Assembly (NCBI GenBank): GCA_035533875.1
Contig: DATLSZ010000001.1
Coordinates: forward strand, 3,614-67,613
DNA: 64,000 nucleotides
Direction: 5' to 3'
From: Candidatus Acidiferrales bacterium
GTDB taxonomy: Bacteria; Patescibacteriota; Microgenomatia; Levybacterales; UBA12049
In this document: positions 1 to 64,000 of the stretch, piece after piece
Layout: each line of letters starts with the position of its first letter
Numbering within the stretch: position 1 is the stretch's first letter
Translations under genes and position numbers: made by a program
The notes under the pieces: model-generated
Database searches by the model: none
Told to the model about the DNA's origin: nothing
What the model saw: the letters and a program-made list of their open reading frames with translations, nothing else

Positions 1-956
1 CGGACAATATAACAGGACCTGTTCCGGGTGATCCGAGAGCTATCTTTTATCCAGGACCAGATGCGATAAGACGTGTTGGTGAACCGCTTGTCGCTCCCGG
101 CAGATGGTACTACGCTGACGCTTATGTATACCAAAAAGGAAATTTAGCAACTACAGATCATGCGGCAGGTGCGAACGGACAGGCAGTACAACTTGAAGAT
201 AGACCGATACATGCTTCTGAATTAACGGTATTTACCGGTGAGCAGAATGAATCCCCCATACCATTTTTTCAACCGGCAAATGTAAATGGATCAGAATTCC
301 CACGGGATAGGCATGGTAATTTTGTTATTGAAAGAAGCCGAGCAACAGGCAATAGTCATAGAGAAAAAGAAGCCTTCCTTGTTTCTCGTGATGGAGAAGG
401 GTTAGTCAGGGATCATCCAGAAATTTTTGATACTATTGACCATGGTATGCGACTACTTGCGGAGCAGGGTGAAGAGGTAGATCTCGGTAATGGAATAAAA
501 ATGAGCAAACTAACGAGAAACGGCGGACAATCCCTTGTATACTTTTTAGATGTGGGTACGGAAAAATATGTAATCAGAACACATGCACCGAAAAGTCCTC
601 ATGACTCTGACCATTCTCAACCGTTTAGTAATGAAATGCAACAATACCACGCAGTTGCTGTTGACCTGAGACAAGACCTTGCTGATACTGGATTGGAAAC
701 GCCTGTCTTTATATTTGCCTCAGAAAGACTTTCTCTTACAAGACATGAGGCCGGAGACTATCCTACGAGAGAATATAAACTGCAAAAGGTAAGAAGATTT
801 TATCCTGCACTGTGGTCGTATATCAAAAATCAGATGTCAGATTTGTGGGATGGTGTGCAAATTGACACTATGGAACAAAATTTCATTCAAAAAAGTAATG
901 GAAATCTTGTATATGTAGATGCTTTTGCACGACCTCATCCTGTACGACGGAGGTAA
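1..956 (+). CDS. hypothetical protein, 5'-truncated by window edge; C-terminal half looks like a minimal protein-kinase-like fold (tentative)
   Basis: Frame 3 is open from nt 3 to the stop at 954-956; the ORF track only reports the internal Met at 447. Motifs read by eye: GGQSLVYFLDVGTEKYVIRTH (Gly-rich strand plus beta3-like), IDTMEQNF and LVYVDAF (catalytic-loop-like and DFG-like). Confidence 0.6.
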   Translation, partial: DNITGPVPGDPRAIFYPGPDAIRRVGEPLVAPGRWYYADAYVYQKGNLATTDHAAGANGQAVQLEDRPIHASELTVFTGEQNESPIPFFQPANVNGSEFPRDRHGNFVIERSRATGNSHREKEAFLVSRDGEGLVRDHPEIFDTIDHGMRLLAEQGEEVDLGNGIKMSKLTRNGGQSLVYFLDVGTEKYVIRTHAPKSPHDSDHSQPFSNEMQQYHAVAVDLRQDLADTGLETPVFIFASERLSLTRHEAGDYPTREYKLQKVRRFYPALWSYIKNQMSDLWDGVQIDTMEQNFIQKSNGNLVYVDAFARPHPVRRR

Positions 957-993
957 ACTAAAAACAACACAAGACAAACAGTCACACACCACT

Positions 994-1021
994 TTACCTA
1001 CTATGGGATTTATAGTATAAT
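994..1021 (+). promoter_or_regulatory. sigma70-type promoter, leaderless configuration
   Basis: TTACCT-16 nt-TATAAT; ATG 1031 lies 9 nt after the -10. Confidence 0.5.
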
Positions 1022-1030
1022 TCCTTCATT

Positions 1031-2329
1031 ATGCAATTGAGAAAAGAATTAACAGCTGAAGGCGCACAGCAGCCGAGAAGCGACAGTCTGTTACCAAAAT
1101 TTACCGATATCGGCAGAAATTTAGGAGCAAGAGTCATCCCTAGCCGAAAAATACATATTCGGCAAAGAGAAACAGGACTTCCTTCTTCTCCTCGTCCTGC
1201 AAAAATTACTACTGCTTTGTCCCCCATTCTTTCACCAGGAACAGGATCAGATAAAGCAGCAAGATCTCCAGGTGGATCTCGCAAACTTCATATTCGAGAA
1301 TCAACCGGTCAAAGTGCCGCAGATCCTCACGATGATAAAGCAGTTCCCGGTAATGGTATGCCCGAGCGGCAAGCTAAAGATACGGGCACTCAAAGAGCAG
1401 TTGTTGCAGCTGAACCGGGAAGACAAGCAGTAGTATCCGGTCCCGCTGCCAATGTCTCACCGCCTGAAGTGTCAAGATGGCCTGATAACCGTCGTACCGG
1501 GACTCCCGGTCCTGAGGTAAAGAAAAACGAAGTAACAGCCGGCTCTGCCCGTACAGATACGCCAGCTAGCGGAACGGCAGCTGTTGCAAAGCCTGCACTC
1601 CCTGTAGTAGATCATGATTCAGCGAGAGCTTACAGTGAATCACAAAAAGATCATTATGATATGACAACTGTTGACCGGGAACGGTCATTTGGAGATTACC
1701 TGTCTCTATTTACTCTCTCTGAAGAGGAACTGCGAGGAAGACGAGTTGTTGATTTCGGATCAGGTATGAGATTAGCATATGCAAAACAAGCTAAGGAACA
1801 AGGAATAACTGTTCTTTCGATTAACCCTGAGCTTCGTAGAAAAGGCAATCGTACCACGAGTGAAGAGGAACCTTTTACAGGAAGAATACCTTTGCTCAGG
1901 AGAGTAAGCGATTTGGCACCTACCGGGAAAATAAAAGATGCAATTACTAGTAGAATAAAACAAAGAGTTCCAGCTATAGCAGCAATTGGACAAATGCTGC
2001 CTCTTCGAAGTGGATGTGTTGATGTGGGTACTGACTTGTTAGCGATTTCTCTTTATTTACCTCTTGAACAAGATGCGTACACAAGATATTTTGGTGAAAT
2101 AGACAGAGTTATAAGCCCTGGCGGACAAATGAATATCGCCGTTTGGCTTGATGAAGAACCCCAAAGAAAAGAGCTTATCGAAAAGGAATTACAGAAATTA
2201 CAAAAAGAAGGATATACAATAACCACATCTCGACAGTTTCTTGAAGCTCACGATGCAACAATATTTAAAATCAGAAAACCATCCTCAGCAAGCATTGTAG
2301 CTAAGACCACTGCTGATACGACAAAGTAA
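1031..2329 (+). CDS. orphan protein: ~200-aa Pro/Arg/Ser-rich disordered N-terminus plus class I SAM-methyltransferase-like C-terminal domain
   Basis: ATG 1031 lies 9 nt after TATAAT (1016-1021). Motif I-like VVDFGSGMR, later ISPGGQMNI, and a C-terminal EGYTITT...IFKIRKP typical of MTase folds. Confidence 0.6.
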   Translation: MQLRKELTAEGAQQPRSDSLLPKFTDIGRNLGARVIPSRKIHIRQRETGLPSSPRPAKITTALSPILSPGTGSDKAARSPGGSRKLHIRESTGQSAADPHDDKAVPGNGMPERQAKDTGTQRAVVAAEPGRQAVVSGPAANVSPPEVSRWPDNRRTGTPGPEVKKNEVTAGSARTDTPASGTAAVAKPALPVVDHDSARAYSESQKDHYDMTTVDRERSFGDYLSLFTLSEEELRGRRVVDFGSGMRLAYAKQAKEQGITVLSINPELRRKGNRTTSEEEPFTGRIPLLRRVSDLAPTGKIKDAITSRIKQRVPAIAAIGQMLPLRSGCVDVGTDLLAISLYLPLEQDAYTRYFGEIDRVISPGGQMNIAVWLDEEPQRKELIEKELQKLQKEGYTITTSRQFLEAHDATIFKIRKPSSASIVAKTTADTTK

Positions 2330-2341
2330 GTTACTGTAAAT

Positions 2342-2710
2342 TTATGAACTCATGGGGATCTGCTCTTCGGTGAATTGCGAGTAGCGTTTGATGATATAAA
2401 ATCCTGAAAGACTTGGTAATAATTGCAGAATTGGTTTAATCTCTTGATAGATCATGCTGGCATCATTGCCGTAAATATAAAATGTGACACTCTCCTCATT
2501 CTGTCTTTCACAAAATTCATGTCCGTCATATCTGCCAACTCCTGATGCTTCTATTACCTCCCGTATGATATCATCCAAGTCAAAAACGGCGTCAAGCGCC
2601 TTTTTATTTTCTAGTTTGCCGATCGGAAATTGCAAACAGATAATCACTGCCTGCTCTTCCTGCCTGACTCCGACGGGCGAATTATCAAGTAATTCATCCG
2701 TAGGATCCAT
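2342..2710 (-). CDS. hypothetical small acidic protein
   Basis: 122-aa ORF converging on the previous gene, 12 nt apart; no recognisable motif. Confidence 0.5.
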   Translation of the reverse strand: MDPTDELLDNSPVGVRQEEQAVIICLQFPIGKLENKKALDAVFDLDDIIREVIEASGVGRYDGHEFCERQNEESVTFYIYGNDASMIYQEIKPILQLLPSLSGFYIIKRYSQFTEEQIPMSS

Positions 2711-2766
2711 ACTCTACTATTTATTCTATAGGTATTTTCACAAAATATGCAAGAGGAGAAAAGGGG

Positions 2767-3453
2767 CTACCACACTATCTTATGCTCGAATCCATTCTCA
2801 TTCGGGCTAGAAATTAGCTTGTCTTCTTTAGCTTTCTTCAACAACGTCATTACTTCCTCATCCGTCACCTGCCGAAAATCTTGATAGTACTGACCTATCG
2901 CCTCAAGTCTTTCTAGAGATTCCAAACAAATGATAGAATCAACCCAACTCCGCAACTCATTTCCGGTTTCTTTAGAACATACCGGAACAGCTAGGATGAT
3001 TTTTTTGGGATGGTGTTTTTTTATCGACAATAGTGCAGCCCGTGCGGTTACCCCTGTTGCGAGTCCATCATCGACAAGAATTACTGTTTTATTGGTCAAA
3101 AGAGGAAGTGAATCGCCATTTCTGTACAATTGCCTTCTCCTTTCAAGTTCTGTTACTTCTTGTTCTTTGATAGACCGCAGGATGTTATTAGGAATCTGTA
3201 GCATGTCAATCATGTCTGTATCCCAAAAAAGAACTCCATCTTCTGCAACGGCACCGATTCCCAGCTCAGGATTTCGTGGTGAACCTAACTTCCTGACAAT
3301 TACTACCTCAAGCGGCGTTTGAAGTAGCTGAGCAACCTGATATCCTACTGTTACCCCACCTCTCGGAAGTGCGACAACTATCGTACTGTTCTTCGCGTGT
3401 TTCACCAATTTCTCCGCGAGTTTTTTTCCTGCCTCAATTCTATCTTTGAACAT
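2767..3453 (-). CDS. predicted phosphoribosyltransferase (type I PRTase fold, COG1926-like)
   Basis: PRPP-binding loop VILVDDGLATGVT, N-terminal ALPRGGV, ~220-aa length typical of this family. Confidence 0.8.
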   Translation of the reverse strand: MFKDRIEAGKKLAEKLVKHAKNSTIVVALPRGGVTVGYQVAQLLQTPLEVVIVRKLGSPRNPELGIGAVAEDGVLFWDTDMIDMLQIPNNILRSIKEQEVTELERRRQLYRNGDSLPLLTNKTVILVDDGLATGVTARAALLSIKKHHPKKIILAVPVCSKETGNELRSWVDSIICLESLERLEAIGQYYQDFRQVTDEEVMTLLKKAKEDKLISSPNENGFEHKIVW

Positions 3454-3643
3454 AATTCCCCATCATCATAACCTGATAACACATGAGAATAATAAATAAT
3501 AAGTAAGAATATGATAAGAAACTAAAAATAAACTTTATATAAACTTTTATGGTGATATACTTATCATTGCATTGTAATAAGAACTCAACAGTGTTGTAAC
3601 GACATTTTTCTTTTGCTATGATATATTTTTAAAGAGATCCTTT

Positions 3644-4696
3644 ATGCATTCGAATACCAATGAACGAACAGCATCAAAAAGAATTCACTGGATAGATATT
3701 GCTCGTGGTATTGCAATAGTTCTTGTCATCTATGGTCATCTTTTCAGTACAGACCAGCAGCGTTATCTGATTTATGCATTCCACATGCCCCTCTTCTTTT
3801 TCATCTCCGGACTGGTATTCAAACCAATAACTGCCAAACCCTTACTGTTTATTGCTCTTAAATACTTCAAACAATTACTGATCCCTTATTATATTTTTGC
3901 GGTTCTCACATATATATTTGCGCTTATTTCACAAACTGCGAGCCTCAGTCTCAGCGGTACTGCCTATCAATTGTTCGGGATACTTTACGGAAGCGGGAGT
4001 GACGGTATGCTTGGATACAATGTGGTCTTATGGTTCCTTCCCTGTCTTTTTATTACCAAACTTACTCTTGCCGTAATAACACGAAAGATATCACAGACCC
4101 GGCACATTCTCCTTTTTCTTGTCGCAAGCGGAACGGTTGGCGCATTTCTTTCTTATGCAACTCCATGGCTGAAGCTGCCTTTTGGTTTTGAAATCGCGTT
4201 GAATTCACTTCCTTTCCTCGGCGCAGGATATCTTTTTATGACTCATAAAAGATTTCTAGGAAATTTTATAAAATACAAATTGCCGATTGCCGCAGCATCA
4301 TTGATCCTTACGTCTTGTATCGCAACGGTAGATTATCAGCTTTCAGGTCATCAGGTTGATCTCCGGATCAACAGAATCGATATCGTTCCTCTTTTTTATC
4401 TTGGCGCTTTTGGCGGAATCAGCACGTGGATGGCAGTCAGTCAACTGATTGCCAAAAGTGTATTTTTGGAATATATCGGCAAACACTCACTCGTCATCTT
4501 TGCCTGGCACAATATTCTACTCGTTGATCTTCGGGAGATCGTTGGTTCACTCTTGACGCAAGATGTACTCAACTCAATTCAACCTTTTATGTCGACAATT
4601 TATACTGGCATGGCAATAAGTATTATTCTTTTCAGCAGAAAAGTATTCGTCAAACTTAAAGTAGCCTATCGCTATGTACCTTTTATAAAGCAATAA
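3644..4696 (+). CDS. membrane acyltransferase, acyltransferase-3 family
   Basis: About 10 predicted TM helices; N-terminal IHWIDIARGIAIVLVIYGHL is the family signature. Confidence 0.8.
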   Translation: MHSNTNERTASKRIHWIDIARGIAIVLVIYGHLFSTDQQRYLIYAFHMPLFFFISGLVFKPITAKPLLFIALKYFKQLLIPYYIFAVLTYIFALISQTASLSLSGTAYQLFGILYGSGSDGMLGYNVVLWFLPCLFITKLTLAVITRKISQTRHILLFLVASGTVGAFLSYATPWLKLPFGFEIALNSLPFLGAGYLFMTHKRFLGNFIKYKLPIAAASLILTSCIATVDYQLSGHQVDLRINRIDIVPLFYLGAFGGISTWMAVSQLIAKSVFLEYIGKHSLVIFAWHNILLVDLREIVGSLLTQDVLNSIQPFMSTIYTGMAISIILFSRKVFVKLKVAYRYVPFIKQ

Positions 4697-4719
4697 ACTC
4701 CCCAATCGAGGAGTTTATT
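4692..4719. terminator. bidirectional hairpin terminator between convergent genes
   Basis: Perfect 10-bp stem AATAAACTCC/GGAGTTTATT with an 8-nt loop; includes the stop codon at 4694-4696. Confidence 0.6.
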
Positions 4720-4745
4720 GCGACAACTAATCTAGTCCCCTAACA

Positions 4746-5222
4746 TTACTGTCCGGTTGGAGCAGATTGGCCACCGGTTCTACCGCCTCTCATCATAAAT
4801 GCACCATTGCCGATCGTGACATCCAATGCAGTGACGCTGCCGTCTGAATTGGTTGTACCAATAGCTGTAACGGTAATCCCGGATTTCAGGTCCGAAACAG
4901 AACCGCTTGTTGCTTTATTGATCTTGGTTTGGCTGGTAAGATTGACGATCTTACTGCTGCCATCAGTTAATTTGACAGTAACACTATCGCTGCCGGTACT
5001 GATGATCTGACCTCTCACCGGTGTCATTCCTTGAGCTCCTCCCGGTCCTCCAAATGTTCGTTGGCCGCCTTGTCCGTTAAAGCTCCGGTAAAACTGACCG
5101 CCAGCACTACTGGCAAATCCTGCGCGCAGCTGAGTCTTTTGATATAATGTACCGCCGTAGAACGCGCCTGCGCCAACAACGATAACTAAAATAAGTACAT
5201 AGAGTGGTTTAATTGGCTTCAT
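4746..5222 (-). CDS. small exported Gly-rich protein (DUF5666-like beta domain, tentative)
   Basis: N-terminal TM/signal KPLYVLILVIVVGAGAF; perfect SD GGAGGTG (5228-5234, minus) 5 nt upstream of ATG 5222. The track start at 5240 is a TTG inside the SD. Confidence 0.7.
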   Translation of the reverse strand: MKPIKPLYVLILVIVVGAGAFYGGTLYQKTQLRAGFASSAGGQFYRSFNGQGGQRTFGGPGGAQGMTPVRGQIISTGSDSVTVKLTDGSSKIVNLTSQTKINKATSGSVSDLKSGITVTAIGTTNSDGSVTALDVTIGNGAFMMRGGRTGGQSAPTGQ

Positions 5223-5260
5223 AGTCTCACCTCCTCTCAAATAATTAAAATTGAAACGAG

Positions 5261-6481
5261 TTATTCGTATCTCAGTGCTTCAATCGGCTCAAGTCCGGCT
5301 GCTTTTTGTGCCGGATACCAGCCGAACAATACTCCGATTCCTGCCGAAACAACAAATGCAACCAGAACCGATTGCGGTGATAAGACAAAAGGAGAACTCG
5401 TTGCTGCAGAAATTCCATACGATAGAACAATTCCCAAAATTACTCCGATTATGCCGCCAGCGAAGGTAAGGATAATTGATTCTGTGAGAAATTGGGTAAT
5501 CACCGTCTTCTTCTTCGCGCCCAAAGCTTTCCTCAAACCAATTTCTCTTGTCCGTTCAGTGACGGTAACTAGCATGATATTCATAATGCCGATGCCGCCG
5601 ACAAGGAGTGAAATTGCAGCAATTCCTGACAGCAAGGTTGTAAACGTACCCGTAGCAGACGAAGCAGCATTCAAAATATCCTGCTGGGAAAAAATAGAAA
5701 AGTCTGCTTGCGTCGGATCAGAAAGTTTGTGCCTGCTCAACAATACATAACCGACTTGATTCTCGGCATCTGTCATCACGTCTTGGCTTTTTGCCTCAAG
5801 AGCAATTGAGTTAAGATACGATTGACCAAAGACTTGTGACTGTGCGGTAGTGAGCGGGATATAAGCGATGGCATCCTGATTGGCAAATCCGGTCCCGCCT
5901 TTGGAAACCGTTATGCCGACGATGCGGAATGAAATTCCTTTGATACGGATTGATTGTCCTATGGGGTCGGGATTATTTGGGAATAGATCGGATACGACAG
6001 TCGGTCCGATGACAGCAACTTTTGCCGCACCGTTATTATCTTGTTCTGTAATGAAATTGCCTGTCTGTATGGTAACTTTATGTACTTCAGAATATGTTGC
6101 TGTTGATCCTATTACTTGGATGTTACTATTGTTTCTCCCTGCGGTTACCTGTTCTCTCCCTTCTACCTCGGGAGAAACAGCTTGGATTGTCGTTATCTGC
6201 GGTGAAGTCTGGATTGCCTTTGCGTCGTCATTGGTAAGGGTTGTTGCGCCGCCGGCTGCACCACGAACGCCACCACTGCTTTGCGAGCCCGGACTCACGG
6301 TAAGTAAATTTGCACCCAGTGATTGTATCGAGTTTTGGACAGATTGCTGTGTCGCTTGTCCCAAAGAAACAAGCGCGATAACGCTGCCGATCCCGATGAC
6401 AATACCCAGAATTGCGAGACCGGTCCGCATCTTATTTACCGTTAATGTCTGTAGACTTTCAATAATTGTTTCTGTATCCAT
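5261..6481 (-). CDS. ABC transporter permease, MacB/FtsX type
   Basis: N-terminal TM, ~230-aa extracytoplasmic domain, C-terminal FtsX-like 3-TM bundle (GIGIMNIMLVTVTERTREIGLRKALGA). Confidence 0.9.
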   Translation of the reverse strand: MDTETIIESLQTLTVNKMRTGLAILGIVIGIGSVIALVSLGQATQQSVQNSIQSLGANLLTVSPGSQSSGGVRGAAGGATTLTNDDAKAIQTSPQITTIQAVSPEVEGREQVTAGRNNSNIQVIGSTATYSEVHKVTIQTGNFITEQDNNGAAKVAVIGPTVVSDLFPNNPDPIGQSIRIKGISFRIVGITVSKGGTGFANQDAIAYIPLTTAQSQVFGQSYLNSIALEAKSQDVMTDAENQVGYVLLSRHKLSDPTQADFSIFSQQDILNAASSATGTFTTLLSGIAAISLLVGGIGIMNIMLVTVTERTREIGLRKALGAKKKTVITQFLTESIILTFAGGIIGVILGIVLSYGISAATSSPFVLSPQSVLVAFVVSAGIGVLFGWYPAQKAAGLEPIEALRYE

Positions 6482-6482
6482 A

Positions 6483-6560
6483 GTTCGGAATACTCAGATA
6501 ACTCAGAATTTCAGAGTGTCTGACTTTCAGAATTTCTGAAGTTCTGATTACTCTGAGTTT
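6483..6560 (-). repeat. tandem-unit hairpin element, family 1 (CTCAGAA/TTCTGAG words)
   Basis: Arms 6492-6515 (ACTCAGATAACTCAGAATTTCAGA) and 6535-6558 match as an inverted repeat at 20 of 24 positions (hand count). The sense strand ends TTCCGAACT-ATG of the permease gene. Confidence 0.8.
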
Positions 6561-7257
6561 TTGCTTTTGTTGGATTTTTATTCTCTCGATCGCTCACAAT
6601 TTTCCCGTCTCGTACCGTAATAATACGTTTGGCATGCGCTGCTATATCCGGTTCATGAGTGATCATCACGACTGTATGGCCTTTTTCATTGATATCCTGA
6701 AAAATTGCCATCACTTCCTCGGCTTGTGCAGAAGCGATATTCCCCGTCGGCTCATCCGCAAGGAGCAGCGCGGGATCCATAGTAAGTCCTCGTGCGATCG
6801 CTACTCGCTGCTGCTGCCCGCCAGAGATTTGATTGGATGTATGATTGAGCCGTTCACTAAGCCCCACCATCTGCAGATATTTAACCGCGCGTTCATGCCG
6901 TTCTTCAAGTGGAATGCCCGCATACCGCATCGGTAACATAACGTTTTGCAAAACAGTAGTCCTAGGCAATAGATTAAATGCCTGAAAAATAAATCCAATT
7001 TTTTGGTTACGGATATCGGCCAACTCGTCATCTGTCAGATTTCCAACATTCTCTCCGTCAAGGATATACATCCCGCTTGACGGGGTATCCAAACATCCGA
7101 GTAGATGCATCAATGTCGATTTGCCGCTTCCTGAAGGGCCCATGATTGCGACAAATTCACCTTTCTTTATAGAAAATGAAACATCATCAAGTGCGACTGT
7201 CTCGCCCGCTGCGGTACTATAAATTTTGGTCAGATGTGATACGTCGATAATATTCAT
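6511..7257 (-). CDS. ABC transporter ATP-binding protein (MacB/LolD-like)
   Basis: Walker [10 protein letters not shown], signature [13 protein letters not shown], Walker B LLLADEPT. The last ~15 codons are encoded by the hairpin repeat at 6483-6560. Confidence 0.95.
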
Positions 7258-7337
7258 GACTCATAACTTCTCAGAAATTCAGTATTTTAAACTGTAAAAA
7301 GTAACTTTTAATTTTGCATTTTGAACTTTTAACTTTT
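7258..7337 (-). repeat. degenerate low-complexity spacer with weak hairpin potential
   Basis: TCAGAAATTCAG word plus AAAAGT/ACTTTT repeats; fills the HlyD-stop to ATPase-start spacer. Weak member at best. Confidence 0.3.
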
Positions 7338-8687
7338 TTACCCGCCGCGCCGGAAAAATACAGCTCCGCCTCCACCACCCCTGCCGCCGGCACCGCTGAA
7401 GGGTGATGCTGTTGAGGAAGAACCACTTGTTGTCGTACTTGTACCAATGACAACTGTATCTCCTTCACTGATACCTGATGAAATTTCTGTATTGGTGTCA
7501 TCAGAGATACCTGTTGTCACAGGAACTTCGGTAAGTTGTCCATTTTTGAGAACCCGCACATATGATGAGCCGTTGGATGTTTGGACAGCTGCTGTTGGAA
7601 CAGTAATGACATTGTCCGCTCTTGCTGTTTGTATATTCACTGATGCGGTCATACCGGATTTGATTTCAGATGGCGGCGAAACAAGGTCAATATATACATT
7701 ATATGTCACAACACCAGACGAGGATGTGCCGATACTATCAACATTAACGACCTTACCGACAAACGTCTGGTTAGGAAACGCATCCAGGGTAACCGTCGCG
7801 TTTTGTCCGACTTTTATACTTGGCAGATCAACTTCATTTACCTGTGCAACAACGGAAAGATTGGAGAAATTCCCGATAACTAATACGGTAGAACTGCTGG
7901 AGTTAGAAGATGAACTTGAGCTGGTGCTTGAACTGTTTGAGGAACTTGACGACGAAGAATTGGAATTATTATTGGATGCAGTTACGCTGCTGCCGGCACT
8001 CACTGATAGATTTGCAACTGTTCCCCCAACAGGCGCGGTAACAGTAGCATTTTGCGTAGCTTGATAAGAAAGTGATGCACTTTGCAAAGCAGCTTGCGCT
8101 TGACTGATCACACCTGCCTGATTTTTATAATCAGCCTCTGCTTGTAACCAGTCGGCGTTTTCCTCAATATATACCGGATCTTGCTTTTGCAGATCGGTAG
8201 GATTCGGGACACCTTTATCATTGATGAATGTCTGGTTTGCTTTAAATAGTGCAGACTGCAACGAATTCATCTTCGATTGAGCAGTATTCAGAGTATTTTG
8301 CGCAGTTAGATAACTGGCATACGCGGTTGCTTTTTCTTCAGGAGTTGCTGTAGATTTCACCGAAAATAATTTTTGTCCCTCAGTTACCGTATCGCCATTC
8401 TTAACGTAGACATCCTGAACAATACCTGTTGCTGGTGATGTCACTGATGTTTGTGAGTCCGCGCTAACATTACCGCTTTCCGAAACTGTTGCGATAATAC
8501 TTGCCCGTTGTGCCGTCGCGGTTTGGTATTGCGACGAAGTACTCTTTTGTCCAAATAATCGTGCCCAGGCAAACCAAATCACAACGATAATGACAATAAT
8601 TATCAAGCCTTTTTTCCACAATGATAATCCCAATAACCGGTCGAGAAGAATTGGCTTTTTTGCCTTGGGTAGATTCGAAACACTCAT
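7338..8687 (-). CDS. efflux adaptor, HlyD/MacA-type membrane fusion protein
   Basis: N-terminal TM, coiled-coil hairpin, beta-barrel C-terminus, upstream of the ABC pair. ATG 8687 lies 9 nt after TATAAT (8697-8702, minus). Contains a Ser/Asn low-complexity insert. Confidence 0.85.
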   Translation of the reverse strand: MSVSNLPKAKKPILLDRLLGLSLWKKGLIIIVIIVVIWFAWARLFGQKSTSSQYQTATAQRASIIATVSESGNVSADSQTSVTSPATGIVQDVYVKNGDTVTEGQKLFSVKSTATPEEKATAYASYLTAQNTLNTAQSKMNSLQSALFKANQTFINDKGVPNPTDLQKQDPVYIEENADWLQAEADYKNQAGVISQAQAALQSASLSYQATQNATVTAPVGGTVANLSVSAGSSVTASNNNSNSSSSSSSNSSSTSSSSSSNSSSSTVLVIGNFSNLSVVAQVNEVDLPSIKVGQNATVTLDAFPNQTFVGKVVNVDSIGTSSSGVVTYNVYIDLVSPPSEIKSGMTASVNIQTARADNVITVPTAAVQTSNGSSYVRVLKNGQLTEVPVTTGISDDTNTEISSGISEGDTVVIGTSTTTSGSSSTASPFSGAGGRGGGGGAVFFRRGG

Positions 8688-8696
8688 GATACTCAA

Positions 8697-8702
8697 ATTA
8701 TA
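8697..8702 (-). promoter_or_regulatory. -10 box, leaderless configuration (efflux operon)
   Basis: TATAAT, then 9 nt, then ATG 8687. Confidence 0.5.
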
Positions 8703-8880
8703 ATTTTGTCTTACTTAATATATGCTTAACTATTCGCACTGAAACAAAATACATCAACTATCTCTATAGTAAGATAATAACGGGAGCAGTACAAGTTGAT
8801 ATTCAGAAACGAGTAACAAGTGAATGAGTGACGAGGAATACATAGGTACAAACCAAGTACTAATCACTCGTTACTATTCA

Positions 8881-9627
8881 CTATACATTAATAACGAACC
8901 GTCCAAACCTGCTAGTCATCGTGGCAATTCCATTGGAATCAATCATATAGCCATCATATCCTGGCAATTTCTCGATGAATTGGATTCCTTTCTCACCCAT
9001 AGCAAAAGCAGCTGTTGCAAATCTGTCGGCATCATATACCGTCGGACCGATCACTGTCATACTTGATATAGCGGTAATTGGATCATTTGGTTTGTGCGGA
9101 TTATAAATATGCTGCCCTCTTACGTACAGTCCCGATGTGGCAATGCCTTTATTATCTAGCCGAACAACTTTTACAATTTCTTCTCTCTTGAACGGATTAC
9201 GGATTCCGATTGTCCAGTATGTGCCATTCTCATTTTTGCCTGATACTTGGACATCACCGCCCGCGTCAACATAAAAATTATGGAACCCGTGTTCTTTCAA
9301 AAGACCTGCCGCGTTATAAATCGCCCAACCTTTCACAATGCCTGATGGATCAATTTGCCCATTGTGCGCTATATTAAAATAGCCGTTGGATTCCCGTCTC
9401 GTATCATCTGCAAGCTGCAAGATCTGCCGGACATCGGTGCTTAATTGTTTTTTTGTTAATTCTCCGGCATTGAACCGCGATATCTCACTTTCCTTTTTAT
9501 AAGTACTGAACATCCGGTCAACTGAAGCAAAATAGTCAAAAATACCCGCAATGTCGGACTCAGTTACTTTGACATCTACTACCTCTATCGTTATTGGCAT
9601 TCCCATTAGCAAACGTGTTCTTTTCAT
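8881..9627 (-). CDS. apbE: FAD:protein FMN transferase (ApbE family)
   Basis: MGMPITIEV start, YFNIAHNG, AGGDVQVSG and ATSGLY motifs typical of ApbE; no signal peptide or lipobox visible. Confidence 0.85.
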   Translation of the reverse strand: MKRTRLLMGMPITIEVVDVKVTESDIAGIFDYFASVDRMFSTYKKESEISRFNAGELTKKQLSTDVRQILQLADDTRRESNGYFNIAHNGQIDPSGIVKGWAIYNAAGLLKEHGFHNFYVDAGGDVQVSGKNENGTYWTIGIRNPFKREEIVKVVRLDNKGIATSGLYVRGQHIYNPHKPNDPITAISSMTVIGPTVYDADRFATAAFAMGEKGIQFIEKLPGYDGYMIDSNGIATMTSRFGRFVINV

Positions 9628-9682
9628 ATGTTCTTTATGAGGCTTTTATATTGTGTTTTTCGAAAATGAATTAGCATCATTT

Positions 9683-10105
9683 TTATTTTGCCTGTGACAA
9701 TGCAGCTGCCAGTGATTCTTTAAATGCCTGACTTGTCTGCGTCGCTCCAGATACGATATCGACATTTGCACTTTGCGCTTGAATAGCTTCTTGTTTCAGA
9801 ACCGGCATCGCCGATTGATTAACCTCGACAGAATGACTGCTATCATTGGGATACTGCAAGAACTGCACATCGGTTATCTTCCCATTCAGGACTGTTGCTC
9901 TTACTTGAATCGTACCATAGAACGCATCTGCCGCAGAGCCGGGATAGCTACCATCCTTATATGCAATGCTTGTATTTGTAGCGTATGTATTTGAACTGCT
10001 TGGTTTGCCGGTCGCTGTAGAAGATGCTTGTGAGGAATTACGGCCGAAAACAGCATACAAAGCAAAAACAACAATAGTAACAACACTAATAAGTATTTTC
10101 TTCAT
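9683..10105 (-). CDS. membrane-anchored FMN-binding domain protein
   Basis: N-terminal TM, Ser/Thr linker, and FMN_bind domain with the flavinylation motif SGATQTS. Confidence 0.8.
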   Translation of the reverse strand: MKKILISVVTIVVFALYAVFGRNSSQASSTATGKPSSSNTYATNTSIAYKDGSYPGSAADAFYGTIQVRATVLNGKITDVQFLQYPNDSSHSVEVNQSAMPVLKQEAIQAQSANVDIVSGATQTSQAFKESLAAALSQAK

Positions 10106-10111
10106 GAGGTT

Positions 10112-10117
10112 ATTTTA
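10112..10117 (-). promoter_or_regulatory. -10 box, leaderless configuration
   Basis: TAAAAT, then 6 nt, then ATG 10105. Confidence 0.4.
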
Positions 10118-10192
10118 TTGCCGGTTTCTTTAATCTTGCTTAAGCTTTGATATGATAATCGAATGAACTGAAAACAAACATAAATCAAATCC

Positions 10193-10222
10193 AAAAGCAG
10201 CCTCCTCTTGGAAGCTGCTTTT
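10193..10222 (-). terminator. hairpin terminator downstream of the 10247-10744 gene
   Basis: Perfect 9-bp stem AAAAGCAGC/GCTGCTTTT with a 12-nt loop, flanked by A/T runs. Confidence 0.6.
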
Positions 10223-10246
10223 CTGCTCTATCTCCTTTTACTCAAG

Positions 10247-10744
10247 TTACTGTGTCGGCGTTGGAGTCGTATCTAATTTGTGCCAGCCAAATCTACCGAA
10301 TCCATGCCCTGGGCCAAATGGACGAAAGTATTGTAAATCAATATTGTTCTGCTTCGCCCAATTTTTCAAATCCTGCATTGTTGACTGCATCTGCGCCTTT
10401 CTCTCAGCCGGAGTCATCGTCTTCAAATTATTCCTTTGACTCACCAATTCTTTATGTTTATTAAGAATTAGCTGTTTTTGCCCCTCTGTTATCTTGCCGG
10501 AATTAACAAGATTTTGCAGATAGGTTTCATAATTTGATTCCATTTTTGATTGCATTTCCTGCTTGTGCTGATCAAAAACAGACTGCACATCGCTAGTACT
10601 CAGATGGAACTTACTCGCGATTTCCTGCACCAGAGACGGAACGTCATTCTGTCCCGGAGTCTGTGCGAAAGCATTGGTCGCTGCGACCAATCCTCCGCTC
10701 AGAATACTCACCGTCACAACGGTGATCAATGTTTTCTTAGTCAT
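10247..10744 (-). CDS. exported helical protein, function unknown
   Basis: Signal peptide MTKKTLITVVTVSILSGGLVAATNAFA; SD GGAGGTG (10750-10756, minus) 5 nt upstream of ATG 10744. Confidence 0.7.
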   Translation of the reverse strand: MTKKTLITVVTVSILSGGLVAATNAFAQTPGQNDVPSLVQEIASKFHLSTSDVQSVFDQHKQEMQSKMESNYETYLQNLVNSGKITEGQKQLILNKHKELVSQRNNLKTMTPAERKAQMQSTMQDLKNWAKQNNIDLQYFRPFGPGHGFGRFGWHKLDTTPTPTQ

Positions 10745-10817
10745 CCACTCACCTCCTATCATTGCAGCAGTATAAATGGTCGGTCTTAAAACATGCTTTA
10801 GAAATTAGGGGAAACAT

Positions 10818-11816
10818 TTAGCTTACTAGAGGAAACGTAAGGGTAAAGGTGGTCCCCTTATGATAGACACTGTCAACTTCTATCGATCCGTTATGTGCCG
10901 TGACAATTTTCTTCACTATGGATAGTCCCAACCCATGTCCGTCTGCTTGAGAACGGGACTTATCCGCCCGGTAAAACCTGTCAAAAATATGTTCCAGATC
11001 AGTTGGTGCAATCCCTACTCCTTCATCCGTTACAAGTATAGTAACGGACCGCTTTTTGCTCATTGATGCGATAGTCACTTTTGTCTTTTCTGGACTGTAT
11101 TTTATGGCATTATCAAACAAATTCACAAAAACTTCAATGAGACTATTTTTATCACCTTTTACTTTCCCACTGACTTGTGAAAGAGTAAATATTATTTGTT
11201 TCTTCTTTGCGAGAGATGAAACTTTTTTATATGCGGATTGGATAACTTCCTGCATTGAAACGGTATCATTATAGATAACATTTTTCTTGGATACATGTGC
11301 CAACTGCAATAAACTATTTGCAAGCTCTTGTAATTTACCTAACTCTTCTAAATTACTTGCAATTACCTTTCGAGCACCTTTATCACTGAGACGTTTTTCA
11401 AGGAGACTTGCTTCCATTTCCGCACGAAGTGTCGCAATCGGAGTCCTCAGTTCATGGGATGCGTCTGAAATAAACTGATTTTGTTCATCCACCATTTGCT
11501 GAATAGGTTTGAGCGTTCTTCCCGCGAGAAAATATCCGGCTCCACCGGCAATAACCAAAATTATGCCGTTGATGATAACAAGCGCAATCTTCAGTCTGTT
11601 TGTGATTCCCTGTAACTGATCAAGGGTAAAAATTGCTTCAGGCGGTGTCGGAAGCGACAGTTCAGTTGCTTGTGACTGCAAAAAATGAATTCGTACGATG
11701 ACCCTCTGGATTTCAAGCGTTGATGCCTGATAAAAAGCGAAACTAAACGTGACGCTGACCAGCATGATAATTGCGAGATACCAGGCAGTTAATTTGAGGC
11801 GCGCGGATTGAAACAT
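10818..11816 (-). CDS. sensor histidine kinase
   Basis: Two TM helices, H-box SHELRTPIATL, N/G boxes (NLFDNAIKYS, DEGVGI, GHGLGLSIV). Start moved to ATG 11816 because the track's N-terminal extension reads into the repeat. Confidence 0.9.
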   Translation of the reverse strand: MFQSARLKLTAWYLAIIMLVSVTFSFAFYQASTLEIQRVIVRIHFLQSQATELSLPTPPEAIFTLDQLQGITNRLKIALVIINGIILVIAGGAGYFLAGRTLKPIQQMVDEQNQFISDASHELRTPIATLRAEMEASLLEKRLSDKGARKVIASNLEELGKLQELANSLLQLAHVSKKNVIYNDTVSMQEVIQSAYKKVSSLAKKKQIIFTLSQVSGKVKGDKNSLIEVFVNLFDNAIKYSPEKTKVTIASMSKKRSVTILVTDEGVGIAPTDLEHIFDRFYRADKSRSQADGHGLGLSIVKKIVTAHNGSIEVDSVYHKGTTFTLTFPLVS

Positions 11817-11922
11817 ATTAATAAATCTCAAAACGCAAATCGCATAACTCAAAAATAAAGATTTGAGATGTTAGATGAAGATTTGACATTTGATTTTTGA
11901 CATTTGAGATTTGCATAATAAT
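11817..11922 (-). repeat. tandem-unit hairpin element, family 2 (AAATCTCAAA/TTTGAGATTT words)
   Basis: Fills the whole RR-stop to HK-start spacer. The sense strand ends TTTTGAGATTTATTAAT-ATG. Confidence 0.75.
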
Positions 11923-12591
11923 TTATTCTCTTATCGTATATCCTCTACCGCGGATTGTGTGAATCAATGACTCTTCTCCTTTGACATCTATCTTATCACG
12001 AAGATGTTTGACATGCACTTCAATAGTACTTGGCAGGACATCCGAATCATAATTCCAGACATGCGCGATGATCTGTTCTTTATTCAGAACAGTATTCTTA
12101 TTCCGCAGGAGGTATTCCAAAAGAGAAAATTCTTTCGCGGATAATTCGACTATTTTGTCGCCGCGTTTAACGGTGAATGTCTTCGGATCAAGACTTAAAT
12201 TTTTGATACTGAGAACCGGATCGTTTGCCTGGACGGGACGGCGGACAAGCGCTCGGATCCTGGCAAATAGTTCTTCAAACGAGAATGGTTTCACCATATA
12301 ATCATCAGCCCCGACATCAAGCCCTGTTACTTTATCGGTAATTTGCCCTCTGGCGGTGAGCATCATCACTGGCGTATGAATTCCTTCCGCGCGGATCCGT
12401 TTGCAGATTTCAATACCATCCATGCCAGGAAGCATCACGTCTAATATAATCAAACTGAACTCTTCGCCTATCGCAAAATCCAATCCGTCTTTGCCATTAT
12501 TCACAACATCAACAGCATATTTCTGGAGTTCCAACGCGCGTTTCATGGCGTGCGCTAATTTTACTTCATCTTCAACAAGGAGTATTCTCAT
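11923..12591 (-). CDS. OmpR-family response regulator
   Basis: Receiver domain (ILLVEDE, LIILDVMLPGMDG, KPF) plus winged-helix C-terminus (VHVKHLRDKI, TIRGRGY). Confidence 0.95.
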   Translation of the reverse strand: MRILLVEDEVKLAHAMKRALELQKYAVDVVNNGKDGLDFAIGEEFSLIILDVMLPGMDGIEICKRIRAEGIHTPVMMLTARGQITDKVTGLDVGADDYMVKPFSFEELFARIRALVRRPVQANDPVLSIKNLSLDPKTFTVKRGDKIVELSAKEFSLLEYLLRNKNTVLNKEQIIAHVWNYDSDVLPSTIEVHVKHLRDKIDVKGEESLIHTIRGRGYTIRE

Positions 12592-12600
12592 ATGCAAATG

Positions 12601-12606
12601 ATAATA
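12601..12606 (-). promoter_or_regulatory. -10 box, leaderless configuration (two-component operon)
   Basis: TATTAT, then 9 nt, then ATG 12591. Confidence 0.45.
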
Positions 12607-12654
12607 AACAAACCTTAACGTTTGCTTAAGTGAGGGTATTGTAACAGGTTTTGA

Positions 12655-13257
12655 TCAATCCATTGTAGGAATTTTCTTCCTCGCTACAATAGCATATTTC
12701 TTTTTGTCCATTTCCTTTGGGGTAATTTCTGAAGGAGATTCTTCGGGGAGATGAACAGCAACACTGGTAAATCCTGCCTTAATAAGCGTTGGTATGATCG
12801 CTGGATCAAACGTACTTTCTACCATAACGAACATGCCGAATTCCTCCAGCACATCACTTGCTTGCTTGAAAAATCGCAATCGTCGATCACTCGTATCGCC
12901 AGTACGCAGTTGACCATCAAATCTTGGAAGGACATCAGCTGTTAGTATCGAATTGTACGGTTTAAACCCATCTACCACAAGAGGCATCTCAACAACCTGA
13001 CTGGCTGCTGTTGATGTTTCCGTGCTATTAAAACTAAGAAAATGACACTCAGCAGGAGGATAAACTGCTCGAACTGCCATCGTATATGCCTGTTGTGTAT
13101 CGGCAGTGCCTATCCCGAGGAACCTGGGAGTGCGGCTGCTTTGTACTGAACTGTCCCGATAATACCGAATTTCTCTTTGAAACGTTTGCATGAGAACGTT
13201 ATTGGCATTTGGTGTACGAAGTTTTGTTGGTAACGCTCCAGATTCTACTAATGACAT
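12655..13257 (-). CDS. orphan protein, possibly methyltransferase-fold
   Basis: FLGIGTADT (motif I-like), EEFGMFVMVE, C-terminal AGFTSVAVH...YAIVARKK. ATG 13257 lies 9 nt after TTGTATAAT (13267-13275, minus). Confidence 0.5.
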   Translation of the reverse strand: MSLVESGALPTKLRTPNANNVLMQTFQREIRYYRDSSVQSSRTPRFLGIGTADTQQAYTMAVRAVYPPAECHFLSFNSTETSTAASQVVEMPLVVDGFKPYNSILTADVLPRFDGQLRTGDTSDRRLRFFKQASDVLEEFGMFVMVESTFDPAIIPTLIKAGFTSVAVHLPEESPSEITPKEMDKKKYAIVARKKIPTMD

Positions 13258-13266
13258 AATTGCAAA

Positions 13267-13275
13267 ATTATACAA
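13267..13275 (-). promoter_or_regulatory. TG-extended -10, leaderless configuration
   Basis: TTGTATAAT, then 9 nt, then ATG 13257. Confidence 0.5.
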
Positions 13276-13331
13276 TAATTTTTTTTAGATAGCCTGACCT
13301 AAATGATACGTCAAAATAGACAAATAGTCCC

Positions 13332-13360
13332 TTGACTCATCATTTGAAAAGATTTAATAT
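13332..13360 (+). promoter_or_regulatory. sigma70-type promoter, leaderless configuration
   Basis: TTGACT-17 nt-TAATAT; ATG 13370 lies 9 nt after the -10. Confidence 0.6.
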
Positions 13361-13369
13361 AGAGGTCTC

Positions 13370-13927
13370 ATGCCAAAAAAAGATACGGAAACAAAAGATG
13401 ATGTCTGTCCCAAGTGCGGAGCACCCCTCGCAGAAATATCAGTTACCAAGACAGGAAGAAAATTACAACGATGCTCCAAAGGTTCCTGGGATCCTGAGAC
13501 AAGAAAAAATGTCGGCTGCGATTATGTCAAATGGTTCCCTGTGGAACCCGAGGAACTGAACGAGAAATGTCCCAAGTGCGGAAGCCCGCTTATCCTTGCA
13601 ACAACCCGCTTTGGCAAAAAAATGAAAAAATGTTCCACCGGTAAATGGGACAGTGCAACCAAAAAAGTCATCGGCTGCGATTATGTCGAGTGGATCAACG
13701 GCACGACCGAACCGCTTGATGAAGATTGCCCTGAATGCGGCGCCAAACTTGTCTTATTTACCACCAATGCCGGAAAGAAAATGAAAAAGTGCTCCACAGC
13801 CGGATGGGATAGGGAAAAAAGAAAAGCAACGGGATGCACCTATGTTTACTGGCTCAAACCAAGTGAGTATCCTGAGAAAGTAGACAATGGCGGAGAAGAA
13901 TTTTTACCCCCCGAACCCGAAGAATAA
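13370..13927 (+). CDS. stand-alone protein with three tandem topoisomerase-type C4 zinc-ribbon repeats and an acidic tail
   Basis: Three ~55-aa repeats CP(K/E)CG..L-x(10-12)-KKCS-x(13,14)-GC.YV.W; C-terminus EEFLPPEPEE. Confidence 0.75.
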   Translation: MPKKDTETKDDVCPKCGAPLAEISVTKTGRKLQRCSKGSWDPETRKNVGCDYVKWFPVEPEELNEKCPKCGSPLILATTRFGKKMKKCSTGKWDSATKKVIGCDYVEWINGTTEPLDEDCPECGAKLVLFTTNAGKKMKKCSTAGWDREKRKATGCTYVYWLKPSEYPEKVDNGGEEFLPPEPEE

Positions 13928-13935
13928 TACATATA

Positions 13936-14913
13936 TTATCTCCGACCTTGTGCTGCAAGATAAGCCGCAATTGCTGCATTATACGCTTCGTTATTGGTAG
14001 TAGGATTATCGTGCCCCGGATTTTGACCGTCGATATAGACAACATCTATCGGCAAATCCTTAAGAAAATCTCTTACCGATTGAGTCTCATTAACATACGG
14101 ATCTTTTGTTGGATCCTGGAGAAGAAGATATACTAATTTAATTTTTTTGGCATGAGTTGCATTATAACGGTTTAAAAATTTCGCAAAATCATGGGTAATA
14201 CTTTCTGTTTGAGAAAGATCCTGCAGTTGCTTATATGCAGTTTCAGCAGAAGCGGCTTCAGGATCCATATATGGCGCAAATGGATTATGAAATTGCACCG
14301 CGTCAGTAAGTCCTACAAGTGCAGGACTCGGTCCATAACCGGAAGCAAGAAGCATTTCTGCGATAACTCTTGGTACTCCTTTTATATCATGCAAACCATC
14401 TGGTGTACTCGCCAAAAAGACATATTCCGGTGCAATCCGGTCACTGACAAGCGGAATAACCTGAGCAGCAAGTGGCCATGAGCTACTATCGCAAAACCAA
14501 GACATCGTTTCCAGTTGTGTACTATTTTTTATATCGTAAAGGCCCTTGCGTAAATCAGTTACCGGATCTCCTTTGTTACCAAGTTTTGCTTTCATACGAA
14601 CGCCTAAAGGACTCAAGGAAGGCAACACATCGATATTGTGATCTGTATCGTAATTTTGTCCGGGTAAATCAAGCACAATAGATGTTGTCCAGGGATGTAG
14701 TACTTCTCCTCGTGCAGGGACAATAGTCGTACGCGATGTATTGAATAAATTTTCAATTGCTAAGGCAGTCTTATCTGCGCTCGCAATAGTACCAGCGGCA
14801 CCGGCAAATATTGTCATTCGAACAAAGCTTCTTCTCCCAAATTCGCGAGCTCTATCTTTGGGTAACAATTTTACCGGATCTTTTACCGGCTCTGCATCTT
14901 TACTTCTTCCCAT
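13936..14913 (-). CDS. hypothetical exported protein (twin-arginine-like N-terminus)
   Basis: GRRSFVRMTIFAGAAGTIASA near the N-terminus; no confident family assignment. Confidence 0.55.
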   Translation of the reverse strand: MGRSKDAEPVKDPVKLLPKDRAREFGRRSFVRMTIFAGAAGTIASADKTALAIENLFNTSRTTIVPARGEVLHPWTTSIVLDLPGQNYDTDHNIDVLPSLSPLGVRMKAKLGNKGDPVTDLRKGLYDIKNSTQLETMSWFCDSSSWPLAAQVIPLVSDRIAPEYVFLASTPDGLHDIKGVPRVIAEMLLASGYGPSPALVGLTDAVQFHNPFAPYMDPEAASAETAYKQLQDLSQTESITHDFAKFLNRYNATHAKKIKLVYLLLQDPTKDPYVNETQSVRDFLKDLPIDVVYIDGQNPGHDNPTTNNEAYNAAIAAYLAAQGRR

Positions 14914-14982
14914 AGTAATAAACTAGTATTATAGGGTAAATTGGGAAAAATTGCATCTTTTTACCATGAGAGTATTCTATCG

Positions 14983-16137
14983 TTATTCCAAATACTGTTT
15001 ATAGAACTCCACCGTGTGCTGCATGGCTTGCGTGAAACTTGTTCCTGAGATATTATGTCCTCCGGTCGGATATTCATACATCGTATGCGGGACTGAAGTC
15101 GCATCAAATAATTTCATCAGATCCCTATTGTATCCGATATTCACCACCGCATCATCCTGTGCTTGATCTATCTGGATCGCGCCTTGCAAATCCCCCAAGA
15201 AACTCGTCGGTGCCATATCATGCCAGAATGGTTTGCTCAAATCAGGACTGCCGTATAACTTCTGCAGCTGCTGCCGCAATTTAACATTCGCAGAATTGGA
15301 TGATGACGGAGATGGTTGATAACTTGGATCATTCAGCTTATATTTCACCAAATCCGTATAGGTATACCCTGCCCCGGACCATATCACAACTGCAGGGATA
15401 TCAGGCTCTGCTGCCCATGCGCGCATGACTACATTGCCTGCCATACTGTGCCCCCACAATCCGATATGAACGGGGTTCACATCTACCATTTGCTGCTCAT
15501 TGTGACTATCATCGACCGCACCTGAGGCAGTTGCAGCTTTTATTTTTTCTTTTGAAGTGGCCGTTGGGACAGGATGGGCAGACTGTAGTGCGGCATAGGC
15601 ATTTAATGTATCAACAACATATCCGGCGGAATAATACGCGCCTGCCGGCTGTCCCTGCGAATCTCCATTCCCGCGAAGATCGATCTTAAAGACAACAAAG
15701 CCATTGCGTGCAAGATAATCAACATAATCGGTATAGTTCCCAGTTGTTGTGTACGTTTTGGGCGGGATATAGCCATGGACAAAAACGATCGCCGGCCATC
15801 CGCCGGTTGGTGGGATACCCACTGGAACAGTAAGCAACCCGTTTATTGTTAATCCGTCCGATGGATAACTCGTGAGATATGATGTATAGTCTGCGTTTTT
15901 TGCTATTTGCTGCAGACTTCCCAATTTGCTTTTATATGTCTGCTTACGCAAATACGGAATTGTCAGATTTTCAAGAGGAAATGGTGTCGTCGTAGGAGTA
16001 ATCTGCGGTTTGTCTACAACAGCTTGGATGGATTTTCTGATCGTTGTCGCCGGCAGTGAATTGCCTTGCCGGAGATATGCAACAATGATGATAAGCAGAC
16101 TGAGTACGATGAATGAAAACCAAAACCGTTTCCCCAT
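14983..16137 (-). CDS. exported alpha/beta hydrolase (S9 / dienelactone-hydrolase-like)
   Basis: N-terminal TM, nucleophile elbow GHSMAG, HGYIPP oxyanion region, C-terminal GGHN. SD AGGAGG lies 3 nt upstream of ATG 16137. Confidence 0.75.
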   Translation of the reverse strand: MGKRFWFSFIVLSLLIIIVAYLRQGNSLPATTIRKSIQAVVDKPQITPTTTPFPLENLTIPYLRKQTYKSKLGSLQQIAKNADYTSYLTSYPSDGLTINGLLTVPVGIPPTGGWPAIVFVHGYIPPKTYTTTGNYTDYVDYLARNGFVVFKIDLRGNGDSQGQPAGAYYSAGYVVDTLNAYAALQSAHPVPTATSKEKIKAATASGAVDDSHNEQQMVDVNPVHIGLWGHSMAGNVVMRAWAAEPDIPAVVIWSGAGYTYTDLVKYKLNDPSYQPSPSSSNSANVKLRQQLQKLYGSPDLSKPFWHDMAPTSFLGDLQGAIQIDQAQDDAVVNIGYNRDLMKLFDATSVPHTMYEYPTGGHNISGTSFTQAMQHTVEFYKQYLE

Positions 16138-16220
16138 ATTCCTCCTTGAATATCAATTATACCAGTGCTTAAGCAACATGCAAAAGGGGAAAATTTCTCG
16201 TTTCTTTGATATAAAACTAC

Positions 16221-16249
16221 TTGATTTTATATTCAAAACAGCGCATAAT
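16221..16249 (+). promoter_or_regulatory. sigma70-type promoter of the sORF islet
   Basis: TTGATT-17 nt-CATAAT, about 50 nt upstream of ATG 16302. Confidence 0.45.
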
Positions 16250-16301
16250 CGTTGTGTAGAAATTTTCTCGAAAAAGCTATCATGAATGGCGGTGATAACT
16301 T

Positions 16302-16472
16302 ATGGCTACCAGAAAAACTTTAGTAAAACCAAAACCAAAAACGTTAAAACGGGCTGAACAAGATTTAAAAAATAAACATGTAGGAAAAACCGTGAAGAGT
16401 CCTGCTGGTTTTGTTGTTAGAAACGCAAAAGGTGTTCGCACTATAAAAAAGAAAAGAGGTCATGCGAAATAA
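16302..16472 (+). CDS. unannotated small ORF, 56-aa lysine-rich peptide
   Basis: ATG..TAA read directly: MATRKTLVKPKPKTLKRAEQDLKNKHVGKTVKSPAGFVVRNAKGVRTIKKKRGHAK. Below the ORF-track size cutoff. C-terminal KKRGHAK is shared with the next sORF. Confidence 0.5.
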   Translation: MATRKTLVKPKPKTLKRAEQDLKNKHVGKTVKSPAGFVVRNAKGVRTIKKKRGHAK

Positions 16473-16489
16473 GAAACGAGGTGATTTTA

Positions 16490-16606
16490 GTGTCAGATAA
16501 AAAAAGCTCAACTAATAAACCACAACCAAGAACTTCTGTTCAGAAAGTTATAAAACCAGGAGCGTTTACCATAGAAAAGAAAAGAGGTCATGCTAAGTCG
16601 AAATAA
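16490..16606 (+). CDS. unannotated small ORF, 38-aa lysine-rich peptide (paralog of previous)
   Basis: GTG start 5 nt after GAGGTGA (16478-16484): (M)SDKKSSTNKPQPRTSVQKVIKPGAFTIEKKRGHAKSK. The stop is 5 nt before ATG 16612. Confidence 0.5.
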   Translation: MSDKKSSTNKPQPRTSVQKVIKPGAFTIEKKRGHAKSK

Positions 16607-16611
16607 CTACT

Positions 16612-17172
16612 ATGGCGGAAGTTTTTATAACTATTTTTAACTGGTTTACAAAACCGGATGTAAATTTTTGGACAATGATCATCGGTATTTTTACCGCTGC
16701 ACTATGGATAACAGCTAAACATCAATTAAAAGCATTATCAAAGACTTCTCGCGCTGACTTTATACACAGGTTCAAGAATGACTTCTTTACACATGCAACT
16801 AGACAGATAATTAAACTAATTGATCAAAATAAGTTAAAATTTGATTCAAAAACAGGAGATTTTAATAATGACATTTCAAGTTATGATGTTGACGATTTAA
16901 TATTGGGACATTTTGAGGATTTAGGAATATTTGAAAAAAAAGGATATATAGATATTGAAGAAATTTACGAATTGTTTGATTACTATATAGAAAACACTTG
17001 GGAAAATTCTGCAATACAAGAATATCTAGAAAAGCTGTCGAATGGTAGTGACATATACGATAATTTCAAGTATTTATATTACAAATGCAAATCATATGGA
17101 GAAGCAAAAATGAATCGAGAATTTATATTTCTATGGAGAATAAAATGGAAGCTTAAAGAATTCTGTTTATAG
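16612..17172 (+). CDS. hypothetical membrane-anchored protein (one N-terminal TM)
   Basis: 186-aa ORF in a visibly AT-richer islet; TM FWTMIIGIFTAALWI. Its 3' end overlaps trhO by 6 nt, convergent. Confidence 0.6.
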   Translation: MAEVFITIFNWFTKPDVNFWTMIIGIFTAALWITAKHQLKALSKTSRADFIHRFKNDFFTHATRQIIKLIDQNKLKFDSKTGDFNNDISSYDVDDLILGHFEDLGIFEKKGYIDIEEIYELFDYYIENTWENSAIQEYLEKLSNGSDIYDNFKYLYYKCKSYGEAKMNREFIFLWRIKWKLKEFCL

Positions 17173-18081
17173 ACTCTGTCTCCTAGGTCGTTGATACTTC
17201 AGATATTTCTCTTTACAAATACTCTTGCAGAATGCCAATCCTGTCTCTTTGTCGCTGCAATTTATGCAACAAATGTAATGATAATGACACATGTCATATT
17301 CACAATTAACGTATGAATCGCATGCGACTCCGCAGTGCATGCAACTGCCGACTACCTCATGCTCCGGAGAATCGGTATTGAATCCAATCGTCATCCTGCC
17401 ATCAAAGACATATAATTTGCCTTTAAAATGTTTGTTGGGATACTTTTCCATGTAGGTTTGTATTCCGTCTTTGAGTTGGTAAACGTTTTTAAAGCCATTC
17501 CCCACGAGAAATCCGGATGCTTTCTCACACCTGATGCCGCCGGTACAGACGGTCACGACCGTTTTATTTTTAAGGTGACTCAAACGCGGCAGTACATCAG
17601 GGAGATCATAAAAGTTATGGATGCCTGACGGGATAAAATTCTCAAAATACCCTGAGCTGTATTCATAGTCATTCCGCATGTCGACGATATAAAACTCTTT
17701 TTTTTGTTCAAACCACTCGTGCAGCTCTTCTGCCTTAATATACTTTCCTGTCACTTTCTGGGGATTAAGATTTTTGATTTTGGTCGTTACGACTTCCGAC
17801 CGGTATTTTACTGATAATTTGGGAAACGCATCCCCTGTCCCTTCACTTTTTTTATAGGAGATTCCCTTGAAGTATGGTAGCTTCTCCATTGCCTTTATAT
17901 ATTTTTCAGTGTCCGCAACCAGTCCTTCAACTGTTCCATTGATCCCTTCATCAGCGACGATGATGCGGCCTTTTAAATTCAATTGCAAACACAACTCCCG
18001 CTGCTCATCCCGTACCTTCTCAGGCTCAGGAACAGTGACATATTTGTAATATAACAAAACTTGATACTTGGACTTTTTCAT
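17167..18081 (-). CDS. trhO: rhodanese-domain tRNA uridine(34) hydroxylase (TrhO/YceA, UPF0176)
   Basis: YQVLLYYKY...GRIIVADEGINGTVEG N-terminus, rhodanese active site CTGGIRCEKAS, Cys-rich C-terminus. ATG 18081 lies 7 nt after TATAAT (18089-18094, minus). Confidence 0.85.
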   Translation of the reverse strand: MKKSKYQVLLYYKYVTVPEPEKVRDEQRELCLQLNLKGRIIVADEGINGTVEGLVADTEKYIKAMEKLPYFKGISYKKSEGTGDAFPKLSVKYRSEVVTTKIKNLNPQKVTGKYIKAEELHEWFEQKKEFYIVDMRNDYEYSSGYFENFIPSGIHNFYDLPDVLPRLSHLKNKTVVTVCTGGIRCEKASGFLVGNGFKNVYQLKDGIQTYMEKYPNKHFKGKLYVFDGRMTIGFNTDSPEHEVVGSCMHCGVACDSYVNCEYDMCHYHYICCINCSDKETGLAFCKSICKEKYLKYQRPRRQSL

Positions 18082-18088
18082 AATTGTT

Positions 18089-18094
18089 ATTATA
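18089..18094 (-). promoter_or_regulatory. -10 box, leaderless configuration
   Basis: TATAAT, then 7 nt, then ATG 18081 (trhO). Confidence 0.5.
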
Positions 18095-18134
18095 TCATCA
18101 ATCCAAGACAACGTAGCCGCACGAAATAGTCTAT

Positions 18135-19199
18135 TTACAGTGTATCGGGGTAAACGTTTTTGAAATTCTCCAAACTTGAAAGATATTTTTTGGGATTTAT
18201 CTTCTGCGCTGTCTCAATAGGATTCAGAAGTTCTGAAACAGTTACAAATGTATATCCTTGTTTTCTTAGACTCGAAATGATATCCGGCAGCGCATTGGCA
18301 GTCTGCGGGACATTTGGCGCTCCACCAATATGCATAACGATAATCGATCCATTGTGCGCTTCACTCAAAACGTTGTGGATTATCTCATCTTCATTATTAT
18401 TAAAACCGTCATTGGCAACATCATCCCAATGAACAGTAACAAGACCTTCTTTTTTGACGAGCGCCAAATCCGACTGATCATAACAACCGCCGGGAAAACG
18501 AAAATATTTCGGTGTCACATGCGCGATTTGCTGCAAGAGCTGTTGTACTTTTTCGATTTCCGACGGATACTGCGACTGTGGAATTTGCGGCTGGTCAAAA
18601 CAATATCCTGCCATGGAAGGATGCGAATAGGAGTGATTTTCAAGCTCAAATAATGGATTCTCTGCCAGTTCTTTTGTCACATCTGGATAGGATTCTATCC
18701 AAAGCCCTGTGAGAAAGAACGTTGCCTTTATCCGATTCTGCATCAAATAATCCGTAATTCTCGGATCATTATATGTTGCTACCTGACCGTCATGCAGCCA
18801 GTCAACCATCACGGGAGTCATATCCGCATCAAAAGTCAGCGCGACTTCTTTTTTATTTCTTGGTCCGTGCCAAACGATCTGGTCAGATGTTATACTTTTT
18901 TTGGGCTTTGAAACCACAGCTGTATGCTTTTCCAGCAACTTCTGTGCTATTGGCGTAGTCACCGGCATTTCGGCTGCGGTATCCAAACTTTTAATATCTG
19001 TAACGTCCCTCGTCCCGATAACCGGAGTTGCATTACTGACAATATACCAAGCGTTGACATAGTAAAAAAGCGATGAGACAAGAAAAGTAATGACTGCGAG
19101 AGAAATTGTTATAAATCTAATCTGATCAGATCGATTGTTTTTTAATTTTGACGCGTCGAAAATAACCCCTTTTGTTTTCTTATAGACCTTTTTTCTCAC
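18135..19199 (-). CDS. polysaccharide deacetylase (NodB homology domain), membrane-anchored
   Basis: N-terminal TM, ALTFDAD, HSYSHP, FRFPGG motifs. GTG 19199 lies 8 nt after TGGTATAAA. Confidence 0.85.
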   Translation of the reverse strand: MRKKVYKKTKGVIFDASKLKNNRSDQIRFITISLAVITFLVSSLFYYVNAWYIVSNATPVIGTRDVTDIKSLDTAAEMPVTTPIAQKLLEKHTAVVSKPKKSITSDQIVWHGPRNKKEVALTFDADMTPVMVDWLHDGQVATYNDPRITDYLMQNRIKATFFLTGLWIESYPDVTKELAENPLFELENHSYSHPSMAGYCFDQPQIPQSQYPSEIEKVQQLLQQIAHVTPKYFRFPGGCYDQSDLALVKKEGLVTVHWDDVANDGFNNNEDEIIHNVLSEAHNGSIIVMHIGGAPNVPQTANALPDIISSLRKQGYTFVTVSELLNPIETAQKINPKKYLSSLENFKNVYPDTL

Positions 19200-19207
19200 C
19201 GGACTAT

Positions 19208-19216
19208 TTTATACCA
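19208..19216 (-). promoter_or_regulatory. TG-extended -10, leaderless configuration
   Basis: TGGTATAAA, then 8 nt, then GTG 19199. Confidence 0.45.
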
Positions 19217-19391
19217 CTCCGCAATCATTTTCAATAAATTAGTATATGGTCATGCTGTTTTAACAATCTACACGAACCGAAATGATTGCTTCGTTAGGTA
19301 TTATACTTATTGCATTTTGAAAGCAGAGGGGTATAAAAACTTAGCCGGAAAGAGTGAAGACACAAAAGTACAAATCTTTTTGTTGTGTATG

Positions 19392-20144
19392 CTACAGTAC
19401 TCTTGTCACGAGGAAAATAAAAAGAACACCTGCTATCGTCAAAAATAGCATCATGAAGGAACTATGATGACTATGTGCTTCTGGGAGCAGTTCGCTGGCA
19501 CCAATATAGAGTAAAAATCCTGCGAAGAATCCAAGATACAATTGCAAAATGTTATCTGGAATATGGATAAAAAATGTTGATAACACACCAAGAATCGGCG
19601 TCACCGCATCAAGCAACAGAAGCATAAAGGCTTTCTTCGTCGTATTTTTATTTGCAAGCATGAGGGTAACCGTATTAAGACCATCTGAAAAATCATGCGC
19701 GATAACCGCAATCGCAATTAACAAACCGACATGCGGACTGACATGAAATCCAAGTCCTATGCCGACACCATCAAGAAAGCTGTGAAACGAAAGTCCCAAA
19801 GCACCGACAAGTCCTACCGATTCATGATGATGATCAAAATGATGTTCATGGTGTTGACCTTCAGTATAATCTCCTTCATGGGAATGATGAATAATAATCG
19901 TTTTTTCAAGAATATGGAATGCGAGAAATCCGACAACAAGTGCGATAAACGCATTGGTAACCGGAAAATGCTGCTCCATACTGAGTGACACTACTTCCGG
20001 AAGAATATCAAAAAAACATACTGCAACAAGAACACCCGCAGTAAAACTCATTATATAATGCAACCTGTCTTTATTCTTGATGCTGAATATGCCGCCGGAG
20101 AGTGTTGAAAGAAAGGTAAAAAATGATAAGATAATTGCTTCCAT
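19392..20144 (-). CDS. zupT: ZIP-family divalent metal (zinc) transporter
   Basis: His-rich loop HHSHEGDYTEGQHHEHHFDHHHE, HDFSDGL and GASELLPE motifs. ATG 20144 lies 1 nt after the zur stop. Confidence 0.85.
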   Translation of the reverse strand: MEAIILSFFTFLSTLSGGIFSIKNKDRLHYIMSFTAGVLVAVCFFDILPEVVSLSMEQHFPVTNAFIALVVGFLAFHILEKTIIIHHSHEGDYTEGQHHEHHFDHHHESVGLVGALGLSFHSFLDGVGIGLGFHVSPHVGLLIAIAVIAHDFSDGLNTVTLMLANKNTTKKAFMLLLLDAVTPILGVLSTFFIHIPDNILQLYLGFFAGFLLYIGASELLPEAHSHHSSFMMLFLTIAGVLFIFLVTRVL

Positions 20145-20145
20145 A

Positions 20146-20568
20146 TTATTTCTGGCAATTCTGGCATAGTCCATAAAATTCCAGACTATGTCGTTTGATC
20201 AATAACTTCTTTTTACTTCGTATTTCTTTTTCTAATTTTTCGATGCGACAATCCGAGATATCTTCAATTGTTCCGCAATTATCGCAAATAAAATGATGAT
20301 GATCCGCCTTCGGACCATATTCATAGCGGAATTTCCCTTCGTTAAACTGTATCGGGACAACCAGACCTTTATCGGCAAAGGCATGCATGATGCGAAAAAT
20401 TGTTGCTTGGTCCGCTTTGATTTGTTTTCTATCGAGGTATTGAGAAACTGTTGCGATATCAATCGGCTTTGCCGATCTCTCCAAAACCTGTAGTACCCCA
20501 AGTCTTGCCGTGGTTACTTTGAGATTTGCTTCCTTTAATTCTGTTTTACAATCGTGCGGTTTTTGCAT
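20146..20568 (-). CDS. zur: Fur-family metalloregulator (Zur-like)
   Basis: Winged-helix N-terminus (TTARLGVLQVL), HHHF, CDNCG...CQNC metal sites; cotranscribed with the ZIP transporter. Confidence 0.85.
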   Translation of the reverse strand: MQKPHDCKTELKEANLKVTTARLGVLQVLERSAKPIDIATVSQYLDRKQIKADQATIFRIMHAFADKGLVVPIQFNEGKFRYEYGPKADHHHFICDNCGTIEDISDCRIEKLEKEIRSKKKLLIKRHSLEFYGLCQNCQK

Positions 20569-20584
20569 TTCAAACGCGATTTAA

Positions 20585-20603
20585 TTGCATTTAGTATATG
20601 CAA
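20585..20603. promoter_or_regulatory. candidate Zur operator palindrome
   Basis: TTGCAT-N7-ATGCAA overlapping the -10, nested in an outer inverted repeat CAAACGC (20571-20577)/GCGTTTG (20611-20617). Confidence 0.5.
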
Positions 20604-20621
20604 CTAACTTGCGTTTGTCAA
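20593..20621 (-). promoter_or_regulatory. zur-zupT promoter
   Basis: On the minus strand, TTGACA (20616-20621)-17 nt-TATACT (20593-20598); 24-nt leader. Confidence 0.6.
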
Positions 20622-20636
20622 GGGGAAAAAAAGAGC

Positions 20637-21002
20637 CTATTGCGGCTCTATCAGTTCATTTACTTTTTGAAGTAAATCCATGATATCAAATGGTTTGGCG
20701 ATAAAAGCATCTGCGCCGGCTTCCAATATGGATTTCTTAATCGCCGGATGTGCAGATATCATCATAATGGGTATCTGTTTTGTCTTTTTATTCATTTTTA
20801 ATTTCCTGCAAATCTCCCGACCGTCTATACCTGATAACAAGACATCAAGAATAATAAGTTTAGGTTGTTTTTTTTCCGTGATTAGCTTTTCAACGTCATC
20901 GCCGTTTTGGGTTGTTTCTACGGTATAGCCTGAGTCCTCCAAAACAAACCGTAATGCGTCCAAAATATCGAGGTCATCATCTACGACCAGTATTTGCTGC
21001 AT
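20637..21002 (-). CDS. single-domain response regulator (CheY-like receiver)
   Basis: ILVVDDD, LIILDVLLSGIDG, ISAH, KPF. Confidence 0.9.
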   Translation of the reverse strand: MQQILVVDDDLDILDALRFVLEDSGYTVETTQNGDDVEKLITEKKQPKLIILDVLLSGIDGREICRKLKMNKKTKQIPIMMISAHPAIKKSILEAGADAFIAKPFDIMDLLQKVNELIEPQ

Positions 21003-21075
21003 AATTAATTATTATATCCTTGTTTGAATATGCGTGCATTAAGAGTTGTGTAAGAATACATTTGCCAAACTTCCC

Positions 21076-21105
21076 TTGCATCTTTTTATCCACTTTTGCT
21101 ACACT
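21076..21105 (+). promoter_or_regulatory. sigma70-type promoter, short leader
   Basis: TTGCAT-18 nt-(TGC)TACACT; ATG 21119 lies 13 nt after the -10. Confidence 0.45.
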
Positions 21106-21118
21106 GATAATACTGTCC

Positions 21119-22426
21119 ATGGGTTATATCAAAAATTACGATCAACTTGCTACCAATGAAGACCGCAAAGTAGTCCTCGAACTTATTGACACCGCATATA
21201 CTGCGATACAACCTGCACATGTGTTCGAGAATCATTTTTCACTCGATGGCGAGAAATTAACTATCCTTGATAAAACATTTGACTTGAGTAAGTTTGATGG
21301 AATTTTTCTTTTAGGCTTTGGCAAAGGCAGCGCGGGCAATTGTAAAATACTGGAAGATAAGCTCGGCGACCGGATCGTCGACGGCTATGACATCGATGTT
21401 GTAGAAAATCCGCATTTCAAAAAAGTACACTATACAAAAGGCACGCATCCCCTGCCATCAGAACAAAACATTGCGTTTACCAAACATGCCATCGAGCATC
21501 TTGAGAAAACAAGTGAAAAGCACCTGGTGCTTATTGTCACGTGCGGCGGCGGCTCGGTGCTCTTTGAGGCACCGAACAAATTAAATCTCGACCAAATAAC
21601 CGAAGTCAACAAAGCACTTCTGCAATCAGGCGCAGATATTGAAGACATGAATGCTATCCGCAAACATCTCTCCCGAGTCAAAGGCGGCGGTCTTGCCAAA
21701 ATTCTCTATCCGTCAACTGTTGTAAATCTCATATTTTCCGATGTCCCTGGCAATGATCTTTCAGTCATCGCATCCGGTCCGCTTGTCGCGGATCACTCAA
21801 CAATGAGTGATGTGAAAAAGATTATCGCCAAGTATTCCCTCTCTTCAAAAGTCAAACTCCCACCTGATGCGTTTGCCGAGACACCGACAGAACACAAATA
21901 TTTTAAAAACGTCCACAATGTCCTCATGCTCAGCAATCATACGGCGCTTAACGCGATGGAACAATTGGCAAAAGAAAAAGGTCTGAAAGTCCATGTTCTG
22001 ACTGACCGTCTGCAGGGAGACGCAAGGACTTTGGGAGAAAAACTCATTAACGAAACACCACCAGGACATCTACTCATCGCAGGCGGCGAATCGACGATTA
22101 AAGTATCCGGCAAAGGCCGCGGCGGACGCAACCAGGCCCTCGTCCTCAATGCACTATCCGTCATTGCGAGCGAGCAGCGAAGCAATCCCCAACAAAATAT
22201 CCTCCTTGCTTCTTTCGGCTCAGACGGATGGGATTTCTATGAACTCGCAGGTGCCTTGGCCGATAAAGATACCCTTCGCAAAATAGATGAACTCAAACTC
22301 AACACGCAACCGTTTATTGCGGACGACAACAGCTACGAATTCTGGATAAAAATCGGCGACGGCATCAACACCGGACATCTGGATTCCAATGTCTCTGACC
22401 TGTATATTGTGTTGAAAACTAACTAA
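21119..22426 (+). CDS. glycerate 2-kinase (DUF4147 + MOFRL family)
   Basis: GFGKGSAG, TCGGGS, RKHLSRVKGGGLA, GKGRGGRNQ motifs. The track's N-terminal extension (21020-21118) covers the promoter. Confidence 0.8.
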   Translation: MGYIKNYDQLATNEDRKVVLELIDTAYTAIQPAHVFENHFSLDGEKLTILDKTFDLSKFDGIFLLGFGKGSAGNCKILEDKLGDRIVDGYDIDVVENPHFKKVHYTKGTHPLPSEQNIAFTKHAIEHLEKTSEKHLVLIVTCGGGSVLFEAPNKLNLDQITEVNKALLQSGADIEDMNAIRKHLSRVKGGGLAKILYPSTVVNLIFSDVPGNDLSVIASGPLVADHSTMSDVKKIIAKYSLSSKVKLPPDAFAETPTEHKYFKNVHNVLMLSNHTALNAMEQLAKEKGLKVHVLTDRLQGDARTLGEKLINETPPGHLLIAGGESTIKVSGKGRGGRNQALVLNALSVIASEQRSNPQQNILLASFGSDGWDFYELAGALADKDTLRKIDELKLNTQPFIADDNSYEFWIKIGDGINTGHLDSNVSDLYIVLKTN

Positions 22427-22453
22427 TATTGTCAATGCAAAAAATATAAAAAC

Positions 22454-22462
22454 TGCTATAAT
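22454..22462 (+). promoter_or_regulatory. TG-extended -10, leaderless configuration
   Basis: TGCTATAAT, then 9 nt, then GTG 22472 (tkt). Confidence 0.55.
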
Positions 22463-22471
22463 TGCTCTGTT

Positions 22472-24310
22472 GTGACAGTGAAACAATTACAAGAACTCAC
22501 AAAATTAATCAGATACTTCATACTGGTCTCCACAACCGAAGCCGGGTCAGGCCATCCAACGTCATCACTTTCAGCCGTAGAACTGATGACCGTTCTTTTT
22601 TTTGATGGATTCCTGCGTTATGATCTGAAGGATCCAGCAAACCCGAACAACGACCGTGTCATCTTTTCCAAAGGACATGCTTCCCCGCTCTTTTACGCGA
22701 TGTACACCGCGGCTGGTGCCATAACCGAAAAAGAATTACTGACACTTCGAAAATTCGGAAGCCGTCTCGAGGGACATCCGACACTTGAATTTCCGTACAC
22801 GCAAGTACCGACCGGCTCACTTGGCCAAGGTATTTCAGTCGGAGTCGGTATGGCGATCAATGCAAAATATCTTGATAAAATTCCGGCGAAAACCTATGTC
22901 CTTCTTGGTGACAGTGAGATCGCCGAAGGATCTGTCTGGGAAGCGCTGCAGATCGCGCATCATTACAAACTGAACAATCTCGTCGCGATCCTTGATGCGA
23001 ATCGCCTGGGACAAAGCAAAGAAACATTGGATGGTCATGATATAAAAACCATCGCGAAAAAATTCGAAGCATTCGGCTGGGAAGTCATCACGGTAAACGG
23101 ACACTCACTACCGCAAATTCAAAAAGCATTTACCAAAGCGCAGCAATCAAAAGATAAGCCGGTGATGATCGTTGCCAAAACATACAAAGGCCGTGGTATT
23201 TCCTTTTTGGAGGATAAAGAAAATTGGCACGGCAAGCCGCTCAATACAGAACAATTGCAGGATGCATTGAAAGAATTAGGAAACGTTGATACCCAACTGC
23301 TAGGAAAAATCGCCAAACCAAAAACAGTAGCAATCAAACCGATCAAGAAGTCAGCATTAAAACCAATATCATATGACAAAGGACAACTGCTTGCTACTCG
23401 CAGAGCATATGGCAATGCTCTGACCCGGATTATGCCAGCTTATCCAAACGCGGTTGTTCTTGATGCTGAGACAAGCAATTCTACGTTCTCCGCAAAAGGA
23501 CAGGACGTTGCACCAGACAGATTCTTTGAAATGTATATCGCCGAACAAAATATGGTCGGCACTGCAGTAGGACTTTCCCGCGTAGGCAAAATCCCCTTCA
23601 TCTCGACATTTGCCGCGTTCTTCTCCCGGGCGTTTGATCAGATCAGGATGTCACAATACTCCGATGCCAATATCAAATTCATCGGCTCACATGCAGGCGT
23701 CTCTATCGGTGAAGACGGCGCATCGCAAATGGGCCTTGAAGATATCTCGATGTTCCGAGTCATTTTCGGAAGCGTTGTTCTCTATCCAAGTGATGCCGTA
23801 TCAACGGAAAAATTGGTCGAAGAAGCAACTACGCATCATGGAGTGGTGTATATCCGCACAACACGCAGCGACACACCAGTACTGTATGCTAACGACGAAC
23901 AATTCCCTATCGGCGGAAGCAAAACGGTCAAACAAAGTAAATCCGACACCGTTACCGTAATCGGCGCAGGCATAACCCTTCATGAAGCACTTGCGGCTTA
24001 TGAAGTATTGAAAAAGGACAGCATTATGATCCGGGTCATTGATCTATATAGTATCAAGCCCCTGGATGTCAAAACACTCAAAAAAGCGGCCAAAGAAACC
24101 AAAGCAATAATAACTGTTGAAGATCATTTTGAAGAAGGTGGTATCGGCGAAGCAGTTAAGGCAGCACTGGTCAATGAAAATGCAACGGTCCATTCTCTTG
24201 CGGTCCGAAAAATGCCACACAGCGGCAAGCCGAAAGAACTGCTTGATTATGAAGACATCTCTGCAAACGCTATTGTGAAAAAGGTAAAAGAACTCCTTAA
24301 AAATTCTTAA
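22472..24310 (+). CDS. tkt: transketolase, full-length fused form
   Basis: 612 aa; GSGHPTSSLS, GSLGQGISVGVGMA, GDSEIAEGSVWEA, pyrimidine-binding and C-terminal domains present. GTG start 9 nt after TGCTATAAT. Confidence 0.9.
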   Translation: MTVKQLQELTKLIRYFILVSTTEAGSGHPTSSLSAVELMTVLFFDGFLRYDLKDPANPNNDRVIFSKGHASPLFYAMYTAAGAITEKELLTLRKFGSRLEGHPTLEFPYTQVPTGSLGQGISVGVGMAINAKYLDKIPAKTYVLLGDSEIAEGSVWEALQIAHHYKLNNLVAILDANRLGQSKETLDGHDIKTIAKKFEAFGWEVITVNGHSLPQIQKAFTKAQQSKDKPVMIVAKTYKGRGISFLEDKENWHGKPLNTEQLQDALKELGNVDTQLLGKIAKPKTVAIKPIKKSALKPISYDKGQLLATRRAYGNALTRIMPAYPNAVVLDAETSNSTFSAKGQDVAPDRFFEMYIAEQNMVGTAVGLSRVGKIPFISTFAAFFSRAFDQIRMSQYSDANIKFIGSHAGVSIGEDGASQMGLEDISMFRVIFGSVVLYPSDAVSTEKLVEEATTHHGVVYIRTTRSDTPVLYANDEQFPIGGSKTVKQSKSDTVTVIGAGITLHEALAAYEVLKKDSIMIRVIDLYSIKPLDVKTLKKAAKETKAIITVEDHFEEGGIGEAVKAALVNENATVHSLAVRKMPHSGKPKELLDYEDISANAIVKKVKELLKNS

Positions 24311-24324
24311 TCAAACCGCGTTAC

Positions 24325-25128
24325 TTATAGGTATTTATGGATTATCTTCTGAAGCTGATTATAGAGGCTAGGTGTTGCAGAACAAAAAGGATAATTCTCT
24401 TTCGCTCTTTTTAAATGATCCGTATAATCCAATGTACTGCCATCAAAATTAGTAAATATTCCGCCTGCTTCTTCAACAATTATTTGCGTCCCGACAACAT
24501 CCCAAATGTTTGTATTTCTATGATGTGCTCCACCGTAGGTTCCTCTGGCCAAAAACATACAATCAAGCATACTGCCGCTCGATCGTACATTCCTGCACTG
24601 CAGGATAATATCCTTAAGAATTTGTGATTCTATTTCTGTTCTTTCAGGATCAGATTGGAATCCGTCTACATTGTAGCTAATGAGCATTTTCAACATATTC
24701 TGTTCATTGCTTACATGAATTGCTTTCTTGTTAAGAAATGCCCCTTTACCTTTTTCTGCAGTATAGAGTTCTTTAAAATATGGAAGAACCATTCCTCCAG
24801 CGAGCGGATGATCTTGATACAGTAAGCCCAGTATTGTTGCATACAGTGGTGAAGCGTTAGCAAAATTACTTGTTCCATCAATCGGATCAATGATCCATGT
24901 ATACTCTGAATGATTATCGATTACCCCTGCTTCTTCATCAATAATATTATGAGAAGGATATTTTTCCTTTATTGTATTAACGATATACTTTCCAACTGCT
25001 AAATCTGTTTCTGTTAAGACTTGATTATTATCTCCTGATTTTGTCGTTCCTTGAATTTTTCCGAAATTATCCGTTGCTATTTGAGATGCTTCTGAAAGAA
25101 CCGACGTGATAAAAGAAGAGTAATCCAT
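24325..25128 (-). CDS. inositol monophosphatase family protein (IMPase / possible FBPase)
   Basis: EEAG..., WIIDPIDGTSNF, WDVVGTQIIVEEAGG motifs. Confidence 0.85.
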   Translation of the reverse strand: MDYSSFITSVLSEASQIATDNFGKIQGTTKSGDNNQVLTETDLAVGKYIVNTIKEKYPSHNIIDEEAGVIDNHSEYTWIIDPIDGTSNFANASPLYATILGLLYQDHPLAGGMVLPYFKELYTAEKGKGAFLNKKAIHVSNEQNMLKMLISYNVDGFQSDPERTEIESQILKDIILQCRNVRSSGSMLDCMFLARGTYGGAHHRNTNIWDVVGTQIIVEEAGGIFTNFDGSTLDYTDHLKRAKENYPFCSATPSLYNQLQKIIHKYL

Positions 25129-25134
25129 AGAAGA

Positions 25135-25143
25135 ATTATAGCA
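25135..25143 (-). promoter_or_regulatory. TG-extended -10, leaderless configuration
   Basis: TGCTATAAT, then 6 nt, then ATG 25128. Confidence 0.55.
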
Positions 25144-25166
25144 AAAAATAGCAATTTAATTCCGAC

Positions 25167-25195
25167 TTGACGTCTCTGCACTTTTGGCGCATGAT
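25167..25195 (+). promoter_or_regulatory. sigma70-type promoter of split transketolase operon
   Basis: TTGACG-17 nt-CATGAT; in-frame GTG 25203 lies 7 nt after the -10. Confidence 0.45.
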
Positions 25196-26066
25196 TAAAA
25201 TAGTGCTGGAAGAATTACACGAAGACAAATTAATAGACCTCGAAAAAAAGGCAGAAGAAGCCCGAGAGCTGATCATAAAATCGCTTCTTGAAGCAGGATC
25301 GGGACATTCAGCAGGTCCGCTTGGCATGGCGGATATCTTTACTGCGTTTTATTTTCATATTCTCAAACACGATCCCAAAAATCCCGATTGGCCTGAGCGC
25401 GACCGGCTGGTACTTTCCAACGGCCATATCTGCCCGATCCGCTATGTTTCAATGGCGCAGGCAGGCTACTTCCCTATTGAGGAATTGAAAACGTTACGGA
25501 AAATAAACTCAAGATTGCAAGGTCATCCGCACCGGACCGCTTTACCGGGACTCGAAACGACTTCCGGACCGCTCGGCGAAGGACTCGGACAGGCAATCGG
25601 CATCGCACTTGCAGCCAAACTTGATAAAAAAAACTATTATACCTATGTCATCACCGGTGATGGAGAGCTGGACGAAGGCAATATCTGGGAATCAGTGATG
25701 TTTGCCGGCAAAAATAAAATGAACAATATCATCATGACTATCGACCGCAACAATATCCAAATCGACGGTTTCACCGAAAATGTCATGCCGCTTGAACCGT
25801 TGAAAGAAAAGTTTGAGGCATTTGGCTGGCACGTTCTTGAAGTTGACGGCAACAATATCAAAGCATATGTTACCGTGATCAAGGAAGCGCACGCGATTTA
25901 TGAGAAACCAACGGTGATCATCGCCCATACCATCCCGGGACAGGGTGTTGATTTTATGGAAAAGGATTTCCATTGGCATGGCAAGCCGCCGAATGCGGAA
26001 GAAGCAAAAAAAGCGCTTGATGAATTACGCACGCTCAAGGGACAGATTGAGAGTGAACACAAATAA
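25191..26066 (+). CDS. transketolase, N-terminal (TPP-binding) subunit of split enzyme
   Basis: GSGHSAGPLGMADI, GPLGEGLGQAIG, GDGELDEGNIWE. In-frame GTG 25203, 7 nt after CATGAT, is an alternative leaderless start. Confidence 0.9.
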   Translation: MIKIVLEELHEDKLIDLEKKAEEARELIIKSLLEAGSGHSAGPLGMADIFTAFYFHILKHDPKNPDWPERDRLVLSNGHICPIRYVSMAQAGYFPIEELKTLRKINSRLQGHPHRTALPGLETTSGPLGEGLGQAIGIALAAKLDKKNYYTYVITGDGELDEGNIWESVMFAGKNKMNNIIMTIDRNNIQIDGFTENVMPLEPLKEKFEAFGWHVLEVDGNNIKAYVTVIKEAHAIYEKPTVIIAHTIPGQGVDFMEKDFHWHGKPPNAEEAKKALDELRTLKGQIESEHK

Positions 26067-26073
26067 AATATAA

Positions 26074-26174
26074 GCGGGTGGCACGGGCGGAGGGCTCCCA
26101 GCAGCGCGCAGTTCGTTCGCAGCAAAGCAAGACTAGAATGAGCACTGATGGGAGGAGCCCGGGACAGGACCCGC
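26074..26174 (+). other. GC-rich structured spacer between split transketolase genes (candidate RNA element)
   Basis: Outer stem GCGGGT (26074-26079)/ACCCGC (26169-26174); inner stem GGGCTCC (26092-26098)/GGAGCCC (26154-26160). Composition is strikingly GC-richer than the flanks. Confidence 0.35.
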
Positions 26175-26189
26175 AAAAACTAAAAAATT

Positions 26190-27179
26190 ATGTTGAATCC
26201 TAACTTAAAACTAAATACCAAACTCTTCGACAAAGATGTCGCAACCGCGCCAACTCGGGAAGGTTTTGGCACGGGACTCGTGGCGCTGGGTGAAATCAAT
26301 CCGAGAGTCGTAGCATTGGCCGCGGACCTGACTGAGTCAACATACGCACATAAATTTGCTGAGAAATTCCCCGATAGATTTTTCCAAATTGGTATCGGCG
26401 AGCAGAATATGGCATCAATCGCAGCAGGGCTTGCGGAAAGTGGTAAAGTCGCTTTCATCTCTTCATACGCAACGTTCTCACCGGGCAAAAATTGGGAAAC
26501 GCTGAGAACCACCGCAGTCTACAACGAAGCAAATGTCAAAATTGCAGGCCATCACTCAGGCATCATGACCGGACCTGACGGCGCCACCCATCAGGCAACA
26601 GAGGACATCGCCATCACCCGCTGCTGGCCAAAGATGCATGTCTATGTCCCTTGCGATGCTATCGAAGCACGCAAAGCAACCATCGCGTCTGTTGATATCT
26701 CCACCCCAGTCTATCTCCGCTATACCAGAGATAAAACACCAGTCATTACTACCGAAGAGACGCCATTCAAAGTCGGCAAACTGCAAACGTTTTGGGTGAA
26801 CGAAAATCCCAAAGTCACCATCTTTGCGACCGGCTACATGCTGTATTATGCACTCGTTGCCGCAAAAGAATTGGAGGAAGAAAAAATCCCTGTCCTCGTC
26901 GTCAACGCAGCGACGATAAAACCGCTTGATGAAGAAGGAATTCTTAACGCAACTCGTGATTCACAAGCAGTTGTTACGGTCGAAGACCATCAAGTCGAAG
27001 GCGGTATGGGATCTGCTATTGCTGAACTACTTGCAAAGACCACTCCACTTCCGATAGAATTTATAGGGTTGCAAAATACATTTGCCGAGTCAGGCAAGCC
27101 TGCCGAGCTTGTCGAAAAATACGGCATGGGAGTGAAAGATATCAAACTGGCTGTAAAAAGAGTTATGAGAAGAAAGTAA
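26190..27179 (+). CDS. transketolase, C-terminal (pyrimidine-binding) subunit of split enzyme
   Basis: FQIGIGEQNMASIAAGLA, GPDGATHQATEDIA, VTVEDHQVEGGMGSA. Confidence 0.9.
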   Translation: MLNPNLKLNTKLFDKDVATAPTREGFGTGLVALGEINPRVVALAADLTESTYAHKFAEKFPDRFFQIGIGEQNMASIAAGLAESGKVAFISSYATFSPGKNWETLRTTAVYNEANVKIAGHHSGIMTGPDGATHQATEDIAITRCWPKMHVYVPCDAIEARKATIASVDISTPVYLRYTRDKTPVITTEETPFKVGKLQTFWVNENPKVTIFATGYMLYYALVAAKELEEEKIPVLVVNAATIKPLDEEGILNATRDSQAVVTVEDHQVEGGMGSAIAELLAKTTPLPIEFIGLQNTFAESGKPAELVEKYGMGVKDIKLAVKRVMRRK

Positions 27180-27180
27180 A

Positions 27181-27268
27181 AATTTCAGAATACTCAGAAG
27201 ACTCAGACATCAGATAACCTGAATGTCAGACGTTCTGATTCTCCGAGTTATTCCGAGTTTTCCGAACT
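27181..27268 (+). repeat. tandem-unit hairpin element, family 1 (archetype)
   Basis: 5' arm TTCAGAA-T-ACTCAGAA-G-ACTCAGAC-A-TCAGA; 3' arm TCTGAT-TCTCCGAG-TTATTCCGAG-TTTTCCGAACT directly followed by ATG 27269. Confidence 0.85.
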
Positions 27269-28942
27269 ATGAATCCTGCCCTTTTAGAAGAACTGAAAAG
27301 TATCATACATGGTGATGTCGCGGTTGATGATGAGACGCTGATGAAGCATAGTCATGACGCGAGTCTTTTTGAAGTCAAACCGCAAGTCGTCGTCTACCCA
27401 AAAGACGAAGCAGATGTCCAGGCCCTCATCAAATTTGTCAGCAAACATAAAAAGGATCATCCCCACCTTTCACTTACCGGCCGTTCAGCAGGGACAGACA
27501 TGGGGGGCGGATCGATCAATGAGTCAATCATCGTTGACTTTATGAAATATTTCACCAAGATGGGTGAGATAAAAAATAACATCGGAACAGTAGAACCGGG
27601 AGTTTATTATCGTGATTTTGAAGCGGAAACACTCAAAAAGGATCTTATTTTTGCATCCTACCCTGCTTCACGAGAACTTTGTGCGATAGGAGGGATAGTC
27701 AACAATAATTCCGGCGGCGAGAAATCACTGATGTATGGCAAGACAGAAAATTTTGTCAAACGGACCAAAGTTGTTCTTTCAGACGGCAACACGTATGAAT
27801 TTACCCCTCTCAAACGCCATCAGCTCCGCGCTAAAATGGCAAAGGATGATTTTGAAGGCAGACTATACAAACGCATTTATAAGCTTGTTAAAAGAAATTA
27901 TGATGTACTCCAGAAAGCCAAACCAAAAGTCAGCAAAAATTCCGCCGGCTACTTCCTCTGGAATGTATGGGACAGGGAAAAAGATATTTTTGATATGAAC
28001 AAAGTCTGGGTCGGTGCACAGGGAACGCTTGGGATGATGCTTGAGGCAGATCTGGAACTCGTACCGGTACACAAACACCGTGAGATGGAGATCATCTTCC
28101 TGCATGATCTCACGCAGCTTGGACAAATTATCGATGCAGTGCTTCCGCTCAAACCGGAGAGTTTTGAAAGCTATGATGATAATACCCTCAAGCTCGCACT
28201 CCGCTTCTTCCCGGAATTTGCAAAGAAGCTTGGGCCCTTCGGATTAATCCAATCCGGATTGGCTTTCGCTCCCGCATTCATGAAAATGTTTGTCGGCAAA
28301 CTTCCCAAACTCATCCTGCAGATTGATTTCACCGGCAACGATCCAGAGGAACTCAAACAAAAAATCGCAGAACTGAGAGAAAAATTAAAACCCCTCCATC
28401 CTGAAACCAAAATCGCTATTGAAGATCAGGAGAAACGATACTGGCTGGTAAGACGGGAAAGCTTCAACCTGCTGCGGAACAAAATACGAGACAAACACAC
28501 TGCGCCGTTCATCGACGACTTTGTCATAAATCCTCATGATATCGGCGAGGTTCTCCCGCAGATTACTGACGTTGTCAGACGTTATCCGGAATTTATCTAT
28601 ACAGTTGCGGGGCATATCGGCGACGGCAACTTCCATATCATTCCGCTTGTTGATATCAACAATCCCGAAGTCCGTAAAGCAATTCCGCAGATATCTGATG
28701 AGGTTTATAAAATAATTTCAAAATATGGTGGTTCCATAACCGGTGAGCATAATGATGGTCTGATCCGCACGCCGTATCTCGAAGGAATGTACGGCAAAGA
28801 AATTATCAAACTCTTTGAGGAAACAAAAAACATCTTCGATCCGCAGGACATTTTCAACCCGCGAAAAAAAGTAAAAGGCAATCTCGCCTGGGCATTAGAC
28901 CACATCCGGACAAATTGGAATGTTATTCAAGTACCAAAATAA
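27269..28942 (+). CDS. FAD-linked oxidase (GlcD / D-lactate dehydrogenase-like)
   Basis: FAD_binding_4-type N-terminus (LTGRSAGTDMGGGS, GGIVNNNSGG) and C-terminal GSITGEHNDGL. Confidence 0.8.
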   Translation: MNPALLEELKSIIHGDVAVDDETLMKHSHDASLFEVKPQVVVYPKDEADVQALIKFVSKHKKDHPHLSLTGRSAGTDMGGGSINESIIVDFMKYFTKMGEIKNNIGTVEPGVYYRDFEAETLKKDLIFASYPASRELCAIGGIVNNNSGGEKSLMYGKTENFVKRTKVVLSDGNTYEFTPLKRHQLRAKMAKDDFEGRLYKRIYKLVKRNYDVLQKAKPKVSKNSAGYFLWNVWDREKDIFDMNKVWVGAQGTLGMMLEADLELVPVHKHREMEIIFLHDLTQLGQIIDAVLPLKPESFESYDDNTLKLALRFFPEFAKKLGPFGLIQSGLAFAPAFMKMFVGKLPKLILQIDFTGNDPEELKQKIAELREKLKPLHPETKIAIEDQEKRYWLVRRESFNLLRNKIRDKHTAPFIDDFVINPHDIGEVLPQITDVVRRYPEFIYTVAGHIGDGNFHIIPLVDINNPEVRKAIPQISDEVYKIISKYGGSITGEHNDGLIRTPYLEGMYGKEIIKLFEETKNIFDPQDIFNPRKKVKGNLAWALDHIRTNWNVIQVPK

Positions 28943-28955
28943 ACAAACCACTACA

Positions 28956-28972
28956 ATTTCGTAACTCGAAAT
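28956..28972. terminator. weak hairpin between convergent genes
   Basis: ATTTCG-TAACT-CGAAAT; a short AT-rich stem. Confidence 0.25.
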
Positions 28973-28983
28973 CCTATACAAAT

Positions 28984-29553
28984 TTATTTACTTTTTGAGG
29001 AGAACATTGATCCGGGTTTCCAGGGTGTGCCGAGCATTGGCAGAATCCATTGGTCAAGACCGATCCATCCGGCAACGCGCCAGGCAAGAATGAGGAATAA
29101 TTCGATGAGAACCATGATCGGATTGACACTGACTGTTCCGGCAAAGAGATAATTCATATTCATTGTTGCCCCGAAAAATGAGGCAATTCCCGTGAACAAA
29201 CCAAGAATCAGCGCAACCCCGACAGCCAGCTCTCCAAAGGCAACCAGATGAGAAAAGAAACTCGCATTTGGCAGCACAACGTGCTGCAGCCAGACGGCAT
29301 ACCAGTCGGATACGTCGGGATGTGCTCCGGATGATTTCTTCAATGCGCCAGCGACAAAACCTGCCAACGCGCCGCCTGCATGTGGACCGACCCACACCGG
29401 ATTGATAACTTTCTCATATCCTGCTTGCACCCATTCCCATCCGAGATATAAACGCAAAATTAACCAGATCCAACTCAATCGGGTATCACCAAAAATAAAT
29501 TTGGAAATTGGCGGTTCGGGAAGACTGGTAACAACTTCACTTCGTTTGCTCAT
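28984..29553 (-). CDS. DoxX-family membrane protein
   Basis: Four TM helices; LRLYLGWEWVQAGYEK and FGELAVGVALILGLFTG resemble DoxX/DoxD. Confidence 0.6.
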   Translation of the reverse strand: MSKRSEVVTSLPEPPISKFIFGDTRLSWIWLILRLYLGWEWVQAGYEKVINPVWVGPHAGGALAGFVAGALKKSSGAHPDVSDWYAVWLQHVVLPNASFFSHLVAFGELAVGVALILGLFTGIASFFGATMNMNYLFAGTVSVNPIMVLIELFLILAWRVAGWIGLDQWILPMLGTPWKPGSMFSSKSK

Positions 29554-29685
29554 AGAAATAACTTCTGCAATCAGCGTAGAACTTTTGTCACTAAAAAGTC
29601 AAGTATTTAGATCAAAGACATTTTATGATAGTTGTACTCTCTTGCATTTCAGATAAAAACACTATACTATGGATTGATAAACGCT

Positions 29686-30732
29686 ATGGACACACAAGAT
29701 CTTGAAAAGACAGCCAAAGCAATGGTAGCATCCGGCAAGGGTCTTCTGGCAGCCGACGAAAGTGATAAGACCTGCCAAAAGCGGTTTGACAGTGTTGGTG
29801 TCGAATGCACGCAAGAGTCAAGGCGCGAATACCGTGGACTCCTCTTCACAACACCTGACGCCGAACAATTTTTAAGTGGTATTATTTTGTATGATGAAAC
29901 GTTTCATCAGGAAACTGACGATGGGCAGCCGTTTGGTGAATATCTCCAGTCAAAAGGCATCCTGCCGGGAATCAAAGTTGATAAAGGGCTTGTTGATCTT
30001 CCCGGATTTCCTGAGGAGAAAGTTTCTCAAGGTCTTGATGGACTGCCTGAGCGGATGGCAGAGTATGCCAAACTCGGCGCGAAATTTGCCAAATGGCGCT
30101 CGGTTATCACGATCGGCGATGGCATCCCCACTGATATATGCATTAAAGCCAACGCATACGTCTTAGCACGTTACGCACGCATCTGCCAGGATGTCGGGAT
30201 TGTTCCGATCGTTGAGCCGGAAGTACTCTTTGACGGCAAACATACCAGTGAACAATGCGAAGAAGTGATGGCAAAGACATTTGGTACGCTCTTTGAATAC
30301 ATGGAAGCATTTAGAGTCCACATGCCGGGAGCAGTTTTGAAAACAAGTATGGTGCTTCCCGGCAAAGAAAGCGGCGCAACGATTGAACACGATGAAGTTG
30401 CCGAACGGACCGTCAGAGTGCTGCATGACCATGTGCCACAAGACCTTGGCGGTGTGGTTTTCTTAAGCGGCGGACAGACCAGCAATGACGCGTTTATCAA
30501 TCTCAACCGCATTGCCAAAAAAGGTCCGCATCCATGGGGTGTCACCTTCTCTTTTTCACGAGCACTGCAGGATTCCGTACTCAAAGCCTGGGCGAAAGAT
30601 AGAAAAGATAAGAAAGGTACTCAGGATCTTTTCCGTCAGCAACTTGAATTCGTGGGAAATGCCAGCAAAGGAGAATTGGATGAATCTCAGCTCCACGGAG
30701 ATACCTTTGTCACCAAATCACAAGACCTCTGA
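29686..30732 (+). CDS. fba: fructose-bisphosphate aldolase, class I
   Basis: GKGLLAADES hallmark, GIKVDKG, Schiff-base region AVLKTSMV, FLSGGQ. Confidence 0.9.
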   Translation: MDTQDLEKTAKAMVASGKGLLAADESDKTCQKRFDSVGVECTQESRREYRGLLFTTPDAEQFLSGIILYDETFHQETDDGQPFGEYLQSKGILPGIKVDKGLVDLPGFPEEKVSQGLDGLPERMAEYAKLGAKFAKWRSVITIGDGIPTDICIKANAYVLARYARICQDVGIVPIVEPEVLFDGKHTSEQCEEVMAKTFGTLFEYMEAFRVHMPGAVLKTSMVLPGKESGATIEHDEVAERTVRVLHDHVPQDLGGVVFLSGGQTSNDAFINLNRIAKKGPHPWGVTFSFSRALQDSVLKAWAKDRKDKKGTQDLFRQQLEFVGNASKGELDESQLHGDTFVTKSQDL

Positions 30733-30856
30733 TCAGAACACTCAGATTGTCGGATAATCGGTAATTCTGAGGTTAAGTAAACAAACTCTGAATCTCTGAT
30801 CTATCTGGAATTCTGTTTTCTGATTTTCCGAGTATTCCGAGTCTTCTGAAGATATA
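30733..30856 (+). repeat. tandem-unit hairpin element, family 1, in a convergent gene gap
   Basis: TCAGAACACTCAGA ... CTCTGAATCTCTGAT ... TTCTGATTTTCCGAGTATTCCGAGTCTTCTGAAG; fills the aldolase-stop to pfkB-stop gap. The 5' arm is shorter than the 3' arm. Confidence 0.7.
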
Positions 30857-31831
30857 TTATTTAACGAGTTCTTCCATCTTACTCTTTGTCAAAAGTCCAG
30901 CTTGAGCGCCGATTTTTGAGACAACTGCTGTCGCGTTCCATGCTCCCCAATCCATCGCTTTGGGGATACTCAAGCCGGAATGTATTGCTGCGATGAACCC
31001 TGATGTATATGCATCCCCTGCACCGGTCCGCTCAACAACCTCGCCCTCATGAATTCCATGAACATAAAATTTACCGCTGCCATCCATCGCGTATGACCCT
31101 TTTTTCCCGTCAGTCACAATAACTATTTCAGGACCTAGCTTCTTCACATCCATCATCAACTCTTTCACATATGCTTCTTCATGCTGAGGCGTTTCGGTTT
31201 CATGAAGTAAGTATTCAGTTTCTTCCTTATTCAGAAAGAGCATGTGAGTATTTCTTAACACTTCATGGACGATATCTTTTCCAGCGCGTAACTGCCTGGA
31301 ACCCGGATTGAAGGCGATTTTTGCTTTACTCTTGCGGACAAATTCCAAGACAGTCCGATACGGCTTGCGCCATTCATTTCCTAGACTGGTCATATACACG
31401 ATATCCGCAGATACATCTTCAAAATGAAAGTCGTGTTCCCGATCCACGTTTTCAATAAAGAGAGTCCTGTCACCTTTAAAATTGATAATGACAGAAAAAT
31501 TAGACTGACCTTTGACTTGCGTAACGAGCACACGTTCGATATGTTCTGTTGCCAAGGTATTGCGGATTTTTAATGAGAACTCATCGTCTCCGATCTCGGC
31601 GCAGAGTGATGCTTTTAATCCCAACCGGGAAAGCCCCACCGCCACATTGGTAGCATTGCCGCCGATGGTAAAGTCATACCGCTCAACATCTATCTTCTCA
31701 CCGAATTTAAAACATAGCCCACCGGTCTCATTGTCAAGATGAGCATCAGCATTTGCATGTGCCAACGACATATAGGCGTCAATCGTTGATTCTCCTACAG
31801 TTATGACATTATAATGACGATTAGAATTCAT
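30857..31831 (-). CDS. PfkB-family carbohydrate kinase
   Basis: GGNATNVAVGLSRLG N-terminal motif and the TGAGDAYTSGF anion hole/catalytic motif. Confidence 0.85.
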   Translation of the reverse strand: MNSNRHYNVITVGESTIDAYMSLAHANADAHLDNETGGLCFKFGEKIDVERYDFTIGGNATNVAVGLSRLGLKASLCAEIGDDEFSLKIRNTLATEHIERVLVTQVKGQSNFSVIINFKGDRTLFIENVDREHDFHFEDVSADIVYMTSLGNEWRKPYRTVLEFVRKSKAKIAFNPGSRQLRAGKDIVHEVLRNTHMLFLNKEETEYLLHETETPQHEEAYVKELMMDVKKLGPEIVIVTDGKKGSYAMDGSGKFYVHGIHEGEVVERTGAGDAYTSGFIAAIHSGLSIPKAMDWGAWNATAVVSKIGAQAGLLTKSKMEELVK

Positions 31832-31934
31832 AGCTACTTCTAGCGTAGCATTTAGAAAATTAAAATGTCAAAGAGGAAAAAAATGTTTGATCATGTATTA
31901 CTTGATTAACCGCAAAAACCAAGGGAGTAGAACT

Positions 31935-33407
31935 CTATGCAGCGACAGGAAAAGTAGGGATGAGATGTTTTCTGGCAAGATCCATACCCCAGTCAAGTGT
32001 TTCTACAACTACATTATTTGGCGTTACTTCTCTCTCGTCAAAATCTTGGAATACTACTCCTTCACCCATTGCGGCCATTGCAGAACATCTTGTCGCTACG
32101 CTTCTCATATGCGTCCGTGTTGTTTTAAGAGGATCCGTTGGATCAGGTTCAAGTCTTTTATCAACAGCTTCGAATATTGCATCGGAAATTGCCAATTCTC
32201 GTCTTATAGACGACGTATCACCTCTCCTGGATGCAAATTCTTTAATTTCAAATCCTTCTCGTAAAAAGCGATGATCTGCCCTTTCTCCATCCCGAAAATC
32301 AGTAAGTGCAAACAACAACGGCAATACTAAATCTTGATATCCAGCAGCAAGCTTAATTGCGAGTGGCTTTGTTGAGAGAAAGAGCTCCTCTGCTTCTTGC
32401 TGGTTTGGTAGTCTTCCATATTGATGCTCAAAAACTCTCGGTACCGCTTCAAATAAATTAAATTGCGTATTTATCGCAGTGCCAATTCCATCCATGATGA
32501 TACCTTCGGCGTAAGATCCACTGAGAAAACCGTTCTGATGACCAAATCTTGACATATCTTTAAACCAAACAAAGGCTTCATCTTCCGGAGTCCTTGCATC
32601 TTGTGAAAGTCCACGAAGTCTTGCTTCTCGTTCTCCTGCCCATGCATGTGCTCCGGCAAAGTAGGTTTTTTTTACTGCATTTTTAAGTTGCTTTATCCTG
32701 CTTGCAAAGTCTCCTTCTACTGCTGCCAAAGGTTGCAAGACTTGTTCACCCGAAGCGTCTCTTTCACTGGTTTCAGCAATATCGGAGTGAATACCTCTCT
32801 CCCTTCCCCTCCTAACTAAATCTCTTCGTAGATCAACCACTTTTCTCCATACTTCTTCAATAAAAATCGCCGATTGTTCGCTTCGTTCTTCAGTTAAATC
32901 ACCCCAAAACACACGTGCCTCGGCTCTTACTTCTTTTGCTGTAGCACCTTCTCTGGGAGTTAATGGAATGGCAGTATGATGAACAGCAGTAGATCCTGCT
33001 CTGACAATAGGGACAATATTTACTTGATTATCTTTCGGTCCGCGGAGGTCTTTGAGTCCTTTTACTGAAAAAGGACACTCAGCGGCTTTTATTGTGGTCG
33101 CAGCCGTTTCTGTTCCGGTGACGCTCCCCTCTCCATCAGTGACTGATTCACCATGATAGTCCAAACCTGCTGCAGGTGCTAACGCAGACTTGCCAATATG
33201 ATGAACTGTTGACTCGCCTACGTCGCCATTATCCCTCCAGCGAATATGTAAACTTCTTCGGGGCCTGGACAAACCACGACGAACAGAGCCTCTAGCTACT
33301 TGTGAAGGAGCAGACAAAACTTCGCTTACTGGACTCACTGTTCTCCTATCTCGTGGGGTCGCGGAATCGCCCCCTGTTGACACGTTTCTTTCGAATCTCG
33401 CAAACAC
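31935..33407 (-). CDS. orphan protein (~490 aa), disordered Arg/Ser/Pro-rich N-terminus plus helical C-terminal domain, function unknown
   Basis: Long ORF with no motif I recognise. TGCTACAAT (33417-33425, minus) overlaps the track's ATG 33428, so in-frame GTG 33407, 9 nt downstream of the -10, is the likelier start. Confidence 0.6.
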   Translation of the reverse strand: MFARFERNVSTGGDSATPRDRRTVSPVSEVLSAPSQVARGSVRRGLSRPRRSLHIRWRDNGDVGESTVHHIGKSALAPAAGLDYHGESVTDGEGSVTGTETAATTIKAAECPFSVKGLKDLRGPKDNQVNIVPIVRAGSTAVHHTAIPLTPREGATAKEVRAEARVFWGDLTEERSEQSAIFIEEVWRKVVDLRRDLVRRGRERGIHSDIAETSERDASGEQVLQPLAAVEGDFASRIKQLKNAVKKTYFAGAHAWAGEREARLRGLSQDARTPEDEAFVWFKDMSRFGHQNGFLSGSYAEGIIMDGIGTAINTQFNLFEAVPRVFEHQYGRLPNQQEAEELFLSTKPLAIKLAAGYQDLVLPLLFALTDFRDGERADHRFLREGFEIKEFASRRGDTSSIRRELAISDAIFEAVDKRLEPDPTDPLKTTRTHMRSVATRCSAMAAMGEGVVFQDFDEREVTPNNVVVETLDWGMDLARKHLIPTFPVAA

Positions 33408-33416
33408 AACTGTCAA

Positions 33417-33425
33417 ATTGTAGCA
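33417..33425 (-). promoter_or_regulatory. TG-extended -10, leaderless configuration
   Basis: TGCTACAAT, then 9 nt, then in-frame GTG 33407. Confidence 0.5.
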
Positions 33426-33515
33426 CATTTATAGTAGAGAAATACCCATCATAACGTACGAGACAACCACAGCAATAACATTGCGGAAAAGAAATAACTC
33501 CATTACACTTTTAGT

Positions 33516-34988
33516 ATGTCGGTAAAAAGCCTCACCAAACCAGAAGACCTCCTTCTTATCACAACAACAGTTTTAGGGTTCTTCTTTTTTTTCTGGGGAA
33601 TTAATTCCTGGAAATTTTCATTTGTTGGTGATGAATGGCCGTTTTATGTATATGCCCTAAACTTCACCGTCCATCCGCATCCACTTAATCCATTATCTTT
33701 CTCCGGCGTTTATGGCACGCATTCTCCCTTGGCAAGCATGTATCAGGTACTCTTTATGGAACTATTCGGCATCAACAATGTTGCCTGGCGGCTTTCCAAT
33801 ATAGTCCTCATTTTCCCCCTCTCTTTTTTCTTTTATCGGTGGATAAAACTATCATTCAACAAACAAACAGCGGTCCTTGCAACGATACTCATGCAGTGTT
33901 CATTTTTTCTGGCAAATTTTTTTAAAATCGGTTATGACAACCCACAATCACTAACTCTGTTGATAATTTGTTTTTATTTGGCAGCAACGTTTGGAAAATC
34001 TCCGACGAAAAAACTCGGACTCTTGCTGGGGGGAATCCTCGGTATCTCTTTCTATATGTATTTTGGCGCTGCTTTTCCGTTATTCATCTGGCCGTATTTC
34101 CTGCCGTTGAGAAACCAAATACGCAACAAAGCAACCAGAAAAGCAATCCAATCACTTATCATCACATACCTACTTCTCCTTTGTCCGCTCATCTTCCAGA
34201 TTCCCGCACTCCTCAATGTACGTGACGCATTGGGACAGCCAGGCTCTTTTCATCTAAAAAGCAACATTATCTATGACTTCTTATTGTTTTATAAGAATCA
34301 TGATTATTACTACAATCATTTTATTACCGGTCCCTATCTTGACAGCATCTCGCAGGTATTTTGTGTCATCGGCACGATTCTTGTCCTGTTCCGGGTAAGA
34401 CACCAGCCGTATCTGTTCTTCTTGCTTTCCTATATCTCAACCGTGATCTTTATCGGCAGTACCTCAGCCGACGGCTCATCACCGGTTACTCGCGGCCTCT
34501 TTCTGCTGCCATTCGGATTTTTCTTCGCAGGATTGGGATTAAATACGCTGCGGGAAACAATAAAAGGGAGAGTTATTTCCTTTGCTTTTTGCTGGATTTT
34601 GATTTTGGCTATTGCGACACTCAATGTCTATCAAAGCCAAATCAGCATTTTTGCAGGGAATACAATTGATTATACCGGCATGTCGCTGATTCTCCACTCC
34701 CTGCAACAGAATCAAACAGCACACAAAGAAGTCATCATCGTCCTCTCACCAGAGCTAAATATCAATCAGTATACGTGGGTCTTGCCATACATGAAACAGG
34801 CCTACGGGCTAAAAAATATTTCCTATTCTCTTCTCAATCCGTCACAGCTGTCGTGTTCCGAAACAATTACCAAAGCAACGCTTTTGGTATTCAATTACGA
34901 TCACAATGCGAGAAAAAAGATACAAAAACTTACCTGTGGTACCCCTCTTACCTCTTCGATCTTGTCTCCGGCGACAACTTTTTATTAG
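33516..34988 (+). CDS. polytopic membrane protein, GT-C fold glycosyltransferase (family 39/83-like, ArnT/PMT type)
   Basis: About 11 TM helices with an N-terminal loop FVGDEWPFY and no soluble domain. Confidence 0.55.
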   Translation: MSVKSLTKPEDLLLITTTVLGFFFFFWGINSWKFSFVGDEWPFYVYALNFTVHPHPLNPLSFSGVYGTHSPLASMYQVLFMELFGINNVAWRLSNIVLIFPLSFFFYRWIKLSFNKQTAVLATILMQCSFFLANFFKIGYDNPQSLTLLIICFYLAATFGKSPTKKLGLLLGGILGISFYMYFGAAFPLFIWPYFLPLRNQIRNKATRKAIQSLIITYLLLLCPLIFQIPALLNVRDALGQPGSFHLKSNIIYDFLLFYKNHDYYYNHFITGPYLDSISQVFCVIGTILVLFRVRHQPYLFFLLSYISTVIFIGSTSADGSSPVTRGLFLLPFGFFFAGLGLNTLRETIKGRVISFAFCWILILAIATLNVYQSQISIFAGNTIDYTGMSLILHSLQQNQTAHKEVIIVLSPELNINQYTWVLPYMKQAYGLKNISYSLLNPSQLSCSETITKATLLVFNYDHNARKKIQKLTCGTPLTSSILSPATTFY

Positions 34989-34999
34989 CAGTCATAAGG

Positions 35000-35005
35000 T
35001 ATAAT
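35000..35005 (+). promoter_or_regulatory. -10 box, leaderless configuration
   Basis: TATAAT, then 6 nt, then ATG 35012. Confidence 0.5.
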
Positions 35006-35011
35006 AAAACG

Positions 35012-36217
35012 ATGAAGCAACGTTTTATTGCAGCAGTCTTTATCGGTATTCTTTGTATCGGCCTGTGGCTGTATCTCTCACTATCCTACCCCGCGACATC
35101 ACCATTCACATCAGCCGGCTATTTTGCGCAACATTTGATAAAACCTCATACCAATCTCAACCAGCGCACCCTCGGCTTTCTCCCCTACTGGAATTTGGAC
35201 TATATCCAATTTCTAAAACCCGAAGATTTGTCTGAAATAAATTACTTCAGTCTTACAGCAGGCAGTGACGGTCATATTCTGCAGGTAGTTAACAACCAGA
35301 ACGATCCCGGCTGGAACGGATGGATCAAGCAGGCAACCAAAAACTTTCTTACCAAGTCTCAAATCATGGGAGCGAGAGTCACTGTCACCATCGCCGCGCA
35401 GGACAATCAGACGATTAATGCTATTTTGAACAGCAACACTGCGCAGCAGAATCTCATCGCAGATATTCTAGAGCAAGTCAAAAAAAGAAACCTCAACGGC
35501 GTCAACATCGACTTTGAATATTCAGGTGCTGCTGATAATTCCCTCCGACAGGAATTCACGTATTTTAGTAAGAAGCTTGCATCGCAACTCAAACAACAGG
35601 ACCCGAACGCGACAGTCTCCCTCAGCATCATGCCGCTATCCGCACGTCAACCGGACTTATTTGATTTTAAGCAACTTGTTCCAATCTATGACCAATTTAT
35701 CGGCATGTCCTATGACTATTATGGAGAAAGTTCAGATATCGCAGGACCCATCGCACCGATGAACGGATTCAAACAAGGAAAATATTTCTTTGATGTCACC
35801 ACAACCTATGCTGATTATGAAAAGGTTATTCCGAAAAACAAACTCATCATGGGAGTCCCCTATTACGGTTGGGAATGGGCTGTTGTAGCTGGCAAGACGA
35901 TAAATAGTCAGACATTTCCCGCAAGTGATCCGGATAGTTATGCGGCTGTTATTTCCTACGCCCGCGCGCGATCAGATAGTGATCTTACCCCAAAGCAATG
36001 TCAGTGGGATGCTGTTGCAGAGGAGTCATGGTGCTGGTTCACGGATAAAACGACAAAGACCGACCATCAGGCATGGATCGCTGATAACCGGATGATCCAG
36101 ACACGATTTGATTTTGCGAAGAAACAGGACTTTGCCGGCATAGCCATCTGGACCTTGGGATTGGACAAGCAGTATCCGGATCTGTGGGACCAACTCGTAA
36201 CGACGTTTGGAAAATAA
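35012..36217 (+). CDS. glycoside hydrolase family 18 (chitinase-like), membrane-anchored
   Basis: Catalytic motif LNGVNIDFEY (DxxDxDxE variant), MSYDYYG. ATG 35012 lies 6 nt after TATAAT; the track's extension 34775-35011 overlaps the upstream gene. Confidence 0.8.
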   Translation: MKQRFIAAVFIGILCIGLWLYLSLSYPATSPFTSAGYFAQHLIKPHTNLNQRTLGFLPYWNLDYIQFLKPEDLSEINYFSLTAGSDGHILQVVNNQNDPGWNGWIKQATKNFLTKSQIMGARVTVTIAAQDNQTINAILNSNTAQQNLIADILEQVKKRNLNGVNIDFEYSGAADNSLRQEFTYFSKKLASQLKQQDPNATVSLSIMPLSARQPDLFDFKQLVPIYDQFIGMSYDYYGESSDIAGPIAPMNGFKQGKYFFDVTTTYADYEKVIPKNKLIMGVPYYGWEWAVVAGKTINSQTFPASDPDSYAAVISYARARSDSDLTPKQCQWDAVAEESWCWFTDKTTKTDHQAWIADNRMIQTRFDFAKKQDFAGIAIWTLGLDKQYPDLWDQLVTTFGK

Positions 36218-36265
36218 AAATTTGCCTTTAAACTCATCTATATAGTTTGATATTTTTTGTCTCTC

Positions 36266-36294
36266 TTGACGTAGCTCAGCAATAATGATTAGAT
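36266..36294 (+). promoter_or_regulatory. sigma70-type promoter, leaderless configuration
   Basis: TTGACG-17 nt-TTAGAT; ATG 36301 lies 6 nt after the -10. Confidence 0.5.
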
Positions 36295-36300
36295 GAGCTA

Positions 36301-37269
36301 ATGAAGTTGTTCTCACGAGCTTTTCTCTCATTCGCTATCATCTATGCGCTCTGTGTCGTACTGACTATCATTACCCACCAGCCATCTGCCACAGCTGCAA
36401 CGGACAACACCAACGTCGTCATCTCCCAAGTGCAAACAGGCAGTACAGCAGCATCTGATGAGTTTGTTGAACTGTATAATCCTACAAATACAAATATTGA
36501 TTTAACAGGGTGGAGTTTGAAAAGTAAAACAGCATCGCAAAGTGGTTCCGGCACAACTCTGGTTGCGAGTCTATCCGGTACTGTTAGCCCGTATAGCTAC
36601 TTTTTAATTGTGTCTCCCGAATATACAGGAAGTGTTTCACGTGATTTTATGTATAGTTCAGGAAGTCATATTGGAGCTACGAATAATACAGTACTGATAT
36701 ATGACAATACTAATACAACTCCTGTAGACAAAGTCGGCATGGGCTCAGCAGCAGATAAAGAAACCAGTGACGCACCAAATCCAGTTGCCGGAGGAAGTAT
36801 AGAAAGAAAAATAAATGATACCGGAGGAAATGGACTCGATACAGATAATAACGCCAACGATTTTGTTTTACTGTCAACTTCCATGCCGAGAAACAGCGCC
36901 AGTCCCGCGGCACAACCGATCCCAACTCCGACCGATGAACCGACATTGACTCCGGAACCGACAGACACACCAATACCCACTGAAACTCCGGTCCCCACAG
37001 AGGCGCCAACGCTGATCCCAACGGAAATCCCAACGCAAACCCCTACGATTACTCCAACAGAAGTTCCTACAGGAACGCCTGTGCCAACAGTGACTCCTTC
37101 ACCAACTCCTACAATGACACCTACCCCAACTCCACCATCACACATTATTATCAATGAACCCATTACCCCGCGTCTCCACTTTGTCTGTACACAAACCTAT
37201 CGTGTCATCTCAATCTTCGGCTTCCACGTCTCCATTCCCAGCATCCACTGCGGATTTGTTAGAGGGTAA
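36301..37269 (+). CDS. lamin-tail-domain (LTD) protein with Pro/Thr-rich linker
   Basis: Signal/TM, then VVISQVQTGS...DEFVELYNPTNTNIDLTGWSL (LTD signature), then ~70 aa of (P/T/E) repeats. Confidence 0.75.
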   Translation: MKLFSRAFLSFAIIYALCVVLTIITHQPSATAATDNTNVVISQVQTGSTAASDEFVELYNPTNTNIDLTGWSLKSKTASQSGSGTTLVASLSGTVSPYSYFLIVSPEYTGSVSRDFMYSSGSHIGATNNTVLIYDNTNTTPVDKVGMGSAADKETSDAPNPVAGGSIERKINDTGGNGLDTDNNANDFVLLSTSMPRNSASPAAQPIPTPTDEPTLTPEPTDTPIPTETPVPTEAPTLIPTEIPTQTPTITPTEVPTGTPVPTVTPSPTPTMTPTPTPPSHIIINEPITPRLHFVCTQTYRVISIFGFHVSIPSIHCGFVRG

Positions 37270-37428
37270 TAATTAATTTACGCGGAGAGGATATACTATT
37301 TTTGCAGTTTTCAGTAGGCACTTATCTCCAGAGATTGCAGGGTTCTGAGAAGTTGAAAACAAAAAAATAGTGTGTCCGATCTCAGCGCCCACAACATCAT
37401 AAAAAATAGATACATCAAACTTTAAAGT

Positions 37429-37842
37429 TTACTTTTTGGGCTTGAATTCGAGGGCGCAGGAATTGATGCAATAATGCTTGTTGGTCGGTGATGAACTGTC
37501 ATCAAAAAGATGTCCCAGATGTCCCCCGCAAGTTTTGCAGATCACTTCTGTCCGGTGCATGCCAAAACTCGTATCTTCCTTCAACTCAACCGCAGCATTC
37601 TTCGCAGGATCGGCAAAACTCGGCCAGCCGATAAGTCCCGGCACGGTTGATTCATATTTATCATCGCTTTTAAAGACGACAGTACCGCATCCGGCACAGC
37701 GGTATTCTCCTGTCTCATCATTATGCAGCAGTTCCCCGGATCCTGGTGTCTCAGTCCCCTTCATCCGCAGGACCCGGTACTGCGCAGGAGTCAGCTTCTT
37801 CTTCCAATATTCATCTGATTTCTTCCGCATGTCATCAGCCAT
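37429..37842 (-). CDS. msrB: peptide-methionine (R)-S-oxide reductase
   Basis: CAGCG...GWPSF...CKTCGGHLGHLFDD. ATG 37842 lies 8 nt after TGCTACAAT. Confidence 0.9.
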   Translation of the reverse strand: MADDMRKKSDEYWKKKLTPAQYRVLRMKGTETPGSGELLHNDETGEYRCAGCGTVVFKSDDKYESTVPGLIGWPSFADPAKNAAVELKEDTSFGMHRTEVICKTCGGHLGHLFDDSSSPTNKHYCINSCALEFKPKK

Positions 37843-37850
37843 ACACCCAT

Positions 37851-37859
37851 ATTGTAGCA
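37851..37859 (-). promoter_or_regulatory. TG-extended -10, leaderless configuration
   Basis: TGCTACAAT, then 8 nt, then ATG 37842 (msrB). Confidence 0.55.
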
Positions 37860-37892
37860 AACAATTTCCACCATTGCGAGCAAAATATATTT

Positions 37893-37960
37893 TTTCAGAA
37901 GACTCAGAAAACTCAGACGTCAGAAAATCTGGATTTCTGAATATTCCGAGTTTTCCGAAA
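37893..37960 (+). repeat. tandem-unit hairpin element, family 1, in a divergent promoter region
   Basis: TTCAGAAGACTCAGAAAACTCAGACGTCAGAAAATC-TGG-ATTTCTGAATATTCCGAGTTTTCCGAAA; shares GAGTTTTCCGAA with 27255-27266. Confidence 0.85.
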
Positions 37961-37983
37961 TTTTAGAACCTTAATCTCAATTA

Positions 37984-37992
37984 TGCTACTAT
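37984..37992 (+). promoter_or_regulatory. TG-extended -10, leaderless configuration
   Basis: TGCTACTAT, then 7 nt, then ATG 38000 (PBP1A). Confidence 0.55.
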
Positions 37993-37999
37993 AAGAGGT

Positions 38000-40282
38000 A
38001 TGCACCCACGCTCCCGTCTAAAAAAATCCGTGTATACCTACAAACCCCATGGCATAAAACGGCTGAAAAAAATCAACTGGAAATCCTCATTCCAGAAAAT
38101 AATAAAAGGCCACAAACGTGCTCTTTTGATTATTTTCATCATCTTTATCATCATCATGATTCTCATTCCACCGCTCACCTACCTTTACTTTGCCAAAGAT
38201 CTCAAGAATAAAGAAAGTGTGATGAACCGGCAGCAGACCGGACTCACCCTTCTTGACCGCGACGGCAAACAATTCTATACCTTCGATCTGGCAAAAACGA
38301 TCACCTACATCCCGATCACCGACATCCCCAAGTCCGCGCAAGATGCAGTTGTCTCGGCAGAGGACAAAAATTTCTACACCAATCCCGGCTTCTCAATCAC
38401 CGGCATCATCCGCGCGTTTCTTGCCGATATCTTTGCTGGCCACATCGTCCAGGGCGGCTCCACCATCACACAGGAGCTTGCCAAAAATGCCTTCCTGAGT
38501 TCTTCCCGCAATGTCCTCCGCAAGTATCAGGAGCTGGTCTTGGCAGCGGAGTTGAACAGACGATTCAGCAAACAAGACATCCTGGAAATGTATCTCAACT
38601 CCGTATATTTCGGCGAAGGTGCTTTTGGCATCCAGAACGCGTCGGAAGCATATTTCGGCATCCCGGCAAAGCAGCTCGATCTCGCACAAGCCGCGCTTCT
38701 TATCGGCATCCTTCCTGCGCCATCCGCGTATTCTCCGATCTCCAATCCGCCGGATCTTGCGATAGAGCGGCAGAAATTTGTACTCAGTCAGATGGTTCAG
38801 AATGGTTACATCACACAAGATCAGGCAACTCAGGCTGAGAGTGAACCGCTGCATTATAATCCCAACAAAATACAATCCGGCAACATCCTCGCTCCGCATT
38901 TCGCGATCTATATCAAAAATCAATTGATCAAGCAGTACGGCGAGGAGCGGGTTATCCGTGACGGCTTCCGTGTGACAACGACGCTTGACAGCAATCTGCA
39001 AAAATATGCCGAAGGCTCGGTCAACACCCAAGTGACTCGACTCAAGTATGATCATGCTACCAACGGCGCGCTTGTCGCGCTTGATCCAAAAAACGGTCAG
39101 ATCCTCGCGATGGTCGGCAGTTATGATTTCACTGACACGAGCTTCGGTCAGACCAATATGGCCATCACGCCCCGCCAGCCAGGATCATCCTTCAAACCGA
39201 TTATCTACGGCCGCGCACTTGAAGATCATCTCATTACTCCGGCGACAATTCTGCAGGATGTGAAGACGACATTTCCCGGCAATTATACGCCACATGATTA
39301 TGATTACCGTTACCGCGGGCCTGTCACAGTCCGGCGTGCTTTGGCGAATTCACTCAATATCCCAGCGGTTGAGGTGATGGAAAAAGTCGGCATCCCCAAT
39401 GGGCTTGATGAAGCACAAAAGCTCGGCATCTCCACACTGACTGCCGGCAACTATGGACTATCCCTCGTCCTCGGCGCGGGTGAAGTGCCGCTGCTGCAGA
39501 TGACCAACGCGTATGCGACGTTTGCTGATCAAGGAGTGTATCATGACACAACCGGTATCATGGATATCAAAGATAAGTACGGGAGTACGGTCTCCACGCC
39601 GACCAATTTCTTTTCTTTTTTACAAACGCTTAATCCGCTAACGTGGTTCAGCTCAACACCGAGTGATAACAAACAAGTGATGAGCAAAGAGACGGCGTTC
39701 CTTCTCTCATCGATTCTCTCTGACAACAATACACGATCGGAGGAATTCAGCGGTGCGCTCACGATCAATCGCCCTGCAGCGGTGAAAACGGGAACAACAT
39801 CTGATTACAAGGATGCGTTGACGATCGGTTACACGCCGAGTTTGGTGGTGGGTGTCTGGGTCGGCAACAATGATGACAAGCCGATGGACAATATCGCGGG
39901 ATCGCTGGGTGCCGCGCCGATCTGGCGCAATGTGATGGAATATGATTTGATGGGCAAACCCATTGAGCATTTTGAGGTGCCGACGTTTATCGTGAGTGAG
40001 ACGGTCTGCCCGGGAGCTGCAGCCGGTTATATCCATACCTACACAGAGTATTTCATCGCCGGGACACAGACAAACTCTTGCGGCCAGCCGACCATCTTCC
40101 CGACCTTCACCCCAACGCCGACACCCAACGGTCCGACACCAACACCGCAACCCGGACCAACAAATAAACCCAACCAGCCAACAAATACTCCGGCTCCACA
40201 ACCAACAAGTACACCAGCGGTCTTACCTACCCCGACTTCAATTTTGTTGCCAACTCTCCCCATCCCTACACCGACGATCTAA
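38000..40282 (+). CDS. class A penicillin-binding protein (transglycosylase + transpeptidase), Pro/Thr-rich C-terminal tail
   Basis: GT51 motifs EDKNFYTNPG, GGSTITQEL, RKYQE; transpeptidase SSFKP (SxxK), SLN, KTGTT. Confidence 0.95.
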   Translation: MHPRSRLKKSVYTYKPHGIKRLKKINWKSSFQKIIKGHKRALLIIFIIFIIIMILIPPLTYLYFAKDLKNKESVMNRQQTGLTLLDRDGKQFYTFDLAKTITYIPITDIPKSAQDAVVSAEDKNFYTNPGFSITGIIRAFLADIFAGHIVQGGSTITQELAKNAFLSSSRNVLRKYQELVLAAELNRRFSKQDILEMYLNSVYFGEGAFGIQNASEAYFGIPAKQLDLAQAALLIGILPAPSAYSPISNPPDLAIERQKFVLSQMVQNGYITQDQATQAESEPLHYNPNKIQSGNILAPHFAIYIKNQLIKQYGEERVIRDGFRVTTTLDSNLQKYAEGSVNTQVTRLKYDHATNGALVALDPKNGQILAMVGSYDFTDTSFGQTNMAITPRQPGSSFKPIIYGRALEDHLITPATILQDVKTTFPGNYTPHDYDYRYRGPVTVRRALANSLNIPAVEVMEKVGIPNGLDEAQKLGISTLTAGNYGLSLVLGAGEVPLLQMTNAYATFADQGVYHDTTGIMDIKDKYGSTVSTPTNFFSFLQTLNPLTWFSSTPSDNKQVMSKETAFLLSSILSDNNTRSEEFSGALTINRPAAVKTGTTSDYKDALTIGYTPSLVVGVWVGNNDDKPMDNIAGSLGAAPIWRNVMEYDLMGKPIEHFEVPTFIVSETVCPGAAAGYIHTYTEYFIAGTQTNSCGQPTIFPTFTPTPTPNGPTPTPQPGPTNKPNQPTNTPAPQPTSTPAVLPTPTSILLPTLPIPTPTI
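40251..40282 (+). repeat. direct repeat copy 1 (3' end of PBP1A gene including stop)
   Basis: CAACTCTCCCCATCCCTACACCGACGATCTAA. Confidence 0.85.
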
Positions 40283-40285
40283 ATA

Positions 40286-40294
40286 TTGTATAAT
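40286..40294 (+). promoter_or_regulatory. TG-extended -10 of the inserted orphan gene
   Basis: TTGTATAAT starting 4 nt after the PBP1A stop; ATG 40309 lies 14 nt after the -10. Confidence 0.5.
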
Positions 40295-40308
40295 GAGATA
40301 ATAAAATA

Positions 40309-41052
40309 ATGGCAGAAGGTGGTATTCCTACAGAAAATCCGCACAGTGGATTACAAGTACGAGTTGAGAACATACATGGTATGTACGAATTTTTGGGCGA
40401 TGAAAACGCTCCGGAGAGCTCGGTTCTTGACAGAACTGCTCTTAATAACGATCCCCTTTTGCAACGAATTACCTCTACAATTGCCGTTGATGCGCAGGAC
40501 CAAACCGCAATGATGCAAACACAATTTTCCCACTCAGCTGCAAAATTGGATAAAGATCTCGGTTATTATTCTGTAGAACAACGAGACAAAATGAAAGAAA
40601 AGTTACTCAGAGCAGGCTTTAGAAACGGTGGAGCTATCGGAGATCGAGAGTTCTACACAGTCACTGATCCTGCAAGTGGAGAACTCGGTAAGTTTTTTAT
40701 CGACTATGGTCCAGCGAGTCAGATGCAAGATGCTGCTGAAAAAGGAGCATTTATCGATTCACCTGATACTGTCCCGCCTTATATCCGTGAACGCTTAGGA
40801 GATACAGACCCGGAATCGTTACAACGAGAACTGGATAGTGAGATGGGCGCTCGGAATAGACATATTTTGCTTGGCTTGCCTGTTGAAACAGATGCGGGTG
40901 AAGCAGTTTTTGGTAACAAACTACAAGCATATGCACGCGTCTTCGCGTCTGTCGGGAAAGCGTTGTATGCAACAGAAGATGTCCCCGAACCGGACAAGAC
41001 GATCGTACTCCGCCCCCCGGCAGAAGAACTCGTGATTGATTTTGATTATTAA
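40309..41052 (+). CDS. orphan protein, function unknown (inside a direct-repeat-flanked insert)
   Basis: 247-aa ORF with its own TTGTATAAT (40286-40294); no signal peptide and no motif recognised. Confidence 0.6.
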   Translation: MAEGGIPTENPHSGLQVRVENIHGMYEFLGDENAPESSVLDRTALNNDPLLQRITSTIAVDAQDQTAMMQTQFSHSAAKLDKDLGYYSVEQRDKMKEKLLRAGFRNGGAIGDREFYTVTDPASGELGKFFIDYGPASQMQDAAEKGAFIDSPDTVPPYIRERLGDTDPESLQRELDSEMGARNRHILLGLPVETDAGEAVFGNKLQAYARVFASVGKALYATEDVPEPDKTIVLRPPAEELVIDFDY

Positions 41053-41069
41053 TTGTTTATTAGCTGTGC

Positions 41070-41101
41070 TAACTCTCCTCATCCCAACACCCACGATCTA
41101 A
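41070..41101 (+). repeat. direct repeat copy 2 (relic PBP1A 3' end)
   Basis: TAACTCTCCTCATCCCAACACCCACGATCTAA; 28 of 32 identical to copy 1 (hand count). In the same frame it would read LTLLIPTPTI-stop versus PTLPIPTPTI-stop. Confidence 0.85.
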
Positions 41102-41185
41102 CAGAGAGTTTCGATAAATTGAAACATTCTCAGAAAACTACAACAAATTTAGTGGCTATTATTTGCTTGTTTTGGATAAGGAGTT

Positions 41186-42568
41186 TTAGCCAAAGAACTT
41201 ATTAAAAAGTTCTTTTATTCCGCTTTCATGATTTTTCTTTTCTATATCTTTTGGAATAATACTTTGTAAATAATCTTCTTGTATCTCCCGAATTTTATTT
41301 TCTCCTAATTGTTGTAACGTTGCTGTTGCTTCATGGGATAGTTTCTTTAATACTTCATCGAACTTTGCGACATCATTATCAACCATAAACGCAGTTGCGT
41401 TAATTCCAAGAAGTCGAATACCTTCCAATGATTTTACGCGGGAAAGAGCAACATATCCCATGCCATATGCAAAAGATTTCGAAAGATCTATTTCTGCTGC
41501 ATCCAAACTCATACCTTGGCTTTTGTGTACGGTAATTGCCCAGGCAAGCCGGAGAGGAACTTGGCTTATTTCAGCAAGTACCGTTTCATTTTCCTCAAAT
41601 TTCCAGCTCGTAGGCATGGCAATAATTTCTTTTCCATCATATGTTTGTACAATTGGATTGCCGTCTGTATCAAACCCTTGTACTTTTCCAAGCGTACCAT
41701 TAATATATCCCTTAGCTGGATTATTCTTGATAAACATAACGAGAGCTCCTTCTTTTATCAATAATTCTTCAGGTGCAAGACAACCTTTTTTAAGTACATC
41801 AACTAGCTCTTTATTCCCTTGCGTTGTCATATGGTACTGATGGACAGGTTTGTCAATTTTTTCAAGCTCAAAATTATTAATGCCATCAACATCTGCATTA
41901 TGTGTATACAACTTAGTTGGAATTATATGCTCTAAGAATTCTTTGTTAAGTCGCGTTGAGAGTTTCTCAAAAGTGTATTCACTTACATCTTGAGAGCGTA
42001 TATCATTTAATACTTTGAGAAATGAATCATCCAACTGACGGTGCTGTTCATCCAAATAACAAACTGTTAAATCAAGCTCTTCCCATGCTTCAGATTTATA
42101 AGCAAAGCCTGATTTTTCTAGGCCTTGTTCATTTATAGGAGGTAATTGAAAAAAATCACCACAGAGAATTACTTGGAGACCGCCAAACGGGCGGTTATCT
42201 TGTCGTGCTAATTTACATATTTGATTCACCATATCGAGTCGATATGAGTGAAACATAGATATTTCATCTATAATGAGAACTTTTGCAGTCAGTAATTTTG
42301 CCCGTTTATTCTCATTGCCAAGAATTTTTGCTATATCATTGTGGGTTAAATGACTTTTAATACCAATACCGGACCAAGAATGTATTGTCCCGCCGTTTAA
42401 ATGGGTAGCGGCAATTCCTGTTGAAGCGGTTATTGCTACAGGAACTTTGTGTTTCTTTAAATAATTTATATAAAGGTTAAGGATGTATGTCTTGCCGCTT
42501 CCTGCTTGTCCGGTAAGGTATACGTTCTTCCCCATCATGAGAAGATTGAGTGCATCTTGTTGAGTCAT
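41186..42568 (-). CDS. Pif1/RecD-family SF1B DNA helicase
   Basis: Walker A GQAGSGKTY, VLIIDEISM, GDFFQLPP, TVHKSQGMSLD. Confidence 0.85.
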   Translation of the reverse strand: MTQQDALNLLMMGKNVYLTGQAGSGKTYILNLYINYLKKHKVPVAITASTGIAATHLNGGTIHSWSGIGIKSHLTHNDIAKILGNENKRAKLLTAKVLIIDEISMFHSYRLDMVNQICKLARQDNRPFGGLQVILCGDFFQLPPINEQGLEKSGFAYKSEAWEELDLTVCYLDEQHRQLDDSFLKVLNDIRSQDVSEYTFEKLSTRLNKEFLEHIIPTKLYTHNADVDGINNFELEKIDKPVHQYHMTTQGNKELVDVLKKGCLAPEELLIKEGALVMFIKNNPAKGYINGTLGKVQGFDTDGNPIVQTYDGKEIIAMPTSWKFEENETVLAEISQVPLRLAWAITVHKSQGMSLDAAEIDLSKSFAYGMGYVALSRVKSLEGIRLLGINATAFMVDNDVAKFDEVLKKLSHEATATLQQLGENKIREIQEDYLQSIIPKDIEKKNHESGIKELFNKFFG

Positions 42569-42698
42569 TTTATTTATCTATTATACAGTTATTATTTAAA
42601 TCAGCTAGTGAATTATCGTTAACAGCAGATCGCTCTGTTTTTGACATGCAATAATGTTCCAACTTTTTACTTCCCTTCTCCTCTCCCATCACATCCCG

Positions 42699-42792
42699 GT
42701 GTGAGTGAGATCATTGCACTGACTTCTGCAAAGGTATATTGTGCAAAAGATATGAATGGCAAATTACTTCTTATTTTTACTCTCCTCTTTGG
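42699..42792 (+). repeat. promoter + signal-peptide module, copy 1
   Basis: GTGTGAGTGAGATCATTGCAC...GGTATATTGTGC...ATGAA...CTTCTTATTTTTAC.C..CTC.TTGG aligns along ~95 nt with 43711-43805. Confidence 0.75.
42714..42740 (+). promoter_or_regulatory. promoter inside duplicated module, copy 1
   Basis: TTGCAC-15 nt-TATATT; ATG 42752 lies 11 nt after the -10. Confidence 0.45.
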
Positions 42793-43600
42793 ATTATTGC
42801 TCATCGCCCCGGGACAACAGAGCGCAAATGCTGCAGATAAACAAGATGTTGCGTGGAATCTCTCAGCAAGTGTCATGCCGGGACCGCCCTATGGAGCACA
42901 AGACATTCCCGGTTCTGATACAGCATCAAAACTAACAGTCAAACAATCCAATGGAAATTCAGCGGTAAAAATTATCGGCGACATGAACGGTCTTACTCCC
43001 AATACGACCTATTACGCAAAGACAACCAAAAGCTACACGAAAGGCGCTCCAGAAAGAGTACCTATGGATCCTAATGGATATAGTGGAATGAATTGGCATG
43101 ATGCAACAAATAATATTGATCATGACGAATTTAATACTTCCCAGGATATAGCAACAGGAACGTTTAGCGGATATGATTGTTACCCGACAGGCACTTGTGA
43201 TTACCAGTCAGATGTAACCGGAACGTATTCAGGTAACCAGTACACCATCACTTTTGCATCCTATAATGACCCAACTTCGGTGTATAATACCCCACTAACA
43301 CTAACAGGCACAATTCAGCCAAACGGTGGGATAGAGAGTAACGCTGATTCACCGATTCAATGGACCGGGGCTGGGTATGCAGTCATAAATGCTATGCCTG
43401 ACTTGTTTAATACGAATATCAAGATACCGGTATTTACAACTAATAATACTGGTTCAGCGAAATGGACGATAAAGGTGCCGAATTCAGTTTTGTCTGCAGG
43501 TTCAAACGAAATGGCTGTGTGGATATTTACCGGAAACAACACCATGGGTCCACCTACCTATGTTTTACTGATAAGTGATAACTTCACCATAACAAAATAA
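42752..43600 (+). CDS. exported protein, function unknown
   Basis: Signal peptide MNGKLLLIFTLLFGLLLIAPGQQSANA. The track's extension from TTG 42641 covers the promoter. Confidence 0.7.
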   Translation: MNGKLLLIFTLLFGLLLIAPGQQSANAADKQDVAWNLSASVMPGPPYGAQDIPGSDTASKLTVKQSNGNSAVKIIGDMNGLTPNTTYYAKTTKSYTKGAPERVPMDPNGYSGMNWHDATNNIDHDEFNTSQDIATGTFSGYDCYPTGTCDYQSDVTGTYSGNQYTITFASYNDPTSVYNTPLTLTGTIQPNGGIESNADSPIQWTGAGYAVINAMPDLFNTNIKIPVFTTNNTGSAKWTIKVPNSVLSAGSNEMAVWIFTGNNTMGPPTYVLLISDNFTITK

Positions 43601-43710
43601 TATAACCACAAGAGTTTGCAATAAAGATAATACATTCAACTCATCACTCCGCAGCATAAACATTTTCTGTTTTGGATATAGGATAGATGTCCCCCATTTA
43701 TTACGTCCTT

Positions 43711-43805
43711 GTGTGACAGAGATCATTGCATGGTACCTGCAAAAGGTATACTGTGCGGACAGACATGAAACGCAACCCACTTCTTATTTTTACCCTGCTC
43801 CTTGG
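43711..43805 (+). repeat. promoter + signal-peptide module, copy 2
   Basis: GTGTGACAGAGATCATTGCAT...GGTATACTGTGC...ATGAA...CTTCTTATTTTTACCCTGCTCCTTGG. Confidence 0.75.
43726..43752 (+). promoter_or_regulatory. promoter inside duplicated module, copy 2
   Basis: TTGCAT-15 nt-TATACT; ATG 43765 lies 12 nt after the -10. Confidence 0.45.
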
Positions 43806-45063
43806 CCTCTTGTTCGTCGCACCCCACCAATACAAAGCACATGCACAAGACGCGGACATGAATGCGGGCGAAACAATAACCAACAACATCATTATGCCAG
43901 AAAGCGCAACAACACAACAAGCAGATACCGTCCAAAACGGATTCAAGATCTGGCAATTTAATATGCAAAATAATGGACAGACAGATATTACCAACCCTAC
44001 AATTACTCTGAAAAGTGGATACGATTCTTCCATCTTTGATTCGGTTCCTTCATTCCCTTATATTTATAACCTCCCAACCCTTACACCCGGTCAGGATTAT
44101 AGTACAGATTGGTTGATGCCGACCGATGCAGCAGATTTTAATATCATCCAACCAAATTATTCTACGGCAGTCAGCTTCACCACTGGATATGATTCGACAA
44201 GAACTGTCAGTCCTGAAATGATCCCTGTTGGTGGTACACAGCAGACGGTTACAATTACCCTGACACCGGTAGATTCCCAGTATGCGTCTGAACTCTCTGG
44301 TCTTGGTATTTTACTTTCCACAAACGTACCTGACGTAACTGTAGTTTCTACAACCTATCCGGCCAATCTTGATCAGGGAGAGCAAGTTTCAAGTTCATCA
44401 GAATCCGGTGATCTAACGGATTGGACGCTTAATAATAGTCAACTGAACAAACAATATACATTCACAGTGATTCTTAACGTACCCAACAACACCGGTCAAC
44501 CGTTTGCTTTTCGACCGGAAGTCCACTTCTGGGGTAGTTGGAAAACGGCATTTCAAGAAGCTGTCGGTCCTAGTGTTACCATTACCGACTCATCACTTGA
44601 TGGTAATACCCCGGGCATCGGTGCTGTGACCTATGCTATTGCAGAAACAGACCGCACATGGTCCTACGGCCAACAACTACAGCGTGATGTGATATATCAG
44701 GGTACGCAGCCGGCGGGCCCGATGGACGTATCTATTCTCATAAAACCGGGGAGCAATCAACCTGCACCCATTAATCCAAAAAGCCAGGGAGTTATTCCGG
44801 TTGCCATCCTTTCAACTGATACCTTTGACGCGACAACCGTTGATCCAAAAACAATAACATTTGGCAAAATGGGTATGGGACCCAAAGTATCATCAACTCA
44901 AAATTCGCTTGAAGATGTCAATAAAGATGGAATGACTGACATGGTACTCCACTTTCCAAATGAACTTGAGTGCGGTGTGACAACTGCTACACTAAACGGT
45001 CAGACAAAAGACGGCCAGCAGATCAACGGCTCCGCATCGGTTAACACAGTAGGCTGCAACTAA
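43765..45063 (+). CDS. exported beta-rich protein, function unknown
   Basis: Signal peptide MKRNPLLIFTLLLGLLFVAPHQYKAHA, paralogous to the previous gene's. The C-terminal segment GVIPVAILSTDTFDATTVDP...DVNKDGMTDMVLHF resembles extracellular Ig-like/Ca-binding modules. Confidence 0.7.
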   Translation: MKRNPLLIFTLLLGLLFVAPHQYKAHAQDADMNAGETITNNIIMPESATTQQADTVQNGFKIWQFNMQNNGQTDITNPTITLKSGYDSSIFDSVPSFPYIYNLPTLTPGQDYSTDWLMPTDAADFNIIQPNYSTAVSFTTGYDSTRTVSPEMIPVGGTQQTVTITLTPVDSQYASELSGLGILLSTNVPDVTVVSTTYPANLDQGEQVSSSSESGDLTDWTLNNSQLNKQYTFTVILNVPNNTGQPFAFRPEVHFWGSWKTAFQEAVGPSVTITDSSLDGNTPGIGAVTYAIAETDRTWSYGQQLQRDVIYQGTQPAGPMDVSILIKPGSNQPAPINPKSQGVIPVAILSTDTFDATTVDPKTITFGKMGMGPKVSSTQNSLEDVNKDGMTDMVLHFPNELECGVTTATLNGQTKDGQQINGSASVNTVGCN

Positions 45064-45091
45064 CTTCACTTGTTTAAGTTTAAACATAACC

Positions 45092-45120
45092 TTGACTTCT
45101 CCCCTTCTTTTTTCCATAGT
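45092..45120 (+). promoter_or_regulatory. sigma70-type promoter, leaderless configuration
   Basis: TTGACT-17 nt-CATAGT; ATG 45127 lies 6 nt after the -10. Confidence 0.55.
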
Positions 45121-45126
45121 TAAAGT

Positions 45127-45507
45127 ATGAGTAAGAATAAACTTCCTCAGTGGGCTACGACGATGACGCCATTTTCCAAATACCTCGCACTTTCAATGCT
45201 TGTCATTTTACCTGTTCTCGCGTTTTTTTACGGCACGTATTATCAACGGCAGATCGATAAGAAAAAACCACAGCAGGGAACAATTATATTTAAAATACTC
45301 CCCACGCGATCACCGTCTGCTTTTCCATCGATTTCTCAACCGATTTCGGCGTCTCCCTCCCAACCAGCAAGTGGCAGCATAAAATGCAATACCAACGCCG
45401 ACTGTCCGCCGGACTATCTCTGTACACAAGTGGGACCAATTGTTTATACACCACATAAGAAACCCCAACTGACATGCTGGAAAAAAGGCTCTGCTATGCC
45501 TTTATAA
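45127..45507 (+). CDS. small membrane-anchored Cys-containing protein
   Basis: TM LALSMLVILPVLAFFYG, Ser/Pro linker, 4-Cys C-terminal module. ATG lies 6 nt after CATAGT. Confidence 0.6.
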   Translation: MSKNKLPQWATTMTPFSKYLALSMLVILPVLAFFYGTYYQRQIDKKKPQQGTIIFKILPTRSPSAFPSISQPISASPSQPASGSIKCNTNADCPPDYLCTQVGPIVYTPHKKPQLTCWKKGSAMPL

Positions 45508-45594
45508 AAACTTTCTCATCACACGACTCTTTGTAAGAAAATGTTCCGATAATTTTCACACGCCTTTTAGCCTCGATTTTCGTGCCTGATCAGC

Positions 45595-45623
45595 TTGACA
45601 TCACCCTGTGAAATGTATACAGT
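45595..45623 (+). promoter_or_regulatory. sigma70-type promoter with ~70-nt leader
   Basis: TTGACA-17 nt-TACAGT (or TGTATACA). The leader contains the hairpin CGTAAG-N10-CTTACG. Confidence 0.45.
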
Positions 45624-45701
45624 GAGATAAGAACCGTAAGAAAAACGTAAGAAAAGAAGAGCTTACGCAGTACATTAAGCGACAATAAAGAATTTATCTC
45701 T

Positions 45702-46283
45702 ATGAATCAGGCTTTATCTCCCAAACCGAAAGTATTCCGGCAGAACTGGAATGTATCACAACCATTTATGCAGAAATACTTCGTCGAGAATTTATTTTCA
45801 CTCGCAGTAATCCAGAAAAGAACAAGAACGAGGATAACTATGGACGTACTATACAACCAAATCAACACACAAGAAATTCCCCTTGTCACGGATCTCCTGC
45901 TGGAAAATCTCCCGTCGGTTCTTGCAACCACCTGCTACAATGAGCAAGATCTCCCCTTCTGTGAAGAAGTACAAAATACCGAAATCGGACACCTCTTCGA
46001 ACATATCCTTCTTGAATACCTCTGCCAATACAAAATGAAAAAAGGCGCCAGACGCGCAACCTATGCCGGACGGACCACATGGAACTGGGTTCGTGATCCT
46101 TTTGGGAGATTTCATATTCACCTCACCTGCGGCACAAAAGACGCGGATATCCTGCCAATTGCGCTGGAACAAACAGTCGGACTCATGAAGATAATTCTCG
46201 GATACAATCCGCAACCACTTTTCTCAACAAGCGCGAGATCGACTGCCCGAAATGGATTAAAGAATGGAGAAAGGAGGTGGTGA
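45702..46283 (+). CDS. hypothetical protein
   Basis: 193-aa ORF. In-frame ATG 45840, preceded by GAGGA, is an alternative start giving 147 aa. No family recognised. Confidence 0.5.
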   Translation: MNQALSPKPKVFRQNWNVSQPFMQKYFVENLFSLAVIQKRTRTRITMDVLYNQINTQEIPLVTDLLLENLPSVLATTCYNEQDLPFCEEVQNTEIGHLFEHILLEYLCQYKMKKGARRATYAGRTTWNWVRDPFGRFHIHLTCGTKDADILPIALEQTVGLMKIILGYNPQPLFSTSARSTARNGLKNGERRW

Positions 46284-46287
46284 TATG

Positions 46288-47286
46288 TTATTGAAATTTC
46301 CCAAAGAGGTATTGCGCGCGCTTTTTGTTATGTTCTGTCACATCAACAACAACAATTCCGCGGTCAAACTGCCCGTATATAACAACAGCAGACAATGGAG
46401 CAAGGAGTATCGCCGGAATCGCCAGTAAATCCTCCTCACCATTTACGGCTATCAGCTGCTCTGTGTGGTTTGTTAAATAATTGGAAATTGCTGCAAATAT
46501 CGTTTTCGCTGCTTTTTGAGTAATTGTCCCTGCGGGGTTTTCCGTTGTTCTGCGTGTCATTTCAGAAAATGAATTGGCACGTGTGGGCTCTAAATTCTGC
46601 CTGCGCGTCTTACCGTCGGTGATATTGATCTCCGCCAGTCTTCCTGCCTGCTGAGCGGACGCTGCCACAATATCGCCGACTGCGATCAAAATCGTACGCG
46701 GCTGAAGTAATGAAATAACTTCATGCATATCGGTATAGACCGGCCCGATCGGATGTCGCATCTCATCACGCGCTTCTTCGGGAAGAACATACACTTCCTG
46801 TCTTTCAAATAATTTGCTGTAGGACTTCCCTTCCCGGTCGATAAGTCCCTTGCGGATCCGCGCTGAAGAGATCATCTCACCGTCATCACCAAGAACAAAA
46901 GGAACTGTGATGATCTCTAAAGATTTAAAACCCCGTTTATCCCGTTCCTCATTTATTTTCAGCGCATTTGGCTTGGTGCTTTCGGTGACAAAGATCGCGT
47001 CAATAGAATCTGAATCGATACTCGTTCCGTAGATGTCATTGATCTGGATTATTTCTGAGCGATCGGTAAAACCATTGTCTGAAAGGAATTGTACAACAGC
47101 TTTTTCGCGGTCATTATATTCTTCAATAAGCAGCGCCAATTTTTTATTTTCATACAATTCCACAGTCGCGATACCGATAGTAACGTTCTCGGATTGTTCA
47201 AAAGCAGTTGTTAATAATTTTCGATGTCCGGCATGAAAGCGGTCAAACGTCCCGCCGACCACTGAGAGGTGAAATTGATACGACAT
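46288..47286 (-). CDS. fusion of archaeal-type phosphopantetheine adenylyltransferase and DUF359 (GTP-dependent dephospho-CoA kinase family)
   Basis: N-terminus VVGGTFDRFHAGHRKLL (cytidylyltransferase HxGH). C-terminal half VGDIVAAS...ITDGKTRR...NGEEDLLAIP...VIYGQFDRGIVVV matches DUF359. ATG 47286 lies 7 nt after TATACT. Confidence 0.75.
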   Translation of the reverse strand: MSYQFHLSVVGGTFDRFHAGHRKLLTTAFEQSENVTIGIATVELYENKKLALLIEEYNDREKAVVQFLSDNGFTDRSEIIQINDIYGTSIDSDSIDAIFVTESTKPNALKINEERDKRGFKSLEIITVPFVLGDDGEMISSARIRKGLIDREGKSYSKLFERQEVYVLPEEARDEMRHPIGPVYTDMHEVISLLQPRTILIAVGDIVAASAQQAGRLAEINITDGKTRRQNLEPTRANSFSEMTRRTTENPAGTITQKAAKTIFAAISNYLTNHTEQLIAVNGEEDLLAIPAILLAPLSAVVIYGQFDRGIVVVDVTEHNKKRAQYLFGKFQ

Positions 47287-47293
47287 ACACAAA

Positions 47294-47322
47294 AGTATAC
47301 TGTGCTGAGCCAAATTCCGCAA
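47294..47322 (-). promoter_or_regulatory. sigma70-type promoter, leaderless configuration (PPAT-DPCK fusion)
   Basis: TTGCGG-17 nt-TATACT, then 7 nt, then ATG 47286. Confidence 0.55.
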
Positions 47323-47523
47323 CGTTATGTTTTGAGAATAATGTGCTTAGTGATTTCTTATAAGCGAGGAAAAAGAATTTTCGCCAGGACGAATGCCTCT
47401 TTCACATAGACTAGCATTCTGATGGTGCTCGGAGAGCGGAGGTACAAATTAAACTAAAACTCTAAAGGCGGGTCCAAGAAAAAAATCATTCCGAGCGATA
47501 AATAAGTTTGATGCTTGATCAAA

Positions 47524-48204
47524 TCATTTCCCAAACCGTCTTTCTCTTCGCTCGTATTCCGCAAGCGCGTTGTCGAATTCTTTCTCATCAAAATCCGGCC
47601 AGAACGTATCGGTGAAATATAATTCGCTATAAACACTCTGCCATGGTAGATAACCGCTCAACCGTTGAGATCCACCGGTACGGATCACGAGATCCGGATC
47701 AGGCTGGTGCTTGGTGTATAAATACTGCGAAATCAATTCTTCCGTAATATCATTCTTATCGATCTTATCCGTAACAATTTGTTGCACGGCTTGCACGATC
47801 TCCTCCCTGCCTCCGTAGTTGAGCGCGATATTGACAGTGATCTTGGTATTGTCCTTGGATTCCTCAATAACCTTTGCTATCCCCTTTTGGATGTCTTCTG
47901 GAAAAGCTATAAGATTTCCCAGAACCTGGATCTTCCCGCCTTTTTTGATCAATTTTTTCAAGAGTCCTCCCCGCAGAGCAGTACGGAAAAGATCCATCAG
48001 ATAACCGACCTCTTTCTGATCCCTGCGCCAATTTTCCGTGGAGAACGCCCAGAACGTGATATACGGTATATCATGATCCTGCGCGCGCTGGACGATCTTT
48101 TCAATTTGCTGGTATCCTTTCCGATGTCCGGCAAAAGCCGGAAGTTTTTTCTCCCTCGCCCAGCGGCGATTTCCATCCATAATAAGAGCAATGTGATTTA
48201 TCAT
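47524..48204 (-). CDS. uppS: isoprenyl transferase (undecaprenyl diphosphate synthase)
   Basis: IALIMDGNRRWA, FSTENWRR, RTGGSQRLS(G/N). Confidence 0.95.
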   Translation of the reverse strand: MINHIALIMDGNRRWAREKKLPAFAGHRKGYQQIEKIVQRAQDHDIPYITFWAFSTENWRRDQKEVGYLMDLFRTALRGGLLKKLIKKGGKIQVLGNLIAFPEDIQKGIAKVIEESKDNTKITVNIALNYGGREEIVQAVQQIVTDKIDKNDITEELISQYLYTKHQPDPDLVIRTGGSQRLSGYLPWQSVYSELYFTDTFWPDFDEKEFDNALAEYERRERRFGK

Positions 48205-48292
48205 ATTAATCTAAAATCTCAAAAATCAAATGTCAAATCTACATCTCAAATATAAAATCTTTTAAAATTTTGAGATTTGCGATTTGAAATTG
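48205..48292 (-). repeat. tandem-unit hairpin element, family 2
   Basis: ATCTCAAA (48243-48250) pairs with TTTGAGAT (48270-48277), and TCAAATC (48232-48238) with GATTTGA (48281-48287). The sense strand ends GAGATTTTAGATTAAT-ATG of uppS. One arm encodes the idi C-terminal tail. Confidence 0.75.
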
Positions 48293-48804
48293 GAATTATT
48301 CTTTAATTCTTCCACTTGTTCCCTGCACCATTTCGAATACTTCCTCGGATTTTTCTTAATGCTTTTCTGAAACTCTTCCCAATCAACCCATTCATATTCC
48401 TCAACTTCTTCCGGATTTGGACGGGGTTCTTTTGACACTGTCGCGATATAGACCGGACAAATTTCGTTTTCAACTATACCATTCATCTTTGCAGTATAGC
48501 GGAAATTCGGCAGGATAAGTTTTATTTTTTTGGGTTGTAAACCGAGTTCAAGTTGCAATCTTCGCTGTATCGCATCTTCGGTCTTTTCACCCGGCCCAGG
48601 ATGTCCACAACAGCTGTTGGTCCATATTCCCGGAAACACTTTTTTACTCAGTGCCCTTTGGGTCAGGAGAAACTTGCCCTCTTTATTAAATACATACACC
48701 GAAAAAGCCCGATGCAGCGGCGTATGCGCAGTATGTGCTTCAAGCTTCGGCATCGTACCGATTTCTTCATTGTTATCATTCACGAGTACAACCAATTCTT
48801 CCAT
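48262..48804 (-). CDS. idi: isopentenyl-diphosphate delta-isomerase, type 1 (Nudix)
   Basis: HRAFSVYVFN, WTNSCCGHP, ENEICPVY. The last ~10 codons are encoded by the hairpin repeat. Confidence 0.9.
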   Translation of the reverse strand: MEELVVLVNDNNEEIGTMPKLEAHTAHTPLHRAFSVYVFNKEGKFLLTQRALSKKVFPGIWTNSCCGHPGPGEKTEDAIQRRLQLELGLQPKKIKLILPNFRYTAKMNGIVENEICPVYIATVSKEPRPNPEEVEEYEWVDWEEFQKSIKKNPRKYSKWCREQVEELKNNSNFKSQISKF

Positions 48805-48805
48805 A

Positions 48806-49783
48806 TTAAAATAAATGCTTTTTTATCAAATGTGCGCCCTTACTCGGATAATTAATAATCGTGTTTTGTACTTCCTCCATTTCTGAAAGCTTCTTTACAA
48901 CTTTTTTCGCATTCTTTTTTTCACAAATAATATGGACGTCTTGTCCAGTATTGAGAGTAAAATAAACTTCCAACCCTTCTTGCCGCCATTTTTTTACCAG
49001 ATGTAACAAACGCAAACTCGCTGGCAATAAATAGATAAGTGAAGGTTGAGATGTAAGATAAATCGCATGTAATTCAAGTGCCTCAGCTTCTATAACGTTT
49101 CCAAAAGCGGTGAAATTTTTTTCTTTTATATATCGCTTAACCAGACGCATTTTTTCTTTATTAAGTTGCAATCTTCTGTCAAAAAATAGACTCGTTGTTG
49201 CAAGTTTATGTCCCTCTGTAGAACTGATTTCTTTTTTATTGGTACTGACAACCGCAACAACGTCGATAATATCCCAATGATCTTTTGGGTATAACGAAAC
49301 AGCATATGAAGTCTCACTCGTATCGCCATCAAGCCACTCAACAAATCCGTCGGGAATTGATCTGCAAGCAGAACCTGAACCCTGTCTTGCCAGAATCGAT
49401 AATTCTTTTTCTGAAAGTTTCAAACCCGCCGCTGCGGCAGCAGCAACTGTTAATGCTGCAAATCCAGACGCAGAAGATGAAAGACCCGTTGAAGTAGGAA
49501 AATTATTTTTAGAAATAACTTTTGCTTTATACTGTATTTTTGTTAAAGAACGTATTCTATCCAAATGCTTAATGACTCTATTCCCTTCGATTATTTCTTG
49601 AACATTATTAACGGTAATGCTATCTTGATAAAAATCTGAATTAAATTCAACCGTTGTTGTCGTAAGAAGATTACTTAAATTCATTGAAATACTCCCGTTT
49701 TTAGGAAGTCGTAAAACCTCATCTTTGACTCCCCAATATTTGATAAACGCGATATTTGATGGTGCGACTGCTGTAGCTTTCAT
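48806..49783 (-). CDS. mvaD: diphosphomevalonate decarboxylase
   Basis: NIAFIKYWG, GLSSSASGFAAL, GSGSACRS. Confidence 0.9.
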   Translation of the reverse strand: MKATAVAPSNIAFIKYWGVKDEVLRLPKNGSISMNLSNLLTTTTVEFNSDFYQDSITVNNVQEIIEGNRVIKHLDRIRSLTKIQYKAKVISKNNFPTSTGLSSSASGFAALTVAAAAAAGLKLSEKELSILARQGSGSACRSIPDGFVEWLDGDTSETSYAVSLYPKDHWDIIDVVAVVSTNKKEISSTEGHKLATTSLFFDRRLQLNKEKMRLVKRYIKEKNFTAFGNVIEAEALELHAIYLTSQPSLIYLLPASLRLLHLVKKWRQEGLEVYFTLNTGQDVHIICEKKNAKKVVKKLSEMEEVQNTIINYPSKGAHLIKKHLF

Positions 49784-49785
49784 AG

Positions 49786-50769
49786 TTATTGTAAACTCTT
49801 TTCTACACGGACTCCTTCCGCATTTGTCTTGACAGCAATCACTTCACCACCGGCAACAGTAATTGCTTTTTCAACATCCTTTTTCTTTTCTCTTAGCGCA
49901 AGTGCAATCATGCAGTCTCCTCCGCCGGCGCCTGACAATTTTGCACCGTATGCTCCTGCACTTCGCGCGGCATAATTCATCGCCGCCAATGTCTCGGTCT
50001 CTACGCCATAAGCGCTCAATAATCCTTCATTGATATTCATCAACTCACCAAACTTCTCAAAATCTCCAGCGATTAATGCTTTCTTTCCTGTCTCAACACA
50101 TGTCGTACTGACGTCAAAAAGAACAGGATAAATTTTGGGATATTCTTTTAACTTTGCTCCTACCATCTTGACGAGTGTCGGTGTATCACCTTTGCTCCCG
50201 CTATATCCAACAATGAGCGGAAAATTCGCAACAGAAATAGGGGTAATTACTTTTCCTCCACCAACAAAATATAAAATACCTCCATAAATTCCCGCAGCGA
50301 TATCAAACCCGGACCCAACACCTTGAATATCTATAACTGTTTTGTATGCAAGATTAAATAACGATTTGTTATCCAATTTACTCCCGGTTAACTCTGAAAG
50401 AGCTTTCACCATACAGACTGTCGATGCAGATGAAGATCCGAAACCTACTTGTGAAGAAAACGCTGATGACGTCTCGACTCGCAAGCCGCCTTTGAATTGG
50501 TATTTTTTCAGAAAATTTTTAACAGCTATCTCGACAAATTTCGCACCTTTCGGGATCTCTCCTTTACCGAGATCCTTCAAACTTTTTTTATACCCAATCA
50601 CCTTTACACCGGGCGCCTCCAACTGCAATTCCGGGACATCCAAACGGGTAACAGTCGCTTCCATCCGCTGATCAACTGCGGTCACGAGACACGGTCTGTT
50701 ATGCACAACAGCATGATCCCCCAAAAGCATCAATTTCCCCGGTGCTGATACAGTTATTTTTTTCATCAA
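49786..50769 (-). CDS. GHMP kinase, probable phosphomevalonate kinase
   Basis: SAPGKLMLLGDHAVV, GFGSSSAS, KLSGAGGGDC. The second GHMP kinase in a mevalonate operon that lacks an isopentenyl-phosphate kinase. Confidence 0.65.
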   Translation of the reverse strand: MMKKITVSAPGKLMLLGDHAVVHNRPCLVTAVDQRMEATVTRLDVPELQLEAPGVKVIGYKKSLKDLGKGEIPKGAKFVEIAVKNFLKKYQFKGGLRVETSSAFSSQVGFGSSSASTVCMVKALSELTGSKLDNKSLFNLAYKTVIDIQGVGSGFDIAAGIYGGILYFVGGGKVITPISVANFPLIVGYSGSKGDTPTLVKMVGAKLKEYPKIYPVLFDVSTTCVETGKKALIAGDFEKFGELMNINEGLLSAYGVETETLAAMNYAARSAGAYGAKLSGAGGGDCMIALALREKKKDVEKAITVAGGEVIAVKTNAEGVRVEKSLQ

Positions 50770-51806
50770 TTTAACATCACTCCTTCACTTCCCAGCATAA
50801 TATCATACAATGGGTTTTTATTTAATAATAAACTTTTTTTCAGTTTTTCTTTCTCAGGATGATAGACAAGAAGCATTCCTGATCCTTTTTTCCTTCCTCC
50901 TGCACCACAGATCTTTGCAGCCCCTCCTTCTTTTTCAATCAGTGCAATGAGCGATTTTGCCGAATCCGAAACAACGCCTATTTTTTCGAGATTTCGCTCT
51001 CCTCTTTTGATTAGATCCATAAGATTCTCTTCATTACTGTTTTGTAAAACCGAAACCAAATCTCGGGTTACTTGTTCCTGATCAGAAAGAAACTGCGCAA
51101 ACATGCTCCTGTTCTCTTTTTGCAATCTCCCGACAAGACTTACCATTTCACCGGTAGTTTCAGTTGGTCTGCCGCTGTCTATCAATAAAAAATTTGCCTT
51201 TGATTGTAACAATTTTTTGGTAAAAGATTTATTTTGAAAAAGCCCAATGCCTCCATAACAACAAATGGTATTATCTCCTCCTGAAGGGTTTCCATGGATT
51301 CGCTGTTCGATTCGAAAAGCGATGGTGTTAACCGTTTCTTTATCAATCTTTTTCGTAACAAACTGCATTACAGCTGCAACAATAGCTACCGATAGTGCTG
51401 CCGAAGAACCGAGCCCTGATCCGATAGGGATCGCTGAATTGATTATAAGATCAAACTCGGATGGTAGTCTTTTTTGTAAAAAAGCGATCGTTTCTCCTAT
51501 TGCAATTGCAGGCAAATCTACACTATGTAACGTCAATAATGAGCTGTCGTTATTCTTTTGAAATGCATCCCATTTTTTCTCCGCCTCTTTGGTAAGAGCA
51601 ATAATTTCATTGGGAGAATATGTCATTTTTTTATTGAGATTTTCTGAGGTGATAGTGATAGTGTCACTATCTGAAGAGATCAACTGTACAGAGCATCGCA
51701 TGTTAATCGCTGCGAGAAGAGCCGGTTTGCCGTAGACCACCGCATGCTCACCCATCAAATGAATTTTTCCCGGGGCAGAAACAGTTATGCTATTCTGCTT
51801 TTTCAT
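50766..51806 (-). CDS. mvk: mevalonate kinase (GHMP family)
   Basis: SAPGKIHLMGEHAVVYGKPALLAAI, GSGLGSSAA, KICGAGG. Overlaps both neighbours by 4 nt. Confidence 0.75.
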   Translation of the reverse strand: MKKQNSITVSAPGKIHLMGEHAVVYGKPALLAAINMRCSVQLISSDSDTITITSENLNKKMTYSPNEIIALTKEAEKKWDAFQKNNDSSLLTLHSVDLPAIAIGETIAFLQKRLPSEFDLIINSAIPIGSGLGSSAALSVAIVAAVMQFVTKKIDKETVNTIAFRIEQRIHGNPSGGDNTICCYGGIGLFQNKSFTKKLLQSKANFLLIDSGRPTETTGEMVSLVGRLQKENRSMFAQFLSDQEQVTRDLVSVLQNSNEENLMDLIKRGERNLEKIGVVSDSAKSLIALIEKEGGAAKICGAGGRKKGSGMLLVYHPEKEKLKKSLLLNKNPLYDIMLGSEGVMLN

Positions 51807-52102
51807 ACCGGTTTTACTTTTACGCCATACGTGATTATATCTTCTTTACCGGGAAATCCGACTCGACGTATGACAGTAATTACTTTTTGACCGACCGTTA
51901 ATTGCTCTTCATCGTAATCAACCAGCTGGAGTGTTCTCTTTTCTTTATCATCAAATGCAACTATTGCTACGACATAGGGAACTTGCTGTTGGAATCCTGC
52001 CGGTGCAACATAAATTCTCGTCCAGACCACTATTTTTCCAACTCTTCCAAGTTCTTTATGTAATTCTTTTGTTTTTCTCCAAGATGCAATTGTATTTGTC
52101 AT
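51803..52102 (-). CDS. DUF35-like OB-fold protein lacking the zinc ribbon
   Basis: 99 aa, position between thiolase and kinase, OB-like core VPYVVAIVAFDD...QKVITV; contains no cysteine. Confidence 0.6.
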   Translation of the reverse strand: MTNTIASWRKTKELHKELGRVGKIVVWTRIYVAPAGFQQQVPYVVAIVAFDDKEKRTLQLVDYDEEQLTVGQKVITVIRRVGFPGKEDIITYGVKVKPV

Positions 52103-52106
52103 AAAT

Positions 52107-53246
52107 TTAAACCTTTAATATATGGACGACTGCAGTCGCTCCGGTTCCACCGATATTCTGCGTCAGACCGACCTTTGCTTTCGTAACTTGTTTCTTCCCA
52201 CCGCGACCAAGCAATTGATCATAAATCTCAACCAATTGTTTGACTCCTGTAGCTCCAACCGGATGGCCGCATGCCTTCAGACCGCCTGATGTATTCACCG
52301 GCTTTTTTCCGCCAAGTCGTGTCGCCCCGCTGGCAACATATGCTCCGCCTTCACCTTTTTTGCAGAATCCCAGATCTTCCATCGCCAGTAATTCGGCAAT
52401 CGTGAAACAATCATGCACTTCCATAATGTCTATATCTTTTGGTGATACTCCTGCAAGAGAAAACGCTTTTTTCGCTGCATTTTTTGTCGCAGCAAGTTCG
52501 GTCAGACTTGCCCGGTCGGAAATAGCAATGGTATCGGTGACAACCGTGCTTGCGATAATTGAGACTTTCTTCTTTGATGAACTTTTTTTGGCAGTCAATA
52601 CGAGTGCCGCCGCGCCGTCTGTTATCGGTGACGAATCAAGAAGGGTGAACGGATCGGTCACTTTGGAACTATTCAAAACTTTTTCAATGGATACTTCAAA
52701 AGGAAATTGCGCTTTACTATTGAGACTTGCATGATAATGATTCTTTACCGCGACGTGTGCCATATGTTCCCGCGTCGTACCAAACTCCTGCATGTGTGCT
52801 TTCGCAAGTAGCGCATAGAGCGCCGGAAATGTCAGACCTGCTTCTCGCTCTTCTTCAGATCCTGCACGCATGAGAAGCGAGCTGATTTCCTCCGGCGGAA
52901 AATCCGTCATCTTTTCGACACCTACAACAAGAACTGTTTCATAGGTACCGGCAAGAAGTGATTGAATTGCCAGATGCACTGCCAGTCCACCGGATGCGCA
53001 TGCGCCTTCGATCTTAAATGCACTTTTATTAATCCCCAGTGCCGATGTAACTGCCGCGCCCAAATGTTCTTGTCTCTGCAAGGTGCCGGAAAGCATATTG
53101 CCGACAAAAACTCCTTCAATATCTTTCAGAGAAACAGCAGCATCTTTTATGGCTTCAGATGCGGCATCGGTCGCAAGATCGATAAGTGTTTTTGTCCAAT
53201 GTTCACCAAATTTTGTTACCGCAGCGCCTGCTATGTGTACATTCAT
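52107..53246 (-). CDS. thiolase (archaeal-type acetyl-CoA acetyltransferase)
   Basis: Active-site EGACASGG, VHDCF, GGLKACGHPVGATG. Confidence 0.85.
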   Translation of the reverse strand: MNVHIAGAAVTKFGEHWTKTLIDLATDAASEAIKDAAVSLKDIEGVFVGNMLSGTLQRQEHLGAAVTSALGINKSAFKIEGACASGGLAVHLAIQSLLAGTYETVLVVGVEKMTDFPPEEISSLLMRAGSEEEREAGLTFPALYALLAKAHMQEFGTTREHMAHVAVKNHYHASLNSKAQFPFEVSIEKVLNSSKVTDPFTLLDSSPITDGAAALVLTAKKSSSKKKVSIIASTVVTDTIAISDRASLTELAATKNAAKKAFSLAGVSPKDIDIMEVHDCFTIAELLAMEDLGFCKKGEGGAYVASGATRLGGKKPVNTSGGLKACGHPVGATGVKQLVEIYDQLLGRGGKKQVTKAKVGLTQNIGGTGATAVVHILKV

Positions 53247-54274
53247 AATTTTTTGGTTTTCTTCAAATATTCCAGATATCCAATTTCCTTTTTCTTCGTT
53301 ATTAATTCGGAGACCGGAACTCCGTTTCTTTTTGCGATATGGCTGGTCGTTTCAAAGATAAATCCGTCGGATCCGGCGCCCGATCCGTATGACACAAAAA
53401 AGATTTTCTGATGAGGCTTTGCGATATCGAGAACCGCTGCCAAACCAAGCAGTGCTGCCGCGGTATACGGATTGCCGATCTTATCAACAGTCAATGAAGG
53501 CTTGAGTTGTTCATCAGTGAACCCGAGCTTTTTTGCAGCAACACGGGGGAATTTTCCGTTTGGCATATGGATCACACAATAATCAAAATCGTTGGGTGAC
53601 AAACCGCTCTGTTGTAAAAGCTTCTTCCCTTCAGAGATGACATGATGGAAATATGCAGGCTCGCCGGTGAAGCGTCCCGCGTGTGAAGGATATTTTGCGC
53701 CGTCTCTCCGCCAGAAATCGGGGGTATCAGAGGTGAATGAAGACATGGATAAAATTTTTGCGATTATCTTATCGGTATCACTTCCCAAAATGTAGGATGC
53801 CGCTGCGCTTCCTGCGGTAAATTCCAGTATGTCTCTTGGCTTTGCCTGTGCGGTATCCGCGCCAATCACCATTCCGTATTTGATTTTTTTACTATCAACA
53901 AGACCAGCAGTCATACCCATCCCAGCAGTCGCTGCCTTGCAGGCAAATTCCAAATCAGCCGCGAAATAATCAGTACCGACTCCAAGAATCTCAGCAATTG
54001 TTGAAGATGTCGGATTGACCGCGTATGGATGGCTTTCAGACCCGACAAAAACACTTTGGATTGCCGATGCGTGCAACTTTGCTTTTTGCAACGCAGCAAA
54101 ACTTGCCTCAACGCCCATGCTTACCGCGTCTTCGTCATAATTGGGAACTGCTTTTTCCTCTATATGCAGAGCAGTCATGATCTCGGCCGGATTTTTATCC
54201 CACGCGAGTGCGATCTCTTCCAATCGTATTCTGTATCGGGGAACATATACCCCGTATGAAACTATACCTGACAT
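53243..54274 (-). CDS. hydroxymethylglutaryl-CoA synthase (archaeal-type)
   Basis: GSESHPYAVNPT, EFACKAATAG (catalytic Cys), HMPNGKFP, SYGSGAGSD. Confidence 0.85.
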   Translation of the reverse strand: MSGIVSYGVYVPRYRIRLEEIALAWDKNPAEIMTALHIEEKAVPNYDEDAVSMGVEASFAALQKAKLHASAIQSVFVGSESHPYAVNPTSSTIAEILGVGTDYFAADLEFACKAATAGMGMTAGLVDSKKIKYGMVIGADTAQAKPRDILEFTAGSAAASYILGSDTDKIIAKILSMSSFTSDTPDFWRRDGAKYPSHAGRFTGEPAYFHHVISEGKKLLQQSGLSPNDFDYCVIHMPNGKFPRVAAKKLGFTDEQLKPSLTVDKIGNPYTAAALLGLAAVLDIAKPHQKIFFVSYGSGAGSDGFIFETTSHIAKRNGVPVSELITKKKEIGYLEYLKKTKKL

Positions 54275-54349
54275 AAAATTTGGATTTAAGATTTAAGAAA
54301 TAAGATTTAAGATTTTTTACTCTTTAATCCTAAATCTTTAATCGTAAAT
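54275..54349 (-). repeat. tandem-unit hairpin element, family 3 (GATTTAAGA/TCTTAAATC words)
   Basis: GGATTTAAGATTTAAGAAATAAGATTTAAGATT-TTTTA-CTCTTTAATCCTAAATCTTTAATCGTAAATC; fills the HMGR-stop to HMGS-start spacer. Confidence 0.7.
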
Positions 54350-55495
54350 CTACTTTTCTCCTCTTCCCAACTCTTTGTGCGCTCGTCCCAAACTTCCCTG
54401 TGCAAGGCTTGCCAACAGAGAAAGCTCACCAGCTAGAACAGCCCCACCGATAATTTCTGCGAACGTTCCAACGTTATTTTCACCCTCAACTCCAAGAATC
54501 TCTAATGCTTCTTTCTGCGTTGCCAACCCGGTTCCTCCTCCTACAGTTCCGACAATAAGCGCTGGTAAATAAATAGAAACATACAGATCTCCCTTTGGCA
54601 ATACTTTCGTCGTTGTTATCCCCATGCTACCCTCAACGACATGCGCCGGATCCTGACCTGTTGCGATAAAAAGTGCCGCGATAATATTTGCATAATGCGC
54701 GTTAAAGCCCATCGAACCGCTCATCGCTGATCCAATCATACACTTCCCTAGCCATACATCAAACATCTCCTCAGCAGTTGTCTTAAGAACTGAATGTAAA
54801 ATATCTTTTTGCAAAACAGTTTCTGCCCAGACAACAAACCCTCTATTATTAATAAAATTCAGCCAGGACGGTTTTTTATCAACATCAAAATTCCCGGCAA
54901 CCGAAAGACACTTCGCACCGGTCTCTTCCTCAATTACCTGCGCCATCGCTTCTGATGCGATCGTCACCATATTCATCCCCATCGCATCGGCGGTATCAAA
55001 AGCAAACCGCACAAAAAGATACTGTCCAACCTCACGCACCAGTACGTTTTCCATGTGCAGATGACGGGAAGTTTTTTCCGCAGTCTCTGCTAATCTTTTT
55101 TTGTTTTTTTCAATCCAAAGACGCGCCGCCTGTCGTTCTTTCGACGATGAAACAACAAAAACCGGTCCGCGAGTTTGTCCTTCACGACGGGAACTAACAA
55201 ATGCACCGCCTGATACATTTATCGCTTTACAGCCGCGCGCAACAGATGCGATAAGTGCTCCTTCTGTTGTTGCCAACGGCAGATAAAAATCACCGTGAGC
55301 AAATCCGCCAGAAACTGCAATTGGCCCGGCAATTCCCATAGGAACCTGTGCAGCGCCGATCATATTCTCGCAATTTTTTGTCGATGCAGCCTGTTCATCG
55401 AATGTATATTTTCCAATATTGTTTAGACTAAGCCCCAATTCATGCTCTACTGCAGCCCTTCGCTCGGCAGCAGTCTTATATGTTCTCACGTTCAT
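54350..55495 (-). CDS. hydroxymethylglutaryl-CoA reductase, class I, soluble
   Basis: ENMIGAAQVPMGIAGP, TTEGALIASVARGCKA, DAMGMNMV, GTVGGGT. Confidence 0.9.
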   Translation of the reverse strand: MNVRTYKTAAERRAAVEHELGLSLNNIGKYTFDEQAASTKNCENMIGAAQVPMGIAGPIAVSGGFAHGDFYLPLATTEGALIASVARGCKAINVSGGAFVSSRREGQTRGPVFVVSSSKERQAARLWIEKNKKRLAETAEKTSRHLHMENVLVREVGQYLFVRFAFDTADAMGMNMVTIASEAMAQVIEEETGAKCLSVAGNFDVDKKPSWLNFINNRGFVVWAETVLQKDILHSVLKTTAEEMFDVWLGKCMIGSAMSGSMGFNAHYANIIAALFIATGQDPAHVVEGSMGITTTKVLPKGDLYVSIYLPALIVGTVGGGTGLATQKEALEILGVEGENNVGTFAEIIGGAVLAGELSLLASLAQGSLGRAHKELGRGEK

Positions 55496-55527
55496 ACTAT
55501 AGTAGGTAATTACTAAGTCGTATTTTT

Positions 55528-55557
55528 TTGCTAAATCATTCGTTTTTGTTATATAAT
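55528..55557 (+). promoter_or_regulatory. sigma70-type promoter, leaderless configuration (ECF sigma gene)
   Basis: TTGCTA-18 nt-TATAAT; ATG 55566 lies 8 nt after the -10. Confidence 0.6.
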
Positions 55558-55565
55558 CAGACCAT

Positions 55566-56096
55566 ATGCATATTGTTGAGAAAATCCTCCAAGGCGACGC
55601 CCATGCAGTAGAGACATTCTATCAGCAATACTCACCCGGCATCCTCAGATATTTAAAAAGCAAGCTGCCCAAAACAGAAGACGCGCAGGAAATTCTCAAT
55701 GATGTATTCCTCGATGCAGTTGACGGACTGCCGTCGCTTAACAAACAAACAAGCGTCAAATCTTGGATCTATCAAATCGCGCATTATAAAATAGTGAACT
55801 TTTACCGCAAACAGAAAATTAAATCCCTCATTTTCTCACAATTTCCCTACCTGAAAATTGTTGATGAGGAAGTACATCAACCGGAATTCCAGCTGGAAAA
55901 AGAAGAATTAAAAATGAGATTGCAAATGGCACTTGAGAAACTCTCCCAGAAGTATCAGCAAATACTCCGCATGCATTACATCGAAGAATTGCCGGTCAAG
56001 ATTATTTCACTGCAATTAAACCTGTCATTCAAGGCAACCGAATCACGTCTCTACCGGGCCAGAATGCAGTTTATAAAAAATTATAACCTTATGTAA
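55566..56096 (+). CDS. ECF-type RNA polymerase sigma factor
   Basis: Region 2 (DAQEILNDVFLD, SWIYQIAHYKIVNFYR) and region 4 HTH (LRMHYIEELPVKIISLQLNLSFKATESRLYRAR). Confidence 0.85.
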   Translation: MHIVEKILQGDAHAVETFYQQYSPGILRYLKSKLPKTEDAQEILNDVFLDAVDGLPSLNKQTSVKSWIYQIAHYKIVNFYRKQKIKSLIFSQFPYLKIVDEEVHQPEFQLEKEELKMRLQMALEKLSQKYQQILRMHYIEELPVKIISLQLNLSFKATESRLYRARMQFIKNYNLM

Positions 56097-56151
56097 GAGA
56101 GGAATAAATTTTTTCGCAGAATGGATGACGAAGTCTGTATTCAAGAAAAAA

Positions 56152-56176
56152 TTTCGTTCCGAACGAAAATATTTTT
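56152..56176 (+). terminator. hairpin terminator after the ECF sigma gene
   Basis: TTTCGTT-CCG-AACGAAA followed by ATATTTTT. Confidence 0.5.
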
Positions 56177-56207
56177 ATAAAATCTAAATAACTAGCAACA
56201 TAAATGT

Positions 56208-56435
56208 ATGAAGGAACGTGATTTTGTACAGCTCCTCCAGGAACGTGCCCGAGAACAAAAAAAGGCAATGGATCAAGTCCCCTTTCCGAAATTTTTTGCC
56301 TTTGCAATCGTTTGGCTCAGCGATCATCCATGGCGATATCTCATCCCTTTGGCATTTATTATTTCATTGGTATTACGTGGAATTATAGGACATGAATATA
56401 CTAACTTTGTCCTAGGATTATTTCGTGGATTATGA
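56208..56435 (+). CDS. small membrane protein, possible anti-sigma partner
   Basis: 75 aa with two hydrophobic helices; sits directly downstream of the ECF sigma gene. Confidence 0.45.
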   Translation: MKERDFVQLLQERAREQKKAMDQVPFPKFFAFAIVWLSDHPWRYLIPLAFIISLVLRGIIGHEYTNFVLGLFRGL

Positions 56436-56749
56436 AAAAAAGAGTAATCGTTGTTTATTCGAGTTATCTATGGACGAAAACGCTTCTTGGAATGACCTTC
56501 CACCCGTACCGTTCTATCAAAGAAGCAATCCGTCGACCTGTCCTGCTACCAGTGATTTTCTCACCAATCATTGCAATCCTGCTTCTTTTTCTAGCAGCAA
56601 AAGTTGGCTCATTATTAATTGTCGTCTATGGTATCAAACGTGAAGCAGTAGCAATTTTTCTCAGTACAACACTCATATCTATCATTTTCTGGCAAACACT
56701 CCTTCTCTATTTTCTTATCAGTTTCTTCGTGGCGTTGAGGAAAAGATAA
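56432..56749 (+). CDS. small polytopic membrane protein
   Basis: 105 aa, three TM helices; 4-nt overlap with the previous ORF. Confidence 0.5.
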   Translation: MKKRVIVVYSSYLWTKTLLGMTFHPYRSIKEAIRRPVLLPVIFSPIIAILLLFLAAKVGSLLIVVYGIKREAVAIFLSTTLISIIFWQTLLLYFLISFFVALRKR

Positions 56750-56761
56750 ATTTGGGGACAG

Positions 56762-58228
56762 CTACTTTTTAGTCACTCTCGGACCTTTTTTGGTATCTTC
56801 CAACTCATATCCTAACTTTTCAAGCTTTGAACGGATCTGATCTGCGGCATTAAATTTCCTCTGCTTTCGTAAATGCTGGCGCTCTTCAACTAACTGTTGG
56901 ATATGTCCGGGGAGAATTTGTTGCGCGTTGCGAATCAATAAACTCATTTCCTGCAAATTCAATCCCAGCACACGGTCCATCTTAAATAATAATCGCATCT
57001 TGGGTCCACTCGGATATTGAGACTTTACCACTTCCCACATGACCGCAAGTGCTTGCGATGTATTAAGGTCATCATTCACAGCATCCAAAAACCGCTTTTC
57101 AAAATCTTCAAAAATACTCGCCGGCATTTTCCCCTGACTTTCCGAAGGTTCTTCCCAACGACTAATATCCAAGACTAATTTTTTGTAAGCATTTTGCGCG
57201 GCATCAAGTGCATTAAAAGTAAAATTCATTTCCTGCCGGTAATGCGTCTGGAGATATAAATAACGCAATGCCAGAACATCATAACCTTCTTTTTCCAGAT
57301 CATACACTGTATACAGATTGCCCTGACTTTTACTCATCCTCTCGCCGTTAACGAGAATAAACGCGCCATGTAACCAATAGTCTACAAATTTCTTCCCAGT
57401 CGCCGCTTCTGCTTGTGCTATTTCATTAGGATGATGTGTTTCTTTTAGATCAATACCGCCGGTATGAATATCAAATGTCTCTCCCAGATATTTCATACTC
57501 ATTGCAGAACATTCGATATGCCAGCCTGGGAATCCTATCCCCCACGGACTTTTCCACTCCATTTGGCGTTTTGACACTTCATCTGCTTTCTTTCCGGATT
57601 GTGCCAGATATTCTTTGAACGATACTCCACCCGGATAAGAAAATTTCCATAAAGCAAAATCACGCTGATTTTTTTTCTCAAGATTTTCCTCAACCCGGGC
57701 AATTTTGATCTTATCTAAGCTGGATAACGCGCCATACTGAGGGAATTTGGTAGTATCAAAATAGACGCCATCCGAAGTCTTATACGTAAATCCTTTTTCT
57801 TCAAGCTTTTTTACCAGGTCAATCTGTTCTTTTATGTGGTCGGTTGCTTTGGCAAATTTTATTGGTTTCTCCAAATTAAGCTTGTCAAAATCCTTAAGAA
57901 AAACATCGCCATAAAATTCCGCAATCTCCCACGCTGTCTTGCCTTCTTTCTTTGCCGCTTTTTCCATCCGGTCTTCACCTAAATCCGCATCACCTAAGTT
58001 GTCACCGGTGAGATGGCCGACATCAGTCAAATTCATGATGTAATTGACAGTATATCCGTTATATTCCAGAACACGTTTTAAAATATCAGCCATTGTATAC
58101 GTCCGGAAATTGCCAATGTGGGCAAATGAATACACAGTCGGTCCACACGTATACATCCCAACTTGTAGTGGATGAATCGGTTTAAATTCTTCAACTTTTT
58201 TTGTGAGAGAGTTATAAAGATTTAGCAT
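56762..58228 (-). CDS. cysS: cysteine--tRNA ligase
   Basis: CGPTVYSFAHIGNFR (HIGH), KMSKSQGN (KMSKS), WHIECS. Confidence 0.95.
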   Translation of the reverse strand: MLNLYNSLTKKVEEFKPIHPLQVGMYTCGPTVYSFAHIGNFRTYTMADILKRVLEYNGYTVNYIMNLTDVGHLTGDNLGDADLGEDRMEKAAKKEGKTAWEIAEFYGDVFLKDFDKLNLEKPIKFAKATDHIKEQIDLVKKLEEKGFTYKTSDGVYFDTTKFPQYGALSSLDKIKIARVEENLEKKNQRDFALWKFSYPGGVSFKEYLAQSGKKADEVSKRQMEWKSPWGIGFPGWHIECSAMSMKYLGETFDIHTGGIDLKETHHPNEIAQAEAATGKKFVDYWLHGAFILVNGERMSKSQGNLYTVYDLEKEGYDVLALRYLYLQTHYRQEMNFTFNALDAAQNAYKKLVLDISRWEEPSESQGKMPASIFEDFEKRFLDAVNDDLNTSQALAVMWEVVKSQYPSGPKMRLLFKMDRVLGLNLQEMSLLIRNAQQILPGHIQQLVEERQHLRKQRKFNAADQIRSKLEKLGYELEDTKKGPRVTKK

Positions 58229-58236
58229 ATGGTTGC

Positions 58237-58242
58237 ATTATA
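58237..58242 (-). promoter_or_regulatory. -10 box, leaderless configuration (cysS)
   Basis: TATAAT, then 8 nt, then ATG 58228. Confidence 0.55.
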
Positions 58243-58292
58243 GCTGAAGCAAGCACGAATGCAAAGTATTTGAAGTTCCAACAAATAATTGG

Positions 58293-58925
58293 TTATCCCG
58301 ATGTTCCCCGGTTGACTTCTGTCTTTGTCCTTGCTAGTTGTACTGCCATTGGCTGCTGCTGCTTTTTACCAAACATTGATCCTGTCTTTTTTCCTGCGGG
58401 CAACGCAACTTCTTCTTTCTTTTTTTCTTCCTCTTCTTTCTTCCGTCGCTCTTCCTCTTCTTCCTCCTGCTTTCGTTGTTCCTCTTTCTGCTTTCGCATT
58501 TGTCGAGCTTTTTCCATCTCCTGATCCAAACCTATTGTGGCACTGTTTATGCCGGCAGCATTTTGTGCAGATTTGAATTTCATGCTGTAGTTAGCAAATA
58601 ATTCACTTCTGATTTTTTCCATTTTTGCCTGTTCTTCCGGAGATTGATTGGTGTTGCCGCTTGCTGTCTTTGACTGCGCTCCTCCCGTGTTGGAAGTATG
58701 CTGCCCAGCGGCAGCTTGAGGGTCATCATTATCTGTGTCTTGATCTTGTCCTGAAGGAGTAAGGCCATACAATTGATCTACAATTGCTTTCGTGTCATCT
58801 TTTACTTGCTGACTCGCTTGTGCAGTTGCCGCTTTTGCTACATTCTTTGCCGCCTGACTGACCGGCATTCCCTGCTCAAAACTTGCACCTTCGTCATCAT
58901 TGTTAAAAGGATTAAAGTTTGGCAT
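58293..58925 (-). CDS. hypothetical protein, disordered with Glu/Lys-rich coiled segment
   Basis: 210-aa ORF containing KQKEEQRKQEEEEEERRKKEEEEKKKEE. ATG 58925 lies 6 nt after TGATAGTAT. Confidence 0.55.
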   Translation of the reverse strand: MPNFNPFNNDDEGASFEQGMPVSQAAKNVAKAATAQASQQVKDDTKAIVDQLYGLTPSGQDQDTDNDDPQAAAGQHTSNTGGAQSKTASGNTNQSPEEQAKMEKIRSELFANYSMKFKSAQNAAGINSATIGLDQEMEKARQMRKQKEEQRKQEEEEEERRKKEEEEKKKEEVALPAGKKTGSMFGKKQQQPMAVQLARTKTEVNRGTSG

Positions 58926-58931
58926 ACTTCT

Positions 58932-58940
58932 ATACTATCA
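58932..58940 (-). promoter_or_regulatory. TG-extended -10, leaderless configuration
   Basis: TGATAGTAT, then 6 nt, then ATG 58925. Confidence 0.5.
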
Positions 58941-58978
58941 CATCTTTCTCTTTAATCTTGATTCTTCAATCTTAAATC
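58938..58978 (-). repeat. half element, family 3 words only (no partner arm)
   Basis: CTTTAATCTTGATTCTTCAATCTTAAATC directly after the recR stop, followed in sense by a TGATAGTAT promoter. Confidence 0.5.
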
Positions 58979-59587
58979 TCAGTAATCTGATCTTCCTTCC
59001 ATTGCCCGTTCAAGTGTTGTTGGATCCGCGTATTCGATATCAGCACCAATCGGCAAACCTCTTCCAATTCTGGAAATTTTGAGATTTGAGTTTTGAGTTT
59101 TGAGTTTTTTGCTAATATACATTGCCGTCGCTTCACCTTCCATTGTAGGATTTGTTGCCAATATTATTTCCTTAACGCTATCACCTTCACTCTTTATTCT
59201 TTGTAAAAGTTCATTGATGCGAATTTCATCCGGTCCTATATTGTTCAATGGATCGATTTTCCCGTTGAGTACATGATAAACTCCAGGATATTTTTTACTT
59301 TTCTCAAGAGCGATGACATCAAGCGGCTGTTCAACAACGCAAATTACTGAATGATTTCTTTGCAAATCAAGGCAAATTGAACACGGATCGGACTCTCCGA
59401 TGTTGTAGCAAATTGAGCAAATTACGGTATCTTTTTTCAGGTTTTGCACCGCGGAGGCAAATCGATCTAGTTCACCTTGTGGAACGTGTAATAAATAAAA
59501 CGTCAGCCGCTCAGCGCTTTTCGGCCCAATGCCGGGAAGCCGCTCAAACGATTCAATAACATGTTGTATTGCTCTTGGTATCTTCAT
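58979..59587 (-). CDS. recR: recombination protein RecR
   Basis: LPGIGPKSAERL (HhH), C4 zinc finger CSICYN...CSIC, Toprim ICVVEQP...ATNPTMEGEATA. Confidence 0.95.
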   Translation of the reverse strand: MKIPRAIQHVIESFERLPGIGPKSAERLTFYLLHVPQGELDRFASAVQNLKKDTVICSICYNIGESDPCSICLDLQRNHSVICVVEQPLDVIALEKSKKYPGVYHVLNGKIDPLNNIGPDEIRINELLQRIKSEGDSVKEIILATNPTMEGEATAMYISKKLKTQNSNLKISRIGRGLPIGADIEYADPTTLERAMEGRSDY

Positions 59588-59687
59588 AAATTTTCAATAT
59601 GAAATTTTTAATTTTAAACTAAATTACAATTTTTAAAACATTGACTCATTGAAAATTGAATGAAAATTGTAAATTGAAAATTAAAAA
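59588..59687 (-). repeat. tandem-unit hairpin element, family 4 (AATTTTCAA/TTGAAAATT words)
   Basis: Arm 59603-59634 (AATTTTTAATTTTAAACTAAATTACAATTTT) versus the reverse complement of 59663-59689 (AATTTTTAATTTTCAATTTACAATTTT). Fills the prs-stop to recR-start spacer. Confidence 0.75.
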
Positions 59688-60656
59688 TTATGCGTGCAGT
59701 TCTTTGCTTATCATCTCCGCAACAGATAGTACGTGTAATTTTGGAAAATACTTTTCCTCCGAGATAAACACCGTATCGGTGACATACACGCGGTCAATGC
59801 TGGATTCCTGCAATAGCTCCGGTGCCTCTTCGGAAAAGACGGCATGAGTTGCAAAAACATCACATGAGACAACACCGTTGTCTTTCAGAAGCTGCGCCGA
59901 CTGCACAACTGTATTGCCGCTTGAGACCATATCATCTACTATAAGTGCCCGTTTGCCGGGGAGATCTGAAGGATTGAGTGGCCCTTCAAATTGTTTTATA
60001 GTAATATCCCCTGTCCGTAAATCCCGATCTTTTACCGTTGCTATCCACGGAATGCCACTGAGCATTTCAGACATCTGCTCGATCCGTCTCAGTCCTCCCA
60101 TATCGGGTGAAACAAGGATTGTGTCTTTTAGGAAGTCATCAGGATTATTGCTATCAACAAGTGTATTAAACGCTTTACTCTGTATCCGCTCTGCAAAAAG
60201 AGGAAGTGCTGAAAGATGTGTTATCGGAATATGAAACAATTCCGGAATTTTGATGGAGTGCAGATCAAGAGCTATCACTTTGTCAACTTTCAATGATTCC
60301 AAAAATCGGATCATCACATCAAGAGAAACTACTTCTCCTTCACGAAAAACATGATCCTGCCGCTGATACCCAAGATATGGGATGACGGCAGTTACTGATT
60401 TTGCACCATTTCGCCTCAATGCATCGATGATAAAAAAGAGCTCAATGTAATTCTGGTCCACAGGTGTATTGGTCGATTGGATAACAACAGTGTTTTCTTC
60501 AAGAACATTGGCATTGAGCTTGATCCGCCGTTCTCCGTCAGGAAAAATCATGGTCTCAATCGGAGATAGTTTTGTCGTAAGGTCCTTTGCAATTGCTTCT
60601 GCGAGCGGCTTGTTGGAAGAGCCTGAAAAAAGTTTCATGAAGCTATTGTACCACAC
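59688..60656 (-). CDS. prs: ribose-phosphate pyrophosphokinase paralog (divergent copy)
   Basis: FPDGERRIK, AVIPYLGYQRQD, ALIVDDMVSSGNTV. GTG 60656 lies 1 nt after the upstream stop; ATG 60638 is an alternative start. Confidence 0.85.
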   Translation of the reverse strand: MWYNSFMKLFSGSSNKPLAEAIAKDLTTKLSPIETMIFPDGERRIKLNANVLEENTVVIQSTNTPVDQNYIELFFIIDALRRNGAKSVTAVIPYLGYQRQDHVFREGEVVSLDVMIRFLESLKVDKVIALDLHSIKIPELFHIPITHLSALPLFAERIQSKAFNTLVDSNNPDDFLKDTILVSPDMGGLRRIEQMSEMLSGIPWIATVKDRDLRTGDITIKQFEGPLNPSDLPGKRALIVDDMVSSGNTVVQSAQLLKDNGVVSCDVFATHAVFSEEAPELLQESSIDRVYVTDTVFISEEKYFPKLHVLSVAEMISKELHA

Positions 60657-60657
60657 A

Positions 60658-61635
60658 TCACAATATTAGAGCCTGACTGATAGATTCACCGGTTCTTATT
60701 CTGCGGATTGCTTCTGCCAGAAGCGGAGCAACAGTAACAACAGAGATTTTTTTGTTATTCAAAACTTCCTCTCTGGGTTTTATAGAATCAGTGATGATCA
60801 TCTCTTCAATAGTTGATTCATTGATTTTTTTCAACGCATCTCCTGAAAATAATCCATGCGTCGCGGCAACACGCACGCTCCTAGCACCTTTTTCTTTTAT
60901 GAAATTTGCCGCATGGACTATCGTACCGGCAGTATCAATCATGTCATCAACCAACAACACATCTTTGTCTTTTACATTACCAATGATATTTACTGTCTCT
61001 GAAACATTGTTCACTTCCAAATCCCGCTCTTTATAGGCAATTGCTATTCCTTCCGCTTGCAGTAATTTTGCATAACCGGCAGCCCGCAAAAAACCACCCT
61101 TATCAGGTGAAGCAACTACGAGATTGTGCATATTACGTTCTTTAAGTGCCGGTAATAACGAGTAGCTGCCGTAGACATTGTCCCATGGCTGCTTGATCGA
61201 TCCTTCCATTTGTTCTGAATGGATATCAAGCGTCAATATCCGATCAATTCCTGCATTGACCAAAAGTGAAGCAACAGCTGATGCGCTGATTGGGACACGG
61301 GACATTTCTTTTCTATCCTGACGGGAATAACCAAAATACGGGATAACCGCAGTAACTTCAGACGCATTCGCACGACGTGCAGCATCAGCCATAAGAGCAA
61401 GTTCCATGATATGATCATTTACCGGGATAGAGGTAGATTGTATGAGGAATACATTTCTGCGGCGTAAATTTGGCTTGATCCGGACTCGGATCTCTCCGTC
61501 GGAAAAAATACTGATCGGACAGGTAACTTCTACCTTCAGTATTTTAGCAATTGATTCCGCGAGCGGAGGATTGGCACGGCCCGCTAACAGAATAAATTCA
61601 TCAGATTCCATAGCTGTATTTGTTTGTCCGATCAT
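60658..61635 (-). CDS. prs: ribose-phosphate pyrophosphokinase (canonical copy)
   Basis: FSDGEIRVR, AVIPYFGYSRQDRK, VLLVDDMIDTAGTI. Confidence 0.95.
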   Translation of the reverse strand: MIGQTNTAMESDEFILLAGRANPPLAESIAKILKVEVTCPISIFSDGEIRVRIKPNLRRRNVFLIQSTSIPVNDHIMELALMADAARRANASEVTAVIPYFGYSRQDRKEMSRVPISASAVASLLVNAGIDRILTLDIHSEQMEGSIKQPWDNVYGSYSLLPALKERNMHNLVVASPDKGGFLRAAGYAKLLQAEGIAIAYKERDLEVNNVSETVNIIGNVKDKDVLLVDDMIDTAGTIVHAANFIKEKGARSVRVAATHGLFSGDALKKINESTIEEMIITDSIKPREEVLNNKKISVVTVAPLLAEAIRRIRTGESISQALIL

Positions 61636-61733
61636 ACTATTCCCGGAAAACTCAGAACGCTCAGAGAACCAGAATATCTGAAATTCAAATTATCAGATAT
61701 TCTTTATACTCCGAATTTTCTGAGTGTTCCAAA
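61636..61733 (-). repeat. tandem-unit hairpin element, family 1
   Basis: GGAAAACTCAGAACGCTCAGAGAACCAGAATATCTGA...TCAGATATTCTTTATACTCCGAATTTTCTGAGTGTTCC; fills the ybaB-stop to prs-start spacer. Confidence 0.8.
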
Positions 61734-62030
61734 CTATTTTCCTCCGCCGAGCATCCCGGCAAGACCTCCGAGACCACCTGTCATTGACTGCAATTTTTTA
61801 GCCGCGACTTCTTGTGATTTTTTGACAGCTTCATTGACTGCTTCACGGATATCATCATCGGATTTACCATTGGTTTTTATTTCAAGAACTTTTTGGTCAC
61901 CGCTGATTTTGACATAGACACCACGCTTGCTTACCTCTACAATCTCTGACTGCAACTCTCGCTGCATCGCCATTGCTTGATCTCGCATCTTTTTGAGTTC
62001 TCCAATTTGTCCAAAAGGATTAAAAGCCAT
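61734..62030 (-). CDS. ybaB: YbaB/EbfC nucleoid-associated protein
   Basis: 98 aa; MRDQAMAMQRELQS...VKISGDQKVLEIK pattern; position beside dnaX. Confidence 0.85.
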   Translation of the reverse strand: MAFNPFGQIGELKKMRDQAMAMQRELQSEIVEVSKRGVYVKISGDQKVLEIKTNGKSDDDIREAVNEAVKKSQEVAAKKLQSMTGGLGGLAGMLGGGK

Positions 62031-62090
62031 ACAATCACCTCGCTTTCCCTGATTCTTAAGTTCAATTATAACTGCGATGCCGCGATGTCT

Positions 62091-63650
62091 TTAGATTCGC
62101 GGCGCCTTATTTCTTAATTCTACCTCAATTTGCACATCTTTTCCAGTGAGTAATTTACTGATCTTCAAAAGAGCATCCCGATTCTTCATATCATCAAGCC
62201 GTTCTTTATGAAATTTATATGCGGTTTGGATCACCAGCTTCTGATCAGCATAACTGCTTATCGTGCATCCTCGAAGCACTCCGGCAACAGTATGATTGTA
62301 CTTTTTCATTTCACTGATTAAACTTTTCCAAAATACTTCCATCCATTCTTGAGTAACAGTCCCGTCACCACTGGTATGCATCAATTCAGCTGAGGTCGTC
62401 GTAATCGATACTTCCTCTTCAGGTTCATTCTGCTTTGCAGAACCATACATCGCTTTTAATTTCTTCATCGTCCCCACCTGTTTACGCAAAGACGAAACTG
62501 AAACTTCAGTTTCTTGGGCGATAAAACGTTTCTTTGGTTCAGCACCAAGTGGTTCTGCTTTAACCGCGTCTGATGCGGTATTTTGTTCCGTTTGGCTCCG
62601 CGCGGATTCACACCATTCGATAACCGCCAGCTCCAAAGGCAACTGTGGCAGGACAGTATATTTCATGTCAGTGTAGGCTTTGCTAAACAATTCTGTCAGT
62701 TGTTTTATTTCGTCTAATGTAAATAGTGAAGGAGCTGGTTGATCGTTAACTTTAACCTCAATCAATAATAAAAAATGCAGCGTTGATATAAGTTTTTCTA
62801 AAAAGTTTTTAATATTAGTACCCTGTTCAAACACTGTTTGAACTATTTGCAAACTAGTTTTTGCATCTTTCTTCTTCAGCTCTTTAAGTAAATCATTTAT
62901 GTATTTTGCTGTATTAGAAGAATTATACTTTTCTTCTACTAGTTTTTTTGTTATATTCTTACCAACTGCTAGCAGCGCAGATTCTTCCAAAATCTTCACA
63001 CCATCCCGAAAGCCACCATCAGCCATACTAGCGATTACCTTAATGGCTTCATCATCAATAGCAATCTTTTCCCCTTTCACAATCCTCGTAAATGACCTCA
63101 CCAATTCTGCCTCGGTCGCAGGTTTAAACATAATCTGAAAACACCGTGACACAATCGTCTCCGGCACTTTGTGTGCTTCTGTTGTACAAAGAATAAACAT
63201 CGCGTGATCGGGCGGTTCCTCAAGCGTTTTCAGAAGCGCGTTGAACGCTTCAGTTGTAAGCATATGCACTTCATCGATAATGTACACTTTTCTCTTTGCG
63301 GAAACAGGTGCAAGCCGAATCTTTTCTTTCAAATCCCTAATCTCATCAATTCCGCGGTTTGATGCGGCGTCAATTTCCAGTACATCCATATTGGTACCGT
63401 TCGTGATAGAAACACATTGATCGCATGTGTCACATGGTTCCAAATTTTTTTCTCTTTTTGTATTTGCAGTCGTACAGTTAACGACTTTGGCAACAATCCG
63501 GGCAGTTGACGTCTTGCCCAATCCTTTCGGCCCGGTAAAAAGAAACGCGTGAGGAACCTCTTTTTGGAGAACTGCATATAACGTGTTGCGGACTGACTCA
63601 CTATCAAGATCATCAATTCGTTGGGGTCGATACTTTCTGTAGAAAACCAT
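62091..63650 (-). CDS. dnaX: DNA polymerase III subunit gamma/tau
   Basis: YRKYRPQRIDDL, GPKGLGKTSTAR, Zn module CDTCDQC, IIDEVHMLT. Confidence 0.95.
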   Translation of the reverse strand: MVFYRKYRPQRIDDLDSESVRNTLYAVLQKEVPHAFLFTGPKGLGKTSTARIVAKVVNCTTANTKREKNLEPCDTCDQCVSITNGTNMDVLEIDAASNRGIDEIRDLKEKIRLAPVSAKRKVYIIDEVHMLTTEAFNALLKTLEEPPDHAMFILCTTEAHKVPETIVSRCFQIMFKPATEAELVRSFTRIVKGEKIAIDDEAIKVIASMADGGFRDGVKILEESALLAVGKNITKKLVEEKYNSSNTAKYINDLLKELKKKDAKTSLQIVQTVFEQGTNIKNFLEKLISTLHFLLLIEVKVNDQPAPSLFTLDEIKQLTELFSKAYTDMKYTVLPQLPLELAVIEWCESARSQTEQNTASDAVKAEPLGAEPKKRFIAQETEVSVSSLRKQVGTMKKLKAMYGSAKQNEPEEEVSITTTSAELMHTSGDGTVTQEWMEVFWKSLISEMKKYNHTVAGVLRGCTISSYADQKLVIQTAYKFHKERLDDMKNRDALLKISKLLTGKDVQIEVELRNKAPRI

Positions 63651-63790
63651 AATTCAGAAAACTCAGTATAATCAGAATGCCGGAAAATCAGTATACCAGA
63701 AATTCGGAATATCAGAAAAGATATTTTCCGGTTCACTGGCTCTCTGAATTTCCGGATCTCTGAGTTTTCCGAGTTTTCTGAAATCACTAC
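63651..63790 (-). repeat. tandem-unit hairpin element, family 1 (longest copy)
   Basis: About 65-nt arms of TCAGAA/TCGGAA words and their complements. The sense strand ends GAGTTTTCTGAATT-ATG of dnaX and begins right after the ybeY stop. Confidence 0.8.
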
Positions 63791-64000
63791 CTACTCATGG
63801 TGCAATCCGAGTAAATGCAGCATCCCATGTTGTACCAGCTCATCAACTCTGTCATCAACAAGCATCTCCTGTTCTACTGCTTCTCGAATTACCTCAGGAT
63901 AAGAAATTATGATATCACCAAGCCGCATGATGTCTGTCGGCAATTTTGTTTGCTCGCCTTCTGCGAGAGGAAATGAAAGGATATTGGTCGTTTTATCTTT
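63791..64000 (-). CDS. ybeY: endoribonuclease YbeY, 3' part (extends beyond window)
   Basis: Minus-strand reading ends ...DELVQHGMLHLLGLHHE-stop (HGxLHLxGxxH metal motif). Not in the ORF track. Confidence 0.7.
   Translation of the reverse strand, partial: KDKTTNILSFPLAEGEQTKLPTDIMRLGDIIISYPEVIREAVEQEMLVDDRVDELVQHGMLHLLGLHHE

Follow-up and report, generated by a model that had tools for sequence, protein, structure and literature searches.

The window analyzed here is a 64-kb stretch of contiguous DNA (64,000 nucleotides) whose bacterial genes include those for a class A PBP (PBP1), sigma-70 family factors, RecR, DnaX and UppS. Based on these genes and on the named close homologues of the protein described below, which come from Levybacteria/Levyibacteriota, Roizmanbacteria, Saccharimonadales and the 'Patescibacteria group', the host can be placed among the CPR/Patescibacteria, as a bacterium of the Microgenomates group. 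On the minus strand of the window, an uninterrupted ORF runs from an ATG at 47286-47284 to a TAA at 46290-46288, and its product joins a domain of the phosphopantetheine adenylyltransferase (PPAT) type to a DUF359 domain of the dephospho-CoA kinase (DPCK) type (Table 1). A mechanical ORF list places the start further out, at TTG 47322; the ATG at 47286 was taken as the start because homologues of 330-334 aa begin there. The same 332-aa protein had already been called in the JGI data (P0001, 100% identical). A complete mevalonate cluster, also on the minus strand, is located upstream of the fusion gene; it is followed in order by the genes for a Nudix-type Idi and UppS, a 237-bp spacer and the fusion gene itself. 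A scan around the fusion gene detected no convincing sigma-70-like promoter or terminator above shuffled expectation, and Rfam and tRNA scans of the whole window gave no matches. The G+C content of the gene (0.447) is near that of the window (0.426) and gives no evidence of a recent transfer by composition.

Table 1. Features of the fusion gene and its surroundings, in window coordinates.
Feature	Position	Strand	Basis
HMG-CoA reductase	54350-55495	minus	mevalonate cluster
HMG-CoA synthase	53243-54274	minus	mevalonate cluster
Thiolase	52107-53246	minus	mevalonate cluster
99-aa DUF35/OB-fold protein	51803-52102	minus	mevalonate cluster
GHMP kinase	50766-51806	minus	mevalonate cluster
GHMP kinase	49786-50769	minus	mevalonate cluster
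Diphosphomevalonate decarboxylase	48806-49783	minus	mevalonate cluster
Intergenic spacer of 237 bp that separates uppS from the fusion gene	47287..47523	minus	ORF map
Putative PPAT / DUF359-type dephospho-CoA kinase gene, complete, 332 aa	46288..47286	minus	ORF, sequence, two-domain profile matches
Archaeal/eukaryotic-type PPAT domain, residues 7-156	46819..47268	minus	NF001985, PF01467, 3do8
HxGH nucleotidyltransferase motif, H18-A-G-H21, within GGTFDRFHAGH	47224..47235	minus	read from sequence
ISSARIR, residues 139-145, second nucleotidyltransferase signature (ISxxxxR)	46852..46872	minus	aligns with ISSTRIK of 3do8
DUF359 / arCOG04076 dephospho-CoA kinase domain, residues 165-331	46294..46794	minus	PF04019, NF041125, 8jvc, Foldseek
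Asp205 of VGD, counterpart of the catalytic Asp48 of TK1697	46672..46674	minus	alignment to 8jvc
Asp224 of ITDGKTRR, counterpart of the catalytic Asp67 of TK1697	46615..46617	minus	alignment to 8jvc
Asp286 in GEEDLL, equivalent to TK1697 Asp125	46429..46431	minus	alignment to 8jvc
Class A PBP (PBP1)	38000-40282		

The N-terminal half was assigned with NF001985, the NCBIfam model of archaeal-type PPATs (COG1019-like), which reached 154.5 bits where the cut-off is 104 and aligned positions 6-153 of its 157 with residues 7-156. PF01467 of Pfam matched residues 9-146 (E=1.2e-9), and 3do8, the PDB entry of a PPAT-type protein of A. fulgidus, matched residues 10-153 (E=9e-18). The HxGH motif of archaeal/eukaryotic-type PPATs, noticed in the initial annotation, is present in the translation. 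Its residues H18 and H21 are kept in 82 of 82 sequences in an alignment that combines the window protein with 80 genome loci and the outgroup, and they are invariant in alignments A1 and A2. Within the second signature (ISSxRIR), S141 and R145 are each conserved in 81 of the 82 sequences. TIGR01510, the model of bacterial CoaD, gave 15.6 bits where 103.3 are required, so this half does not belong to the bacterial CoaD type. Matches to models for FAD synthetase and NMNAT were weak (12-18 bits), and NF041124, an equivalog model of the Thermococcales, stayed at 103.9 bits with a cut-off of 290. As judged from these matches, the N-terminal half would adenylylate 4'-phosphopantetheine from ATP.

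In the C-terminal half, the DUF359 signatures VGD, DGKTRR, GEEDLLAIP and YGQFDRGIVVV could all be located in the translation. PF04019 (DUF359) aligned positions 1-125 of its 126 with residues 207-331 (E=1.1e-30; 106.2 bits, gathering score 25), so that the domain search proposed to check the initial annotation recovered both PF01467 and PF04019. The Thermococcales model for the GTP-dependent DPCK, NF041125, matched residues 165-328 (E=8.9e-27) with 93.7 bits, below its equivalog cut-off of 300, as did the fusion proteins of MGII (94.0 bits) and DPANN (82.1 bits). As this model is lineage-specific, failing it means that the protein is not a Thermococcales orthologue in the sense of the model, not that it is not a DPCK. 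Scores below such cut-offs are expected in a distant lineage, though they leave orthology inferred and not certified. The GTP-dependent DPCK of T. kodakarensis (PDB 8jvc) matched residues 167-327 (E=1e-18). The DUF359 domain has a Rossmann-like fold akin to that of thiamine pyrophosphokinase and shares no homology with the P-loop kinase CoaE. PF01121 (CoaE) had no match in the window protein at E<=1, nor did it match any other window ORF of at least 120 aa at E<=1e-3. Together with the low CoaD score, this bears out the view that both halves are of archaeal type and not bacterial CoaD and CoaE.

That DUF359 is the family of the archaeal GTP-dependent dephospho-CoA kinase, as the initial annotation stated, was established with TK1697 of T. 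kodakarensis, which has this activity (Shimosaka et al. 2019, PMC6650551). Deletion of TK1697 causes CoA auxotrophy; its D48A and D67A changes lead to severe impairment, and D125A to a milder defect with reduced growth (PMC6650551). The three corresponding residues of the window protein, D205, D224 and D286, are Asp in 82 of 82 aligned sequences. In alignments A1 and A2, which comprise 19 and 62 CPR homologues, the catalytic columns of both halves show no variation. A conservation this strict is the constraint expected for an active two-step enzyme.

An AlphaFold2 model of the window protein, built on 62 homologues, had a mean pLDDT of 93.4 and a pTM of 0.89. When it was compared with the PDB by Foldseek, the top matches were 8jvc/8jvg, with target TM-scores of 0.82-0.88 (E=3e-15 and rmsd 2.6-3.0 A for 8jvc), and next 3do8 (0.75-0.83). 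More than 30 bacterial PPAT entries followed at lower target TM-scores of 0.53-0.63. Both halves of the predicted structure match the folds of solved PPAT and DPCK enzymes.

The initial annotation had also pointed out that the gene sits right after an acetyl-CoA-consuming operon. The position holds in this window, where the operon is the mevalonate cluster, but it is not conserved: tblastn searches with the mevalonate proteins of the window found no such genes within +/-10 kb of any of 80 related loci. A functional link to the mevalonate operon as a conserved feature of the fusion was rejected on these grounds. Relatives at 46-65% identity retain the order Idi-UppS-fusion without mevalonate genes in that place. 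Two of them (L001, 65% identity, and L082, 58%) show the arrangement CysS-sigma-Idi-UppS-fusion-CphN-like, with Idi adjoining the sigma-70 gene; in a third, on a 1.61-Mb chromosome (L083, 46%), an AA_kinase gene and an unknown gene take the place of the mevalonate cluster. Independent assemblies, among them this chromosome (OZ246394.1), show the synteny CysS-sigma-Idi-UppS-fusion-CphN-like-PBP again. More distant CPR relatives have unrelated genes beside the fusion.

A word-indexed search at the 90% identity level found 809 homologues of the window protein at E<=1e-5. Each of the best 120 has both PF01467 and PF04019, and the majority measure about 330 aa, with 95-100% query coverage. When 1.84 billion cluster representatives were searched exhaustively, 724 clusters at 50% identity emerged (E<=1e-30), and among the 150 best representatives nearly all are collinear with the query over almost its whole length. 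With one genome counted per species, relatives are encoded in at least 570 GTDB species. The fusion also occurs in closed or near-complete CPR genomes such as ERZ25039485 contig_6640 (1.14 Mb) and CAWJTN010000001.1 (1.23 Mb). All of the 80 top-ranking genome loci encode the PPAT-DUF359 fusion; their CPR members are Levy-, Roizman-, Chisholm-, Gottesman- and Kaiserbacteria and Paceibacterota, and their archaeal members are DPANN (Aenigmatarchaeota and Norongarragalinales) and many Poseidoniales/Thalassarchaeaceae. The window gene is a member of one large fused family common to CPR, DPANN and Poseidoniales (MGII). In nine relatives we observed a triple fusion, NMNAT-PPAT-DPCK; a search of the open-access literature for an NMNAT-PPAT fusion gave nothing relevant.

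Several related records bear implausible organism labels (Gammaproteobacteria/Pseudomonadales, Balneola, Weeksellaceae and Acidoferrales). Those labeled 'uncultured Gammaproteobacteria/Pseudomonadales', 'Balneola' and 'Weeksellaceae' interleave in the tree with named CPR or Poseidoniales, and one such record (L002) has the CysS and CphN-like synteny in common with the window. We treated these three kinds of label as errors. Protein names are also uneven. The CPR fusion proteins are called 'pantetheine-phosphate adenylyltransferase' by NCBI, and JGI names vary among 'cytidyltransferase-like protein', 'GTP-dependent dephospho-CoA kinase' and 'PPAT/uncharacterized protein (UPF0218 family)'. The database names of the CPR fusions usually cover the PPAT half only.

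In a neighbor-joining tree of the full-length proteins, rooted on a chimera of 3do8 and 8jvc, the Poseidoniales formed a separate clan with 100% bootstrap, and DPANN and all CPR sequences grouped together. A second neighbor-joining tree was limited to the kinase half (172 columns, 200 bootstraps) and included 16 standalone archaeal DPCKs, two of which nested among the fused proteins. The only robust groups in the trees were the Poseidoniales clan (97-100%) and a DPANN trio (100%). In the kinase-half tree, fused and standalone sequences were separated with only 12.5% support, so that these data allow no claim that the fusion arose once, or on the direction of its inter-domain transfer.

The domain profiles, the relatives of solved structure identified by sequence and by fold, the conserved catalytic residues and the experiments on the family lead us to consider it highly probable that the gene product is a bifunctional CoA synthase of archaeal type, which would take 4'-phosphopantetheine to CoA. 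The N-terminal nucleotidyltransferase domain would form dephospho-CoA from 4'-phosphopantetheine and ATP, and the DUF359 domain would add a phosphate to the 3'-hydroxyl of dephospho-CoA, probably with GTP as the donor by analogy with T. kodakarensis TK1697. The demand for CoA suggested by the thiolase, HMG-CoA synthase and HMG-CoA reductase genes nearby supports this reading. One polypeptide for the last two steps of CoA synthesis, as the initial annotation had it, is thus the best reading of the domain matches and conserved catalytic residues. With respect to the substrate, no CoaBC, PanK, CoaD or CoaE was found among the approximately 60 ORFs of the window or in the +/-10 kb flanks of four relatives. 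Because no upstream CoA genes were seen in these 64 kb, the enzyme plausibly works on scavenged 4'-phosphopantetheine or on a scavenged pantetheine-derived precursor, as far as the window extends. A scavenging route that relies on PPAT plus DPCK only is a recognized scenario in reduced bacteria (PMC8721197).

Different roles for the protein have to be weighed against that of a CoA synthase. One or both domains could have drifted, the nucleotidyltransferase toward FMN, NMN or a sugar phosphate, the kinase half toward another nucleotide cofactor, in which case the protein would be no CoA synthase. PF01467 is indeed a broad superfamily, the FAD synthetase and NMNAT models do match weakly and the Thermococcales equivalog cut-offs for both PPAT and DPCK were not reached; yet the PPAT-specific NF001985 was passed with a margin that those weak matches do not approach, and the top structural matches are a PPAT and a DPCK. 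Moreover, the same two domains are paired in three distant lineages, which suggests consecutive steps of one pathway, and some relatives carry an NMNAT as a separate third domain. We regard such a drift as very improbable. It is also unlikely, though less so, that the fusion accompanies canonical CoaD and CoaE encoded elsewhere in the genome, as a redundant or specialized paralogue that might, for example, recycle 4'-phosphopantetheine released from acyl carrier protein and would not be the sole route to CoA. The inspected sequence amounts to 64 kb of the genome, and coaD and coaE could lie elsewhere. However, neither CoaD nor CoaE was seen in any inspected flank, the catalytic residues are strictly kept across hundreds of CPR lineages, which suggests an essential role, and small CPR genomes seldom retain redundant cofactor enzymes.

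An assembly or binning artefact, in which a piece of an archaeal contig or a chimeric junction would pass for a bacterial gene, is scarcely credible. In spite of the binning and labeling errors that the implausible organism names reveal to be common around this family, the gene sits inside 64 kb of contiguous bacterial genes, its G+C content is near that of the window and its synteny recurs in independent assemblies. Beyond the reading as a CoA synthase, we propose tentatively, as a possibility that falls somewhat short of being probable, that in CPR of the Microgenomates group the bacterial CoaD and CoaE were replaced outright by the fused archaeal-type PPAT-DPCK, exchanged between archaea (DPANN and Poseidoniales) and CPR as a ready-made module. 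These bacteria would then make CoA solely from 4'-phosphopantetheine that they scavenge, be it from a host or from their surroundings, and in one clade related to Roizmanbacteria the enzyme would have grown into an NMNAT-PPAT-DPCK 'cofactor-finishing' enzyme for NAD and CoA from scavenged precursors.

The PPAT-DUF359 fusion itself is not new, and the window gene is an ordinary member of a large published family that leaves the current understanding of the enzyme unchanged. The initial interest in the fusion as a curiosity has to be given up for the same reason, as it is the already published clue to the archaeal DPCK and its relatives extend over hundreds of species. What is modestly new is its little-noticed distribution in CPR bacteria and the incomplete naming in databases; in the open-access literature we found no paper discussing the PPAT-DUF359 fusion, or DUF359, in CPR/Patescibacteria bacteria. 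Since public pipelines mostly name the PPAT half or a 'cytidyltransferase-like' protein, metabolic reconstructions of CPR will score the last CoA step as missing though it is encoded. In evolutionary terms, this is one more archaeal-type housekeeping enzyme common to CPR bacteria and archaea. If the fusion were the only CoA gene of its host, 4'-phosphopantetheine would be the exact precursor needed from other organisms serving as hosts, which would be useful for cultivation.

Among known systems, the nearest are the fusions of PPAT with arCOG04076 (DUF359) in uncultured archaea, which were the clue leading to the archaeal DPCK (Shimosaka, Makarova, Koonin, Atomi 2019, PMC6650551). Domain fusions had also been used by Makarova et al. 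to implicate DUF359 in CoA synthesis (PMC6393860). Fusions of the AIF21550.1 type, from group II/III Euryarchaeota, resemble the window protein in their N-PPAT/C-DUF359 order and their length of about 330 aa, and Poseidoniales representatives show 30-36% identity with it over the full length and have all catalytic residues in common. The difference lies in the host, here a CPR bacterium, whereas the PSI-BLAST search of that study retrieved archaeal members only and the DUF359 family was described there as archaeal (PMC6650551). The CPR fusions also group with those of DPANN, apart from the Poseidoniales clan. TK1697 (PDB 8jvc/8jvf/8jvg) is homologous to the kinase half with about 30% identity, but is a standalone single domain of 175 aa. 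Likewise, archaeal/eukaryotic-type PPATs (NF001985/PRK00777; TK2128, the P. abyssi PPAT and 3do8) have the HxGH and ISSxRIR motifs and the fold in common with residues 7-156, whereas in the window protein this domain is fused to a kinase. The 'bifunctional pantetheine-phosphate adenylyltransferase/NTP phosphatase' family (NF002250/PRK01170) aligns with the PPAT part, residues 8-156; membership was rejected, as that family has another C-terminal partner and the whole protein scored 119 bits against a cut-off of 489.

A last comparison concerns eukaryotic COASY, in which the PPAT domain comes first and is of the same nucleotidyltransferase type as that of the window protein. COASY, which is described in PMC10899607, likewise carries out the last two CoA steps, PPAT and DPCK, in one chain. 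Its kinase, however, is a P-loop CoaE homologue, whereas that of the window protein has the unrelated DUF359 fold. Since the kinases of the two proteins are not homologous, the two fusions arose independently, and the PPAT-DUF359 protein represents a clean example of a fusion convergent with COASY.

The gene beside the 3' end of the PPAT-DUF359 fusion gene (window 46288-47286, minus strand) lies convergent with it, only 4 bp separating the two stop codons, and its 193-aa product has as its sole domain a cyanophycin-synthase-like N-terminal domain. This neighbour is kept beside the fusion gene in four related genomic loci (L001, L002, L082 and L083). The mevalonate cluster, in turn, is flanked by Idi and a sigma-70 gene; its thiolase, HMG-CoA synthase and small DUF35/OB-fold protein form a trio of the archaeal style. 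At the equivalent place the syntenic relatives L001 and L082 (65 and 58% identity) have no mevalonate cluster, and L083 (46% identity) carries an AA_kinase gene and an unknown gene. From these gene arrangements, the cluster looks like a variable isoprenoid island.

The coordinates of these and other genes in the window are listed in the table. Two transketolase systems, one full-length and one split, occur inside 5 kb. The tandem arrangement of PRPP synthase genes is common to relative L082. Sizeable ORFs in two regions gave no match in a Pfam search; the 445-aa protein among them has a signal-peptide-like N-terminus.

Features of the window apart from the fusion gene
Feature	Position	Strand	Length (aa)	Pfam match
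ORFs without Pfam match	42641-45507 and 447-2710	+ (42641-45507)	319, 445, 126; also 169, 432, 122	
Transketolase-like gene, full-length	22472-24310	+	612	
Split transketolase, N-terminal	25167-26066	+	299	
Split transketolase, C-terminal	26190-27179	+	329	
Convergent neighbour	45702-46283	+	193	PF18921, 3.5e-8
Complete mevalonate cluster	48806-55495	-		
DUF35/OB-fold protein	51803-52102	-	99	PF01796
Ribose-phosphate pyrophosphokinase (PRPP synthase) paralogue 1	59688-60656	-		
PRPP synthase paralogue 2	60658-61635	-		

Many of the related public records seem to be mislabelled as to organism (loci L002, L004, L005, L008, L010 and others, L071, L076 and L042/L043, and database protein P0383). 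In the tree, TPA assemblies titled 'uncultured Gammaproteobacteria/Pseudomonadales' group among Roizman- and Levybacteria, a 'Balneola sp.' record is placed within Poseidoniales and a 'Weeksellaceae' record adjoins a Parcubacteria sequence. L042, labelled as a Norongarragalinales archaeon, is almost identical to L043, labelled as Kaiserbacteria, and HVA96063.1, in the 90%-identity cluster of the window protein, is labelled 'Candidatus Acidoferrales'.

Longer relatives of about 500-550 aa are encoded at nine of the 80 related loci (L009, L019, L022, L024, L027, L032, L036, L038 and L078), where the added N-terminal part is an in-frame ORF upstream of the match at ~10001. The database proteins P0096 and P0104 likewise have an extra N-terminal domain, P0104 scoring 130 bits against profile NF002243 (cut-off 127). 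A search of open-access papers found no description of such a fusion. Most of the nine loci fall in a single well-supported Roizmanbacteria-related clade of the tree. The domain order in these proteins is an archaeal-type NMN adenylyltransferase (GRFQPFHxGH) followed by PPAT and then DUF359, and the NMNAT-PPAT-DPCK protein, judged by its sequence, would be trifunctional.

Follow-up and report, generated by a model that had tools for sequence, protein, structure and literature searches.

Many genes of the window (the whole 64,000-nt stretch of DNA analysed here) very probably possess housekeeping sigma-70-type promoters placed so near the coding sequence that transcription would begin on the start codon or 1-3 nt before it. 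The proposed arrangement consists of a -10 hexamer (TATAAT, TACAAT or TATACT, often TGn-extended) ending 6-9 nt before ATG or GTG. RNA polymerase, initiating at the seventh nucleotide after the -10, would leave no room for a Shine-Dalgarno (SD) sequence on the first-gene mRNA of each such unit, and the ribosome would bind the 5'-terminal AUG by the leaderless route. About 20-25 of the 65 window genes appear to be so built, i.e. roughly 30-50% of transcription units, a fraction that varies with -10 strictness and with the counting of units. Canonical SD sites would serve a minority of genes, and tightly packed operon-internal genes would generally display neither signal. We infer the position of the transcription start and the mode of translation from positional enrichment, promoter hallmarks, operon dependence and conservation. 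In 49 bacteria compared, the transcription start centres 7 bp past the -10 (PMC12641261), and the leaderless genomes of group C are recognised by a Pribnow box 6-8 nt from gene starts (PMC6028130).

Enrichment of -10 hexamers before start codons

Starts of 64 self-called window genes were set at the first ATG, a rule blind to upstream sequence, and a hexamer was considered strict when it matched TATAAT at 5 or more of its 6 positions, including A2 and T6. With this gene caller and start rule, which are crude, 18 strict hexamers were found at spacers of 6-9 nt, where 3.4 (shuffle) or 4.4 (rotation) were expected. Both nulls were surpassed by more than 6 sd, and the highest count in 2000 randomisations was 13. 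Strict hexamers occurred at 28% of gene starts and at 2% of internal in-frame ATGs, while a relaxed TANNNT at spacers of 5-10 nt was present at 24/64 genes (11.4 expected). The near-start -10 peak is thus confirmed as real and far above chance. The distance histogram, which the first-pass annotation had expected not to be flat, indeed peaked at 6-9 nt in the window and displayed a sharp 6-nt mode in 22 related loci. The window fits the group C pattern, in which a -10-like motif stands at a near-constant spacing of about 6-10 nt before starts and concerns about a quarter or more of transcription units: 16 of the 53 non-internal window genes passed the strict criterion, and about 25/65 genes qualified with curated starts.

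A generic -35/-10 sigma-70 scan (45-64 kb) yielded 37 sites versus 40.8 in shuffles. Raw counts were no better than in shuffles; the signal resides only in position relative to starts. A pyrimidine at -1 was also considered as a YR start-site sign and discarded: T or C preceded 14/17 leaderless-type starts and was equally common before other genes.

Individual sites

The 20 -10/start pairs initially listed were all present in the sequence (Table 1); for the minus strand, that list gave the 3' base of the hexamer. The claimed geometry held with strict hexamers at 6-9 nt for 14 of them, the six others being weaker: 13370 (TAATAT), 36301 (TTAGAT), 38000 (TACTAT), 45127 (CATAGT), 58925 (TAGTAT) and 10105 (TAAAAT, lacking a -35). 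For four of these six, support came from orthologue conservation, a TG extension or a TTGAC-type -35 spaced 17-18 nt away. Of the 20, a few (33407, 36301 and 10105) count as weak or ambiguous. The five sites resembling TGCTAYAAT were recovered as claimed. Five further candidates appeared, at 21002(-), 21119(+), 40309(+), 60638(-) and 10762(-).

Table 1. Promoter-start arrangements and SD-led contrast genes in the window (minus-strand elements are given in reading direction; "added" marks candidates beyond the initial list)
Gene or product	Extent (strand)	-35	-35/-10 spacer	-10 or SD	Distance to start	Start	Remark
432-aa protein, no family match	1016..1033 (+)			TATAAT 1016-1021	9 nt	ATG 1031	
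MacA-like efflux adaptor	8685..8729 (-)			TATAAT 8702-8697	9 nt	ATG 8687	
Gene at 10105	10103..10143 (-)			TAAAAT 10117-10112	6 nt	ATG 10105	
Gene at 10762	10760..10774 (-)			TATACT 10774-10769	6 nt	ATG 10762	added; ambiguous
OmpR/PhoB-family response regulator	12589..12629 (-)			TATTAT 12606-12601 or TATCAT 12603-12598	9 nt or 6 nt	ATG 12591	
Gene at 13257	13255..13275 (-)			TGTTATAAT... extended -10 TGtATAAT region; TATAAT 13272-13267 after TTG	9 nt	ATG 13257	
Gene at 13370	13332..13372 (+)	TTGACT 13332-13337	17 nt	TAATAT 13355-13360 (weak)	9 nt	ATG 13370	
Leadered contrast gene	16135..16161 (-)			TATAAT 16161-16156; SD AAGGAGG 16147-16141		ATG 16137	18-nt leader with SD
UPF0176/rhodanese protein	18079..18094 (-)			TGa, then TATAAT 18094-18089	7 nt	ATG 18081	
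Polysaccharide deacetylase	19197..19234 (-)	TTGAAA 19234-19229	17 nt	TAAAAT 19211-19206 (or TATAAA 19213-19208)	6-8 nt	GTG 19199	
Stand-alone response-regulator receiver	21000..21016 (-)			TATAAT 21016-21011	8 nt	ATG 21002	added
DUF4147/MOFRL, glycerate-kinase-like	21106..21121 (+)			GATAAT 21106-21111	7 nt	ATG 21119	added
Transketolase	22454..22474 (+)			TGCTATAAT 22454-22462 (extended)	9 nt	GTG 22472	
Inositol monophosphatase family	25126..25143 (-)			TGCTATAAT 25143-25135	6 nt	ATG 25128	
Gene at 33407	33405..33425 (-)			TGCTACAAT 33425-33417	9 nt	GTG 33407	start ambiguous
GH18-like protein	35000..35014 (+)			TATAAT 35000-35005	6 nt	ATG 35012	same start in public call
Gene at 36301	36266..36303 (+)	TTGACG 36266-36271	17 nt	TTAGAT 36289-36294 (weak)	6 nt	ATG 36301	
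MsrB/SelR	37840..37859 (-)			TGCTACAAT 37859-37851	8 nt	ATG 37842	
PBP1A	37984..38002 (+)			TGCTACTAT 37984-37992	7 nt	ATG 38000	
Gene at 40309	40297..40311 (+)			GATAAT 40297-40302	6 nt	ATG 40309	added
Gene at 45127	45092..45129 (+)	TTGACT 45092-45097	17 nt	CATAGT 45115-45120	6 nt	ATG 45127	
CTP_transf_like + DUF359	47284..47322 (-)	TTGCGG 47322-47317	17 nt	TATACT 47299-47294	7 nt	ATG 47286	
ECF sigma gene (flagship)	55528..55568 (+)	TTGCTA 55528-55533	18 nt	TATAAT 55552-55557	8 nt	ATG 55566	
Putative cysS	58226..58265 (-)	TTTGCA/TTGCAT 58265-58259		TATAAT 58242-58237	8 nt	ATG 58228	
210-aa protein, no family match	58923..58937 (-)			TAGTAT 58937-58932	6 nt	ATG 58925	
Ribose-phosphate pyrophosphokinase, prs	60636..60653 (-)			TGGTACAAT 60653-60645	6 nt	ATG 60638	added
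YbaB/EbfC contrast gene	62028..62041 (-)			SD GAGGTGAT 62041-62034	3 nt	ATG 62030	

The longest-ORF starts at 8696, 12597, 13275, 18111, 37860 and 47322 are TTG or GTG codons lying inside promoters, as had been suspected. The short starts are favoured over these artefacts since protein domains (Pfam, NCBIfam) begin at residues 1-9 of the proposed, shorter proteins, and public gene calls concur for most. Examples are Response_reg (residue 3 of the 12591 product), the receiver domain (residue 4, 21002), UPF0176_N (residue 6, 18081) and the NCBIfam transketolase profile, which aligns from residue 2 of the GTG 22472 product; residues 1-115 of the prs product align to positions 1-115 of Pribosyltran_N. 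The product of ATG 58228 is taken to be cysteinyl-tRNA synthetase, judged by size and conservation. Three listed starts are GTG, a codon that works poorly on leaderless mRNA in E. coli.

Some starts allow more than one reading. In frame with 33407, GTG 33338 has a GGAG 4 nt before it and serves as the start on public contigs; the 33407 promoter could therefore drive a 72-nt leader to this rival, SD-preceded GTG. Likewise, ATG 10744, in frame with 10762, is preceded by GGAGGTGA, and the 10762 promoter may instead produce an 18-nt SD-containing leader to it. At 36301, the weak hexamer is accompanied by a -35 and a public call of the same start. An additional TATAAT is found 14 nt upstream of ATG 40309.

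Direct TTAAGCA repeats cover the -35 position of three promoters on the minus strand (TTAAGCA-N4-TTAA at 8729-8715 and 12629-12615, TTAAGCA-N3-TTAA at 10143-10130); these promoters (8687, 10105 and 12591) adjoin a two-component system.

Promoter hallmarks and operon position

Promoter partners were examined in 68 independent gene families, one member being sampled per family. A TTG exactly 17 nt upstream accompanied the hexamer in 21.3/68 families (31%), versus about 1.5 (about 2%) for -10-like hexamers inside genes. The TG extension, said earlier to be carried by many sites, was indeed present as TGn in 29% of families versus 5.6% in controls. The motif thus combines the sigma-70 features (a TATAAT-like hexamer with A2/T6, TTGnnn spaced by 17+/-1 nt, TGn as an option), and the -35 was kept at orthologues of putative cysS, prs and the ECF sigma gene.

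Operon-internal genes (gap to the upstream gene below 25 nt) were preceded by the motif in only 1/9 cases in the window and 4/56 in relatives, versus about 30-35% of other genes. The motif was thus largely confined to first operon genes, as in group C genomes, whose internal genes rely on a ribosome-binding site or on coupling. Conversely, SD sites were commoner at internal genes and were recorded at 14/56 of those in relatives. The TTG at exactly 17 nt, the TGn extension and the near-absence before internal genes support the identification of the hexamers as sigma-70 promoters and not ribosome sites. Together with the conserved spacing, they also support the leaderless interpretation proposed initially, in which the transcription start is predicted from the -10.

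Shine-Dalgarno use

The canonical SD GGAGGTGAT serves a minority of window genes, and many genes lack an SD. At the 20 listed starts, a core with at least 4-5 nt of anti-SD complementarity placed 5-10 nt upstream was absent in 18; the remaining two, 13370 and 38000, displayed AGAGGT at 2-3 nt from ATG, which is too close for an SD. Properly placed SDs were found at 5222, 10744, 16137, 50766 and 62030, and 16 orthologous loci retained the GGAGGTGAT of the YbaB/EbfC gene (62030). The window contains no rRNA and gave no match in Rfam and tRNA scans. At some genes GGAGGTGAT is found and kept in orthologues, so that the anti-SD is probably intact. Leaderless initiation would exist alongside this SD use, and the lineage is not SD-free.

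Host lineage and conservation in related loci

The host has 42% GC and uses code 11, TGA acting as a stop (ORFs end there and protein families align end to end). The informatively named best contig matches to the 56762-58228 protein (62-85% identity) were MAGs of Levyibacteriota/Levybacteria, Microgenomates or Patescibacteria, several other labels among the matches being plainly unreliable. On these matches, the host, an uncultured and ultra-small bacterium, is a member of CPR/Patescibacteria close to Levybacteria (Microgenomates).

The larger sample comprised 22 closely related loci (249 genes), where the -10-to-start distance peaked sharply at 6 nt with 36 matches, the background being 2.4 per offset. 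In Patescibacteria further removed, 26 matches stood against 3. Among loci labelled Parcubacteria and Microgenomates, 18-19% of genes were positive, versus 2-4% in DPANN- and other-bacteria-labelled loci of similar GC, although taxon labels on related MAG records are noisy. The latter two sets displayed no peak, nor did two Clostridia-labelled loci or a 50-kb piece of E. coli analysed in the same way. The motif was found in the majority of members in 36/127 gene families, and families fell into two modes, some with 9-16 members having no positive at all and others reaching 55-73%.

The geometry was conserved at orthologues of putative cysS, the ECF sigma gene, prs, msrB and the genes starting at 47286 and 58925, mostly with a distance of exactly 6 nt. 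Putative cysS retained TTGAAT/TTGCCA, 17 nt, TATAAT, GCAnnnAT and ATG in about 18 orthologous loci; prs retained TACAAT, 6-7 nt and ATG in about 14, several with a TTG at 17 nt. TATACT, 7 nt and ATG were retained in three orthologues of the 47286 gene, msrB orthologues carried TATAAT, TAAAAT or TACAAT 6-9 nt before ATG, and TAGTAT or TATTAT lay 6 nt before ATG in two orthologues of the 58925 gene (L006 and L004). The ECF sigma promoter block was conserved in 11 orthologous loci, the -10 lying exactly 6 nt from ATG; relative to these, the window copy shows a 1-nt deletion and a shifted ATG. Divergent overlapping -35 hexamers (TTGCTAA/TTAGCAA) account for only part of the conservation of this block. 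An ECF-type (AAC...CGT) autoregulated promoter was searched for in it and dismissed, no arrangement having the right spacing. Judged from the loci compared, the architecture is a conserved property of a Levybacteria-like clade and is also found in Parcubacteria-labelled loci.

Alternative interpretations

Real promoters might mostly give short leaders of about 2-8 nt, translated by an unknown short-leader mechanism, so that leaderless would be only an approximate description. Window spacers are indeed spread over 6-9 nt, half of them being 8-9 nt rather than 6, a second bump occurs at 11-14 nt (11 matches in the window; relatives peak at 11 nt), and the flagship spacer has 8 nt versus 6 in orthologues. 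Yet the mode in relatives is sharply 6 nt, a spacer with which the usual +1, the seventh nucleotide past the -10, falls on the A of ATG, and such short leaders contain no visible alternative signal. Moreover, leaders of 0-5 nt are conventionally classed as leaderless in transcriptome studies. We consider this interpretation unlikely. Within the preferred one, initiation at or next to the start codon, the many spacers of 8-9 nt make leaders of 2-3 nt just as probable as none; many transcripts may carry such leaders, or the polymerase may select its start flexibly.

It is less likely still, indeed very improbable, that the hexamer lies inside a longer 5' UTR and serves as a non-SD ribosome-binding site or translation enhancer, in the manner of the Bacteroidetes type (group B). 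The window resembles group B in its few SD sites and in an AT-rich signal near the start codon, located in the 6-9 nt interval expected of a ribosome-binding site. However, in group B genomes the motif stands before operon-internal genes as well and is not accompanied by promoter elements, whereas the motif found here has -35 and TG partners and precedes only 5/65 internal genes (window and relatives). A translation motif needs neither a TTG at exactly 17 nt nor a TG one base upstream, and other genes use a conserved canonical SD that fits a normal anti-SD. Finally, a chance or compositional artefact was tested and rejected, and its probability is close to nil. Upstream regions are AT-rich, TANNNT occurs by chance at about 11/64 genes in any 6-nt offset window, and the TAA of TATAAT may close upstream frames. 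Yet in-frame TAA would favour spacers of 2, 5, 8 and 11 nt while the observed mode is 6, the nulls were clearly beaten, control genomes of similar GC showed nothing with the same pipeline, and neither the co-occurrence of -35 and TG elements nor orthologue conservation fits such an origin.

Relation to known systems

Leaderless expression is familiar from Actinobacteria, Deinococcus and archaea, and the present case is an extension of its range to a CPR lineage, not a new principle. The architecture matches the GeneMarkS-2 group C class, with leaderless transcripts predicted. In group C genomes (Mycobacterium tuberculosis, Streptomyces, Corynebacterium, Deinococcus deserti; PMC6028130), as in the window, TANNNT/TATAAT lies 6-8 nt before first-in-operon genes, 25-50% of transcription units are concerned and SD is kept for other genes. 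Most of those lineages are Actinobacteria and Deinococcus-Thermus of high GC, with mapped transcription starts, whereas the host is a 42% GC, code-11 CPR bacterium read from sequence alone. Its -10 approaches a full TATAAT and is often accompanied by a TG and by a clear TTG at 17 nt, in contrast to the minimal TANNNT of the group C lineages. According to the MetaGeneMark-2 preprint (10.1101/2022.07.25.500264), group C genomes with code 11 nearly always have a high GC. The low-GC group C Mycoplasma described there share with the host a reduced, low- to mid-GC genome and a promoter motif adjoining the start, and 30-60% of transcripts are predicted to be leaderless in their code-4 genomes. Yet they belong to another phylum and use genetic code 4, whereas the host reads TGA as stop. 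A Parcubacteria subgroup likewise departs, within CPR, from SD-led initiation, but by loss of the anti-SD (PMC9297842), which the host, with its conserved SD GGAGGTGAT, presumably keeps.

The literature search returned no report of leaderless genes in CPR, which is no proof of their absence; promoters and UTRs are not mentioned in the TM7x transcriptome preprint, and N. lyticus is the one CPR species with RNA-seq-inferred transcription starts in the literature searched.

Biological significance

CPR/Patescibacteria account for much of bacterial diversity, and nearly all knowledge of them comes from MAGs and hence from automated gene calls. Were a third or more of CPR genes leaderless, start prediction tuned to SD would misplace many N-termini, and promoter geometry would offer a simple correction of start calls. 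Promoters, and hence regulons, would become readable beside start codons, as with the TTAAGCA repeats over three -35s.

CPR bacteria have reduced ribosomes, with a 3-4-domain bS1 and without bL9/uL30. A tentative and rather doubtful extension is that a CPR-wide trait (Microgenomates and Parcubacteria) is involved, in which a third to half of units would be leaderless, SD would serve about 10% of genes, and a third gene class would lie behind anchored A/T-rich heptamer tandem arrays, an undescribed intercistronic element serving either for non-SD initiation or as a terminator/insulator; jointly, these features might form a CPR-specific expression grammar, possibly tied to the reduced ribosomes. 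If leaderless initiation is as common as proposed, this reduced translation apparatus must handle 5'-terminal AUGs routinely, which bears on the ideas that leaderless initiation is ancestral or that it accompanies ribosome simplification.

Positions of -10 elements relative to start codons

The first-pass annotation had described a -10 box lying 6-9 nt upstream of the start codon (hereafter leaderless-type) as a widespread architecture, and this observation was confirmed by site inspection and by tests against chance. The coordinates of all 20 listed sites proved accurate when each was inspected and scored (on the minus strand, the first number listed marks the hexamer's 3' base). The flagship site, upstream of ECF sigma gene 55566 (genes are named by the window coordinate of the proposed start codon), indeed reads TTGCTA-18 nt-TATAAT-8 nt-ATG, and TGCTAYAAT-like sequence was present at all five genes for which it had been claimed. 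Fourteen of the 20 sites displayed strict hexamers (at least 5/6 matches to TATAAT, with A2 and T6) at a spacer of 6-9 nt, counted from the 3' end of the hexamer to the start codon. The remaining six were weaker (13370, 36301, 38000, 45127, 58925 and 10105); among these, 13370, 36301 and 45127 displayed a TTGAC-type -35 at 17-18 nt, 38000 a TG extension, and 58925 conservation among orthologues.

Enrichment was measured on genes from a crude self-trained ORF caller that started each open frame at its first ATG, blind to upstream sequence. Among 64 window genes, 18 strict hexamers occurred at spacers 6-9, against ~0.7 per offset elsewhere upstream. Shuffling of upstream regions gave an expectation of 3.4 +/- 1.8, and a rotation null, which keeps the hexamers and randomises their position, gave 4.4 +/- 2.0 and never exceeded 13 in 2000 trials. 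Strict hexamers preceded 28% of gene starts but only 2% of internal in-frame ATGs, and the relaxed pattern TANNNT was found at 24/64 genes (11.4 expected). A frame-closing TAA within TATAAT was considered as a source of artefact, yet it predicts spacers of 2, 5, 8 and 11 nt, whereas 6 was seen. In 50 kb of E. coli K-12 run through the same pipeline, SD gave a clean peak and the -10 gave none.

Promoter or ribosome-binding site

For the partner-element test, genes of the window and of 57 Patescibacteria loci were clustered and one positive member was retained per family (68 families). In 21.3 of the 68, the hexamer was preceded by TTG at a distance of exactly 17 nt, as opposed to ~1.5 for intragenic -10-like hexamers, and adjacent spacings were at background level; TGn extensions reached 29% versus 5.6% in the intragenic set. 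The motif was also rare at genes less than 25 nt behind an upstream gene (1/9 in the window and 4/56 in relatives, against ~30-35% of other genes), where SD-like sites were more frequent. SD sites of the AGGAGGTG type lie at normal spacing ahead of 5222, 10744, 16137, 50766 and 62030, and a ybaB-like gene retained the SD GGAGGTGAT in 16 orthologous loci. Since such sites are in use and conserved, the anti-SD is almost certainly intact, although this is deduced from mRNA-side signals; window scans found neither rRNA nor tRNA. SD sites thus coexist with the hexamer, and no separate AT-rich 'RBS' is needed to account for it.

Mapped TSS in 49 bacteria centre on a point 7 bp past the -10 (PMC12641261), so with a 6-nt spacer the A of ATG would be the +1 nucleotide, and spacers of 7-9 nt would give leaders of 1-3 nt. 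Leaders of 0-3 nt would offer no room for an SD, and by analogy with Actinobacteria and Deinococcus we infer that such transcripts would be translated as leaderless mRNAs. Four lines of evidence support this leaderless reading, in which TSS positions are predicted: statistics, the anatomy of the promoters, operon context and conservation across relatives. On curated starts, a rough count gave ~25 leaderless-type genes, ~8 whose -10 lies 11-14 nt before the start and predicts a very short leader, ~5 with a strong SD, ~9 tightly coupled internal genes and ~18 without any of these signals.

Start codons

Family profiles aligned from the extreme N-terminus of the proposed proteins (see table). Public calls on matching contigs gave identical starts for 35012, 36301, 38000, 40309, 45127 and 47286, and the 37842 start agreed with calls on two of three contigs. 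Public calls differed at 33407; since GGAG lies 4 nt upstream of in-frame GTG 33338, TGCTACAAT at 33407 may produce a 72-nt SD-containing leader. Likewise, translation may begin at the SD-led ATG 10744, in which case 10762 would mark the 5' end of an 18-nt leader.

Relatives and conservation

Window GC is ~42% and TGA acts as a stop. Public metagenome contigs (one of 141,756 bp) were matched through the PBP1A protein. The protein that we take to be CysRS had best matches of 62-85% identity in a search of one genome per species; informatively named matches were MAGs of Candidatus Levyibacteriota/Levybacteria, Microgenomates or Patescibacteria, several automatic labels being clearly wrong. NCBI taxonomy places Levyibacteriota within the Microgenomates group, Patescibacteria group.

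The distribution of -10-to-start distances was peaked, at 6-9 nt in the window and at 6 nt in relatives. Pooled modes were sharp, with 36 in close relatives (background 2.4) and 26 in distant Patescibacteria (background 3). The motif occurred at 18-19% of all genes in loci labelled Parcubacteria-type or distant Microgenomates-type, versus 2-4% in similar-GC loci labelled DPANN archaea, Desulfobacteraceae, Ignavibacteriaceae or Clostridia. Families were bimodal: some with 9-16 members were never positive, others were 55-73% positive, and 36/127 were majority-positive.

Individual promoters were also conserved. At the presumed CysRS gene, the arrangement TTGAAT/TTGCCA-17 nt-TATAAT-GCAnnnAT-ATG is shared by ~18 loci with proteins of 62-85% identity. 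For prs, (TG)nTACAAT, 6-7 nt and ATG were kept in ~14 loci, and msrB and genes 47286 and 58925 showed comparable conservation of upstream geometry. In 11 ECF sigma orthologues, the block AAGTCGTnnTTTTTTGCTAAATCATTCGWTTTT (33 nt) is followed by TATAAT, exactly 6 nt and ATG. Orthologue alignment showed that in the window the ancestral ATG became ATA through a 1-nt deletion; the frame is restored by a replacement ATG 2 nt further downstream, which makes the protein one residue shorter and the spacer 8 nt. On this alignment, 55566 is a small case of start-codon turnover at a leaderless-type gene.

The ECF sigma promoter block was near-invariant in 10 loci (within L004-L019, related public loci) whose sigma proteins are only 57-76% identical, and is more strongly conserved than the coding sequence. 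Overlapping divergent -35 hexamers (TTGCTAA/TTAGCAA) account for only part of this conservation, and the conserved GTCGT and TCATTCG may represent an operator.

Other upstream elements

The window contains exactly three copies of the direct repeat TTAAGCA-N3/4-TTAA(G), where shuffled sequence would give 0.12. All three overlap the -35 position in leaderless-type promoters, and an OmpR/PhoB-type two-component system adjoins the repeats. The repeat is likely a response-regulator binding box, and the marked genes look like a small autoregulated regulon.

In ~7 kb of intergenic DNA there were 12 short-period tandem arrays, heptamers for the most part (0.6 expected). Patescibacteria relatives displayed 0.9-1.3 per kb of intergenic DNA, a richness not seen in controls including E. 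coli. Arrays are A/T-rich, differ from one another in sequence and lie mainly in same-strand gaps whose downstream gene lacks both a -10 at 6-9 nt and an SD. An array tends either to begin at the stop codon of the preceding gene or to end at, or just before, the start codon of the next one, and some gaps contain two mutually reverse-complementary arrays. Cyanobacterial STRR are among the nearest described likenesses. So are the TAACTGA repeats of Beggiatoaceae (PMC4679880). TCTGAG/TCCGAG-rich sequence (e.g. ...TTCTGAGTTTTCCGAACT-ATG) abuts the ATG of five genes lacking both -10 and SD, and may be an array variant or a separate upstream element.

Two paralogous neighbour genes (282 and 432 aa, signal-peptide-like N-termini) share near-identical upstream segments, TCATTGCA...CTGCAAAAGGTATAYTGTGC, with a -10 (TATATT or TATACT) 11-12 nt before ATG, which implies a predicted leader of only ~5 nt. 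A complete mevalonate-pathway cluster consists of tightly coupled genes, mostly without SD; its NUDIX protein is possibly an IPP isomerase, judging from a Pfam NUDIX match only.

Coordinates of features in the window and in related loci
Feature	Position (strand)	Remarks
Flagship site	55528-55568
ECF sigma block	55520-55551
Presumed CysRS	56762-58228
Profile-aligned start	60638	Pribosyltran_N residues 1-115 on profile positions 1-115
Profile-aligned start	12591	Response_reg from residue 3
Profile-aligned start	21002	Response_reg from residue 4
Profile-aligned start	18081	UPF0176_N from residue 6
Profile-aligned start	GTG 22472	Transketolase equivalog from residue 2
TTAAGCA-N3/4-TTAA	8715-8729 (-)	8687, macA-like
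TTAAGCA-N3/4-TTAA	10130-10143 (-)	10105, 140-aa
TTAAGCA-N3/4-TTAA	12615-12629 (-)	12591, OmpR/PhoB-family response regulator
Histidine kinase	10818..11816	Partner of 12591
Arrays, period 7	7302-7337, 11881-11913, 48214-48258, 54283-54315, 58949-58979, 59648-59689
Arrays, period 9-24	27185-27265, 37895-37917, 63651-63719
Arrays, related loci (examples)	L016 9127-9213, L038 3075-3131, L044 9942-10008
TCTGAG/TCCGAG-rich	6482-6530 (-), 7258-7300 (-), 27225-27268 (+), 61636-61680 (-), 63651-63700 (-)
Paralogue upstream segments	42700-42752 (+), 43713-43765 (+)
Mevalonate cluster	47524-55495 (-)	HMG-CoA reductase, HMG-CoA synthase/thiolase-like pair, GHMP kinases, diphosphomevalonate decarboxylase, NUDIX protein, prenyltransferase

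Relation to known systems

The architecture matches GeneMarkS-2 'group C', in which a Pribnow box lies 6-8 nt from first-in-operon starts, SD is used elsewhere and 25-50% of transcripts are leaderless; the group is frequent in Actinobacteria (90%) and Deinococcus-Thermus (97%) and rare in Proteobacteria and Firmicutes (PMC6028130). MetaGeneMark-2 added low-GC Mycoplasma (code 4), code-11 members being almost all high-GC (preprint, 10.1101/2022.07.25.500264). In CPR, a Parcubacteria subgroup has lost the anti-SD, bS1 is a short form of 3-4 domains and several ribosomal proteins are absent (PMC9297842); in the literature searched, no paper linking leaderless genes to CPR was found. The architecture in this CPR lineage would represent the known group C type with its range extended, and involves no new principle. 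The start-proximal -10 geometry is robust and useful in the annotation of CPR genomes.
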